From Raillietiella orientalis (lineage: Eukaryota): a stretch of DNA of 64,000 bases. The notes beneath the pieces were generated by a model. It did not search any database and was not told the DNA's origin. It saw only the letters and a program-made list of their open reading frames with translations. The position numbers were made by a program, and so were the translations under genes. How positions within the stretch are numbered: the first letter of the stretch is position 1; every line of letters starts with the position of its first letter. Positions 1 through 64,000 of the stretch are shown here, piece by piece. Where the stretch lies: the NCBI GenBank assembly GCA_036172245.1, contig JAYWIR010000034.1, positions 1,860,001 through 1,924,000 of the forward strand, read 5' to 3'.

Positions 1-512
1 AGGGATGAAGGCGCCCCCCCTCATCGCCTTGGGGCACACCCGCGCGTCCGATGGCAGGCCTTCCCTTTGTCCCGTTCATTTCGAAGGGACCTTAAAAAAT
101 AAGACAGCCAAAATATATATGCATATATAAAAGTGGGGTTCCCCTTCCTGCCCCCCCTTCGCTTCAGTCGCTCCTTAGGGAGTGCGGGAAGCCACTCCCC
201 CATTACGAGGAAGGCGGGACTCGGCCTCGCGTTCTCCCACCTACCCGCCCATCCTTCCTGGGGCTGTTTTTCGCTTTTTTTTTCTGCTGCTCCTCCCCCT
301 CTTCTTGAGGAGCGAAGAGAGAAAGAACTCGGGCTCCTGGGAAGCAGGCGAGTTCGTTGCTCCTGGCAACCGGGAGCTCTGCTTCCACCTCCCGTTGGTC
401 CTGAGGGGAAGGAGCCCTTCCCGGCTCCGCGCCGTCTTCCCGGAGCGCCCGCCTTCCGGTTAGGCAACGAAGCTTGCCGGAGATTCCGCAGAGCGGCGGA
501 GCGAGGGAGACG

Positions 513-675
513 TGACGTCAGAGGAGCTTCTCGACGCAGTGGAAAAGAGGGAGGGAAGGGGGGGAAGAAGACGAACGTCTCAAGTCCGTCCGTCCTGAAT
601 GACGTCATCAAGGGCTCGACCAATCAGGACATCCGTAGATCGACGCATCCCTCTAGAAACCCCTTCACGGCCAAT
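513..675. promoter_or_regulatory. Promoter-like element cluster: two CRE/ATF palindromes and two CCAAT boxes
   Basis: TGACGTCA at 513-520 and 600-607 (the latter within ATGACGTCAT). CCAAT at 620-624 (GACCAATCAG) and 671-675 (GGCCAATCG). All lie in CpG-rich DNA. Function is inferred from motif clustering only. Confidence 0.4.
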
Positions 676-1443
676 CGTTCGGGCGAACGGCTCGGTGCCA
701 GCCGGCGGCGCGTCATCGCAGCCCCTCTTTTCGGGAAACGAAACGGGAAACGAGTGCCCCGCGTTCTCTCGAGACGACAGCGCCATCCCAGGGACGGCGT
801 CGAGACCTGACGCCCGCAGCAGCGAGCGAGATGGGGGGTGACCTCTTCCTCTCAGGGCCTGCACAGAGCGAGTGCCCAGCCGATGGGCAGTCTGGGAAGA
901 GTCCAGGATCGGGCTGCAGTCCTGTCTGTGTCTCTGGAAACGCACCCGAAAGCATACCCGAAGCGCAGTGCCTTCCCGCCTAAACGCGCCCTCCCTCGTG
1001 GGCTCCACGAGCCGCCGGAACAAGCCTCTTCTCCGAAGGTCACGGTCCCTCGGTCGTAGGCTCTTCTCTTTACGCGGCCCTCTCGATCTGACGGACGAGG
1101 CAGGATGCCGGCTGCCGCTCCGTGCTGCCTGACGAGAGGACGCCAGACAAGTCTGTAGCCGGCATCGGCGGAGTTATGCTGGGACAGCTTCCTTTCCCGC
1201 CTCGCCTTCCTCCCGCCCAGGTTGCGCGGGCACCAACGGCGCCGCTACGTGGACAGCGTGCGTGCACCCGCACACCCCTGTTTCAAATGTCGACGAATCA
1301 GCGAGCACCTTTCTTCTCTGAAGAGTTCAAAGGACCTCGCCTTAGAAGCTGTCCCGTGCACCTTCCGTTTCGCTCCCCGCCTCCCGGGGATTCCAGCGTG
1401 TCCTTCAGGTGATCCGGGAGAAACCTGCTCCCGCCTTCCACTT

Positions 1444-2603
1444 CCCCCGCGGCTGCAGCGGAGGGCTGAGAGGAACCCGTGGCTGAAGGCGGCCGTCCTC
1501 TTGGATGGAGATCGGGGAGGTGACGAAAATTCCTGCAAGGAAGCGGCCGAGGAATTCCTGTATCCACCAGGCTCGGGGTAAGAAGGGGGACGGGGGACGG
1601 AGGCTCTGAACGTTCGACAGCGGAGCGACCTGGCAAAAGATGCTGGAACATCCGAGATCCTGTAGGATATTCCAGAATTTCATGCCGCTGCTCGTTGTCC
1701 CGATCAAATCGAAAAATTGATGTTGACTGATCTCGTTTTCTCCCTTTTAAATTCCGATCGTGGGGTGCTTACGATAAGATCTGGGTGAAAAATGCTGCAG
1801 CGATGCGTTTTAAAAGTATCAAAACAAGAATAAGATCGATGGGAGATCAGTTCTATCAGGAAAGTTCGATAGAAAGCAGCGTGCAGATTTGTCACCAACG
1901 TTAGCTGAATGTAGATAAGGCAATAAGTTTTCGAGGAAAAAAAGGAAACCGTTCATCAGACACAGTTCTGGTATCATCTGCAGCCTGTGCAAAAGGCTCG
2001 TGAATTCTCACTTGCGAATGCCGATCTCAGGCAGTTTTTTTTTTCTTTTTCTTTGGGGCTCAGAACACTCGTTAGGATGGGGAGTTGATAACACAAAAAG
2101 TAACGGGCTCTTCCCCGCTCTCCAGGTACCTGGTTGATTTGTCCCTCATGAATCCTCAACGAGGCTCAGTTTCGGTACGTCGGCAGTGTGCATTTTGAAA
2201 ACAACGTCGTGACTGCTGTCGTCATATCCCAGGATCACCTTCATGTTGGCAGACTTGGAAAAAGTACGTAACGTCGTTTGCAAGACACAAGGTGATTGCA
2301 AGGTGATTCTTTTTTTTCAAAAAAAGAACAAAAAAATTCAGCTGAACCATGCACAGCAACAGGAGATGCTACAAGAATTTGCAAGAGATCTGTGAGTAAT
2401 TTGGGGGGGGGGGACGTGATCTTTGTTTGTCGACTACAGTGTATTGCCTTGCTCTGAACAATCACATCCAGAGGAGCCCTTCAAAATGCATTGTCATTTT
2501 ATCATTTAAAACAGCTGTTAATCATTGAGGGCAGCTCGTGGTTCACGGGAATCACAAGTCTCATTTATTCACATACGACAGTCCCGATTCCTCACAGCCG
2601 GTA
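1444..2603 (+). CDS. Putative multi-exon protein-coding gene, product unrecognised (boundaries approximate)
   Basis: Short AG...GT-bounded open segments: ...RAERNPWLKAAVLLDGDRGGDENSCKEAAEEFLYPPGSG|gtaag (~1577); PVQKAREFSLANADLR (~1984-2030, GC donor); YLVDLSLMNPQRGSVS (2126-2174); ITFMLADLEK (~2233-2263); LNHAQQQEMLQEFARDL (~2342-2391). Phases could not be reconciled across all junctions. Confidence 0.3.
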
Positions 2604-3157
2604 AAATATGGTATGCACCCATCCTATGTTTTTCGTGGGATATTTGCTGGATGGTTGGGCTGGTTTACGAATAAAACAAGAAAAAGCAGACTGGTAGAAA
2701 ACCGTGCTTTCCCCGTAACCTTGAGCACGCCTCCCTCTGTACGAAATTACGACGTTCGCCTATTTGACTCAAAGCTGAATTATGAGCAGCCTGTTTGAAC
2801 CCGGGAGAAGGTGGCAACGGTGGTGAATGACAGCCTCAGCTGTGCTGATGACAGTTGACGGGTGAGGCGTGCTGGCAGCGAGGAGGCTGCTTTGGGCCCT
2901 CAAACAGTGCTCTTTCGAATTTATTCATTCATTTTTGTGTGTGTGTTCCTTTCGCATAAAACAGTGATGTCGTGTTGGCGTGTTAGTTTTCACATGGAAG
3001 TCCATTGATACCTGCATGTGTGTGTGCGTTCTAACATTTGTTGTTTTCAGAATGTTTGTTCGCTGTTCTACTTTCCGCGTTCCGTAACAGAATTCGATGC
3101 CCTGTGCACTGTAAACCCTGAACTTTGAATTTGAGGAAGGAATAGTAACTTCCAAAC

Positions 3158-6100
3158 ATGATTTTTGGGAAATTGGCGTTACCGATATCGTTTTAACTGC
3201 CCTTCCTGATGTCAGGTAAGCGAATTCGAATGTTCCAGGGGTTTGGCAGCTTTTGTCTTCCTCTACCAGATTGCGGGAAATATTCAAACACGTCGTGCTC
3301 GCAGTGTCTTGCCGTGGAAAATGTAAGGTATATGATCTCTTCGCATTCCATCTAGGTTTATTATTTCCCCCCGCCCCTTTTTGTTTAGTGTTTCTGGTGC
3401 ACAGATACTCAGCAATGTGCCTTGTTTGTGCGGTCCCCTATTTTCCCTAGTGAATGCCGTCTAAGAGGAATTAGATATGCCAATTGCTGGGGTATGTGAA
3501 CCTGAAGATGAAATGAATAAATACCTCAAGTGTTCAAATTATTCGTTTTTACCGATATTGTTGAATGCGAAGTTGCCATGGTGCCGTGCACGGAAAATGC
3601 GTAAAGCGAGCGCCCGCGAGCCCCTCGCGGTGAAATCGGTTCTCTTTGCAAGTACGGAACAAGGCATTTTGACACAAAATGAAACCTGGACTTGGATAAA
3701 AAAAAAAAAAAGTTGCTCTTTTGGGTTTGTGCCGATGGAATTTGCCATGATCCCCTCTTAGTATGTGGTTTCACATGATATTGTCTTCCGGTATCAGCGA
3801 GAACATGAAAAAGTAATTTCGTTCAAATTATTGGTAAGAGTTCTGATCACGAAATTATAACTTAGATGTGGAAATTAATCAGTGTACAAATGAAAATTAT
3901 TTATGTACACGTAATGCACTACAAATTATTCACCGAGGAAATGTTGTCATTAAAAGAAAAAACTTTGTAGTTTGACTTAGGTACTATGCACATAAATGAA
4001 CGTTTGCAGTGTTTCACAAACCCATGTTTTCTTTTTTTTCATCTAGTCAATTATGAAGCCCTTGTGATTTCATCAACTGTGATCATACTTACGCTGTTTT
4101 GTATGATTTGTTGCTGCTGTTATTGCAAATGCAGAACCAGAAGGAAAAGGAAAGAAGAGAAACAACGAGCAAAGCAGCAGGTCGAAAGGGATGCCAGAAA
4201 ACATAAATACGATGATATTAAAAAGCAGAGATCATTAAAGAGAGAAGAAATACGTACAAAATACGGTATTCGCAATTTTATCCCCATTTTGTTTTATGCT
4301 ACGATAACAGATTTGCTTTTGCATTTATTGGACGAGTCCTGCACTACTAACTCATATTCCTGCTGTGTCTGTAACATTTTTCCATGTTATTTAAGCAAAC
4401 TAAATGTGAAAATACGTTTATTTGCCCAAGAACCTTGATTATCTATTTAATTTCAGTCCATGAACAGGAAAGCCCAAATTTTGATTTCTACCTAGGACGC
4501 AAAGCTAATGAACATTTGTTTGTTAGCATTGCATCCTAGATGTGCCAAATAATGTCATTGTTAATTTTGTCAAAGTTTTTTTTTTCATCATTAATTTTTT
4601 TCATATCACACACTAAGTATTAGATTGATTGTTCAAGCAAAGAAATCACCATACTAAAGGCCCCATGTATGATCTCTTCTTGTGCATTTGTGAAATTGCA
4701 CACCTAGCCTTACGGTGAAATTTTAAATTATAATTTCCATTTTCTCCTATAATTTACAAAATTCTTGTGGTCATTACAATTACAAATTTGTAAACCTAAC
4801 ATGGTAAGAGTAGTGGCATTTGGTTAGAGTTTTCATGTTTCCGATAGGGTTTCTTCATGTTGGATACAAGGTTACTTTTTAAGTGACCTCATTTTCTGTC
4901 ATTTGATGAATTTAATTTTCATTTAATTTACTTTTTATTTTTGAATATTAAATTTTCACTCTCCATTTGTTGCAATGGCAAATGTTACATGAAGCTCAAA
5001 GGATAGCATGGTTAGCACTTTATAGAGGGCATTCGTGGAATTTGAATGTTACCTTTTGCTGACTTGGGCTTGTTTAATCAGCATCTGGTAAATGTGAACA
5101 GTGCATCACAGTAACCATGTCTTGTCCATGATTTTTTTCTGCACATGGCACATTCACAAATATTCATTACACATAACTTCCTTTATGTGTAGAATAACTG
5201 TATGTGACACTGGTGGATTTGTGGAATCCTTTCCCAAATTCACACAAACTATTTTTAAAAATTCCAGGCTTCCTTCTCTGCCATCTGTTCCATTCCTCAT
5301 GATTGTAATGTATCATGAAATTATTGTTATTGAAGCACTGATTCATGTTTTGGATTACTCCCTTTGTGTCTTGAAACATTTATTGTGTCATATGTCTGTA
5401 CCAAAGCCTATTTGAGATTCCAGAACTGTGCTTCAGCGAACTTGATTCTTGTTAGCATCCAGAAGACTGGTTCATGCATGAGATTATTATGCTAGTGTTC
5501 ACCAGCAAATATTTATGTAATGTCTATTGTTAAGTTCCTCCTTAGCACAACTGCTTCTCCTTTGTCATTTTCGTTTGATATTTCCTTAGTACCTTATAAT
5601 GTTGTTTGAACATAACATAGCATAAATTTGTTCATGATTATCTTCTATGTTTATATCTCTAGCAAACACGTCTTTTTCTTTAATGCCTTAAATGTCTCCT
5701 CTTATTTCAAAATTTCTTGCTTATACACTCATACATTGGGATTTTTCAGCAATTTTACAGTAATGCTTTCCAAACTATAAAGTGGAAGCTCTTGTAGACT
5801 TAGCCAAGAATAATGGCACTGCTTATTTCTGGTATTCCATTTTCCTTCTATTGTTTGGTTTTTCAAGTAATCATTCAAAGTCCTAATTTTTCTCCTGAAG
5901 GAATCAGGAAATTAACTAGCAATAAATTAAACTGAGGGTAATTTTATGCAAGACAAATGGCAAACAAAAAACAAAAAAACATGGGTGATTTCAAGAATGC
6001 ACGACTTTCAAATTCATGTATGAGCTTGCTCCATTTCATTAATGTTTGTTCCTTTCCCTCACTCAGTGCTGGAGGTTTTGTGGCTGGATGAAAGTAGTCC

Positions 6101-6865
6101 AGAATCATGTTTTTGTGTTGTTGTTTTTATGATAGAATGACTGTTTTTGGAAATAGCCATTTTTTGGATCTGTTAATGTGTGTTTGTATAGTTGCATTAT
6201 GTAACACACACTTTTGATAAATGAGTTAAAGAATTAAGATTAGTTTCTATACTGCTCCTTACAGAGCTTAGTATTGAGCATTTATATGTTCACAAGTACT
6301 TGACAGCTTTTCATTTACTCTCAGAAATTTAATTTTCGTTTTCAACAGATGATGTACAAGTATCTCAAGTACCTTTATATCATTTACAAAGCAGCCAGCT
6401 TCATTATTAATTATATCCCTTCTGTTTTTACATCATGTTTGTTACCTTTCTTTGCTGCCTTGTGCAAACATAGGAGCTTTTATTTGTATTTTTTATACAA
6501 GTATGGTCCATAATTGTATTTCTGTTACCTTTATTAGTTTGTGTGTAGTCCTTACCTGTTTACCCAAATTGCAAAATTTTCTGTGACAATAGTTACTGGA
6601 TGTGCATTATTTTCCTGCTTTACATACTGAAAATACAGTATTCAGATTGAGTGAATATTAAATATTGAAATCCTGATAGCATTGACATCCTGATACATAA
6701 CAGGTTTTACAGTTATGATGTCACATCAGTATTTTTTATTAAGTCAAATGGATTCAAAGAAACGTCCTTTAAAAGTTTTTTATTCAAAGTTGTTTCCAGA
6801 TTTTTTCTTCTTTTTTTACTGTATTCAGTCAACCTAGATTCTTATTTCTAGGTATTCTGCCTTAG
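3158..6865 (+). CDS. PTTG1IP: PTTG1-interacting protein-like (PSI domain, transmembrane helix, Cys cluster, basic tail)
   Basis: Phase-consistent exons 3158/3209-3215, 3270-3322, 3389-3491, 4047-4265 and probable 6852-6865. They give DCGKYSNTSCSQCLAVENCFWCTDTQQCALFVRSPIFPSECRLRGIRYANCWVNYEALVISSTVIILTLFCMICCCCYCKCRTRRKRKEEKQRAKQQVERDARKHKYDDIKKQRSLKREEIRTKYGILP*. This matches the PTTG1IP pattern (CxxC, CxWC, CWVNFEAL, CCCC, EIRKKYG). The start and last exon are less certain; there is an in-frame TAA at 3194-3196. Confidence 0.88.
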
Positions 6866-8427
6866 AAGCAAGGGATTGGACCAAAGTCCAGAAAACAACA
6901 GGTGAGATGCAGATTTTGATTCTTTATTGTCTCTCCTCCGGAGTTTTAGACTTCTAAACAACTTATGGACTGATGAAGTCGAAGGATTATTTTCTTCAGT
7001 GTACCTAATTAAATTTTCATCTTTTTTTGTATCTTTAATGAATTCATTGAAAGAACCATTATTAAATCTTTGTATTTCATTTAGTCTGTTACCACTATTC
7101 TTCTGCCTAATTTTTAGTTGTCATTGTATGCATGTATGTTTCCATAAGCATCTTATGAATTGTTGCTTTGTAAGTTTTGATTTGATTTTCGGTTTTTGTA
7201 TTATACTTTCAGTATAATAATACCTGAAGTGTAATCCTGATTCCTGAAACATGTGCAGTTTGCAGATAACTAACTCTGAGCCAGTAAACAAATTTGATTC
7301 ACACTTTGTGAATACATTAGAGGTTGATAGTCAATGCTTAAAATTAAAATTAAAAGATTACAAGAAATCTAACTTGCCAGCCATGCATTCATACAATAAC
7401 TATCCTCAACTTATTGTGATAATTAGTCCAAAATGCTTCCTGTCTGTTCGAGGTTTTCATTTTAGTCTGTAGTTATTCACCTAATTCAACTGTAGCTATT
7501 CGTCCCTTTCATGAGTGGATTGCATATTGCCTGATGATAGTTGACTTAATGTGATTGAAGTCAAGCTGGACTGTTGAAAATGATTCGAGTTTGACTTTAT
7601 GATCTTTGTTGTTTTTTGGATTAATTTGTTTTCTTCTTTTGAAATGATCATGTTGAAGGATTAAGTTTTTGATATAGTTGAAATATTGACCAGCTCTTGT
7701 CAGAAACAAAATTTTATTTTGAATTTTATAGCCTGTTGGTTTTCAGGCCAGTCTAATGTGTGTCTGAAATGGTCTTTTTCAATTCCAACACACAAAGAAG
7801 GTTATTTCTGACATAGGAGAAAAAAATGATTCAATCAGATTGGCTACCTTCACTGTGAATTCCTTTTCCATCCTACACGTTTACAAATTTTCACATGCAC
7901 CTGCCTCAAAATTATAACTTAGTGAAAATCATACCACTGCCTCAGGTGAAAATCATACCACCAGCTGGATATCCAAGTATTGACTTGGATTATGAAATAA
8001 TTATAGTAAATTTTCATGCATGCATTACTGAGGCAAGGGATGAGAAAGCATACTACAGTGTTTGATCGTACATGGGAGTTATTTATATTGTATTTCATAA
8101 TTTAATTCTACGTCCATAAAAGCATTTCGTCAGAGATGTTTTTTTTGCATCTGAATTGCTGCTTATTCCTTGGGCATCTGTTCTCACAGAATTAAGATTT
8201 CGCGAATGTGAAAACTTTCTGGGAAATTCATACACTGATTTGTCTTTTATGTTTCATATGTATGTGAGATCCCAGATATGTACATGTAAATAGTTTTTTT
8301 TTTTTTTTTTCTTTTTCTTTTTCTTTTCTAGTACTCAGAAGATTTGGGAAAGCCGAAGCAATGAGTGCTGTACTTGAATGTATTGCATTTCTTGTATCAG
8401 TGGTTTAGTTTGGTTGCAGGATCGGGA

Positions 8428-8433
8428 AATAAA
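8428..8433 (+). terminator. Putative polyadenylation signal of the PTTG1IP-like gene
   Basis: AATAAA about 100 nt after a long polypyrimidine tract and AG (8293-8331). This acceptor pairs with the AG|gtgag donor at 6901/6902, suggesting a 3' UTR exon. Confidence 0.45.
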
Positions 8434-8663
8434 ATTGAAAATATTGAAATCACATTTTTTTGCATTTACTACCCATCAGTTGCAATGCACAGTTTCTCCT
8501 GAAATTTTCTAGCATATACGTCGAGAAGATTCACATTATAAGAGCATTGGTCCTCGAATGCTCTGAAAACCCAAGAACATGGGTAGAATTCCTGGTTCTT
8601 CATTCAGAATCCCTCAAGTCCTCGCATCACCTTATCTGTGCATCCTTTTAACTGTAAGGACAG

Positions 8664-11600
8664 TTATGCGCAGGGGAAGTTCTTTGTTTGCTTTGAGTTT
8701 ATGGAAATTAGAAACACCGTTTGCTTTAGAACGAGCATGAAAGCTAGAGATTTAAAAGTCCTGTTCACACTGTATGGGTCATCAGTAAAAAGTGAGTCAA
8801 AGGAATAGGTGTGACCACCCCGCCTTGCCGCAAGTGAGATACCGCAACTTTTTGGTGGACACGCGCCTAACTTTGTCTCCATAACTGCTTTCCACACATG
8901 CATGGCGAAAGCTCTTTCCTGGCTGATTTTCGGATCTCCAACTGGTTGAAAGATACCAAAGTGTGCGCTTTCATTTTGTAGTTTGCCAGAAATACGCTTT
9001 GCACGCACCAAACCGTACCGCTCTCGCACTGTGCAAGTCTAGCGGTACGGACTTATGGACGTGAGGCGTGTTCCTGTCCTGCTTACTGTGTACTTTACTT
9101 TGTCCCCACCTCGCATTTTCGCATGCTTGGAAAACTTACCGTTTGGAGGGCCGTAACGTTATGGTTAGGTTACAGCGTTGAGTGTACATAGGAACAGATG
9201 GGCTCCAGGTCCCGCTATACCTTTATTGCCTGAAGTTCACGTTTCTTCCCATTGGAACACGTGTACGCAAGCTTAAATGTGCCTTGGAGGCAAATGCATG
9301 TATGCAAACTTCATCCATCTCCTTTTGGGTTCCGTAAGCAGTCGCTGTACAACTCCAAGCCAATTTCTGCGGGTGAAGCTCTTGAATCCACGTAGCAACG
9401 TTCGCACCGTCCCGCCATCGTTTCGACCCCCGAGGATGCTGGCAGCGTTGACGACGGACAACTCTGCTTCACAAACTCGGGAAATCTTCACACGGTGCAT
9501 CACGCCATTGCCTCTGGAGTCTATGTGCGTTTGATCTCTGCAGCTTTGGATTTGAAACATGCTAGGCACGTTGCATTGCAACAAGCGGTGCAATGCAACG
9601 TTCCTCTCACTCTTGGACTTCCAAAGTTTGTGTGGTCCTATTTTAGTAGCTCCTGGCAGTTTCCAAATATCTCAACAACCCGAGTGGTGAGTGTGCAACT
9701 TCACAGATATTCCCCCGCAGCTGATATGGAAAGGGAAAACGCGAGGACGAAAGTCGCGTGCTCACAAACACGCAGTCGAGCACGTGCATCAGTATCTGTC
9801 CGTTTCTTCTCCACGTTTCCTCCTCGGGAACAGCTCTTGTTGGCCTCTCGCGCATTTGCTCGGAGGTATATCGTACCGAACGTGGTCGTGGAGCTCGTGA
9901 CATCCACCTGCACTTCTTGGAGTCGATTCACATTCACAGAGCGTTTTCACCTTTCAGCGTTGCGATTCCCAGCTTGCAGCCCAGGCAGAGAGCTGTGTCA
10001 TTGCAGTGTTGCAGTCTCTCCGACAAGAGAAGGACGGTCTCATAGTGCTCGACCAAAGCATGGGACCCCCCAGCATAGGTACAAGAAGATTTCCGATAGT
10101 ATGTTCGCGGGAGGCGTGTCTGCAATTTTCCGACAATTCTTTTCGAAGGGCTTTCTACTTTGTGACGAGAATTGCAGCTACCCCGATTGGCAGGACACGA
10201 TGTTCTTGTCACTGCTGCCGCCTGCAACTTGGATCGTACCTAGTGTGACAGTTTATCTCCCTCCCTTGGTAGCCGTGCTCGCAAGTGTGCTGCATAGCCT
10301 CCTCCTTGTGTTCTACGTACATCGAGGGCGAGAAGGTATTGCTTTGTTCCTCCGAAGGATGCCTCGTTGGTCTAAAGGAGAGGCTCAATCTGGAAGGAAA
10401 ACAACGATAGTAAAGAAATGCGTAGTTCCGTGGCGGTCCCAGCTTATAACACGTTAACATAGTTCTTATGGAAATGAGCGATCGCGGGGTGAAGACTTTT
10501 ACGTCCGGTTGCGCCAGGGCGTTAACCTGAACAAGAGACACGGAGAAATAAACATGGCAAATAAGCGAACAAGCAGATTCAGAGCGGGTCACTCGGTGCT
10601 TCCAGAGACCGAAGAATTCTGGAGGCAGCCGATTGACCAGAGAGGTCAGTCGCAGAGAGGGAGTGAAAGGGATGCCACGTAAACAAGTTATAAAACATGA
10701 CCATCTGTGTGGAGGGAGGGACAAGGGAGGAGGGAAGGTCATCGTATTCCCCTGGTAGGGAGACGAACATCGGTGAGGATGAAAAGAATTCTGAAATCCG
10801 GAACCACAGGATTCGGTTTGTCAAAGTTCCTCTCTGCAGTTCCTATCCTATTGACCGGTACCTCCGACAAGCTACCGCCGTCGACAAAGTGGACGGACGG
10901 CCTTGGCAACACCGCCCCCGCCTCCTTTTCGTGCTTTTCATCCTCCCACAGTTTTTTGGCGAAGGCACTTGGCGTGTCTTTCGCGAATCTTCCCTCTCCG
11001 TGCAGGTCGCTCTTCCAGACATCATTAACACCTGATATTTGACCCAACACGTAGTCACGATGCTGCCCTCTTCATATCGTTTGTCCAAATTCGGGTGCTA
11101 CCGTTTAACTGTTGGGCGATTCTTGCTCTGATGCCCGCCATTTTGTCCTTTTCTCTCGGTGGGCAGAATTCATTTATTGTTTTATTTGTCTTCTTTTTTT
11201 CCATTGGCCTCTGACCTGTCTTTTCTGCCCCTTTGGCCTGTCCTCTCTACGTTTTCCTCCTTCAGCATCTCCGCACATCGGATCTCTGGGTGTGCTTCGT
11301 CACTGCTTGGTTGCCTGAGGGAACCACGAACCGTCCACGAGCCAGCGTGCACGTGGCACGGGGAGTGTTGCAGCGGCGAAGATGTGCGCCCGGAGGGTGT
11401 ATGCACGCCTTCCTGCGTCGCTTTTTGTGTTCTCGTTGTTACTCTTCGGACGCCTGCTTGCGTCTGTTCGCGCACTGCCTTGGAAACACAAACAGAGAAC
11501 CCGTGCCTGCAGTCCCACCTACGCATATTCCAGCTCCCCCACCCCTCCTGCTACGATTCGAACAGGCCTTCTGGTCTTCCACCCGCGCGCGAAGGAAAAG

Positions 11601-12884
11601 AAGGGCGTCGCGACTGGTTCAAGCGTGCAGTGAGCGGCAGAGCATCTTGGCTCATCAGGAAAGCCAGTGAGGGCGAAAGACTGGTCGGTACGGGAGATCT
11701 GATCGTTGGTCAGCGTGGAGACGCCACAGGCTGTTTCTTACCAAGCAGGAAGAAGCATCATCTAAGCCTTCTACAGCAGGTAACGGGCACAATCGCCGTA
11801 CCGACCGGAAGGTTCCGAGGGAGTGTCGGAGGAGGAATTGATTGGCTCGAGTGCGTCTGGGTCAAAAAAAGGCCTCCTGCGAAGCCCCTTAGACGAGCGC
11901 GTGGCGCGGGGGTGGGACGGGGAGGCGCGGCGCGTTCTTTGCGCGACCGCGACAAAAGCCTGCGTCCCACACGTTTTGTCGTCCGAGCGAGGCGACAGTC
12001 CAAAAAGGGCGGCTCCTGGCAGGGCCGCCCTGGCAGATGATTCCCTTTGTGAGTTTCCTGTCCCGTTGCTGAAGCATCCAGTCCGAAGGTGGGAAGCGCA
12101 GATGACAGCCGGAAGGAGCAGTCAGGAAGATGATTGGGGCGCGAGCGTTCGGCGGACGACAGCGGAGCACACGTTCCGACGAAAGGACTCCAGCCTCTCC
12201 TCCAAAGACTGACCGCCAGGCTTCCAGAGTGCAGTTTTTTTTCCTGCTGCCACCGATCCCTGAAGCGGCAGCTGCCACGCTGCCATCCCGAGGAGGAAGT
12301 CTTCCGAATTATGCCTGGCGCTGCTGCAGGAAGGTGAACCGACCAGCTCCCCTACGGTAGAGCCCGGGAACTCCCAGGAGAACACACCGAGTGACCCCGA
12401 GATCCAGAATCAGGACGAAAGCAGGACGCCTCGGTTCCGGATTCGTCCGAACAGTTCGAACCTCGGAGAAGTGGAAAGACCGAACGACCCCCTAGACTGA
12501 AACTCTTCTTTCCACCCTGCGTGGGCCGGGACCACGCAAGGTCGGAAGCGAGGGGGGGGGGGAGGAATTCCGCTGGCTTTTGCTCCACGCAGCCAGGTGG
12601 GTGAGCCACCGCAGGGAAAAGGGGGGAAAGGGAAAAGGAAAAATCCGAGGTTTTTGGAAGGATCCTCTAATCCTTCCCGCCACGATGGGCGCCTTCTGCA
12701 GCGGCCTGCGGCGCGACAGGCAACTCTTCCACTTGAGTTCGCGGAGGACGCGGTTCCCATCGCCCATCATGCACTGAAGGAAGAACACGGGGCACATGGC
12801 ACCTATCTGCTCGCCAGGGGTGAACGCACTGAGTTCGCTTGTTGCATAACAAACGATGTATGCCTCTCCGGGATATGACGTCAT
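8664..12884. other. Intermediate-GC region with probable unrecognised exons
   Basis: A 320-codon + ORF (9495-10457) with a hydrophobic segment. Several protein-like minus-strand segments (e.g. GVNDVWKSDLHGEGRFAKDTPSAFAKKLWEDEKHEKE, ~10860-11035) and a strong minus-strand GTAAGT donor near 9140. No family recognised; strand unresolved. Confidence 0.25.
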
Positions 12885-12888
12885 CCGG
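12868..12888. promoter_or_regulatory. CRE palindrome within an extended imperfect palindrome
   Basis: CCGGGATATGACGTCATCCGG with core TGACGTCA at 12876-12883, next to an AT-rich spacer (~12915-12980). Confidence 0.3.
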
Positions 12889-14056
12889 TATTGCGGATCT
12901 CCAGAAGTGCCATTGCTTTTATTTTATTTTATTTTTCGTTCTATATACATATATATTTTTTTTTTTTTAAAAAAAAGCTCCTCAAAGTAAACTCGAAACT
13001 CGAATTTCGAAAGCATCTTCGAGTGAGAGGATGAGATGTTTCGTTAGAAATGGCACCTCTTTTAGGAATGAAGAACGCCGAGAACTGAAAAGCCAAGCTG
13101 CTCATTCAGAGGTCTTCCGCTGTCGCAACTCCTCGAAGAGCGGGGCGGCGCGCGCGCTCTCCAGTCCCGTTCCTCTCCGACCACTCCTCTGTCGCAGAAT
13201 GGATGGTGCTCTCCGGCTCGCCTGCAGGAAGGTCCCAGGATCCCTTAGGGAAAGCGACTGCCGTGCTCTCTAGACGCGAGGGCTTCCTTGAGAAGCATCT
13301 TCCCGCCTCCGTCGGAACCGACATCGAAGGAAAGCACTTGTGGGAATCGATGTCCCGAAAGGCTCCTTGGGTGAAGGGGAGGGTAGCAAGAGGAAGCGAA
13401 AGAGGGTTGCTGGGAGCAGCGGCCGCAACGCCGGTGGTTAGCAAGAGATGAACCACTCTGGAGAGGAGGTTTGTCTGACGACCAGGGAGAGGAACCCTGA
13501 AAGACACCTGGCAACCAGGCATGCTGGGCGAAACTGGAAGAACAGGAGCGCAGGCATTCCCGGAGCAGCAACGGCCTGGATTCGGAAAGAGAGCTGCTGC
13601 TGAGTCCCAGCTCCCGACCCTTCAAGGGTCCATTCTCTGGTGGGGCCATCCGAAGAGCCTTGAAGAGCCCATCTCCTCGGTCCCCGAAAGGGTTCTGCCT
13701 CACGCAGAGGCGAGCTGCTAAAAGCGGCCGCCAGGGGTGCTGCAATTTCTTTTTCCTGCGTGCACAGAAAGCATCGACGGCACGAGGGAACCTCTGCGGA
13801 TGCCCAGAGGTCCTCGCTCCTCTCCCTTATGCTTCTCGTGGGGTGCGCGAATCTTTCCAGGACGTTCTGAGGGGACTGCGACTGCATCCCCTCAGCATGT
13901 GGCGATGGGGGCGCGGCGCGGGGTCGCGAAGCAGACCGCCCTTTTCCGACCTCAGTTTCTCCCTCTGCTCGCCTTGGAGGCCACTCTGCAAAGAGGGGGA
14001 GGAGGTAGGGAGGAGGTAGACCGGCAGTGCCGCAGCAACAGCAGCAGCGCTGGCAC

Positions 14057-17000
14057 TCACTGGTAGGGCCGGAGCAGGGTCGATGTGCTGCGCTCTGAAC
14101 AGTAGAGGCTGTTGCTGGCGTTGATATCGTTCCTCCTGCAGCACAGAATGGCGGCGTAACCCCCGCGGAAGGAGGAGCTTCTGAGGGCGTAGATGATGGG
14201 GGTGATGGCGGAGTTGATGTACCCGCACCAGTAGACCTGCGACGAGGTGCAATGAGGCCCTCGCGGATGAGAAAGGCGCCCCGGACCAGAAGTTTCATCT
14301 CCACTTCCCACGCCCCCACCTACCTCCCGCCCCCCGTTTTCAAGGAAAGGCGGGAGGAAAACCCTCGACCCTTGAAAAGGGGGGGGAAGAAAAAAACAGT
14401 AACCGAAGGGCACCCGGTGGAGGAAGCGGAGGGCGGGGCGTTTCATCCATCTCGCTTCCAGGGTGAGGGGCGAAAGAATTCGAAGGTGGGATTCGAGCAC
14501 GCGAGTGGAAAGGGAGCAGGAGCGGATGCCCTCACCATGGGGTGGGAGGTAAGATGGGTGGTAGGGAAGGAAGTGAGGTGAGAGGGTGCAGCCGGACTTT
14601 CGTCGTCCTTCCCCATTGGAGGATTCTTATAGAGTGTAGAAAAAGGACCATGGGTGGAGTCAGGGATCGGCTTGAGGACGATGATGCGGAGGCGAATGGC
14701 AGCTCGGAAGGGACTGGACACGCGGAGGGCAGGGAGAGGAGAGGAGAACGACCCCAGTTCAGAACCCATTCACGTCTTCTCGTGTTTTGGTCACGTCCCA
14801 CCTGGCACCCTCGTGTATCCTCCGTCCCCTCGACCCCTTCGGGTCGGGGCGAATTGTGACGAGCAGACATACAGGAATTTCCGTTTTCTTGGAGATGTCC
14901 GTGCTGGACTGCCGGAACTCTCGTCGATGTTCCAGGTCGTCCCTCTTCCAGCTCTGCCCCTCCCGTCCCTCCCCACCGTTCTTTCGCGTTCCTCCTCCTC
15001 CAGCAGGGCTGCCGCGCCCCCTCGCCTCGCGGGCTCGCAGGAGCGATCCGCCAGGGATGTTCTCACCGCACCCCTACGGAGGCCGCGGGGAGCTCCTTGA
15101 CTCGCGACTCCGCACCCGCCGGGGTCTCGAGACTCCCAGGACCACGGCCGAACAGCTCCCGTTCTGCCATCGCCTCCTCCCAGAGCACCGTCCCGAGAGT
15201 TTCCTGCGGATCGCCGGCTCTCCTGGCAGCCACCTGGGCTTGCGTAGTCTCCCGTCCCAGTGGGTCGCCAAGCGGCAGCGTCGGCTCCCTCCCGTGACCG
15301 CCGCTTTTCGACCGATGCGGTCGTCTCCGGAGACCCCTCGAAGGAGGTGGAACCGGGGAGCAGGAGCAGGCAGGAGCGGAGAACCTCAGCAGGAAGCTGA
15401 GGTCCTTCGCAGTTTCCTGATACGGGTTCTGAGTGCGCCTCGGACTCAGAAAACGCCCTCTCCCCTTCCTTCTGCCCTCGAAGAGGGGTAGCGCCTTTCC
15501 TGCCACTCCGTCCTTCCAAGATCTCAGCTTTCTTCAACTAAGGTAGTCGTTTGGACTTTTCCTGGATCTCCTTAGCTCCCCTCCTCTTCTCTCCTTCCTC
15601 CTCTTGCTCCTCCTTCTCCCTCCTCTCTTGCATTCCTTTTAGTCTCTGTGGGCCTCATTCAACTCACCGCCTACCTACTTGAGGAAGGCCTTGCTCCAGC
15701 CCTCATTAGAGACGTTCATCATCCCTCGAGAAGAAAGGGTTGGTGCGCAAAGCGTCCGAGGACTCATTTGCTGCAAGAACAGGGGAAAGGAGCAAGCGAT
15801 GTCATGGGCCCAAGGAGGCTTGCGCCCGTGGCAGGAGGATCGCTGCCGACATTCGGCATCAGCCCACCAGAGGGTGGAAGAAGGTGTACTCCACGTTATT
15901 GCTCTTCTGGGAACGTAGAAGCTGGTACTTCGCGGGTCCGGGAATGCAGTAAAGCGTTGTAGGGAGCGGCCCCTCCATTTCATAGAGGCGTTCGGGGAAC
16001 GGAGAATGGGCAAGGAGGAGGGGGAGAGAAGAGGAGGCTGCCTCATGCACGTGTCCCGTCGAGCCGGCATGGGGGAAGGAAGGGGAGGACCTTCCCCAGG
16101 GAAGGCTGAGAGGAGGACGGCGGGAGAGGAGAACAGGCATTCAGTCCTCTTGGGAGCGCCTTCTCGACCAGCCGTCGCGGTAAAGGTTAGACTGGGTTGG
16201 CTGCCTCGGTAACGGAGATCGGGGCAACGGGCTTGGGAGGGGAAGCGATTGGGGAAGAAGAGGGTATGAGGAGGCTGCGGATGGGCTTCTACATACCACC
16301 GGATTGGCGATGGGGTAGACGGACGCTTCCCTCACGGTCAGCCAGATGGAGTAAGCGATGTAGGGCGCCCAACACACCAGGAACACCGCCATGACGATGA
16401 CCAGGGTGATGGCGATGCGCTTTTGCTGGACCACCGTCCTCCCGCTGTCCATGTTGGTGTTGGCGCGCATCCTGGAAGGTGATGAGGCAAAGGAGGGTGA
16501 GGTCTGCGCCCTCCCCATCCCCCATCCCTCCTCCCGGCTCACCTCCTCAGATGGGCGTGTACCTTCCTGAAGATGGTGGTGTAGCACGCGCCCATGACGA
16601 CCAGAGGGATCAGAAAGTTGAAGAGGGTGTTACAGAGGGAGTGGACGTACTGCCTGGAGTTCCTGGGGACGCTGGGCCCGCACTGAGTGGACCCCCTCTT
16701 GTATAGGATCTGCGGGAGGGGACAGGGCTCTCCTGCACGTCCGGAGCGGGGAGCGCCTTACCCCAGGGGGCGGGATCGAGAGAAGCATCCAAGGGACCGC
16801 CTTTATCCCTACTTGGCTTCTTCGGAGGGACAGAGGCTTCATCCCTGCCCTTCTCCGAGCGCTCCCGCCCTCGAGGGAAGGTCGCCCGCCCGGATCAGGA
16901 AAGAGGCTCACCTCGGTCCAGCCGAAGAGTGGGGACAGGTTGTAGGCCACGGGCCATCCCCAGGCGAAGACCAGGGTGAGGGCGATCTGCTTCTTGGTGA

Positions 17001-18369
17001 AGGGTCGGCTCAGGGGCCTGCTGATGGAGAGGCACTTCTGGACGCTGGAAGGCGCGCGGCGGAGTAAGCAAGCGCCCACTCGGGATGTTCATCTCCGGAC
17101 GCAACCTGCCTCCCCCCCCCCTGGATGCTGGCCCAGGCAGGCGGTAGGGAGGGGATAGGAGCTCCCCGCTCCTTCCGGGTCCAGGAGAAGAGGGCTTGAA
17201 GGACGACCCCCTCTTTCGCAGGTTCTTTGCCTCGTCGCTCCGACCCCGGGGAGTCCTGCTGCTTCCCGGGAGGGGCCCAGCCAGCGACCGGGAGCCCTCT
17301 TTGGCCCTCAGGGGAACCGGAGAGTTCTCCTCTCCTCTATTCCCGCCTTGCGAGAGGCTCCCTCGCCACCGCTTTCCTTCTTCGTAAGCGGGAGCCACCT
17401 CCCTCGTCTTCTCGGGCCAAGAAGGAGCATCCCGTCCGCGGGGGAGGGGCCGCGGAGGGGTGGATCGAGTTGCCTCCCCAATACCTCCAGATGAGTCTCG
17501 AGAACCCTGGTCCGGGTAGGGGAGCAGCTGGGAGGAAAGTTCTCGTTCGCGCCCCCTGCCCTGCGGGTGGGCGCGACATCACGGAGCCTGGCGGTGACCT
17601 TGGCTGTCCAGGAGACCCCCAAGGCGGAGGCCGGTGCCCGGGGGGAGAGAAGGGGACGGGGTCAGCGCGCCAAGGCCGAGCCGCTGGAAGGGCAGGACCA
17701 CAGAATTCGAAAGCGAGGTCAAGCGGCGGCCGCCCCCAGGGTGAGTGGCAGGAAGCGAAAGGGCGGGCAGAGACAAAGGGAGGGGAGGGGTCAAGGCGGA
17801 CCTGCAAGGGAGAAAGGGGGGAGACCGCGGGAACAGCAGGGGACGGGGAGGGGAGAAAGGGGGCGAAAGTGGGGAGAAAGGGGCGACGGGAGGAGCGGAA
17901 AAAGCAGCAGGTGGGCAAGGTCGCGCAGGCGTAATAGGGCGAGAAGAAAGGCTAGGGAGAGGAACCCAACCACCCACTCCACCCCCCCTTACCTCATCCA
18001 CATGAGAGTGTGGATGGACGCCATGAAGGTCAGCCCCACCATGAAGGCGTTCACGTAGCAGAAGGCGCCGCCCAGCACCCACGTGCCCATGACGATGGTG
18101 GTCAGGGCCACGGGCATGGTGCAGAGGGCGGTCAGGAGGTTGGCGACGCTCAGGCTGGCTAGGAAGAGGTTCGTCCCGGTTCGCATCGCCCGGCGCTTCC
18201 AGATGATGGCGATGACCATTGCGTTCCCGACCACCGCCAGGACGATGATGACCGCCATGATGAAGGCCATGGCGGTCACGAACAGGGGCGGGAAGCGGTA
18301 GACGGCGTAGCCAGAAGGGGTAGCAGGCCCAGCCTCCCCTTCCGACTCTCCTTCCGCGACGGTCGCCAT
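14057..18369 (-). CDS. Class A (rhodopsin-like) orphan G-protein coupled receptor
   Basis: Phase-consistent exons 18369-17993, 17044-16912, 16709-16543, 16471-16297 and 14236-14057/14061 encode seven TM helices. TM1 VVGNAMVI, TM2 NLFLASLSVAN, ECL1 WVLGGAFC, TM3 end SIHTLMWMSVQKCLSISRPL, TM4 W, ECL2 TQCGP, TM5 FLIPLVVMGACY, TM6 FLVCWAPY, TM7 YINSAITPIIY, helix 8 FRGGY plus CC. The C-terminus either stops at 14057 or splices at the gtgagt donor at 14060. Confidence 0.92.
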
Positions 18370-21300
18370 GCCGCGGGACGGTAGCCAGGGGGGGGGAGGA
18401 GGGGGCGAGAAGGGGTCGCCGCTGCGCCCGGGACGAGGCTGCGAGCTCATCGCGCGCTCGGCCCGCACTGCTCGCGCCAACAGGCGTGCGGGGAGGGTGC
18501 TGCCTCTGGAAGTACAGGCGCTCCCCCCCCTCCTCCTCTTCCCGTTCCGCCCCTTCCTCTCGGAGGAGGAAAGGCGAGCAGCCGCTTCCCGGAGTCTTCC
18601 TTCCCCCGGGGACGGCCGTCCCGCGTCTCCGGACGTTCGGGAGCGGAGGCGGGGGGGGAGATGTGCGCGGTCCTGGAGGGGAGGAAGCTGCGGCCGTGGA
18701 AACCGGGAGGAACGGAGGAACCTCCTCTTCTTCTTCTCGGATGGGCGCCGCGTCCCCTCCGACCATGCAGCCCCGGATAGGGCAAGGGCAGTCCTCCCCC
18801 TCCATTCGTCCCGTTCCGCAGCCCTGCACCCGGAAGGAGGGAGGGAGCTGTCCGGCGAGGCAGGACGCATTCCCCGCTGCGGCCCCACTCGGATACCGCT
18901 GTCCTCCCCCTGATCGGAGTCGCACTCCTCCCTCCTTAGGGAGAAGCCGACCCCTTCCCCCTGGCTCCTCCCTCTTGCAGGGGCCGCCCCAAATTCAGGG
19001 GAGAAGGGAGTGCGCTCCTCCCCTCGCTCCGAGGGGGGATTCCCCCCCTCAGGGGGAGGAGGAGAGCGGTGTTCCTGAACCCGAATCGGGTGCCGAAGCA
19101 CCCACAGGCGGGAGCCTCCGGGATGGCGCCAACGCGGAGGTGGTCACGGCGGTAAGAGAGGTGAAGACCTCCTCCGCCCCTTCTCCTGTGGGGCAGAGGA
19201 GGGTCCTGGATCTCCCTGCGTACGCTCGGGTGCCCCCGTTCTTCGATCGGGCTGGCAGGCTGCCCGGCGGTGGGTCGGCGGCTACTTGTCCAATAGGTGG
19301 CCGAGGCCACGGGCTACCCAAGGTGCTGCCGCTGCCGCCGCCGCCGCCGCGACGGGCGGCCCGAGCCGCGCAACCCCGGGGTCGGGTGCGAAAGAGGCGA
19401 GCGAGCGCATGGGAAGGGGAGGAGCCGCCGCGCGTCTCCGCCGCTCCCAAGAGCCCGGGAGAGTCGTTACCCACGGAGACGTCTTCCGAAATAGGCAGGT
19501 TGCCTGTTGCCAGGCGACGCGCTCGTTCGCCCGGAGGGGGAGGACGGGCGGAGGCGGCTCCTCGGCAAGTCGCGGAGGATTTCCGCCCTCGGAGTTGGCG
19601 GTTGCCCGCAAGGGCGCTTTCGGGGCCCGCCGTCCTCGCTCGGAGGGACGGGGGTCGCTCATTTGGACTGCGCCCAAGCGTGGAGCGGTTCAAAGGGAGC
19701 AGGAGGGAGGAGAGAAGGCAGAGTGGAGATGGCCGTGCGCCTCCGGGTCGCCCGCGGGTGTTCCCCTCTTACGTGAGCCCTCCGAAAGCCGGGAGCCTGT
19801 TCCGGAAGAGCGCCTCTGGGTGCCCGAGGGAGCGTCGGCGGGGAAGGGAACGCTCTTGCCGGAGCGCCGGGAAAAGCTACCGGGGACGAAGGAGCAGCAG
19901 CTCGTCCCGCCCACACACAGACCCGCGTCTAGTTTCGGAGGGGAGGGGGCGCAGACCCAAAGAGGGCATGGTCTGCGGCGTCTCCGGTGTCCACAGCACC
20001 GTGGCGGCGTTCGGCCGCGAGAGCAGCAGCACCGCGAACGTTGCCATGACGATCGCTAAGCCGAGACAGGCTTACGTCACCGGAGGCGCGCAAGCGCGGG
20101 ACTCGCGGATCCACGCCGAGCCTGTTTGCACGTCTCCCCTCCCCTCCTCCCTCTTCCGTTCTTTTTTTCCTTTTTTGCTGTTGTTTTTTTGCTTTTCCCC
20201 ACTCCTCCACTCCCCCTCCCCTTTTTTTACACCCCTCTTCCTCTCCGAGCTCTCGAAGCGGCAAGAGCGGAGGGTCGTCGTCGCATACGGAGACGTCCGC
20301 CTTCTTCCTCTTGGAAGCTGGGAGGACGCCGGCGGATCGCGGCCGCTTCCCTGCGTCGTCGTCGAGTGCTCAGGTCGAGCGCCAATCGCTCGAGCGCTCG
20401 TGCGAGCGGGAGGTACCACCGAACCCTCGGCTGGGGAAGCCAGGGGTTCGGTCTCCCACATAGCACGCCGCCCGGAAACGAGGCGCCCCCCGGGTCGACT
20501 CTTCCCCTGAAGGGATGGCAACGGCAGAGAAGCAGTCTGGATCCTCGCGAGGCGAGGAGCGTCCAGACGAACAACCCCCCTGCCATCTTTGCTCCCTTCC
20601 TGCAGAGAGGCAGCCGTGCTGAGCGGGAACCGGTTCCTGCCGTGGGAGGGGAGCGACGCACGCAGGAGGGCAGGGGTGCGTTGGGAGGAATGGAGAGGAG
20701 CCTCGCCGCCGCCTCCTGTCTGCCCCTGCGGGTGGCTCCCTCTCTGCCCCGGTGGGTCGCCTCCGGGCCGAAGATTCCTGCACGTGCCCCCCAGGCGTCG
20801 CTGGGAGCTCGGGAGGGGAAGCAGCATCGCGTCGCCATCTCGCGCTCCTCTTGCTCATCCCGGCGATGCGTCGTCGTCAGCTGCGACTCTCGAAGGGTCC
20901 GCGAGCGCAGCCTCTCGCGGATCGCCCTCGCTAAGCTCTCCGCCTGGAGGGAGAACGGAGCGAAAGAAAGCGGTGGCAGTGGGGGAGGGAAACCCTGTTT
21001 TTGTCGTTTCGTGTTGTGTTGTTCGAAGCAAAGGACCAGAGGCGCTCTGAGATGAGGTGGGCAGCATCTTGGAGCAGAGTCGCTGTCCGAAGGTGGAACC
21101 GCTCTCCACAAAAGAGGGGAGGAGGAGGAGAGGGGGGCGCAAGGAAGAGGAAGGGAAGCCGCCTCACTCGCTGGAGGGACGCGTTTCTCCTTCCATGAAA
21201 ACAAGGAAAGCGAAAGATCTCTTAGTCGGAGGCGACTGACGTCCTTCTCTCGCGTCGGGTGATCGTGGGAAGGCAGGCGCACCCACCTCTCCGCACCTCG

Positions 21301-22451
21301 AGGCTGCTGGAAGGAGGGGAGGAGGAGGGGGAAGGTGAAGGAGGAAAGGAAGTCGCGTACCGCGCCTCACATCCTGGGACGGCCGCGTGCGCAGGGCTTG
21401 ACGGGCTGGAGCTCCACGTGCAACCCGTCACTCCCACGAGCGCACAGCCGTCCCGGGAATTTCGTACGGAAGTCGCCAGAAGGCACTGTCCTCTCCTCAA
21501 CCGCTCGAAGGCACCGTATTCCGCGCCCACAAACAAGAGCTCCCCTCGATTGGTACTCGAGAGTGTCCTCCTAGGGCACAAGCAAGACCCCCATTTGTTG
21601 TCATTCAGCTATTACTCCCATTGTTGCCGTTGTTGCGAGGGAGGCATCCTGGCAGAGAATTGCCATGACATCGATCGCGTTGTTGCCCGACTTCACTGTT
21701 GCAAGCTATGCTCTCATTGTTTTTTTTTTCCCGTGTGTGCTTCTTTTGCTGTGCCCTGACCGTTGCTGCTAATTTCTGCTCCTAAAGAGGAGCATTTCTG
21801 CGTGCAGCAGCTACGAACTCTTCCAGCAGACTCTTCTTTCATTCACAACGGTCAGGACCCTCTAGCAGAGGCTACCTCTGCTAGAGAGATCAGCAGTCAG
21901 AGGACTTTTTTGATTGGCTGCCCGTGTAATAGATGAATGCGTCGATTCTTCGGGGCCATCACTCACTTGGGAGGAAGAGTGAGTCCCTTCCAGGAGACGA
22001 GGCCATCGCGACGAGTTATGCGCTTCTCCCCTTTCCTGACTGGCAGCGTTGCAGGTCGGTGCGAGGGCTCCCGTAGGTGCCATCAATTAATGCCCTTCGA
22101 ACCTTCGAAATGCGCAGTTAGCGTGTTTTCTCCCTCTCTCCTGCTTCGTACCCGGTGCATGGGGATGTTTTTGTCTGCTCGCTCTAGCTGCGAGCCCTGG
22201 ACGGAACGGAGCGTCCCCAGCTCATCAACGTCCGGCTCTTTCCCCCAGCCACTGCCACCACCGTAGCCTGGTTGCGGTTTCAAGTGCTCAGGCAGCTGAG
22301 CCCCTCCACAGTGAGTGACTGCTGGAGGCGCTGCTGCTCTCAGCAAATTCGCCTATCTGCTTGGCTCCTTCGCCACGCACGTCGAATGCACGCCGAATGC
22401 CGAAGCAGCGGTCCTATCGACCCGAATGCGACTCGTTGCATTTTTGAAACT

Positions 22452-22457
22452 TTTATT
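22452..22457 (-). terminator. Polyadenylation signal of the APxASYS-repeat gene
   Basis: AATAAA on the minus strand about 80 nt downstream of the TGA at 22539-22541. Confidence 0.6.
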
Positions 22458-22538
22458 TTAGTTTTTCAAGAAAGGAAAAGTTACAAGACGCTTATGGAAT
22501 TGAAGAAGTTCCTGTGGTCACCACAGTTGAGTCCATCC

Positions 22539-23908
22539 TCAGCCATAGGTAGTCAGTGGAGCCTCGTAGGTTTCTGCGGGTGCGCTGTAAGAGGCAGCTG
22601 GGGCGCTGTAGGAGGCGGATGGAGCACTGTACGAAGCAGCTGGGGCGCTGTAGGAGGCGGATGGCGCACTGTACGAAGCAGCTGGGGCGCTGTAGGAGGC
22701 GGATGGCGCACTGTACGAAGCAGCTGGAGCGCTGTAGGAGGCGGCTGGAGCACTGTACGAAGCAGCTGGGGCGCTGTAGGAGGCGGCTGGAGCACTGTAC
22801 GAAGCAGCTGGGGCGCTGTAGGAGGCGGATGGAGCACTGTACGAAGCAGCTGGGGCGCTGTAGGAGGCGGATGGCGCACTGTACGAAGCAGCTGGGGCGC
22901 TGTAGGAGGCGGATGGCGCACTGTACGAAGCAGCTGGGGCGCTGTAGCTTGCTGATGGCGCGCTGTAGGAAGCGGCCGGTGCGCTGTAGGAGGCGGATGG
23001 TGCGCTGTAGGAGGCGGATGGCGCGCTGTAGCTTGCTGATGGCGCGCTGTAGGAGGCGGCCGGTGCGCTGTAGGAGGCGGATGGCGCGCTGTAGGAGGCG
23101 GATGGTGCGCTGTAGGAGGCGAATGGCGCACTGTAGGAGGCGGATGGCGCGCTGTAGCTTGCTGATGGCGCGCTGTAGGAGGCGGATGGCGCGCTGTATG
23201 TGGCAGCTGGTGCGGCAGCTACTCGTCGTGCAAAGCCGGCTGCCGGCGCTCTGTAGCTGGCTGATGGCGCCGAGTAAGAAGAAGAAGGACGTCCTGCTCT
23301 GCGTGCAAAGGTGTTAGCTGGCGCAGCGGCGGGCGCTGAATAGGACGAGGAAGGGGCGGAGTATCTCCTGGCTCCGCGGACCCCAGCGCCGTAGACTCCT
23401 TGCTCTGGAATGGGATCCACTTGTCAGGAGACGCCAGGTAGCAAGCGCTCGCGCTCGTCCGCAAGACATCCTCAACGTTCGCCTTGGCGCCTTTCCCCGC
23501 TCACCCTCTGCGTTCTCCCTACTCCGGGACGGGGAGCCGACCTTTGCTTCAGGAACGGGAAAAGGAGGTTCACGCAAAGATCTCCCATCCCACCTTTCTT
23601 GAACGGCTGCTGCTGCTCGAGACCGCAGGATCGGAGTAGCGGTTTCCTGCTGTTTCACGGCGCCGTCCGCCCCGCTGCCCCCGCGAAGACAAGACGAGAG
23701 AGAACCTCCGGGTCGCGCTCCCGAGAGTCTCAGGGAGCACGTCCCGGAGGGGGAGCTGGATTCCCTCGTGACGACCCCGAGGTCCTGCGGGGGAGGCACC
23801 CGCTCGCAGTACTAACCTCGGCGGCGAATGCGCGCAGCAGCGTGGGGCGGCGCAGCCCCAGAGCTCACCTGCCAGGCTGAGGCATAGCAACAGCAGCACC
23901 ATCTTCAT
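22539..23908 (-). CDS. Secreted Ala/Pro/Ser/Tyr-rich repeat protein (cuticle/structural-type, no chitin-binding RR domain seen)
   Basis: Signal-peptide exon 23908-23869 (MKMVLLLLCLSLA, phase-1 G|gtgagc; alternative ATG at 23926). Main exon ~23419-22539 (VDPIPEQGVYGAG...(APxASYS)n...ETYEAPLTTYG*). A possible intermediate exon lies near 23784-23706. TATA-like AATAAATA at 24007-24014 and a polyA signal are present. Confidence 0.82.
22582..23212 (-). repeat. Coding tandem repeat, 21-nt unit (APSASYS/APAASYS), about 30 copies
   Basis: Read directly in DNA and translation. A 42-nt dimer periodicity is visible at ~22590-22940. Confidence 0.95.
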
Positions 23909-24997
23909 CCTCGTGTCGAAGAGCATGTTGACCTCCTTGGCGATCCCTAGTCACGTCCTTGCACGTTCGTCCCGACTCGATTGTCCCGTGACCCCTTTTC
24001 GTCTCGTATTTATTGTGGCGGCCCACGCCGGAGAGGGAAACACATGACGCGCCAGGAATTCCCCGCAGCCTGCGCGCGCCGCCAGAGAGAAAGCGCCGAA
24101 AGGGCGCGGGCTGTTTGTCTGAGAGGGCGCTCGGACACTCCCACGAACGGCCTTCCAGGTCGAGGACGCGCGGGCGCCGTGGGTTGCAACGCCGCCCCAG
24201 CCTCCCGGAGCGCGCAGAACGCGTTCCGCCCGTCTCGTAGGGTACGACGCAATGAGTGCGCAGACCCGCCCCCCCTCTCAAAGGGCACGAGCGCCTGCGG
24301 TTCCTTACATATCCCGAGAAGCTGAACCCAAGCCCCTGGAGAGCGGATCCAGGGAGGGGCGTTGCCTAAGGCTTCTCAGAGGGAGAAGAGCCCTCCCTTT
24401 ACCCGGGTCGTACCGTGCAGGGGGCATCTCCTCCCCCGGTGCCCGTTCCAGAAAACTGGTTCGTGGGCAATTTTTGCGCTCGAGTTCTCCCGTCGACGCG
24501 CTGATCCCAGACGGCGCTCTCTCCTACCTTACACGCGCACAGGAGGACCGCCTCCCTGAACCCAGTGGATGGCCGAGGCAGTCGGGGAAAGGGACAAGCC
24601 GCTTCCCGCGGCAGCGACGGCCGGCTAGTCGCCAGGAGACGGTCCGTCCGTTCGCCCGGCAGGAAGACTCGCCCTACCCTCCCTCCTCTCGGCCAACGCG
24701 CGCAGCCCGGCGCCTCCCGCCTGTCCGGGAGCGAAACCCCGCCCGCAGGGGGTAGGAAGCCTCCGGGACCCATTGCGAGGAAAGGGGTCGGGGGAACGCG
24801 CCCACCACCGTCCGTCCTGGGCCCTCACCGTGGTTACGCGGGTCCCACGCCTCTGCCCGAAGGCGCCCCTCTCCCTACGGATGCGACGGAAGCAGGGCAC
24901 AGGGAGGGGCCGGCAGGAGCAGACCGGGACGCGCGGGCGGCGCCCGGTTGGCCGACCCGGACTCAGCCCTGGCGTCTCGTCTCCAGCACGCGCTCAG

Positions 24998-25003
24998 TTT
25001 ATT
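24998..25003 (-). terminator. Polyadenylation signal of the acidic/basic block protein gene
   Basis: AATAAA on the minus strand about 200 nt downstream of the stop at 25205, in otherwise GC-rich DNA. Confidence 0.55.
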
Positions 25004-25204
25004 GGAGTTCCCGCGGGCGCCGGGCGAAGGCTGCCCCCGCCTCGAGGAATCCAGGAAGGCCCCCGGGCAGCGCGCTCTCCTGAGAGTGCGGCGGATGATT
25101 CCTGGGCGGGTGCCGCCGCGGGCCTAGGCGGCGTTCCAGGGAGGAGAGTGGCGTCGCGCGCGGCTGCTGCTTCTGGGATGGGCGTCCCGCGCCCGGCTGA
25201 GTCC

Positions 25205-28200
25205 CTAGGGGTTGGCCGGCAGGTGAGGCGGCACCAGGGCGGTCTGCAGACGGGCCCGGATGGCGGTCGCGGCTGCCGCAGTGATCTCATGGGGCGCCTT
25301 CCTTGTGAGGGAGGCCCCTGCCTGGGCGTTGGAGGCACGGAGAGGAACCGCAGAGGGCCTTCGGGAAGGGTGCGCCACCGCAGGCACCGCCCTGTAGTGC
25401 ACCTGTGTCGAAGGTCGCGTCGCAGACACCGACGTCCTATGAGAGCGGACCGGTAGCACCATTGTCACCACCTTCCGGTGGCCATACGTGGCTTCTCGAA
25501 CCACCGGCACCACTTTCCGATGAGCATATGTAGCTGGTTTGACTACTGGCACCACCTTCCTGTGGGCATAGGGGGCTGTTCGAACCACCGGCGCCACCTT
25601 CCGGTGGACATGAACGGGTGATCTCACCACCGGCACCACCTTCCGATGAGCATAGGTCGCTGGTTTGACTACTGGCACCACCTTCCTGTGGGCATAGGGG
25701 GCTGTTCGAACCACCGGCACCACCTTCCGGTGGACATGAACGGGTGATCTCACCACCGGTACCACCTTCCGATGAGCATAGGTCGCTGGTTTGACTACTG
25801 GCACCACCTTCCTGTGGGTATAGGGGGCTGTTCGAACCACCGGCACCACCTTCCGGTGGACATGAACGGGTGATCTCACCACCGGTACCACCTTCCGGTG
25901 AGCGTAAACGGGTGATCTCACCACCGGCACCACCTTCCGGTGAGCGTAAACGGGTGATCTCACCACCGGCACCACCTTCCGGTGAGCATGAACGGGTGAT
26001 CTCACCACCGGCACCACCTTCCGATGAGCATAGGTCGCTGGTTTTACTACTGGCACCACCTTCCTGTGGGCATAGGGGGCTGTTCGAACCACCGGCACCA
26101 CCTTCCGGTGAGCATGAACGGGTGATCTCACCACCGGTACCACCTTTCGGTGAGCGTAAGCGGGTGCTCGCACCACCGGTACCACCTTCCGATGAGCATA
26201 GGTCGCTGGTTTGACTACTGGCACCACCATCCGGTGGGGATGGGTGGTTGTTCGAACCACAGGCACCACTTTCCGGTGAGCATAAACGGGTGATCTCACC
26301 ACCGGCACCCTCTTCCGGTGAGCGTAAGCGGGTGCTCGCACCACCGGCACTACCTTCCGATGTGCATAGGTCGCTGATTTGACTACTGGCACCAGCTTCC
26401 GGTGGGGATGGGTGGTTGTTCGAACCACCGGCACCACCTTTCGGTGAGTGTAAACGGGTGCTCGAACCACAGGCACCACCTTCCCATGAGCATAGGTCGC
26501 TGGTTTAACTACTGGCACCACCTTCCGGTGGGCATAGGTTGATGCTCGAACAACTGGCACCACCTTCTGGGGTGCGTAAGTTGCAGGTTTGACCACCGGC
26601 AGCGCCTTGTGACGAACGTAAAATGCAGGTTTGACCACCTTGTTGTGGGCAATGGCTGCTGATCGAATCACTGGCACCACTTTGCGGTAAGCGTGGGCTA
26701 CTGGTCTAGCCACCAGTACCTCCTTGTGATGAACGTAGGCCACTGGTTTGGCCACCGGCACCACCTTGCGGTAAGCGTGAGCAGCTGGTCGAACCACCAG
26801 CACCTTGCCGTGAGCATAGGCAGGTGGTCTCACCATCGGCACCACCTTGGGATGAACGTGGACTGCTGGTCGCACCACCGGCACCACTGCGTGGGACGGC
26901 TGCAGGAGCACAGTCTTGTGATGGACGGCGTGGGGCGAGGGGCGCACTGGTGGCGCCACCACCACTTTGCGGACCGAGGCAGCGGGAGATACCCTCAAGG
27001 AATGAGGGCGACTCGGCGCTCTGGGCGCCGTCTTATGGGAGACGTGTTTGCGAGTTGCCAAGGGTGCGGTCGAGACCCCGTACCAGACGACGCGCGGACT
27101 GGGAGCGTGAGAGGCACCGAAGAGGGTTGCGGGCGGCGGCACAGCGCCGCCAGACGCGGAGTGCGCCGAGGAGACATACTGAAGGACCGTGTGGCGGCTC
27201 GGAGGTGGCGGCTGGCGCTTGTAGGCGTATGACGGGGAGGGGGGCCCCGCATAGGAGTAGGCCGCCACGAGAGGTCGGTTGACGGCGTAGTGGGCGGAAG
27301 GAGCTGCCGTCGCGCGAAGGGGGTAGCCCGCGGCAGGTGCAGCAGGCACGACCTTCGTTGCGTAGTAGACCGGCGATCTTCCAGGAAGAGGAGCGTAGCC
27401 TGCAGGAACGACTGCCGGAGGGACGCCTCCGTAGGTGACCCGAGGGGGCACTAGTCCACCCGGAGGAGGCAGGTAGGGAGCGTGGGGAACCTCCTGTTTC
27501 TCCGGCGATGGCTGCTCCGTGCTGCCTTCCGCCGGTTTTTCGTCAGGTGGTTTGCTGGTTGGCTCTTCGGTGGCGCTCGCGTCCGTGGTCTGCGGTTCCT
27601 TTTCGGAGTCTTCCTCCGCGGAAGCATCATCGGGCATGGATTCCTCGTCTTTATCCTCTTCTGGAGGGGCATCATCGGGCATGGATTCCTCCTCGGTGTC
27701 CTCTTCTGGAGGGGCGTCATCATCGGGCATGGGCTCCTCGTCTTTATCCTCTTCTGGAGCTGCATCATCGGGCACGGATTCCTCCTCGCTGTCCTCTTCT
27801 GGAGGGGCATCGTCATCGGGCATGGATTCCTCCTCGGTGTCCTCTTCTGGAGGGGCATCGTCATCGGGCATGGATTCCTCCTCGGTGTCCTCTTCTGGAG
27901 GGGAGTCATCATCAGGCATGGATTCCTCCTCGGTGTCCTCTTCTGGAGGGGCATCATCGGGCATAGGTTCCTCGTCTCCATCCTCCTCTGGAGGGGCTTC
28001 ATCATCGGGCATGGCTTCCTCCCCGGCATCTTCTGGAGGGGCATCGTCATCGGGCATGGATTCCTCATCGCCTTCCCTCTGAGCAGCGACTTTCAGGTTT
28101 GTCTCAGACTTGGAAGGCTGCAGTCGAAGACGCTTCTCTCCTGAAAGGGAAAGTAGGTGGCTTCGACAGGAGTCAACCTGGGAGAGCAGCCCGCCTCCAA

Positions 28201-29271
28201 CACTTCTAGGCACGTCTGCAGCAGTCGGAGGAGTCACCCCCGCCGCCTACCCCGCTTCTCCCCCCCTGAGGGAAGCTCCAGAAGATGGGCTACTAGAGAG
28301 AAGGGAAGCTCAGATGACCCTTCCGCAGTAGTGGGAGTAGAGAGACCCTCGAAGCGGGTTCGCATCGCCCGCGGCCGGGCGAGAGGCGACCGCAGGCGGT
28401 CACTGGGGAGGCCGTTGCCAAACGGGAGAGGTGCTAGACGGGCGAGGAACAGGGGGTCCTCTCTGGAAGGGGTGCTCCGGGGCCTCCCCCACGGGATCCT
28501 ATAGCAGAGCGGATTTCGCGGGGCAGGAACCCGAAGAGGGGGTGGGGAGGCAGAAGTCCGACCTCATCGCCAGGCCTGCCTCCTCCCCATGAGGAGAGCG
28601 CCAGAGTGATGGGAGAAGAAGGCTAAGGCTGCTGCTGCCCCTCCAAGACCCCGGAAGTGCGAAGACGCCCGAGGATCCGCCACCCCACGCATTTTCCCCA
28701 GCGCCCTCTCCTTCTGCCGTTCTCCGGGCGAGGCCTCCACGGAGCCCCGCAGCGAGGAGGTCTCTAGGGGCAGCCATGCGGGGTGCCAGGACTTCCCTCG
28801 GGATGTGGGTCGGATCTTCCCGCCGCCACCGGGCCCCAGCACCCCTTACATTTCGCCCCCGGAAGAGGGAGGGGTCTTGGAGGACCAGGAGGGAGGGGCC
28901 ACTCGCCACCCGCGCCTCCCTGCCACCCAACCCGGCCCGCCCATCCCCGCTGGGAGGGGTCGGAGGCGCACTGTAATGGACCTTTCCGAAGAATAGCGGA
29001 AGTTGACGGCGAAGGGCCACGATCCCGGCTCCGGGAGGGGGCCATCCCTCCTCTCAAGGAAGGAGTCGGATTTCCGCGACCCTCACCCTTCTTTCCCTGG
29101 AGAAAGGCGGGGCAGGGAGGCGGTGGCGGGCGGCGGCGGCGACGGTCCCGCCCCCCTGCGAGCGCCGTCGCGGTGGTGCTGCTGCGCGCGCGCGCGCCTA
29201 CCTGCCGCTCCGAGAGCCACCAACGCCAGAAGGGCAGCCGCCGCCGCCGCCGCCGCCGCCGCGCTTCGCAT
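25205..29271 (-). CDS. Secreted ~1000-aa block-structured low-complexity protein (acidic repeats, Pro/Ala/Tyr linker, His/Arg/Lys/Val repeats)
   Basis: Signal-peptide exon 29271-29202 (MRSAAAAAAAAAALLALVALGAA, phase-1 G|gtagg). Possible 42-nt exon 28292-28251. Large exon 28140-25205 after a ctttcag acceptor, in phase with the 1010-codon ORF. TATA-like CATAAAAA near 29363-29370 and a polyA signal at 24998. Confidence 0.85.
25460..26895 (-). repeat. Coding tandem repeat, 42-nt unit (HRKVVPVV-R/K-xxx-Y/H-A), about 35 copies with higher-order structure
   Basis: Counted in translation. Variant tails RSPVHV/RSPVYA, RTAPYA, KPATYA, RAPAYA and RTTTHP recur in ordered blocks. Confidence 0.95.
27601..28066 (-). 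repeat. Coding tandem repeat, 45-48-nt unit (EESMPDDDAPPEEDTE), 10 copies
   Basis: Counted in translation of the 25205-28237 ORF and visible in DNA (ggcatggattcctcctcggtgtcctcttctggagggg...). Confidence 0.95.
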
Positions 29272-32200
29272 CTTCCTCGGGAGGGGATGTTGACCTGCAG
29301 GCCGGTGACTTCCTGGTCCCGCGCCGCCTCTGGTATTAAGGGCCCCGGCCAGCCTAGGAGTCTTTTTATGCGCCCTCGCAGGTGCCAATGACCACCATCC
29401 GAGGAGGAGGCGGCCGAAGACTCGCGCGGTGGGCGGGAGCGAGAGTGTAGGGCCGCCCCCTTGTCGGTCCGGAGGGAGCGGCCCCACGCGCCCGCCCCCA
29501 CTCCGCTTCCCCCTTCCTCCTTCTCCAAGGCAGCGACAGCCGGAGGCGGAGGGGCGACGCTCCCTGGAGTCTTCCCCCGCCCCCCTCTCCTCCCTCCTCG
29601 GCCCACCCCCTTTCCTAGAAGGGGACTCCACCGCTCCTCTCCGCACTCGGCCGGCGACCTCCACAGGGATCTCCGACCGGATGCGGAGCAGCGCCCTCTG
29701 CGCCCATGTTTTCCCCCGTTTACCCTCTAGCAGGGGCACCCCCCAGTGACGGAGGGTAAATCCTCCCCAACTACAGGGCGGAGCGGCCTCCTTCACCTGC
29801 CCGCTACTGTTCCTCGGGAACTTCCAGGGTGAAAGGCAGAAGGAAGGGGTCGACCGGGGTCAGGGACGCGCTCCCCAGTAGCTCCCCTGGGGGCGAAGCG
29901 TGGTCGGATCGGGGGTCTCCCCGCCTTCCCCTTGGAAGCAACTCCGTCAGTCGCGGCGGCGTCACATGATCTCCCCGCCCGCCCTTGGCGCTCCGGGGAT
30001 CAACGAACCGCCCCAGTCTGGAGGGGGAAGGCTCGCCTCGGGCGCCTCGGACGGGGGAAGGGAGGGGGAGCGTCAACCCTCCGGCTCCGAAGAGGGAGGA
30101 GCAGGTGAGGGGGAGCCTCAGAAGGGAACGAGCGCCTTGTCCCTACTCCCTCTTTCCACCGGAGTGGGGAGGGGGGGCGTCGGCGACCGGGAGCTGTCCG
30201 TCCCTCAAAGAAAGGGGAGGGAAGGAGGGGGAGGAGACTACAGAAAGAGAGAGTGGAGGGAGGAAGCAAACTGCGCCGGGGGCGGAGGTCAAGGGAACGA
30301 CCTCGGTGCACCGCGCCGGGGAGAGAGGAATGTGTTGTCGTCCGGGGACCCTGCCGCGGGCGGACTGCTCCGGGGAGGCGGCGCCCTCGAGCGGGCGGGC
30401 GAGCGCGTTCGGTGCCCCCGTTGGGCCGCCGCCTCGCCGCTTCTCCTTCTGAGTCCCCCTCCCTCCTTCCCCCCTCCTCCCTTTCTCCTCCTCCCCTCCC
30501 TCTCTCCCTTCGTTTCGCCTTTCCCGCCGCGGGCAGCTCGCCACCGGGGAAGCCAATGGGGCGCCTCCCTGCTGCCGCCGTCGCCGCAGCAGCGGCGACG
30601 GCGGCAGCGCAGACCGCCATCTTGGTTGCGGCCAGGAGGCACCTCTTTTCGCCGCGGACTGACCGCCGCTCCCGGGGGATCCAGCACCCGCAGGCTGCTC
30701 CCGGGAACGGGCAGATCGGCACGGGCGCACGCACCTCTGGGAGGTCCCCCCCTCGCAGCCTCTCGCCGGCCCTCTTTTGCCGGGGGACTGGCGGAACACG
30801 CACCGCACTCCCTGCTACAAGGGTTCACCTCGCGGGGCGGGGCGGAAGGAGAGCGGGGCCGGTGGATGGGAGCAGAGGGCGCTGCTCGACTGCGCCCAGC
30901 AGCTTCCCTCTTTCTTCCCCTTGGTCCTGGTCCCTCTGGACACTCTCCCCACGGAGCCCCCCTGTCCCCGCGGCTGGACCCCCACGCATGATCCTGAGCG
31001 CGGAACGAGTAGGCAGACCGAAAACGACGCACCCGAGGGTCTGCCTCTCTCCCTTCGTCCTCTTCTTCCCGGACGAAGCCTGCAGGACTCCCCCTGGCCG
31101 CACTGCCGGCGGCCACAGGGACTCGGGCGGGCAGACCTGGTAGGGCCCGCCACTTTTTCCAGCCCCTTCCGAGGGAATACAAACCCCGGAGCATTCGATA
31201 GTTCCCCTGGACCCCAGCGCTTAAGGGCCGTGCGAACTTTCCCAAGGGGAGGAGGACCAGAGGACAAGGGCAAACAGGAATTCCAGAGCGCCCGGAGTGT
31301 TGCTCGGCGGCTACGGGTCTCCCGGGAGAGAGGCTGACCACTGGGCGCGGACGGAGGACAGAGAGAACCGGGTGGACGGAGTCGCTTCCCTAGATGACGA
31401 CCAGGAAGGGGTGGGAGGGAAGCTGCGACAGCGGTTTCGGCCCCTGCCCCGGAGCTGCGGAGCGAAACCTCCCTCTCAACCCTGCGGATCGAGGCGGCGG
31501 CGACGAGCGCACGCCCTGGAGGGGGGGGGTCGCTGCCAGAGCCACCCTGGGGCAGCAGCGAACCGGAAGCGTCCGATGCGAGCGCAGCGGCGACCGGCAG
31601 CCACCGCCGCCGCACGAGGATGGGCTCGACGGGGGGCCTCTGAGTTTCGCGGTGCCGCGCCGTGACCTGAGAGCAGGCGGTCGACCAGCGACCGCCGCAC
31701 TGCGTTCCCCGCCGAGAGTCGCCGCAGGCCCGCCATTGGCCTGTCCACGGAGGCGGTAGTGGTGGTGGTGGTGGAAAAGGTGGTTGTGGGGATTCCCTTC
31801 TCCACCATCTGCCGACAGACGGGACCCAAAAGCCAGCCGCTCCACCCTCCGCGTCCGAGAGACCTCGAGGAGGAGGGCTGGCGAACCCGGAAGCGGGCAG
31901 AGAACGGGAGCCCTCCAGGAGGGTGGAGATGCGATGAGGAGGAGGAACGCTGGAGGGGCCGGGAGGCACCGTCCGCAATCCCGGGCCGGACTCTAGAACC
32001 CTGGCAGGCGCGATGGTTGCCTCGCCTGGACCCCGCCTTCGGGGTCTGGGAGCCTTTCCCGTCGGCTCCCCGGTCAGCACCGGAACTTTCGAAGGTTCCC
32101 AGCAAGCGGGAGGGCGGGAAAGAGCGAAGATGCTTCCCGAATCCGTCCGTTCGTCACAAGCAGACCTCTGGCCTCCGTCCCCATTTGCATGCTGCCTGTC

Positions 32201-32714
32201 CTCGCGGAGGATTTGCTAATGGGCAGCGGGCCGGGCGGCGGCGCTTCTCCCTCCCCTGCGACTGGGCAATGACCCCGCAGCTCCTGGAGGGCTGGCATTT
32301 CCCTTCCCCACGACGACTCTTCCCCCCCCCCCCCTCCCGAAAGGGGTGGGCAGCCCGTCGGTCGGGAATTCCGCTTTCTTGGAAACGCGTCCGCTCCTCC
32401 CGACCCCCTTTCCCCCTCCTCCGCGGTCCAGTTCCCGTCATGGGAAAGGCGACGCCCCGGTAGAGGCCGAGTGGATCGCCGTGTCCCGAGAGGCTGGTCC
32501 TCGAGGGGCTGGCCCCGAGAGAGGATCCTGTGAGTTCGATGTCCTCCGTGACAGAAGAGGGCGAGGGGAGGGGGGGCTTCCTTCCATACACCGCTCCCGC
32601 TGCTGTGCTCTCCCGGGCCCTTCGCGCTCCGCGCGAGCCCGCGTTGTCCCCGGCGGGCAGCGGTCGCGTCCGCCGGTCAGGAAACCGTGCCGTCGCCGTT
32701 GGCTCTCGCGTCAC

Positions 32715-32795
32715 TCAAGGTCGCCGACATCCCCGGCGCCTCGTAAATACTGTTAGGCGGAGGGTCACGGACACGTGACCCCCGCGGATAAAAAA
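32715..32795 (+). promoter_or_regulatory. Putative core promoter with nuclear-receptor-type motifs
   Basis: TCAAGGTCG (FTZ-F1-type YCAAGGYCR) at 32715-32723. Inverted repeat GGGTCACG-gaca-CGTGACCC at 32762-32781 containing CACGTG. TATA-like GATAAAAA at 32787-32794, about 80 nt before the ATG at 32870. Confidence 0.45.
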
Positions 32796-32869
32796 TCCTG
32801 GGAGGGCGGGAGCGCCGGGGAGTTTTCAGCGGCGCCTCGACCTGCTCAGATCCATTCCAGACGCCGAGG

Positions 32870-33529
32870 ATGAAGCGCGCCGCTCTCGTCTTGCTGCTGG
32901 TGCTGGAGGTCGCACGTAAGGGATTTGCTCGATTTGCTCCCCCTCCACCTCCACCCCTCCGTGGGTCCTTCCTCCCCCCGCGCGCGACCCGGTCCAGTCT
33001 CCTCAAGGACGGGGGGGAGGAGGCAACCCGCCCTCGGCTTCCCTCCCTCCCTCTTCCCCACCCTCCCCTTTTTGTCGCGGTGGCGACTCCCTCTCCCCAT
33101 CTCTCACCTCTCCTTCTTCTTTCCCTAGTCGGGAGGTTCCTGGAAGGCGAAGTCTACGCTCCCGTGTCGGAGGAGGAGAAGGGTGAGGCGGAAGCGACCA
33201 GAGGAGAGGGACAGCCCTCCCCGGCCGGCGTGGAGGACGCCCCGTCCGAGATGGTGGCTCCTCCCCCGGGAGAGGAAGAGGAGGAAGAGGCGGCGGCTGC
33301 CGCGGCGGCGGACACCGGCGGGGAGGAGGAGACGCCGGCGCTGCAGATCGACCAGGACGAGCTCGAGGAGGCAGTGGCGCTGTCGATGAGCCCGGCCTAC
33401 TCCGAGGTCTCCAAGATGCTGGAGTCGGCCGACCCGGAGGAGCTGGCTCTGGGCACCGTTCTGGACGACCGATCCGACCCCGCGCCAGTGGCCGACAGGG
33501 AGGGCGAAGACGCGTCCGCCTACCACTAG
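32870..33529 (+). CDS. Small secreted highly acidic protein (148 aa)
   Basis: Exon 32870-32915 (MKRAALVLLLVLEVA, phase-1 C|gtaagg), a pyrimidine-rich 213-nt intron ending ccctag, and exon 33129-33529 (LGRFLEGEVYAPVSEEEKGEAE...DQDELEEAVALSMSPAYSEVSKMLESADPEELALGTVLDDRSDPAPVADREGEDASAYH*). Strong GC3 codon bias; AATAAA at 33714-33719. Confidence 0.8.
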   Translation: MKRAALVLLLVLEVARKGFARFAPPPPPPLRGSFLPPRATRSSLLKDGGEEATRPRLPSLPLPHPPLFVAVATPSPHLSPLLLLSLVGRFLEGEVYAPVSEEEKGEAEATRGEGQPSPAGVEDAPSEMVAPPPGEEEEEEAAAAAAADTGGEEETPALQIDQDELEEAVALSMSPAYSEVSKMLESADPEELALGTVLDDRSDPAPVADREGEDASAYH

Positions 33530-36500
33530 GAATCGGGTGGATCCGCGCTTGGAGCCCCGGGCCCCCGCCGCCCAGAGCGCGCGCGCCACCACCACGCCCG
33601 CCGAAGCCGCACCCGCTCAGCGCCAACCAACAGGGTCCCTGGAGTCCGAAGGTCCATCCCGGAAAAACCACGGCTGGGTCGAAGCTGCTCGGGAGGTTCA
33701 GCAGCCAAAAAAAAATAAAAATAAAAAGTGTGAAAATGGCAAAAAAAAGAAAGAAAGAAAAGAGGGGCAAAGGCAGAGGTCATTCGAGGGGCGCGTCCTC
33801 GACTGACCAAGGGCAACTTCAGGTGCGTCCGCGACTGAGGGCTGCAGAGAGCGCCACTCATTTCTCGTCGGAAGACGAAAACAAAACGGGGGGAAGAGGG
33901 GGGGAAGGGGGGCAGTGCCCGAGGCCCCCTCCGCGGGAGACGCCACGCGCGTCCCAACTGCTCGGAAGGGGAAAGCAACAGATCCTTAAGGTTTCCAGGA
34001 GGTGGCGGCCGTGCGGATGAACGCGGACGGTGGAAGGCCACGCAATTCTCCTCCTTCCTGGCCGCTGCCGCCGCTCCCTGAGAGGGAGCAGGGTAAGAAG
34101 CGATCCACCTGACCGGGAGAGACGGAAACAGCCGCTGCCTGTTTGCGCGGTGTAGGACTCGGTCACGCAGCATCAATGAAACAGCGTCGTGCGCGGGAGG
34201 CATTAGCTCGGAGCCACGGTCCAGAAGGCGCCGCCTCTCCTGCAGGAAGCGGGTCAGGAGATCGGAGCCCCCCCCCACGAAGTTCTGTCCCGCATCCCCC
34301 CGTGCCCGCGGTGCGCGGCAAAGACCCGTAAGCCCACCCGCGGGTCGCTTGCCGTTCTGCGATCAGTCAGAAACGGCGGGAGCGCCCGTCGCTGCGCAGC
34401 AGCACCACCACGGTGCCGCCGAAGCAGTCGCCGCTAATTCTCTCGAAGGGGGCGCGTGCACGAAGGTGAGGGAGGAGCCACGTGGGTTGACGGCGGTAAG
34501 CGAGATGGTCCGCGCGCCAGATCGCTCGCTCGTTTCCTCTCCCACTCCCTCGCTCTCTCGCATGCGCGCACGCCAAGGGGTCGCTGAAGATGGGAGAGGG
34601 AAACGCCCTCTCCGACGAAAGATGCGACACGGTCACTTTCCCGGCGAGCACGGGGGGAGCGTCTAGCGAGGAGCCGCCTCCACCTCTCTCCACCTTCTCC
34701 CTTCGTTGGACAGGCGCCTCTCCCGCGCGTTTCTTGCTTTCTTCCCCCCCCCCCCCCCCACCGGACACGCATTCGGCAAGAAAGGCAGAAAGCAGAAGAT
34801 GCGCTGCCTCGTCGGAAGCTGTAAAAGTGCTGCTGCTGCTACGGGCGCTGCTAATCGTCTGTTAGTGCATCAACGTTAATGAGGGCGAAGGGAGCCGCCG
34901 CGCACGGGGTAGCGGAGGGGAGTCTCTGCAGGAGCAGGAAGGCCTTCTGGCGATGGGAATTCCTCCTTCCCTCTCTCAGCTTCCAGAGAAGATGATGGAG
35001 GCGGCTGGTTTGCGGAACGAGAGCGTCCTTCTGTTTAGAGAGATGGCCTCTTCCCGGCACGACCTGGAATCGAGTGGATGGCCCTCTGCCGAGCTCTCCT
35101 TCAAAGGGAACGCCCCGCTTCACGGTCGCAGGGGGAAAGCAGCCGGCAGCCTCCCGAGATCGGCCCTTTGCCTCATCCGGCCCTTTTCATCGCGTTCGTC
35201 CGCCCGCAAACTCGCGCGGTGCTTTCGCGGAATTCCAGCGGGAAAGACGCACGTGGATCCCGCGCAGACCGCGTCCCGCGAGCACTCTCGCTTTCCCGTT
35301 CCTCTGGGCCGGCCTCTCGCCGAATCGGATGCCGGGCTCAGTGCAGACCCGCGCTACAAAACAACCCGCCTTGAAATCATCGGCGAATTCTTCTTCTTCC
35401 TCGTCTTCTTTTTGTTGCGTTCTATTTCGTTTTGTTTTTCCTTCCTCGTGACTGTTGCTGATCGCTCTTTTTTCCTTGAGACTTCGAGGCGCGCCGTGAG
35501 GTAGCGCTCCCCTGCTGGCGAAGCGGGCGCAATTCGTCTGAGTCCCTGCTGGAAGTTCGAGCACCCGGCCCAGGTGAATTCCTCCTTCTGCGGCCGCGGT
35601 CGGCTCTCGGGCGGCGCTGAGACGCGGACTTTGGTTTCTCGCTCGATGCCTGGTTGCTGCCCTTCGGTCTCTGCGGTAGCGGACCACGAAACGGTGGCGA
35701 AGTGAGCGCGTTCGTGCACTTCCGTTTCCCTTCATCCTGGATTTCTCCCTTCCTCCTTCGCCCTTCCCATCCTCCTCCTCCCTTTTTCAGATGCAGAGGC
35801 GATTCCCTGTCTCCGGCTTCGTGGCGCCGCGAGAGGGCGCAGACAGTATGCCGCAGCCGCCAGCCCGCAACGAGGGAAAGGTCGCTTTGCGGGCGGCCGT
35901 TTGGCTTTCGGCGGCCGTGTGCGAGAGGGGAGGCTGCCCAACTCCCCTCGGCGCACGCCGGACGAGTCGACTCCGCATCGGAATTCCCCTCGTCGCGGAG
36001 GGAACGAACTTTCCGTCTAAGCAGCAGCGTCCCCCGGTGGAGCCGAACTTCTTCCGAATGGACCTCCAACGTGTCCGCCGGAGCCCACCGCGGGCTCCTC
36101 GCGAAGAGCCGCTCTGCTTAGGGTGCGATGCCGTGCCGTCTCTGCAGGCGACGGGCGCGCGCGCGCGTCCTCCCCGGACCTACGGCGCAGCCCAGCAACA
36201 GCCGCGCGTCGCGACGGCAGTCAGCCGCCACGAGCAGGGAGTTCCAGGAAGCGCACGTGCGTAGCGAGCAGCACGCGTTTCATCGGGACCAGGACGACAG
36301 GTCACCGCCTCGCGGAGGAGGAGGAAAGCCGCCGCTCCCGAGAGAAAGGATGGGGGAAGGGAGGGGAAGAGGATGATCCCGATGGGCGCTCCCGTACCCC
36401 GGAATGGGCAGCGTCTCTCCGAGACGCGGCCACGGCGATGTGGGAAATCGGAGTAAGTCTCAGATCGCAGGAGAATTTTCCAGCGACGCCTCCCGGGAAT

Positions 36501-39500
36501 GAAGAGGAGGAAGCAGAAAGAGAGCACGGGATCTCCGAGGGAGGAATGATGGTAAACAAAGGTTCAACGCTCGTAAACAAAACCTGCCATCCCCCTCTCC
36601 TTGCTGCGGGGCCGAAGAGGTGGGATTGCATCACATCAGGTTGATGCGGGCAGCGGATGAGCAGGAGCGAAGGATTCCTGGGGACACCGAAAGGAAAAAG
36701 AAGAAACCGCGCTGTTCTCTGCGTGATGGATGGACGGATGCCGGAGATGAGGTCGAGCGGAGGGGAGGGGAGCGCTCTCGACTCTCCTTCATGCCAGAAG
36801 CGGAGGAGCAGCACCACTGGCAGGGCGCGCGCGGCGGCCGGATTTCGACGGCTCACGCGTGCGCGTATGAGCCCCGCCGTCCAGGGGGATCGGTCCACGT
36901 GGAGTTTTCCCTCCGGAAGCCGTGCACGGAAGCAGGAAGCGGCAACGGCTATATCGAACCGGAAAGGAAAGGCGGTGGAGAGGGAAAGCCCGGAACTTCC
37001 GGCCGATTGACCCTGCTGGAGAAGCCGCCACCCTCCAGCACGGAAGGCTGGGCAGTCCGAGAGCCCGGCCGCACGCGGAAGGCGAGGGGGTGGGATATCG
37101 CGGCCGGACGCCGGTCAAGAACGCCATTCCCTCAGTAGCTGCCGCTGGCGCGCCCTTCCTCCGAGGGGACGGATCCAGCAGCCGAGCACCATCCCCGGCC
37201 CCTACCGACGAGGACGCGTGTGCCCTCCGGAGGGAGCCCGGGACTCAACCCCCTTCTAGCTGGCGCTGCCGTGGGCGCTGGCGGTACCGAGGGACAAGGT
37301 GGGAGGGGCAGGGGAAGTCATGCGCCGAGCATCGTCAAGATGCGCTGCTTTGTGGGGTGGGTGCTTCCTTCCAGCCCCTTAGGTGGGACCGACGGGGGAC
37401 GCTCGCCAAGACGACGACTTCCGGGAGTTCCTCCCTCGCAGCGAAAGAAGGACATCAGTACCAGCAGCGTCTTCACGGAGCAGCACCTGCTCACCTCCAC
37501 GTCGTCTCTCCGGGTTCCGAGATGGCCGGAAGCAGCCGCGCAGGGACTCCCCGCCTGCGCGTTCCCGGATCCGCGTGTGGGCGAGGAGAAAAGAACGCGC
37601 GTCGCGCCGGGCGGCCCAGTGCGGACCCGACGCCGGCGGCGGCCCGCTAAGGACGCGACCTGGGAGGAACGCTGTCGCCACCTGCGAAGAAAAGAGGCGC
37701 AGGGGAAACGCCCCGCGCTCCCTCTGCACCCAAGACCGGACGCGATGACTCGGAGGTGGCCCATTCCGGGGCTACGAGTGGCCTTGCCGAGGAGGGAGAG
37801 GTCGCAACCATCCATCCAGTGGATGAAACTGGAGGGACACGGACCACTGGTGAGGCCTATGGAGAGGGGAGACTGGCAATGGTCACTGAAAAAAGTGAGG
37901 AAGGCGTCGGCGGCTGAGACCCACAGTGTAAGAGAAGGAACGGAAGAGGAAGAAGGAAGGGAAGTGGAAGAGCAGGAAGGGAGAAAGAGAAAGGAGGGAA
38001 GAGGAAGAGAAGAAGACGCTCCTGAGCGACTGGCACGACACGGATTCCTTGCCAGGTGCTGTGTTTTCCCAGCTTCCACAGCGGCCGGCCCCAGGGTGGA
38101 AAGGGAGCGTTGCTGCTGCCACCCCCCTCCCTCCTTCTTCGCTCTTCCTCGGATGCCCCCGTTGTTTCGCAGCAAAAGATGCAGCTGGAGAGTGAGTGTC
38201 CCTCCCCCCTTTCTTGATTCTGGCCGTCTGCAGGGACCACCCACCCCCAAGAATTCCCCTCCCCCTCCTTCCTCGCAGCGCTTCTCCTTGTTTGCTTGTT
38301 TTGCTCTTCGTCTTTTTTTCTCCGGCCGGCACGCCTGGAGGGCGCGGACGAACCGCATCCTCGGGCGAGGCGTCCCCGCGTCCAGGTCCGCGGGGGGAAT
38401 TCGCAGCTGACCGCGCGAGCTTCCCCTGCCCCAGTCCCCCTGCTCTGCTTTCCCCCCGCAGGCCGCCTCCCGCACCCCCGCTCGCGGGTGGACCCGAAGG
38501 GGTGACGCGAATCGCGTTCACCGCCGGGGACAGCGGCGACGAGGTGGCGGCGCCTCGGGGCTCGAAATCCTCGAGTCCGAGGGACTCGCCCCTCGTCGGG
38601 ACGCCGCCGGATCTCTGTCCATCTACCCTCTGGGCTCGCCGGAGGACATCCCACCGCTCGCAGCGGCTCCTGCCGCCGGTGTTTTCTCTGGCCGCAGCTG
38701 GCCGCTCCCCCTCCGCCGGGAGGAAAGGCACTCCGCTCCCACAGTCGAAAGATGGCCCGACAAGGAGAACCAGCGAAGGAAGGGGGCGCTCCTGTGTCAA
38801 TGGGGACGAGCCGGGGACCGCGGACCACCCACTGCATCTGAGGTGGCCATCTTGTGGCTGCGACTTTTCAGCTTGCACCAGGTTTCTCCCAGGACTGATG
38901 CCCGTGAACCTCCAGGGCGGGAGAAGGAGGAGGAGGAGACGAGGGACCAATCCCCTCTGGAAAGCCGGAGCAGCGCCACGCAGCCTACCAGTTCCCCCTG
39001 ACGAGGCCTTTCCCTCGCTTCGGATCACCACAGCAACCGAACCGTGCTCCCATTCCGGCGTGCCCTCTGCTCCGCTCGAGAAAAGGGGGGGGAGAAAGAG
39101 GTTGCTCGCTTTCGTTCGGGGAGGGTGGGGGCGGGAGGAGAGGTCCCCAGGTTCTAGGGGAAGTGATGGCAGCGCCGATGTCGCGCAACGCGGGCACGCC
39201 GACGGTTTTCCAAGGAATGGTGGAGTCCCTAAGAGGACGGGGTCGATGGGGACGTCGCGGCCAACATCCTCCGCGTCTTGCGAAGGATGCTGGCGCCCCT
39301 ACCCCTCAGTATTTGCCAGAGAGGACCCACTGACCGGAAGTGCACGTTGCCTGGACCCAGTTACCAGGACCCGGAGGTGAGGGTGACCCGCGGAGTAGTA
39401 GGGAGGGAAACAGGGAAGGTGAACGTTGACGGCATCCGACTTTTTTCGGTGCTACGAGAGAATTTGCAGGCGGTGTGCGTTGGCGCCCCACCGGCCGGAC

Positions 39501-41900
39501 CTGAGGAGACGAGGAGGAGCGCCGTGGGGCAGGGGGGGGGGGAGCCGGGACGGGAGCATCGACGGAGCGATTTCCCGCCTCCGGAGGGCAGCCTTGCCGC
39601 GACGTGCTCTCTGCTGCTGCGGAGCACCGCGAGCTTCGCAGAAGGGGAGGGGAATGGGAACTGCAGGACAGCCGGATCCGCGACACGCCCCCTCGCGCGA
39701 CCGGGACCCCGATCGGCTGCGCGGGCGAGGTCGCTCCGCTGTCCGCGCCAGGTCACCGGGACTAGGAAGCAGAGCAGGACAGACCGCGGGGAACGCGCGC
39801 GCCGCAGCGGCGGCTCCGTAAATCACCCACGGTGCGATCGACTCTTCGTGGCGTCCGCTGCCACCCCCTATCCACCCGCCCGCCTTCGAAAGTTCAGCAG
39901 CACGCAAACAGCCTAAGGTGTCATCCGGCGCTCACCTTTCGGCTCGCGCACGCCTCCAGGGGGAGAGGGTAAGGGGGGGGGGGAACGAGAGCCGATCGAC
40001 GACGCGTTCGCCGGGCGGATGCGCCTCGTCTTGCAGGAACCGACGCCTCCGCGTGTCTAATTATAGGCACACGGAAAGCGCGCTGAGACCCATCAGACGC
40101 ATCCGCGAACGAACGATGGGTCACAACAGCAACAACCAAAAGAGAAAAGAAAAAAAAACAAAGGGAAAGAAAACGCACGCACTCGGGGAACGCCGCACGA
40201 GCGCGCGCACGGCCTTTCGCTGGCGAATGGGAACGAACGCGCGCGAGCACGCGCGTCCCTTTCGAAATCGGGAGCAGGAGCAAACGGGCGAGCGAGCCGT
40301 AAACATTTCAAGCGAAAAGTAAACGTGCCTCTTCCTGCAGGAAGGAAGTCACCTTAAATACCTGGGGGAGCGGCGGAAAAGGGAAATAAAAAAACCGGAA
40401 GGAATGGCGTCTTTTCGCGCGCGAAATTCCGGACGTTTGCCGCCGACCTCACCGAAGGCGGGGTGAAAACAAATCGCCGCCACATCCCGGGAGGAAAGGA
40501 AGGGGGGAGGGCATTCGTTTGCTCAGTGGAGCCGGATGGGGAGGAGGAGGGCGCGATGGCTCCCATGCTCTTTCCCGGCGCAGATCGAAGGGATGAGTCG
40601 GCAGGAGAGAGGAGGAACGCGGCCTTTCGGTTGCCCCTCTCCCCCCACTCCTTCCCTTCCCGGCCGAGCGGACCGAAAGGGTGCACGGGGGGAAACCGCG
40701 GGGACCAGCACCGAGCTGCGCGCGTCCCGTGACAAGGAACTTTCCCGCTTCCTGAACCAGCAGCTTCCCCTTTCGAATTGTAGGGGATTCCCGCGACGCG
40801 GGGCAGCGGGGAAGCTGCACGCGTCCAGAGAAAGGATGAGCGGCGGCAGCCACCCCGCAAGGTCGGCAGGGGTCCGCTCCCGTTTCTCGGTAGGCAGAAG
40901 AAGAGCGCACCGAAAACATTCCGACGGTGCAAGCAGAAATGCTTCTTAAAAGAACGCATTCCTTTTTCTTATTTTCAAAAAAAAGGGAAGGAACAAAAAA
41001 AAACCCTGAAAACCGACTCCGAAGATGTACAGAGGCAGGCGTTTCCATGGCAGAACCGTCGTCCTCCGCCGCAAAGAACTCGGGAGTTCGCGCACCGCAC
41101 TTGGCCGCCTCGTTCTTCACCACCCCCAGCTCCGAGACGGGGCATGCGCCGCGGCCGCCGGGGGCCGCGCGGACGGCAGAGGTTCCTCCTCCCTGCTGCA
41201 CCCCACCCAGAGACCGCACCGGGAAGGCATGCGGAAAATGGAAGTCCAGCAGCAGCAGCAGCAGCACACGGTGCTCAGCGTTTATCTTCCGCTCCGTGGC
41301 GCGTCGCGACGGCAAGCGGCGGTGGTCGGGCGAAGCAGACGCATTTCGGTGGAAGCGCTCGCCTTTCGCTGCCCATCGGCGAAACTTTCAAAGCACCGCA
41401 ACGGCTGGTTGGAAGCTGCTGCGAGACGCCGCGAAGATCACAGCGTTCTGGAATGATTTGAGCTCAGGTCGAAGATTCATCCGCCCTCCTTCCAGGCATC
41501 GCAAACGATGACTCCGCTGTCCCTCTACTGGGGCTGATTTCCGTGAAAGAAAAATTCCTATGCATCATGGAAGAACCGTTCACTTATTTTACGAACCTGA
41601 AAAACAGGAAAAAAGCATTGGATGAGAAAGAATGGACCTCATACAAACGGATGTCACGCTAGGCAAGTTAAAAGAACTTTATAGATGGAGGAGAATGGCT
41701 GACGGGGGGGGGGGGGATCCTTGCATTTATTAGCTTCCTCCTTTCATTCATTAGCTTGTCTAGAGGTCAAAAGAGCAAATAAACACGACAGAACCACCAA
41801 TGTAACAGGGATAGCGGTTTCTGTGGCTTCCGAAACCTAAAGATTTTCCTACTCCCAGTCGCTACAGGCTAGAAGAGAAGTATCCGATATACGCGCCCGT

Positions 41901-44900
41901 TCAAGAAGGATGAAAATTGTCCATATTCTCCGTGATCCCTTCACTGCTCTGCGTTCCTAGGGTTGGACCGAATTGTCCCACGGAAAACTTGAAAAAGAGC
42001 GGTGAAACCATGGATACGTTAGGGTTTCCGCTCGACTGGGAGTAGGCCACAAGCTGCAGAGTGCCAATGGGAGGCATAACGTTAGCGAGCAGATAAACAT
42101 GTACGAGGTTAATTGCATCCACAATTAACAGAAGGTCGTTTCTGCTTATTAAAGTTCATTGCAGTATTAATTTGTTGCAGATCAGGCGTTTGCAAGGCAC
42201 TTATGAGAACGTTCTGGTCCATTTACCCGGGGTCAAAAATAGAAAGTCCATAGAAGCAAGGACACGAGAGAACAATCCTCCAGCAGACCAACTGCCCCCC
42301 CCCCTTTCCCCCTTTCCTCGATTTCTTCATCTGATGAACGCCAGCACTCGAAAAATTCCATTTTTCGAAGATTCTTCAATGTGATTTCGACGAGGTCACA
42401 AATTTGTACATTGCTATCTTGAGATGCAGCAACAGTCTAAAGCATTCAAATCTTTCACTGAAAAGACAAGCTTTCTCGCCGACGCTTCTTTTAAAAACCC
42501 TTTTTGACAGGAAAGTTCTCTAACCAATCAGTAAAAATGCTTGGCTTCCTTTGGATGCTCCAACGAAAGTCACTCGCCTCCCTCTCGGCTGAATGATTGC
42601 TGGCGTGCCGCGCTCCAGAAACAGAGGCCGACATTCGTTTCCTTTTTCGACAGCTTTGCATTGCAGTCATCAGCGTACGTTTCATCTTTCATCGAAGCAG
42701 TCGTGGAGATGAAGACAAAGTTTTGCAGCAGCAGTGGAACAGGAAAAAGTCTCACGGGCAAAATCGGCCGCAACGATCCTTGAAGGAAACGAACCTCTGA
42801 TTGTTTTTGTGCGAACACCTTTCGACACATTTTGCTTTCCGCCCAGATCGCCCCAGAATGCATTTTCTTTACGGGAGCCCTCCCTCGGGAGACAAGAAAT
42901 GCCGGGCCATTCCTGGGCTACCTGTCGCTATTGCCACCTGTTGCTCTGGGCTCCACACCCACTCCCTTGGAGTTCAGTGCCCATGCACACATGCGATCAA
43001 AGAGGACGCTTTTCGATAGCCATCGCAATCGGGCTCCCACTGACCTTCTTACCCTGAGGTAACCACTGTAGCTCTTTACAATTATTCCCTGATTGTAAGG
43101 TCTGTTGCTGCACGCTGATGATCTGTTGCATTCTGCTCTAACAAAGAGGGCAAACAGACTGTTGATTTGGGGGGAAGATCGCATAGGGATTGACGGATTC
43201 TATCAGGAGACCCAAGTTCTAAATTTACTTGTGCAAACAGACATCGGCATTGGAAGAGGGAGCCATTGGTTTAGAGTTCTGTGTGCGCCTCGTTATCGGA
43301 AGTTTGCTCTGAGGGCCTCTGCATAAATTTCGAATTTCGGCTGTTCTTCAGGTTAGCTGTTGCTAAACATTCTCCAGAAATCCTTGATACCTTGAAACCT
43401 CACAGAGAGCTATCAAATGTTTATAATTATTATTTTTCACTTGCAAGATTTTCAAGTTAGCAGTCTAAACACTGATGCAGTGACGGAATGGTTACGATGT
43501 GATTGGAGCTTCGGGATTCGTCGATTTTGCCATTTGATTTTTTGTTTTGCTTTTGTTTTCCGAAGGCCATGTGTCCCCGAGTATGACTTCGAGTTCAAGA
43601 TCAGCGCTCTAATTCTTTTGAAAGGTCAATTCTTTGTAAGGTCAATGCCAATATTCGGGCAACGCAGTTTTCTCAGTACATTCATCCATGACTTTGTTTT
43701 CTATCTAGCTTTGTTTCGGTTGTTGGGTCTTTAGATTCCTCAAAACCCCTACCAAAGCGTTGGTCTTGTCGTGCGGACGCAGGAATTTGACAACTCGAGG
43801 ACACTCGGAATGCACCCAGTCGTCAATCTTCGTGAAGACTTGTATGCAGATATGCGATCTCTTCTCTCCCCAACGTATGGACTTGAATCTGTTTTCTTCT
43901 AAACAAAAGTTGGGTCCAAGATTGGTTTGAAAGAATGTCCTTTCACAAGAGAGAGTGCGCGAGAGTCCCAAGCTGTGAGTGAAACCCGTACGATCGTAAA
44001 ACACGAGAATTGATGCATACCAGACCGACTTTCCTTCGCTGTCCTGAAATCAGGGACACTAATGCACACGTCTGTAAAATAAAAAGTGTTTCAAGGCCAT
44101 TTGGTCCTAGTGTGCCAGTCTCAGAGCCCAAAACATGGAGTGATCGGTGTTTCTAGACTACTGTGTGAGAACTATGGAGAAGCTCCAGACCTCAGTTCGC
44201 TGAGCACGAGCCACAGCTTTTGGTAATGCATCACCATCCTGCAGTTTTTCACTCAGTCCTCCCCCACTTCCACCTCCTTCCAGACTGAGTAAAGATGCCG
44301 TCACTAAATTGCATTATTCCTTTCGATTTGCATTCCATCCTATTTTTCATGGGTGCTGAATTGCACGGTTTTCTTTACCAGAACCCGGCAGTGATTGAAT
44401 CTCGGGTTTGAAAAGTTACTTATTATCGCTAAATTCGAATAATAAGGCAATCCAACTTTTCAGGCGCTGGCCATGTGCAAAAGACCGAATGAAGGTATCG
44501 CTTATATCACATTCCTCAGGCTCTTCACTGCCTTTGACCTGACATATTGAAGGCACTCACCTGCTACGATCTTCTTCACTAACCCTTAAACGAAGCAACC
44601 GTTTTCTGATCATCCCAAGTAAATACTGGTGATATGGAAAGTGAGAATAGGGTTCACTCGAAAGACCGCCATCGGTCGCACCACCTAAGGTGATGCAAAA
44701 ATGGAGAAGGCATGTCTCCCAGTTCGTAAGTCTTTTATACCAACTGGCTTGTTCTGCTTTGGTTACCAAAGACGTGAAGTGTTTTCCTTCTGTATGGACG
44801 GAAGGAAAACACTTCATGTGCTTTTGACAAGCACAGTTTAATTTTTCACAACTTTGTCTTCCCACAGTTTTAAAAAGTACTCTTGCCTTTGAGAAAAAAT

Positions 44901-44952
44901 GGACACCAAAACTCACCCAACTGTAGTTAGGGGGAATTGATTTCATGCCCAT
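41901..44952 (-). other. Putative lineage-specific multi-exon gene (unresolved)
   Basis: Minus-strand donors (gtgagt ~44560, gtatgc ~44019, gtaggg ~43751, gtaaga ~43051) with open exon-like segments, e.g. DVCISVPDFRTAKESRS joined in phase to EENRFKSIRWGEKRSHICIQVFTKIDDWVHSECPRVVKFLRPHDKTNAL. No family recognised and no complete model. Confidence 0.25.
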
Positions 44953-46753
44953 TCTTTTTATGCTTCACTAATCAATGAGAAGGTGATGAAATCCTGCAGT
45001 AGTGTGTTAAAAAAAAAAAAAAGGATGAGCATTACTTTGCAGACCAGTTTAGTTTATGGCTCCACAAACATTGTGCCATGTTCTTTGTATTCCAGTTGGG
45101 CTTGTGATCCATCTAATGCACTTTACCTGAACTTTGCCAGCACACCAGGAATCTTCCATGGTTGATAAATGTGCTTTTGAACACATAAATACCTGATTGA
45201 TGCCACTCGATATTCTAATGTGTAATTCCCTCTCTAAAACTTTTCCAATAACATGCCAAGAATCTTGTTTTATTACAAGCAATGTTAAATTTTCCTTCGC
45301 ACAACATTACACACTTTTCTAAAGTGACAGCTTTCAATACAATCTAATGTAATGTAAGCAACAGTTGCAACAATAGCAATGGAATTTTGCAGCATCTTAA
45401 AATGAATGATTTTCTTATAAAATATTAAAACAACCTGAAAAACTACAAAATGCTTGCAAAACATATGCACAGATTTGTTAAAGCAATGTATCACTATCAA
45501 TACAGATTTGGTCAACATGCAGATTTTAAAGATACAGTTGTTGTGTATAAGTATCAGTTTTTTTAACACTGAAAGCTAACTTCAAAAGTTCATTTTCTGG
45601 AGCAAAGATGAATATCATTTATGTGGCCAATCATTTTTACTGGCTCTAAGCACTTATCAACTTAGCACATGCAACTACAGAGTCTTATAAATCACATGTA
45701 AACACAATAGAAACATATAGAAATAAACTACATGTGAGTGGATAAGATCTGTGGCAACTTAAATTAAACATACAGTAAACTAAAGCATCATATATGATAT
45801 GCACCTTGTAATTGCAAATTGGTGCCCACCTCACAGATTTAAAATCAAAAAAGCAATGTTATAATATAAGCTGAAACTACAGTTATCCCAAGAAGGAAGT
45901 ATTATCAATACCTTATCTACAAAAAATTGATGGGCTGTTAAAAGCAGAATTTAATGAATGTGCATTCAAGCACAAGTTGTAAACAGAAGAAAACTTGTTT
46001 ATCAAGAGACCTCGATACTAGCCAAGTACAAAAACTATTTTTTCTTCTAAATGAGGGGAGTAAACTGTTTCAACATTGAAAATAGAAGAGTTTAAAATTA
46101 AACACAGGCTGGAACCATCGTACTTTGAAAAGAAAAATGAGAAATCAAAGGTACTCCAGAATTAAGCATAATTAAGTTGCAAAGGATAAATAAAAAAAGA
46201 AACAAAACTGAAATCACTACATGGCATCATGCACAATTGGTGAATGCTGAAAATTTAAATTTAAATTAGATTTAAAAAAGAATAAATTACTATGCATTAT
46301 GAATAAAAATAAAGAGTAGTTTCCATACATCAGAACCAATATTTGCTGATGATACTTTGGATTTCTTATTTTTGACTTAGAGTGTTTGATTCCTCAACAT
46401 TCCTAACTTCTGTTGGTCTACAAACTCAATCAGTGGAAAACTTCAAGAAACACTTCAACAGAGAAAGAAAAAAACTTTATGCAAAAGTACATTATACTGA
46501 AATAAACCATACCCTCTATCAAAAGAAACAAAGATGAACACAACTACAAAGGAAGTTTGTTTTGAACTTATCTAAAATTTAATCATGGCATTCTTTGCAA
46601 ATTTCAACAGTCTACAGTTGGCTTGAAAGCATTAAATGTAGAAAGGAATATACTATGTGAAATTCTTTAGTTCTCCCACTCTGAGAATCAATCATGTAAA
46701 CTGAGATTTTCCAAAATTTATGAGGAAAGTCAATGATGACCTTATGTTTCATT

Positions 46754-47693
46754 TCAACCAGTCAAATGCTTCTTGGCTAACTGTTCCACTTTTCGTTCAA
46801 ATGCTGGAATCTTTATGGGAGTATTATGCTCATATAAAGGATTCAGTGCAATCTAAAACAAAAAAAAATAAAATAAACAGCTGCTGAATACTATAAGAAC
46901 ATGCTATTTATGAAGATTATCAGCAGCTACTTAGGAAAACTCCTCCTACCTTTACATACATTTCATACACATCACTGAAAAAATTCTTAATACCATCTTC
47001 GTTTTTGCAATCATGCAAAACAATAAAACGGATTCTAGTTGCTGTTACAAATGCTGATACCGACCATTCATTAAATCTATCAACTACTTTCAGATACATA
47101 TTATTGGTAGTCCACATGACTTCATCAACTTGATCCAGAGCTGCATGTGCAATAAATTGTTTAAGGTGCTTGTGATCTTCTTTCTACAAAAAACAAAAAA
47201 AACACTAATTTTCACGTCAAGATCTGGAAATCAACTGAAGTGGCAATTAACTGAAATACATCAATTTCTGCAGAAGATTCGGAAATCACATAATCTGAAA
47301 AAATAATCAACACCAAACCTTGAATTCACCCAACATTGCACTACTAATAATGTAACGGGAAATCTACCAAAAAAAAGAGCATCTTTACATAAAAGCTCAA
47401 GTTTTCAGTATCTTACTAAGGGGGAAATGAAAATTCGGCTTCAAATTAAAAACTATCTTTAATATCAATAAATTACCCATCTGTTTCTACAGCTTCATAA
47501 ACTAAATACCATCTATACAGCCAAATCTATTTATGCAAACAAGCATTTTCACTCATTCAAAATAATCTGCATTACACAGGTGCCATGAGCTATTGATTAT
47601 TACTTTTGGTTCTCTGGTTGGCTGTGAAAATTCGCACTCAAAAATGGGATTATCACTGTATCCAACAATGACGAAATAATAATTTCCTCCCAT
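46754..47693 (-). CDS. TRAPPC2: Trafficking protein particle complex subunit 2 (sedlin), 140 aa
   Basis: Exons 47693-47604, 47183-46950 and 46852-46754 (all phase 0). They give [22 protein letters not shown]...[110 protein letters not shown], the sedlin signature throughout. Confidence 0.97.
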
Positions 47694-47969
47694 TTTCCCT
47701 TCTTCGCTTCCTTAATAAGGATTAATGTTCTTTAATCCTCCTTGATCCCACGGATGGCTGCGCCATGGACCGACTCTCGGCACTCATCGCCGCCACCCAA
47801 ATTGCAGCCCGTCGGGCGTTCCACGGCACCTGCAGTCGTCCTAACCTACGCAGCCCCCGGCGTTCTCCTGTCCTTCGCTGTCCTTTCCACTCTGCCGACA
47901 CTTCTCCGGCAGGCTGCAATTTCCACTGCTCTATCGGGTTAGGATCATTACCTACAAGTGTATAACCTC

Positions 47970-48125
47970 CAATCCTTATTTTATATATATATATATATAT
48001 ACACTCATGCAAAACTGCACCGAAATATATATATATCCTTATTTTATACATACATATATATATAACACTGCAATTAAATAAGGATAATATATATATAATA
48101 TACTCGTGCAAAACTGCATTGAAAT
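47970..48125. repeat. TA-microsatellite-containing local duplication with inverted copy
   Basis: ATCCTTATTTTATA occurs twice (~47972, ~48034) and inverted as AAATAAGGAT (~48076). ACTC(A/G)TGCAAAACTGCA occurs twice (~48003, ~48102). These are separated by (TA)n runs. Confidence 0.7.
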
Positions 48126-48699
48126 AGCACAGTATTTGCGGTTTCGATCTTTTCTGTTACTATGTTGTCTGTCAATTATTTCTGTCTACTTTCTATTATG
48201 TCTTTTCTGCACTTATGTTTCTTCATCTTCTCCAGATGCTTCCTCTGTGAATTCCTAGGAGACCTCAATAGGCTGCACGTTATTGCCGAAATAACTGCAC
48301 GATATCACACCGTAATAATACCATATATACAATAACTACAGAGTATTATTGAAATCAGTTTGTTCTAAGCATTATGAAACTTGTAAATCATTCATGTGCA
48401 GGTCAGAAGTGAAAAGAAAAGACATCGGACGGATATGTTTCCGTTATTTAGCAAATAATATGAAACTTTCGTTTCATAGACAAATCACCATCCCTTAAAA
48501 TCATTTGCAGAATATGCCTTGTAAAATACTAAAATCATAACACTAGCACTATTCGTATCCTTACCGAATGTGCACAATTATGAGGTGCATGTGCTACATA
48601 AAACATTTCATAAAATTAGTATTTTTATTCCATAACATGAATTCAATCCTGGTAAAAAAAAAAAACTGCTAATGAAGTTCCCGACCCCCTTCTCTACTT

Positions 48700-51600
48700 C
48701 TTCCTCTCTCATAAGGGTAGTTTTTTCTTTGATAAAATCAAGCTGCAAGCAAACTTGCTCAACGATTGTTTTGAAACACCTTCTTCAGAAATCTTCACTG
48801 AATTCTCATCGCACTGTCAGATTTCGAATCGGACACGTGTAATGTGGTTTAGAAAGAATATTGCAGCAAAAGTCTGTTTTTAGAAATTTCCTTCTTCAGA
48901 TTTGATGTTTGTTGAGTTTTAATGGGTAACGCGCCTATAATATCAACAAAAAAATGCCTTACTTTTGGCGTATATAGACTTTTTTTGGCCTAAAATCTCT
49001 GGAAGCAAAGTTTTCACGAACATAACAAGGATCAATGTTTTTCCTTATTGAGCAACTAATTAAAATTTAAAAACAAAAACAGTAAACGCTGTTTTTGTTC
49101 TTAAATTTTTAACAAATGAATACCGAAGCAGAAAGTGCTAGGTTTAAAGTTTTTTAATTGACTAAACTAACGAAGCTGAGAAAATCAAAGAAAGAAATCC
49201 AGTTTTTGAATTTAAGACTCATTTGCTCTGGATTATACTCCTAATCTGAGAAATTATCAGAAAATGTCATTCGAGTAGCACGATCATTTTGTGGTGTGGA
49301 GAGTTTGTATGCATTGTTTTTTCTTTTCTATTCTACATTCGGATTTATTTTTAAAAACAAACAAATTTCATGCTATTTGAATTAAACTCATTTCTATACT
49401 AGGAGATGTTAACTCACTAGGCTACCAGTCATACTTTCTTATTTCTTCATTTCATATTAGCCCTTCAATACACAGAAAATGGTTTAGTTTTACCTGCAAT
49501 TCGTATCTAAGGAATAAAGATGTATCTATATGTAATGAATTTACATTTCAATAACTGGCATTTTGTACTCTTTCCCTGATATACTATTTCGTGAAGGTGT
49601 TAGTCGTTTGTTCTTGGTTGTTGTCGCTTTCTGGATAAAGCAGTAGAGTCACAAAATTCTAATTAATAGCTCAGTAACTGCAAAAATTCGTTTGTTTAAT
49701 CAAGATACTTCTTCATATTGGAGTTCTGAGATATTTATTGGGTTTTGTGTGGTCTACTGAGAGAATTCCTGTGAACACATCTCTTTGAGATATTACCATT
49801 AGTAGATGTCTTTCTATCAAATTATATTTCAAAACTGCTGAAGCATAACCAAACTGGAGTATGGTATTAAAGAATGGAATTGCTTTCGCTTAAAGTAGGC
49901 ATCCTTTATGACATTATATCATAGGTAATGCATAGATAAGTAATAGAAAATAACATAAACGGAACTTCCTAATGAACTGAAAATTCAGAATTTCATTAAA
50001 GAATTCTACGTTTCAAAATAAAATGCTGATTTTTCAAAATCAAGTAAAAATATTTTGAATTCATTAAGGAATACAACAGTATCTGAATCGAAAAGCTTGG
50101 CATCGTTTGATTGCTATGTTTTTTTTTTCTTTCTGTGGAACTGTAGAACGGTGATCATCGATTTTCACCAAATCTGTGTTGGTAATCAATGAAAATGAGT
50201 TTTGATGCACTGCAAGCATTTATAGAAGGAAGTTGTACTTCAGTGGCAGTGAGTATAGCAAGGCAATTTTTTTTTCATTTTTGGTTTTAAAATGCAGTCA
50301 AGCAGGGACCAGTTTTCCATGTTTGTTACCAGTGTAGCCTGCATCCATTCATGCATTTTTTCGTGCAGTCGTAGACATGGGAAACATACAGTTTCATTAA
50401 GTTTATTTTTTTTGTGCATGCAGTTTTAAAAATGATGTCTGTGTGAACGGTGAAGAAACTATAAGATCTCATAGTGAGTTTGTACACCGTGTGGTCGGGT
50501 AATAAGTGGTACAGTGTATAGTTGAGTACCTTGAGCGACATTATAGAACTGAAAATGCAAGATTGAATGAAAGTAATGTCGGGATTAACTTCAACTCTAG
50601 AACTTAAAACACATATAAATGCAATTAAATGCTCAAGCCTCGTGTTAGATACAACATGGCTTTTTAAAATCATTTTTGTGGAGCCATCTAAGTAAAGGGT
50701 TGATTGAATCTATGTGGTAGCTTCTTTTAAGCCATATGCAATTAAGCTTTGAGTTTTTGCAGATGTGTTTTAAATAAAACTTAAGGCAGCAAACGTTAGT
50801 TTTTTTCAAAGAATGCTATATTTATGCAGAAGTCAGTCTTCCAAGTATTCAACAAGCATTCAGTTTTGAGTTATCATAAGTGGTCAGTTGATATACACAT
50901 TTTACAGTATGTAATAATACAATTTCTTTTTACAAACATTTTCCGATACTTAATTTAAGAACTAATATTTGATTACTGGAAATAGAAAGTTGTTCTGAAA
51001 GCCTGAATTATAACTATTCTTGGTATGGTTGTTCTGATGCAAGAATTAAATAGTTTCTTTACGTGCATTCTTGACTATCTCATACAGATTCTATTTTTTT
51101 TATAATAATGTGGAAGGTAATTACCATCGATTTTAAACGCATTCGCCCTTCATCAGCCAATTGAGTCACAAGGATTTGTTTTTTTCTTCATATGAAGAGG
51201 CTATGCATAAAGCAGTTGGTAGAATACAGTGAGGAGTAACTAATTTCAAATAGGCATTTTTTGAAAATTTTTATGGTTTTAAGAACGTTCCAGTAATAAG
51301 TAATTACAATCTTTAGGTGAAGTTATACAATTTTTGAAGCACTGTATTTTTTGTACAGTTTTGGCCGTGTACAAAGATTGAATAAATATGTTTGATGATT
51401 GAGCAGCCAGTTCTTCATCTTTAAACTGAAAGAAATAATAATTTCCATTAAGCTCACGTTGCCTTGAACTTTGCAACGTCCTTTAGTAAATGCATGTGAT
51501 CAAATTTATTTTATTCGTTGGGGATGCAGGGAATAGTGAAGTTTTATTTCTTCCATGTAGTTCCATGTAAACTTGGAAAAAAGGCAAAAAATAAGTGAGA

Positions 51601-52836
51601 ATCACCGGATGAGAACAGAATTTACCAAATTGCTTGCGTTCCTCCGTGTAATTGTGTTTTCGCTTGTTTCTTTATTGCTACACATAAATATGAATGCCAC
51701 CTCTGCAAAAGTGTTCTCTCATTCAGGAAATTGATTATGCATTATCTGCTTTACTTTATGATTGCTATAGCATGCTTTGAATGTTCCCATACGCATTTAG
51801 TAGTCATAACTGATAATTGCAAGCTTCAGCCATAGACATATGAAAGCAACAAATCGAGATAATGGTGGTATTCAAATGTTCACCTTTTTTGTTGTTGTTG
51901 TTGTTGTTGTTTTTAGTGCATCTGACTATTAGCGGACATTGCTTTGGTATTATAGTTGCATTTTAAACGAAACTTTGCGAGGTGCATTAAAGTAAAAATT
52001 TAGTAAAAATTTTCTGCTCCCTCCGAAAAAAAGGTAATGGGTAAGGATTTCATGTTGGAAGAAGAAAATGGGAAACTACACAAAAGGGGGGCGGTAGGGT
52101 TCTCAGGCTTGGAAAGAGAGGTGTGTGTCTCGAGGAAGGTTTTCCCCGCTTGGGCGTTCAGCTTCCTGGAAAGTCGAAATTCGCAAACCACAGCAAACCC
52201 ATTCGCTTGTCACAGGAGTACGGAAAGCAGCAATGTGAGAGGAAACATCTCAACTGGCATAAATCACACAATGTTAAAACAAGTAGAATATTGTGTGGAA
52301 GAGAAGGAGGGGAGGGAAGAAAGTTTGGTATATCGTGAAATGTGCACGACCGGCAAAAGATTCGAGGAGTAACCAGGGCCCGCGCCTGTGCCAAGACTGG
52401 AGGTCCGAAGAGTGGGGCTGCAGGAACTTCTGTGGAATCTCCCTTTCCACGATGTATCTTGTGCGAATGGTTTTGCCGTGCGAGTTGGACCAACTTCCCC
52501 TAGCTGGGGAAAAAAAAAAAACCCACGAATCTCGGGAAAAAAATTTGTTCTCACATGGAATGAACAGTCCGTCCTTTCCCCTTCCCGCCTCCCATCGACT
52601 GGATGTTTGGAATGCAAATAACAGACCCAGTCCCTGTTGACTATCCGGGAGACCACATTGCTCATTCCCTGCAAGTGGAACCACAGTAATTTCGAGAGAG
52701 AGAGCTTGGCGGGTATGCCTCGATAAACGGATTCATGCGTGGGTACATCGATGTTTTCATGCTGGGGGCGAATAGGTGAGCTCATGACGCGCGCCCTCTC
52801 ATTTCGAATGCAAGAGGCAGTTTGTCCGTTTTGCAT
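48700..52836 (-). other. Putative unrecognised multi-exon gene in AT-rich DNA
   Basis: Splice-bounded open segments such as KKQILVTQLADEGRMRLKSM|gtaatt (~51125-51185), FKDEELAAQSSNIFIQSLYTAKTVQK (~51310-51426), KATTTKNKRLTPSRNSISGKEYKMPVIE|gtaaat (~49545-49630) and CDENSVKISEEGVSKQ...PL* (~48710-48813). No complete model. Confidence 0.25.
51890..51911. repeat. (GTT)n microsatellite
   Basis: Direct reading: tgttgttgttgttgttgttgtt. Confidence 0.9.
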
Positions 52837-54615
52837 TCCAACGAATCCGCTTGGGAACAGCCTCGGAACGACTTGGAAACCTCGGTCGCCCTATGAGTAC
52901 CTCATACTTTTGTGGGAGACAGCGTTTCTTCAAGGATCTGCCACAAAAAAAGGAAAGAAAGAAGCGCTTCGAGGAGCTGCTTGCTTCGTATTTGAGTTTT
53001 TATTTCTTATAATTGCCAGTATTTTCCTGATGAGTAGTGGATGCGTGGAACAATTGCAAAGAGCAAGAACTCGAAGAAGTCTAGTAAGAGGATTTTCAGA
53101 GCGAAATTCTAGGTGTCGGTCGTGGAGTTTTTCAGTTAATGCGACTGGAAGACAACAGCACATTAATATCATCGAATAGCTGTAGGCAACCAAAGTAGCA
53201 TTCATGGAATTTCAAATAAGCCAGCGAGTAGGGTGGACGGAAAGAAGTAGAGATCTGCAGGGTCGGTTTCTGGGACAAGTAGCCCGAAATTATACGGAAG
53301 CGTATCAAAATAGAAACCCCGACGCCTTCCTCCGAGTAACGTGGTCAGTGCAGCTTGCACGTCGGTGCTCCGTCTTCGTCGTGACTAACTTTTGGATTCA
53401 GGAATACTGGGATCATCGACAGGCTTGGCAGGTGCAGGGGCTGCCCCTGTTTAAAGTGCGATTTAGCTCACTACAGGCGTCCTCGTAGCATGACGTTTGG
53501 ATTCGTTGGACCATAGGCAGGAGGGCAAACTCGGGAATTCGAAAGCAAATGACGAAAGAGGCGAAACGAAAGAAAACACGAAAGAGAGGGCGAAGATTAC
53601 ACACTCTCGATTTTCTGACTCGAACACGGGAACTTCGCTAGGTGCACCGCGTTATCGTTACGCCCAGCACCTGACGACAGCAACCTGATACGATCAGGTG
53701 TCAGTCATCAATTGCTCTATGTAGGTCGCGGCTTGGTTGTGTAGTCGGTACGACGGCTTTATGCATTCACATGCGGTATTTATCGAGTTCATCCGCTCTT
53801 TCTTACCCTATTTCTGTGATGCTGTCTGGGCATTGCGTATGGCAATAGGAGTCGCGCGTCTGAGCGAGTGCGCATTTCCAAGTCGCGAGAAGCGGAAACC
53901 ACGGAAGGACGACCGTCCTAGAGCGCGGGAGAGGAACACGCGATTCCTGGGCACTGAGTGGTTCCTTACCCGATTCGGCCTGGGCGTGCCACCGTTTCAT
54001 CCGTTCCACGACAGAAGATTGGACGGCGCTTTGGTAGGAAGGACCTCTCTCGTGCCAGTCTCCGGTTCACCACTTTTCTGATCTCCATATCGGGTTGGAC
54101 GCGCACCAACCAAACGCCTCTGACCAATCTGGGCGTGCCTTTTGATCCCCAGCGTGCCGCTGGCGCCAAAAAATGAAACAAAAAAAACGAAGAAAAAAAA
54201 CCATCTGCTTTTCATGTACCTTACGGTTGGCTCTGCGTGCGACAGCTTGCGGTCACCCACGGCATGCGAGTCCGCATTGGGTTGCGTTCTGCGTGAGATC
54301 AATAGACAGATCTTTGCAAGGAGAAGAGGAAGCTGGGGAGTACTCGATCACGCAGATAAAGCGATCGGAGGCTTCTCTACGAGGGAGCAGTGTTCTCCGC
54401 CGGGAAGTGAACTCTGTGATGCTCTCCGGACGACCGAACATTGTGAAGCTTGCGATCTCAGTTGGCGTTCCCCGTGCAGTGCGAGGACGCTCGCTGTAAG
54501 GGCGCGGGATGATCTCTTGCGTGCTGCACCGCGAACGATGGTGGGCGGCTCTGCGCCGCGATTCGCGGAGCCGTTTGCACCAAAGTGTGGTGGTGCATGG
54601 GAACGAACCTTCCAG

Positions 54616-54945
54616 GATGAGTTCGCGCTTCTGGAGAAGATGAATGAAGTCGTGCACGAGAAGTACTCGCTGATGAGGACGGTGGTGGGGAACATCGCCA
54701 GTGGCATGGATCTGGTCAACAGCCGATGTACGTGGGAAAGCGGCAAGCGAGCGGGCAGACAGGAACGGGTGCAGCGCTCATGCAGCAGCGTCCCGTCTGT
54801 TTCAGATGAGAGGCTGGCCCCGTTCGCGCACAGAGTGGACGAAATGCTCGAAACCCTCACGGTTTTGGAAAAGAAGGTCAGCGAGCTCGACCTGCGCACG
54901 CAGAGACTGGAGATGAAGTTCAGAACCCTCAAGCACGACGAGTAG
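54616..54945 (+). CDS. BLOC1S2: BLOC-1 subunit 2-like coiled-coil protein (3' exons; 5' part unresolved)
   Basis: Exons 54616-54727 and 54806-54945 (phase-1 intron gtacgt...tttcag). They give DEFALLEKMNEVVHEKYSLMRTVVGNIASGMDLVNSRYERLAPFAHRVDEMLETLTVLEKKVSELDLRTQRLEMKFRTLKHDE*, collinear with the BLOS2 pattern (DYxLLExMN...KYxxM...LN.KY..L.PY...LE......LD.....LE.K). Confidence 0.8.
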   Translation, partial: DEFALLEKMNEVVHEKYSLMRTVVGNIASGMDLVNSRCTWESGKRAGRQERVQRSCSSVPSVSDERLAPFAHRVDEMLETLTVLEKKVSELDLRTQRLEMKFRTLKHDE

Positions 54946-56556
54946 CGGTCAAGCGAGAAGGCAGACGGGCGAGGGTCCCAGCACGGAATACGGGAAGGAG
55001 TGGCGGGCGAGGGGAAGGAACTCCTTTCCCTGGTTTTCCCCACTCCCTTCCCCCAGAAGAAACGAGGAAGCTTACCGATTTCACCGATGCTGCTGCACAG
55101 CGATATGAAAGAAAAGAATAGAAAAAAACGGTGAGGTGGGGAGGAGAAACCCTACAAGGCTTCCGCAATAAAAAAAAGGACTCTGTCCGCGCAGTACCAC
55201 TGAAGAGAATCTTCAGATCGCACCTCCCCTTTCTTACCCTCGGAATGTTCGAACTCCCTCTTCTCTCCTCAGCACCTTTTTCTTGTCTCGTCTTGGAACG
55301 TCTTCCTCCGTCCCCTCTCCCCGATGAAGTTGCAGGACTGCGCAAATGAAGTGAAGCAGACAGCCATTACAACTCGAAAAATTTTCCCAAGATGAGGCTG
55401 CTGCCTCCTCTGCATTTCCGTGCGCACGGGGCACGCCCAGACGCACGCGATATTCGGCAGATCGGCCCCTCCCCAGCCATTCGGGGTTCCACCGGCGGGG
55501 AGCAGGGGTCGTCGAGCCCTTTCAGCCCGGTCCCATCAGCCATCCACGGTCGGCTGGTTGCTGCCACCCTCCCAAAGTTTGTCTGTGGCAAACTCGTTTC
55601 GTTCCTCCAAGGACGCTCTGGAGGATTCCTGAACGTTCAGCGGAACGGGGACTCCCCATTGCAGAGGGAGGCCCTCGGACGCGTCCCCTGTCGTCACAGC
55701 TGCGCGCGCACGCCCGGCTTCGCCGTGCTTCTCGGGACGTCGACGAGCATCGACGCAGCGGGAGCAACATGGCGCCGCACCTGGAAACCGAAAAGGATCA
55801 CGTTCCGCGTTTCTTCTCGGAGGAGTTTCCCGAATCGACGGGGGATCCTGCCCTGCTGCACCGCCCTGGCTGCCAGGAAGAGCCGATATGCATCGGCAGC
55901 GCTGGTACGCCTGAACTTTTGCTCACGCACCCTTCCGATTCCCTTGACAAGCCCTCGCCAGTGCTCGGACCACGGGCACGTCCGTTGCGTTTTGTTTCTT
56001 ACCACCGACCATCCTGACCAAGGTCTCTCTGTCTCCACACTCGCCGGAAAGAGTGGAGCCGTTTTGCTCGAGTCGAAGGACGGGAACGGCACGAAATTCA
56101 GCCGGGAAGAAAGCGGTCGCTGTCCGCAGGCGGGCCCGAAGGAGAATGCCGAAAGAAGCGATTTCGACGCGCGGAGCGGCAGTTTGTCAGTTCCGCGCGC
56201 AGAACGTCTCTCGTCCACTGCTGGCTCCTCATGGTGCGACGCGCGGAAAATAGGTCTGATGCCCAGTCCGCGCAGGAATACTGGCGCACCACGCGGCTGC
56301 GTGTTCCCTGCTCAGGATGACGGATGTGCGGCTTCCGCAGCGGGATTTCGTCTCTACTATCCCAAGTAGAGTAGGAAGGACCAGGCTAGACGAAGGGAAA
56401 GGCCTCTCTTAATGAAAATGCGGCGTCAGGGGCTCTAGCTGATGGGTTCTTTTTCATCCCATCCAAATCCTGTTTATCTCATCAGCAAAGGATCCAGTTG
56501 AGAAGATGAAGGCCTCCCATGTGTTTAAAATGGGTGCGCTCTTTTGGCATGCGCCA

Positions 56557-58150
56557 TCAGTAAAATTTAAGCAGCGCGATTCGTGCATGCGGATTTTCAG
56601 CGCAACGGGAAAACTCAGGATTCTCAGGAGTGCCAGATTCCAGTTTATCCCGTTGTACCCCAAGGTGTGCTTCGCAAACAGTAGTGCTTATCCAAGAGTT
56701 TTGATAATCAGAGGAACCATAATTTAGCTGACCAAGAATAAAATGAAATTGTCAAAGTTGTGGATCCCACTGTAGATCTGGGCAAAGTGAACAACAGTCA
56801 GCGTGTGAAGTCAGTTCTTTCTTTTTTTCAAAAACCCCTACACATATATTACAAAACCCGTATTGAAGTTTATCTGTCAGTCAGCACAGGAAAACGGCAG
56901 AAGTAGCGAGCTTGCAAAAAATGCTTTTTGCAGTCTATAAAGATTCAGTAATTTCATATTAATGACTAAACGACTGGATCCAAACAAGAGATTCCGTAGT
57001 GAACCACGAATAAAGCATTCTGGCTTCTCACCCACATCAGGGGGATCCTCCTGTACGGACGAGGTATACATAAAATCAATTTACCACAAAACAACAACAC
57101 AGTGAGCAGCTTTTGATGTATTACATTACATGGAAAGCTAAGATCTTAACGAGCAACCGAAACGACGCAATGGTGGTGGCTCAAGACCGCGCGCGTAAGT
57201 GGATGGGCGCGCGTCCGTTCCGATGGACGCCGAAGGGGAAAAAGGCATTCTCCCCGCATCCGATGGAAATAGAATGCATGGAAACAACCGTATAAAGTAT
57301 GCACGCGAGTGCCGAAATCTTCAAAACTTCTCCTGAGTTTCAATGGAATTCTCAGTGAGACTCGCGTTCATCCCAGCAATCAATTAATGAAAAGTTTCGG
57401 GAGTGTTGGCTTAGAGTAACCATAATCCTCTATTCAGGGAAAATGGATGAACATGTATTCATCGTGAACCAGAATGCACGGTTGCTCCCCATTCATCAGT
57501 TCCCTTGTTTATGCCTCTTAATGCGTCACGGGATCGGCCATCAATCTGCATCAGAACGGCAAAGGGGATCCGATGTGGGATCTTCTGCTCGGAATCGCAT
57601 CCTCTAACTTGTGGATAATCGGCACTGGACTTTCTTCTTCGTGTGGACAGGGTTTCGTCATCGCGGACGATGAGTCCCTCCGGATCTTCCAGAGTACGCT
57701 CACGATCTCTTTCGGAAATGGAGAGTCCTTCGCAGAGAGCACGGGACCCGCCCTCTCTCCGAACCGCTCCCTTCAGCATTTGTGAAACAGCGACCTCGTG
57801 CCACCCCGTTTTCGGTGGCAGGTCAGCAAAATTTCCCACTTCGCTGTGACAAGCCTCTCAATGCGCCACGAATTTCAATCCAATCTCCATCAGAGGCGCA
57901 CTTTACCGAGTAGCCTTATGGATGCATAAACTCTTGCCCGTTGAATTACATTAGAACTCACCGTTGAATTTGGCCTAACTGGTTCACTGCAGGATTCTTT
58001 CTATTACACGCATCTTCCTTTGAGGAGGGAGATTCCCTGCCAGATTCTCTTCAGCTTCTCGTACCGACAGGGATCCTCCTTATCTTTTCCTGTCCGCATG
58101 CGGAAAGGCGTGTGCAGTTGGAGTGACTCGCACTACGTGCTCACCGCAAC
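56557..58150 (-). other. Putative unrecognised small-exon gene(s)
   Basis: Phase-compatible segments MRTGKDKEDPCR (~58065-58099) and EPVRPNST|gtgagt (~57962-57986). A terminal-exon-like segment 56727-56557 after ttggtcag encodes LNYGSSDYQNSWISTTVCEAHLGVQRDKLESGTPENPEFSRCAENPHARIALLKFY*. No family recognised. Confidence 0.25.
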
Positions 58151-60582
58151 CTGCAAGAGGAGAACCTGACGCTGTTCCCCCTCCCCCCTCCCCTTCTTAT
58201 TCTAGATGTCCGTGTTCTCTCACATTAGTTATGCATTAGCAGTTTCAAAGGACACTAAGAATTTTCTCTTTCAGATTCCCGGGATGGTGTTATGATGTAG
58301 AGGTGCCGTTCTCATCAGTGGCATCGCGCTTCATGGAAATACCCAAAAGTTTGCTCACTGTACGTCTCTCAAAGACAGGCTTCTCAGATAAAGTCCATTC
58401 GGATCGCAACAGTTCGGCAACAGACGTTTTTGCTCCTTAAACCACAAAATGTTCACATCTAGAAGTGGCAAAGATTGAAATCAATTTGGTAATTTGTTTC
58501 GATGCAAACCCACTTTAACAAATACACCATTGGTTTTTGAGCATTTCCTTTCCGGTTTCTGTAAAAGGAAACATGGAACAATTTTCGTTTTCGATTTTTT
58601 TCTTTGTACAGCAGTTGATCATTTCTTGCAAAACGAATTGATCATACAAGTACCTCTTCGTATTAACGGCACATGAGCATTCCATTATTTCAATTATATC
58701 TAAGAAAAATTTTTCTGTCATAGTCATCGAGGCTGTTTTCAGATGTTATAGTCCTGAGTTAATGAAACAAATACCATTTGTAATGCTACTTCTTGCCGTT
58801 CCCTTCCGTTCCAGCTTTTCAGATCCAAAGTGTCTTACTCCGTGACTCTCCGTATTTCTAAATCTTTATAAATTATCCACAGTCGTTCACATTGAGCCTT
58901 CTACAAAGTGGTCCTCTCTTAAAAATAGTTCAATAGAATTTTCAACGAAATAATAAGAGCTCTGCAATAAAGATAGATTAAGAAAAAATAACACAAAAAA
59001 ATAAAAGAGCGAAACAGATTTTTTTTTTTTTTTAAATAGTATTTTAAAAGAATTATCGTTCATTAAATACATGAATTTTTAGTCATCCAACAATGAACAC
59101 TGATCTTTTGAATGATCGAAATAAAAAAAAAAAAACATTTAGGTAATAAAAGGTGTGTGTCCACTACGTGCATGACATCTGCCATAAATACCTAATACAC
59201 ATGAAGTGTACTCGCATCTGCTCCACGAAATGGGAGTTGTGTGCATTTATCAATAGGGACACACAAAATGTGGCTCAGTCTTTTTGTACAAAATAAAATA
59301 TACACGGAATAAACTGACACTTTATCCCGATATATATACATATATACATGGCTGTACAGATAATTTGCATACATACTTATGACTTATTTGCAATATGCGT
59401 GGTGTGTGAATCCGACAGATAAACACAATGAAAACAGCACCGGAAACTCAAAAACACACAATAGAGAAGCATCTTAGCTAAGCTTGTGTAGCGAAGCATG
59501 CAGAAGATGCTCATGTAACAACAAATTTCATTGAGACGGTGGCACCGGATCATTGAACACTTTTTTAGAGAAACAGCGCGTTAATTATGTGTAGATAAAT
59601 GCCAAAATAAGGCGAGAAAAAAAATGTAACGTTTGTTTAGTAATCTCGCATTTATTAATTGTGCATTGCAATCGGTGTCTTCTTGTCAGTTATTTGTTGA
59701 TACTGATGGAATCCATGAATAAACGATTCAAGTGTCTTATGGAATATGTATAAAATTTGGTGAATACCGCATTCTTGCATAGTACGAACAAAAAAGCTGT
59801 TTCCGCTCTGAACGGCCATAGCTCACTCTGTAGCTTTTCTGTTTTCCCAACAGAATTCTTGGAAACTTCAAATTGAGAGCATTTAATTGGAAATGTCTTT
59901 TTAATGAGAATACAGCCGCTTAGGAGATCAGTGTATTGAAAAATTCACGATCATTGAAATGTTAGGCTGAAACTATAGGTTGTCTTTAAGATTATAATGT
60001 TTTGTCATCGGTATCATTCTAATAATTACTACATGTGTCCAGTCATCTTAGCTATTCACGAGCTGGTACTCTGCAGTAACTCTGAGGTTCATTTCGAAGA
60101 GATTAAATGGAAGCACTTCCGCAAATTGGAAAAGTATTAAGTAAAACCGAATTGTATACGGTGCTGCTTATTGTTTGGTCTGTTTTCTTCTAGACAACTG
60201 CCAGGGTTTGCTGAGCTTTTCCGATATGGATCCAAATCAAAATCCAGACCCGTATCAGAAAAACTCCGTAAATTTGGATTCAACTCTTTTGATTGAAAAC
60301 TCAGCTTGATGATAGGGATGATTTTTTTTTTTTTTTAATATGCTTGTCGATAATATTCAAATAGTAATAAGTAACTGATATGTGATTGATGATTAGCAAG
60401 ATTATATGGACAGGTATTTGATTTTTCTCAATTTTTTTTCGACGTTAACAATTTGATCATCAACAGCTACTAGTTAAACGACGCGGGAATTTCCGCCTTG
60501 GCACCCCTTATCGGGTTTTGCTTCGGCACGCTGCGCGTGGTATTTGGAAACAAGTTCTTCAAACAGAAAACACAATTTCGTC

Positions 60583-61303
60583 ATGAGTAAGGCACATCCT
60601 CCAGAATTAAAGAAGTAGGTGTCACTTTCCCTTTCTTTTTCAGAATGCATGAAACTATCCCCATTGATTTCCTTATTGAATGTATTTTAAGGATTTCATT
60701 GATATTAACAAGTAGTTAAGCAACCGGTAAATATAGTCTGTACCCGGTTTGCATCATGTTAATGTTCGAAGTTCTTAAATAGAAGAATTTGAAATTTGTT
60801 GTGGATACGTTCGCAGTATTTTGATACTATACGCACATGTTTAGAAATTTCTCAGTCGCAATTTCAATTAAAAAGTTTTTGTAAACTAACATGCGCCTTC
60901 GAGTGGCAAGTTTTTCAATTCAGTTTTTTTTTTTTTTTTTCCAGATTTATGGACAAGCGAATATCATGTGAGTACTTGAATGCTATCAGCAGTTCTTAAT
61001 GTTAATATTACAATGAAATGTCAAATGTAAATTAATAATCTATGTTGGACAATTTAAGATTTTTACTCTGTGTAGTAAAGCTCAATGGTGGGAGAATAAT
61101 TATTGGCATATTAAGAGGCTTTGACCCCTTTATGAACATGGTACTGGATGAAACCATTGAAGAGATAAAAGGAGGAGGGAGAAATGCAGTTGGAATGACT
61201 GTAATGTTTTGTTTTTTACATGAATGGGAACTTCAGAATCTGATTTCAGGTTGTGAGAGGTAACAGCATCATTATGATGGAAGCACTTGAACGGATAGGA
61301 TGA
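60583..61303 (+). CDS. SNRPG: Small nuclear ribonucleoprotein G (SmG), 77 aa
   Basis: Exons 60583-60614, 60945-60967, 61076-61200 and 61250-61303. They give [77 protein letters not shown], with Sm1 and Sm2 motifs intact. Confidence 0.98.
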
Positions 61304-61307
61304 TTTC

Positions 61308-61313
61308 AATAAA
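61308..61313 (+). terminator. Polyadenylation signal of SNRPG
   Basis: AATAAA 4 nt after the stop codon. A further copy lies near 61509. Confidence 0.55.
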
Positions 61314-64000
61314 TCATATAAATATATCATATCTCTCTTATTTTCAAGTTCAAACTAAATTTATACTGTTTGCAGTTCATCTGTCAACCTTTTCCATGCA
61401 TTTAAAGGAAGCAGCATTCTCAGTTCAGTATCTAAAGATATGCTAGTTTTTCCACACTGCATACCAGGATATAAAATGTTTCATGCGAGCTGAAAAATGC
61501 TCCTGAAGAATAAATTTGATTTTCTATTCTCCATTTGTAATTTCTTCAAGTTATTGATGGTTTTTAAAGACTTTCTGTTAAAGCTGATATGGCCTATACA
61601 TTTGAAGATGTGAAAGTGGAAAAGGAATTTTAGGAAAGTAGAACCTTTAGTTATTGTGGATTATCTTGGTGATTTGGCGACACCAAGGGAACCTTGGATT
61701 TGTCAAGGTGTAGGGAAATTGATTATTTTTCAGAATTGAGCTGATAATTCATGAAAATGTGTCTACTGTTTGATATTTGAATTTCAATAATAATTTAATT
61801 ATAAATGAATATGCTAATAATTCTACTTTTAATGCTTTCTGAGAACACTGCTGTTTGCAGTTTTACTCTTCATTTTCTCATCATGTTTTCTATGATTATT
61901 GCTGTATGAGGTTTTTGGTTGGAATTGGCAATTACTGAAATTGAATTGTGAAGGTTACAGAATGCTTGTGCAGCATTACATTGATCTGTAAATGGAAGAG
62001 GATTATATATTATCAAGTACTGTAAATCATGTGGTTAAGGAAAGCATAATTTTTTTGATGTCATGTGAATGGCACAATAAAAGAAACAAGGCAGTCCATA
62101 GTAACTCTTAAGATTGTTAGGTAGGGTTTTATAAACATAATTACAGTTGATTCAAAGCAGTTGATTTTCATCGAATGTAGTAGGAGCAAAACCTACTGCT
62201 TAGTAAGTAATCACTGATTCTTGAGTTATCAATAGGTAGCTTTAGGAATTCACATTTTCAAATTTGCATTCATTTGGTTGGAGTAAGGGATTGAATTTTT
62301 CTACGGTCTAGTTTTTACACAGCTATGGACGAACCTGCAAATGTGCTATTGAAAAAATCCAGCAAATCAAATGTGCAAGGAACTTAGTATATCCCAAGTT
62401 ACACAAAGACTCAGTTTTCAGTAGATGGATGAATTGTTTGGGGTTCACTGAAGCACCATAATCGGAACTACCTTTAACGAAAACTACTTAAAAGCACTAC
62501 AAAAACAAAGCAGTAATCATCATCCAGATAGGATCTCGAGATAAAGGAATCAGGAAGAATTCTGTAATTGGTGAAGGTTAGTTTTTTTCCATCTGGGTTT
62601 CCAACATTGCACTAAAGCATTTCCATTTGAGAATTGATCCATCCATTTATATCATGAAGGTTGACATGGCACTATTTTAAGCATAGAAGACTGTATCAAC
62701 TATCAGTACTACAAGGTCATCAGACATTGAGATGATCTATTGACATCTGAGTCAGCTGATATAACGCCCTAATGGAACTAGTGAAAAGTTTTCATTGTGC
62801 TTCCCCAAGTTGCTTGAATCGTATTTGAGCATAATAAAATATATTAACGTTTTTTGTGTGGATCCGTTCATACATTTGTCCACATCAAAAAAGGCGAGTG
62901 TGGCCGCGAAAGTCACGCTTATCCTGAGTGGCGGAATGAAACTTACGTGTGCAAATGGCCAGGTATCCTTGTAGAACCCACGTTGTTAGGATTTCGATCA
63001 ATTGGAAAAATTTCGTCGTCAGCATTCTGAACACAAAATCAGATTTCATCTGCAGAGAAAATTTTGTTGCTCACTTGAAGTAATGACGATTATCTCAGGT
63101 TTGCACGGGTGAGGCCGCTTGTTTCCATTCGAAGATTGAGGAAATTCTTTCCTCGAGAGACCACCCGCATCTGGGCCACTCCTGAAGAAAATTCTGGGGT
63201 GCAGAAGCAACATGAAGGGGTGTGTTAAAATGAAGCTGCTTGCTGAGTTTCAGAAGGCATTTGGTTAAAACCGAAAACGCTTAATAAGTCAAGGCAGTTT
63301 ACAAAACTCAAGATGCTGGTGTTTCTTCATGAATGCGTCTGAATTCACGAGCTGCTGCAAACATGCATGAGAGCGCTCAATTAGTTTTTTTTTTATTGCG
63401 ACGACATCGCTCGAATTAAGGGAGCGTTTCGGTTTCTTCGGCCTGCTAGACTACAGGAATTACGTTTCGACTCAAGAGGAAACATCATGCTTGAGACCAA
63501 TGCACTGTCCTACCAATTACAGCGCTGGCACTACCATCCGCGCAAGTGGTCCGCCTGTCTGGAAGAAACACGAAGAACTTGGTGTAGTCTTCGGAAAGCA
63601 GCTGGGTGTTCGAAGGCTAACGGAACCTTCGGAAACGACTAGTGCTGCTGAACATGCTGCTGCTACTGTTACTCACATGGAAAGGAAAAAAAAGATAGTC
63701 TTACGCGGAAACTTTGAAGCACAAAGCCCTCGGGATGGCATGTAACAGCTCGCAAAGCGTGCTTTTGTGAACCATGGAATGATGCTGCGGACGTCTCTGC
63801 ACTCTTTAGAGCTCTTGCATAGACGCATACCCAGGCAAACACATCCATGTCTGCAAATCCGATGGTCTGGAAGCGTGAACTACCCATCTGGGAAATCAGA
63901 AAGGTCACAAAAGCTTTGCTCGGACGATTCCGCTGAGGAACTACTGATCTGCAATAAATTAACAAGTGCGTATAAATATGTGTCAGATTACCTGAATTCA

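Follow-up and report, generated by a model that had tools for sequence, protein, structure and literature searches.

Does the long open frame on the minus strand between positions 25205 and 28237 encode a real protein, and if so, what would be the use of a secreted chain in which a run of acidic repeats is joined to a run of basic ones? The locus lies in a window of 64,000 nt, the whole stretch of DNA that was analysed. A preliminary description had proposed a protein of ~1000 residues with an acidic block followed by a basic block. This proposal is borne out: the spliced coding sequence of the gene, here called gene A, is 3006 nt (1001 codons), and both blocks are found in one exon and one frame, so that no splicing is needed to join them. 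The parts of gene A, all on the minus strand, are as follows:

29362..29370, minus strand: TATA-like box CATAAAAAG, 92-99 nt upstream of the ATG
29287..29296, minus strand: 10-mer AGGTCAACAT in the presumed 5′ UTR, common to the start region of gene B
29202..29271, minus strand: exon 1, with the ATG at 29271 and a predicted signal peptide, MRSAAAAAAAAAALLALVALGAA(G); 70 nt, phase 1, donor GTAGGC
28141..29201, minus strand: intron of 1061 nt, GT..AG, with a polypyrimidine tract before the acceptor
25205..28140, minus strand: coding part of exon 2, 977 aa, with the stop codon TAG at 25205-25207
24998..25003, minus strand: AATAAA polyadenylation signal, 202 nt past the stop codon

No stop interrupts the frame for 1010-1013 codons. 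With stops at their local frequency of 0.0245, 1010 open codons would arise by chance with P ~1e-11, and the second-longest ORF of the GC-rich 31 kb has 728 codons. The acceptor, ...CTTTCCCTTTCAG, precedes position 28140 and joins exon 1 in frame and in phase 1, and codon-position GC periodicity is absent from the intron. In the exon 1 peptide, a basic n-region is followed by a ~19-residue A/L/V core and a c-region of small residues (GAAG); as judged by sequence inspection, this is a candidate signal peptide, with a mean hydropathy of 2.96 over 9 residues. Three stop-free, ATG-started phase-1 exons with a donor are present in the 3.3 kb upstream, and the one assigned to gene A is the sole hydrophobic one. 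On both strands of the whole window, an ATG, a hydrophobic core and a donor come together in only three exons, which are the first exons of gene A and its neighbours, genes B and C, all in phase 1 (the scan gave five rows for these three exons, with alternative ATGs and donors counted). In the window the 10-mer occurs exactly twice, once at the start of gene A and once at that of gene B, each time on the minus strand; the expectation is 0.07, and two matches were reached in 0 of 100 shuffles. AATAAA occurs five times between positions 13,000 and 40,000 (the GC-rich 27 kb): four copies follow the stop codons of the three genes at a distance of 82-202 nt, and the fifth is the TATA-like box of gene B. 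Because of the phase-1 GT..AG junction, the sole hydrophobic upstream ATG exon and the placement of the TATA-like box and AATAAA, it is very probable that gene A is real and that its two exons encode a secreted protein of 1001 residues, with acidic repeats followed by ~35 basic repeats.

The mature protein (977 residues, ~106 kDa, pI ~9.8) is encoded entirely by exon 2 and has neither Cys nor an N-glycosylation sequon. From the N-terminus, it is made up of the following parts:

28076..28138, minus strand: short, basic N-terminal stub (EKRLRLQPSKSETNLKVAAQR), pI 11, charge +4
27494..28075, minus strand: acidic block, 194 aa, 95 D/E and 6 K/R, pI 4.05, charge about -89
27602-28066, minus strand: 10 tandem acidic units of the EESMPDDDAPPEEDTE type within this block, 15-16 aa each
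27002..27493, minus strand: Pro/Ala/Tyr/His linker, 164 aa, starting with EVPHAPYLPP
25460..27001, minus strand: basic array, 514 aa, with 101 K/R, 46 His and 2 D/E; Val 29%, Pro 14%
25481-26530, minus strand: 25 canonical HRKVVPVV(K/R)xxx(Y/H)x units of the array, with degenerate units upstream of them
25208..25459, minus strand: non-repetitive, basic C-terminal tail, 84 aa

The ten acidic units of the preliminary description were confirmed as tandem repeats, as was the near absence of basic residues among them, but the block does not end at ~155 aa: the acidic region continues past the units to 194 aa. The basic array likewise agrees with the earlier count of ~35 repeats and only two acidic residues. 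A unit HMM recovers 25 full 14-aa units (residues 561-910), ~9 degenerate ones (414-560) and one that is truncated, and Tandem Repeats Finder detects arrays with periods of 42 nt and 48 nt. The array also has a higher-order repeat of 126 nt, the copies of which are 95-98% identical. Its K+R content is 20% and its Tyr content 5%, and weak echoes of the basic unit (RSPVY..KVVP) are present in the linker.

The segregation of charge is extreme. SCD is -112.7 compared to +9.5 for shuffled sequences, and kappa is 0.335 compared to 0.174, and none of 200 shuffles exceeded 0.211. The charges are unbalanced, with a net charge of +51 at pH 7: the acidic block matches about two thirds of the ~+136 that lies downstream of it at this pH. 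The computed charge of the basic array goes from +99 at pH 8.2 to +144 at pH 5, its 46 His making it pH-dependent. There are only four S-x-E sites in the protein, so secretory-kinase-type phosphorylation would add little.

Both repeat blocks show constraint on coding, in one and the same frame. Across the 25 canonical units, synonymous and nonsynonymous changes in the HRKVVPVV core stand at 51:6, where a synonymous fraction of 0.29 is expected (P=2.6e-21 by occurrences; 12:6 and P=1.1e-3 by types). Four of the other five frames of the array show the reverse, and the antisense frame that shares the wobble position gives 32:10. The acidic units give 24:20 against an expected synonymous fraction of 0.19 (P=1.3e-7 by occurrences, 1.9e-4 by types). 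Since the units share ancestry via higher-order duplication, counting occurrences yields too many independent events, and the variant-type counts (12:6, 21:21 and 14:14) are the safer ones. The acidic units are 45 or 48 nt long only, and every length change in both arrays is a multiple of 3.

Gene A is an orphan in these searches, with no detectable relatives at the sequence level. Pfam found no families in exon 2 at E<=10, nor in the linker and tail scanned separately; the earlier statement that no named family could be recognised is thus upheld. A HMMER search against 1.84 billion proteins returned unrelated tandem repeats only, aligned repeat-on-repeat in the 11 matches inspected, among which there was no protein of the CPLCP or GYR/YLP type and no diatom protein. 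Protein searches and the ESM Atlas yielded no relative, neither orthologue nor paralogue, and no beetle protein was returned by the protein searches. In the Pfam scan, gene A lacked the extended R&R chitin-binding domain (PF00379, chitin_bind_4) of the CPR proteins and did not match the GYR/YLP models (PF02756, PF02757). The YLPP that had been pointed out lies in the EVPHAPYLPP at the start of the linker; the sequence has a single YLP, one AAPA (in the linker) and no GYR.

The two neighbours of gene A are as follows:

22539..23926, minus strand: gene B, designed as gene A and directly downstream of it on the same strand
23926-23869, minus strand: gene B exon 1, encoding MLFDTRMKMVLLLLCLSLA(G); phase 1, donor GTGAGC
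23404-22539, minus strand: gene B exon 2, (A/S)ASYSAP heptads, 287 aa
32870..33529, plus strand: gene C, designed as gene A and 3.6 kb from it
32870-32915, plus strand: gene C exon 1, encoding MKRAALVLLLVLEVA; phase 1, donor GTAAGG
33129-33529, plus strand: gene C exon 2, 132 aa, 38 D/E and 6 K/R, pI 4.05
33714-33725, plus strand: two AATAAA after the stop of gene C

The TATA-like boxes of genes B and C lie at a similar distance from the ATG as that of gene A, and the codon-position GC of gene C is 0.77/0.53/0.76. By their predicted structure, genes A, B and C form a cluster of three similarly designed genes. Gene B has 127 look-alikes at E<=1e-3, and the named matches listed include a "cuticle protein LPCP-23-like", a "cuticle protein 16.5-like", a pro-resilin, a copepod protein and fly proteins with GYR/YLP motifs (PF02756/PF02757); an unnamed match carries PF00379. 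The arthropod cuticle context suggested earlier gains support from these insect and copepod cuticle-type look-alikes of the adjoining SYSAP gene: the link of gene A to cuticle is drawn because gene B resembles arthropod cuticle proteins, and its presence favours such a setting. Based on this context, the product of gene A is most likely a cuticle-type matrix protein. Against this stand the absence of a chitin-binding or other cuticle domain from gene A in Pfam and the nature of the likeness of gene B, which has no Pfam domain itself and resembles cuticle proteins in composition.

Several known proteins share parts of this design. TcCP30 from Tribolium castaneum is a secreted protein without the R&R consensus, of low complexity and rich in acidic and basic residues and His (36% Glu, 21% His, 19% Arg), which is cross-linked by laccase 2 with NBAD, probably via His (PMC4440208). 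By description, however, it is Gly-rich and only 171 aa long, lacks a Val/Pro repeat and does not keep its acidic and basic residues in blocks of their own. The CPLCP or AAP[A/V] and GYR/YLP-motif proteins of insects have a signal peptide, are rich in Pro, Lys, Val and Tyr with a pI above 8, and are insoluble once sclerotised (PMC12426002, PMC5395146). The basic block of gene A has this composition, but an acidic block appears in none of the descriptions in the cited passages (PMC12426002, PMC5395146). More generally, cuticle cross-linking implicates His, Lys and Tyr, and cuticle proteins other than CPR mostly have a pI above 8 (PMC5395146); films are obtained from His-rich cuticular proteins with laccase2 (PMC8062583).

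The order of the blocks is found outside the arthropods. Sil1p from the diatom Cylindrotheca fusiformis has a signal peptide, an acidic N-terminal domain and a basic, repetitive C-terminal part, and is cut at RXL motifs into heavily modified peptides that precipitate silica (PMC4557024). Gene A has this order of parts, with a predicted signal peptide, an acidic N-domain and basic tandem repeats; while it matched no named family in Pfam, the layout itself is not without precedent. Sil1p differs, however, in being 265 aa long with 7 units rich in Lys and Ser (PMC4557024), and since no sequence relation between the two was seen in the searches, the likeness would be convergent at most. In proMBP, the eosinophil major basic protein precursor, an acidic pro-part of pI 3.9 precedes a basic part of pI 10.9 in one secreted chain and is interpreted as shielding it, protecting the producing cell in transit (PMC2189086). 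Unlike gene A, this is a vertebrate toxin rather than a matrix protein, and its basic part folds as a domain instead of consisting of repeats (PMC2189086). The sandcastle-worm cement proteins Pc-1 to Pc-5 comprise polycations with much Lys, His and Tyr and a polyanion, all secreted, which condense by complex coacervation into structural material (PMC9999432). In this annelid, however, polyanion and polycations are separate proteins, the negative charge comes from phosphoserine, and the proteins are rich in DOPA and Gly (PMC9999432).

AlphaFold2 predicted three short strands per unit for a 350-aa canonical array, with a pLDDT of 72 and a pTM of 0.67 for the best of five models (72, 57.5, 56.4, 26.2 and 24.8). 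The stack was not reproduced in the full-length prediction, where the array had a pLDDT of 50-63 and the whole protein averaged 38. The array model, a stack with one repeat to each rung, resembles generic β-solenoids such as curli CsgA (8c50_A; VIA-align Z 22.2, rmsd 8.8) and the bacterial antifreeze protein MpAFP (3p4g_A; Z 18.1, rmsd 3.5, 247 aligned). This is a likeness of a moderately confident, single-sequence model only, at 3-5% identity, and a Foldseek search of the model against the PDB gave no match at E<=0.001. Moreover, a 14-residue rung with 3-4 like charges is unusual. Instead of remaining a random coil, the basic array may form stacked β rungs, although the prediction is not robust.

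The fullest form of the cuticle reading, in which gene A is intact and selectively maintained and its two exons encode an orphan low-complexity matrix protein of cuticle type, made with its two neighbours, appears about evenly poised between right and wrong. An unlikely alternative is that gene A makes a mineralisation matrix protein in a calcifying crustacean, where the acidic block and the gene C protein would bind Ca2+ and stabilise or nucleate calcium carbonate while the basic array anchors to the organic matrix or binds carbonate or phosphate. The 95 D/E in 194 aa and pI of 4.05 of the block and the second secreted acidic protein gene 3.6 kb away would fit, as acidic proteins such as orchestin, CAP-1/2, crustocalcin and GAP65 are the class implicated in crustacean CaCO3 control (PMC3335408). 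However, acidity by itself is unspecific, the four S-x-E sites leave little to be gained from phosphorylation, and the searches gave no similarity to named calcification proteins. It is distinctly unlikely that the chain is a polyprotein precursor, with an acidic pro-region and an array cut into ~35 short cationic peptides that are antimicrobial or, like the silaffins of Sil1p, mineral-directing. The layout is exactly that of Sil1p, a precursor processed into peptides (PMC4557024), acidic pro-parts precede cationic mature parts in proMBP and other cationic toxins (PMC2189086), and there are 29 Arg-Lys pairs, 28 of them within the basic array, where the 25 canonical units account for 24. Yet R-x-[KR]-R does not occur in the protein, KR/RR pairs number only 4 in 1001 residues, and the units lack the conserved dibasic or furin sites on either side that would be expected of a multi-copy cationic peptide precursor of antimicrobial or neuropeptide type. 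HRK is replaced by HHK, HPK, HGK, HNK or PQK in older, degenerate units, so that the dibasic site is not the conserved feature, and the most constrained segment, HRKVVPVV, straddles the would-be cut. No Gly precedes the basic pair, and amidation is therefore not expected; the resulting peptides would presumably be Val-rich and not amphipathic.

Improbable, too, is a secreted adhesive, cement or fibre precursor, the opposite-charge blocks of which would self-coacervate and then cure, like sandcastle-worm or barnacle cements. The extreme charge blocks, His as a pH switch and the predicted β-propensity of the array would suit such a material: sandcastle-worm glue is formed of complex coacervates of oppositely charged secreted proteins, and barnacle cement of cross-β fibrils (PMC9999432). 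However, polyanion and polycation are separate proteins in the known cases, and the neighbours are cuticle-like, not cement-like. The protein also has no Cys and few S-x-E sites, while DOPA and phosphoserine are modifications invisible in sequence. That gene A has no function at all, being either two minisatellites in GC-rich DNA that leave a long open frame by chance or a young ORF without a role, is very improbable. Long ORFs are indeed common in the local GC-rich DNA (up to 728 codons away from this gene), the repeats can be read through in several other frames, no homologue was found in protein searches, and the array is partly young, as seen from its nearly identical higher-order copies. 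Nevertheless, the synonymous excess and the indels of 3n only share one frame in both arrays, and the non-repetitive linker and tail are open in that frame as well. The exon for the signal peptide, the splice sites, the TATA-like box and the AATAAA all lie in the right places, and two neighbours share the design.

If the product of gene A is a cuticle-type matrix protein, its charge pattern suggests how it might work. Every 14 residues, the array would offer one His-x-Lys, one more Lys/Arg and usually one Tyr beside a hydrophobic VVPVV strand. With this pattern, it could stack into β-rich rungs and expose dozens of His, Lys and Tyr for cross-linking, which might proceed through quinones (laccase) or dityrosine, as described for His-rich cuticular proteins of insects. 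The acidic block would neutralise about two thirds of the downstream positive charge and, in the secretory pathway, could keep the polycation soluble and harmless. Outside the cell, it might pair with the basic arrays of other chains in a head-to-tail condensation; alternatively, it might bind Ca2+ in calcified cuticle or be cut off.

A possible but doubtful extension of this scheme is that gene A encodes a building material, a diblock polyampholyte in a single chain. As a switchable counter-polyelectrolyte, the acidic block would hold the His-rich array unfolded and soluble in the cell, and a change in pH or Ca2+, or cleavage, after secretion would free the array to form β-solenoid-like rods or to condense head to tail, followed by covalent curing. 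If true, the two-component coacervate cements would here have a counterpart that needs only one gene, as part of an arthropod exoskeleton or of a mineralised matrix.

Gene A, the gene under study on the minus strand of the window, very probably is a real two-exon gene, predicted to encode a secreted protein of 1001 residues in which an acidic block precedes a basic array. The second exon lies within a long open reading frame. The first was sought in the 3.3 kb upstream of the splice acceptor among stop-free, ATG-started exons with a GTRRG donor in phase 1. Three candidates were found, one of which is hydrophobic.

Features of gene A
28246 to 25205, minus strand: open reading frame, from an open reading frame scan, closed by a TAG at 25207-25205
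ATG at 29271, minus strand: exon 1, 70 nt, coding for MRSAAAAAAAAAALLALVALGAA and one further base, donor GTAGGC
Directly before 28140, minus strand: splice acceptor CTTTCCCTTTCAG
92-99 nt upstream of the ATG, minus strand: TATA-like box CATAAAAAG

Joining the two exons, in phase 1, restores the frame and yields a CDS of 3006 nt (1001 codons), and an AATAAA follows 202 nt past the stop. Only five AATAAA signals occur between 13 kb and 40 kb, of which four sit 82-202 nt past the stops of gene A and of two neighbours with the same two-exon design, genes B and C; the remaining one coincides with gene B's TATA-like box. A scan of both strands of the whole window for an ATG, a hydrophobic core and a donor within 40-100 nt returned five rows from three loci; all of these are in phase 1 and have a low-complexity ORF just downstream. 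Signal peptides that are interrupted by an intron or placed on a separate exon are common in arthropod cuticle genes. The poly-Ala portion of the gene A signal peptide corresponds to a perfect (GCC/GGC)x8.7 trinucleotide run at 29237-29262, and its length is therefore likely to vary between individuals.

The mature protein was divided into five parts. The preliminary description of a secreted polyampholyte, in which ten acidic repeats are joined through a linker to His-Arg-Lys-Val repeats, proved correct in content and in coordinates.

Parts of the gene A mature protein, from the N-terminus
Basic stub: 21 residues
Acidic block: 194 residues, 95 D/E, 6 K/R, pI 4.05, about -89 charges
Linker: 164 residues, Pro/Ala/Tyr/His, beginning EVPHAPYLPP
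Basic block: 514 residues, 101 K/R, 46 His, 2 D/E, Val 29%, Pro 14%
Tail: 84 residues, basic, C-terminal

Ten units, each of 15-16 residues, lie within the acidic block. An HMM built on the basic unit, canonically the 14-residue HRKVVPVV(K/R)xxx(Y/H)x, found 25 full units at residues 561-910, about 9 degenerate ones at 414-560 and a truncated final unit, with faint echoes in the linker as well. The computed charge of the basic block is +110 at pH 7, +144 at pH 5 and +99 at pH 8.2. The whole protein contains neither Cys nor an N-x-S/T sequon.

An open frame alone is weak proof of a gene as opposed to an open minisatellite, since the GC-rich DNA of the window holds many long ORFs (the longest after gene A has 728 codons) and the gene A repeats can be read through in several further frames. 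Four lines of evidence are stronger: the first exon, the promoter and 3' end signals given above, and the substitutions among the basic and among the acidic repeat units. In the HRKVVPVV half of the 25 canonical 42-nt units, the frequent differences are CAC/CAT, CGG/CGA/AGG, GTG/GTA/GTT/GTC and CCA/CCG/CCT, and synonymous changes outnumber nonsynonymous ones by 51 to 6 in occurrences and by 12 to 6 in variant types, where a synonymous fraction of 0.29 is expected (binomial P 2.6e-21 and 1.1e-3, respectively). The type counts are the conservative figure, because the units share ancestry through a 126-nt higher-order repeat, with copies 95-98% identical, which inflates the occurrence counts. In four of the five other frames the ratio is reversed; in the antisense frame with shared wobble positions, which is not open, it is 32:10. 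The acidic units give 24:20 against 0.19 expected (P 1.3e-7), or 14:14 by types (P 1.9e-4), and their lengths vary by whole codons only (45 or 48 nt). The synonymous excess in both arrays thus indicates that both are constrained in one continuous frame, and this frame is also open through the non-repetitive linker and tail.

On the evidence of Pfam, protein searches and the ESM Atlas, gene A is an orphan. Pfam gave no family for exon 2, the linker or the tail, which bears out the earlier remark that the architecture matches no named family. A word-indexed protein search with residues 190-480 of exon 2 scored 8000 candidates, restricted to lengths of 537-1710, none of which reached E<=0.001. 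The ESM Atlas provided no usable match, and a literature search with peptide strings from gene A yielded no relevant paper among the matches listed. HMMER was run with the linker, array and tail as the query against 1.84 billion cluster representatives, and gave 99 matches at E<=0.001, 13 at <=1e-10 and none at <=1e-30. The best stretches all begin within the array (query 203-718). Eleven of the 99 were inspected as possible relatives, among them a ligand-gated channel fragment and bacterial proteins, and all eleven turned out to be unrelated tandem repeats with a similar period.

The next gene downstream of gene A on the same strand is gene B, and gene C lies 3.6 kb upstream in divergent orientation.

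Features of genes B and C
22539-24014, minus strand: gene B, two exons, with its own TATA-like box and AATAAA
23926-23869, minus strand: gene B exon 1, encoding MLFDTRMKMVLLLLCLSLA(G), phase 1
23404-22539, minus strand: gene B exon 2, 287 residues, about 40 (A/S)ASYSAP heptads
32787-33725, plus strand: gene C, two exons for a small secreted acidic protein, the phase-1 intron following the signal peptide, with a TATA box and a double AATAAA
32870-32915, plus strand: gene C exon 1, encoding MKRAALVLLLVLEVA, phase 1
33129-33529, plus strand: gene C exon 2, 132 residues, 38 D/E, pI 4.05
23925-23934 and 29287-29296, minus strand: 10-mer AGGTCAACAT in the start regions of genes B and A

The exon 2 product of gene B (A 33%, S 30%, P 13%, Y 13%, pI 9.3) is encoded by DNA with a 42-nt period and 91% matches. 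It has no Pfam domain and 127 look-alikes at E<=1e-3, a resemblance to cuticle-type proteins that lies in repeat composition. The matches listed include 'cuticle protein LPCP-23-like' (Anastrepha), 'cuticle protein 16.5-like' (Musca, Megalopta), a pro-resilin (Melipona), Stomoxys proteins with GYR and YLP motifs, a protein from the copepod Lepeophtheirus, an unnamed protein carrying an R&R domain and a protein with only an automatic EukProt gene-model name, which we take to be from Tigriopus. Gene C likewise has no Pfam match. It was considered as kin of the gene A acidic block; the similarity is not significant (best E 3.5).

The 10-mer AGGTCAACAT occurs just twice in the window, where 0.07 copies would be expected, and in gene B its final two bases coincide with the A and T of the start codon. 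Its presence suggests that the 5' ends of genes A and B are paralogous or carry a common control element. The aligned 5' regions have a mean column identity of 69%, of which only the shared 10-mer is relied on here. Genes A (25466-26608) and B (22585-23198) both have a 42-nt (14-codon) repeat period, and the encoded units are unrelated peptides. Taken together, genes A, B and C probably form a cluster of three genes for secreted, low-complexity arthropod proteins.

The DNA of the window is eukaryotic. Its GC content swings from 32% to 70%, and gene A sits within a 30-kb GC-rich stretch. The contrasts are sharp, with 32-34% at 4-8 kb, 46-52 kb and 58-62 kb and 65-70% at 16-40 kb; the GC-rich part has long non-coding ORFs in every frame, and AATAAA is nearly missing from it save at gene ends. 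Rfam gave no match anywhere in the window. Two other genes were located.

Other genes in the window
About 16144-18450, minus strand: intron-containing gene for a rhodopsin-family GPCR, TM1-TM3 at about 17992-18300 and TM5 at about 16542-16757
About 54600-54942, plus strand: exons of BLOC1S2 (Pfam PF10046, E 9.6e-11)

In a PDB comparison over TM1-TM2 the GPCR shares about 40% identity with human NPY2R, and its first coding exon has a GC3 of 0.89. The word-indexed search found no close relative of it, and the ESM Atlas returned GPCR clusters from chordates and arthropods alike; together these results suffice only to call it 'not a vertebrate orthologue'. The BLOC1S2 of the window is strongly diverged from the human protein.

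AlphaFold2, run without an alignment on a 350-residue canonical array, placed three short strands in each 14-residue unit. The best model had a pLDDT of 72 and a pTM of 0.67, and the remaining four had pLDDT values of 57.5, 56.4, 26.2 and 24.8. Foldseek found no PDB match to the array model at E<=0.001, its weak rows being left-handed β-helices, and in VIA-align β-solenoids ranked first (CsgA 8c50_A, Z 22.2, rmsd 8.8; MpAFP 3p4g_A, Z 18.1, rmsd 3.5, 247 aligned). When the whole mature protein was modelled, pLDDT stayed below 50 in the acidic block, in the linker and in the tail, and reached only 50-63 in the array; with a mean of 38, this model is too poor to read contacts between the blocks. 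We take the array as having a propensity for β-stacking and nothing beyond that, and disorder is probable in the rest of the predicted protein.

Each 14 residues of the array would offer a VVPVV strand together with a His-x-Lys, one more Lys or Arg and, in most cases, a Tyr. Three of these residues, His, Lys and Tyr, are implicated in the quinone and dityrosine cross-links of insect cuticle, according to PMC5395146, which also describes low-complexity cuticle proteins outside the CPR family as having a pI mostly above 8 and remaining in the insoluble pellet. TcCP30, a low-complexity cuticular protein of Tribolium castaneum, is reported to be cross-linked by laccase 2 with NBAD and to be required for the adult moult (PMC4440208), films are reported from laccase2 and His-rich cuticular proteins (PMC8062583), and CPLCP proteins are described as Pro-, Lys-, Val- and Tyr-rich (PMC12426002). 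With these precedents, the residues of the array fit a cross-linkable, β-prone matrix polymer.

Secretion of a chain carrying over 130 positive charges would presumably be awkward, and the acidic block may serve as a built-in counter-ion for the array. There are precedents for such an arrangement. In proMBP, the precursor of eosinophil major basic protein, the acidic pro-part is interpreted as a shield for the basic part (PMC2189086), and the diatom silaffin precursor Sil1p, as described in PMC4557024, resembles gene A in having a signal peptide, an acidic domain (of function not known in Sil1p) and then basic repeats. After secretion, the acidic block might pair with the arrays of other chains, much as polyanions and polycations, there separate proteins, are described as doing in sandcastle-worm cements (PMC9999432). 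It might instead bind Ca2+, a role proposed for acidic matrix proteins of crustaceans (PMC3335408), or be cut off, for which the sole KR of the linker, at residue 331, is a candidate site. Cleavage of the array itself into peptides, as in a polyprotein, is argued against by the missing furin-type site, by the presence of only four KR/RR pairs in the whole protein, by the lack of the dibasic pair in the older basic units, and by the position of the would-be cut inside the most constrained segment. The product, a presumed matrix polymer, does not appear to belong to any named family and is best put, with its function predicted, among low-complexity His-rich secreted structural proteins. Within that group its predicted charge-block architecture is unusual, and convergent precedents exist.

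Arthropod genomes contain many lineage-specific low-complexity secreted proteins, and the value of gene A therefore lies in its architecture rather than in a demonstrated function. If made as predicted, the product would be a polymer of 100 kDa in which one end carries about -89 charges and a Val/Pro/His-rich array toward the other, with 25 near-identical units, carries about +110. From polymer physics such a charge-block design is predicted to show strong self-association and pH and salt switching, and materials scientists make such polymers synthetically. A natural example from an arthropod matrix, if true, would make it possible to study directly how polycationic structural proteins are prevented from doing harm while they are secreted, and would show how low-complexity cuticle proteins assemble without chitin-binding domains. 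The three-gene cluster, with its acidic, acidic-plus-basic and neutral Ser/Ala/Tyr/Pro proteins, would then be a compact natural system for charge-driven assembly.
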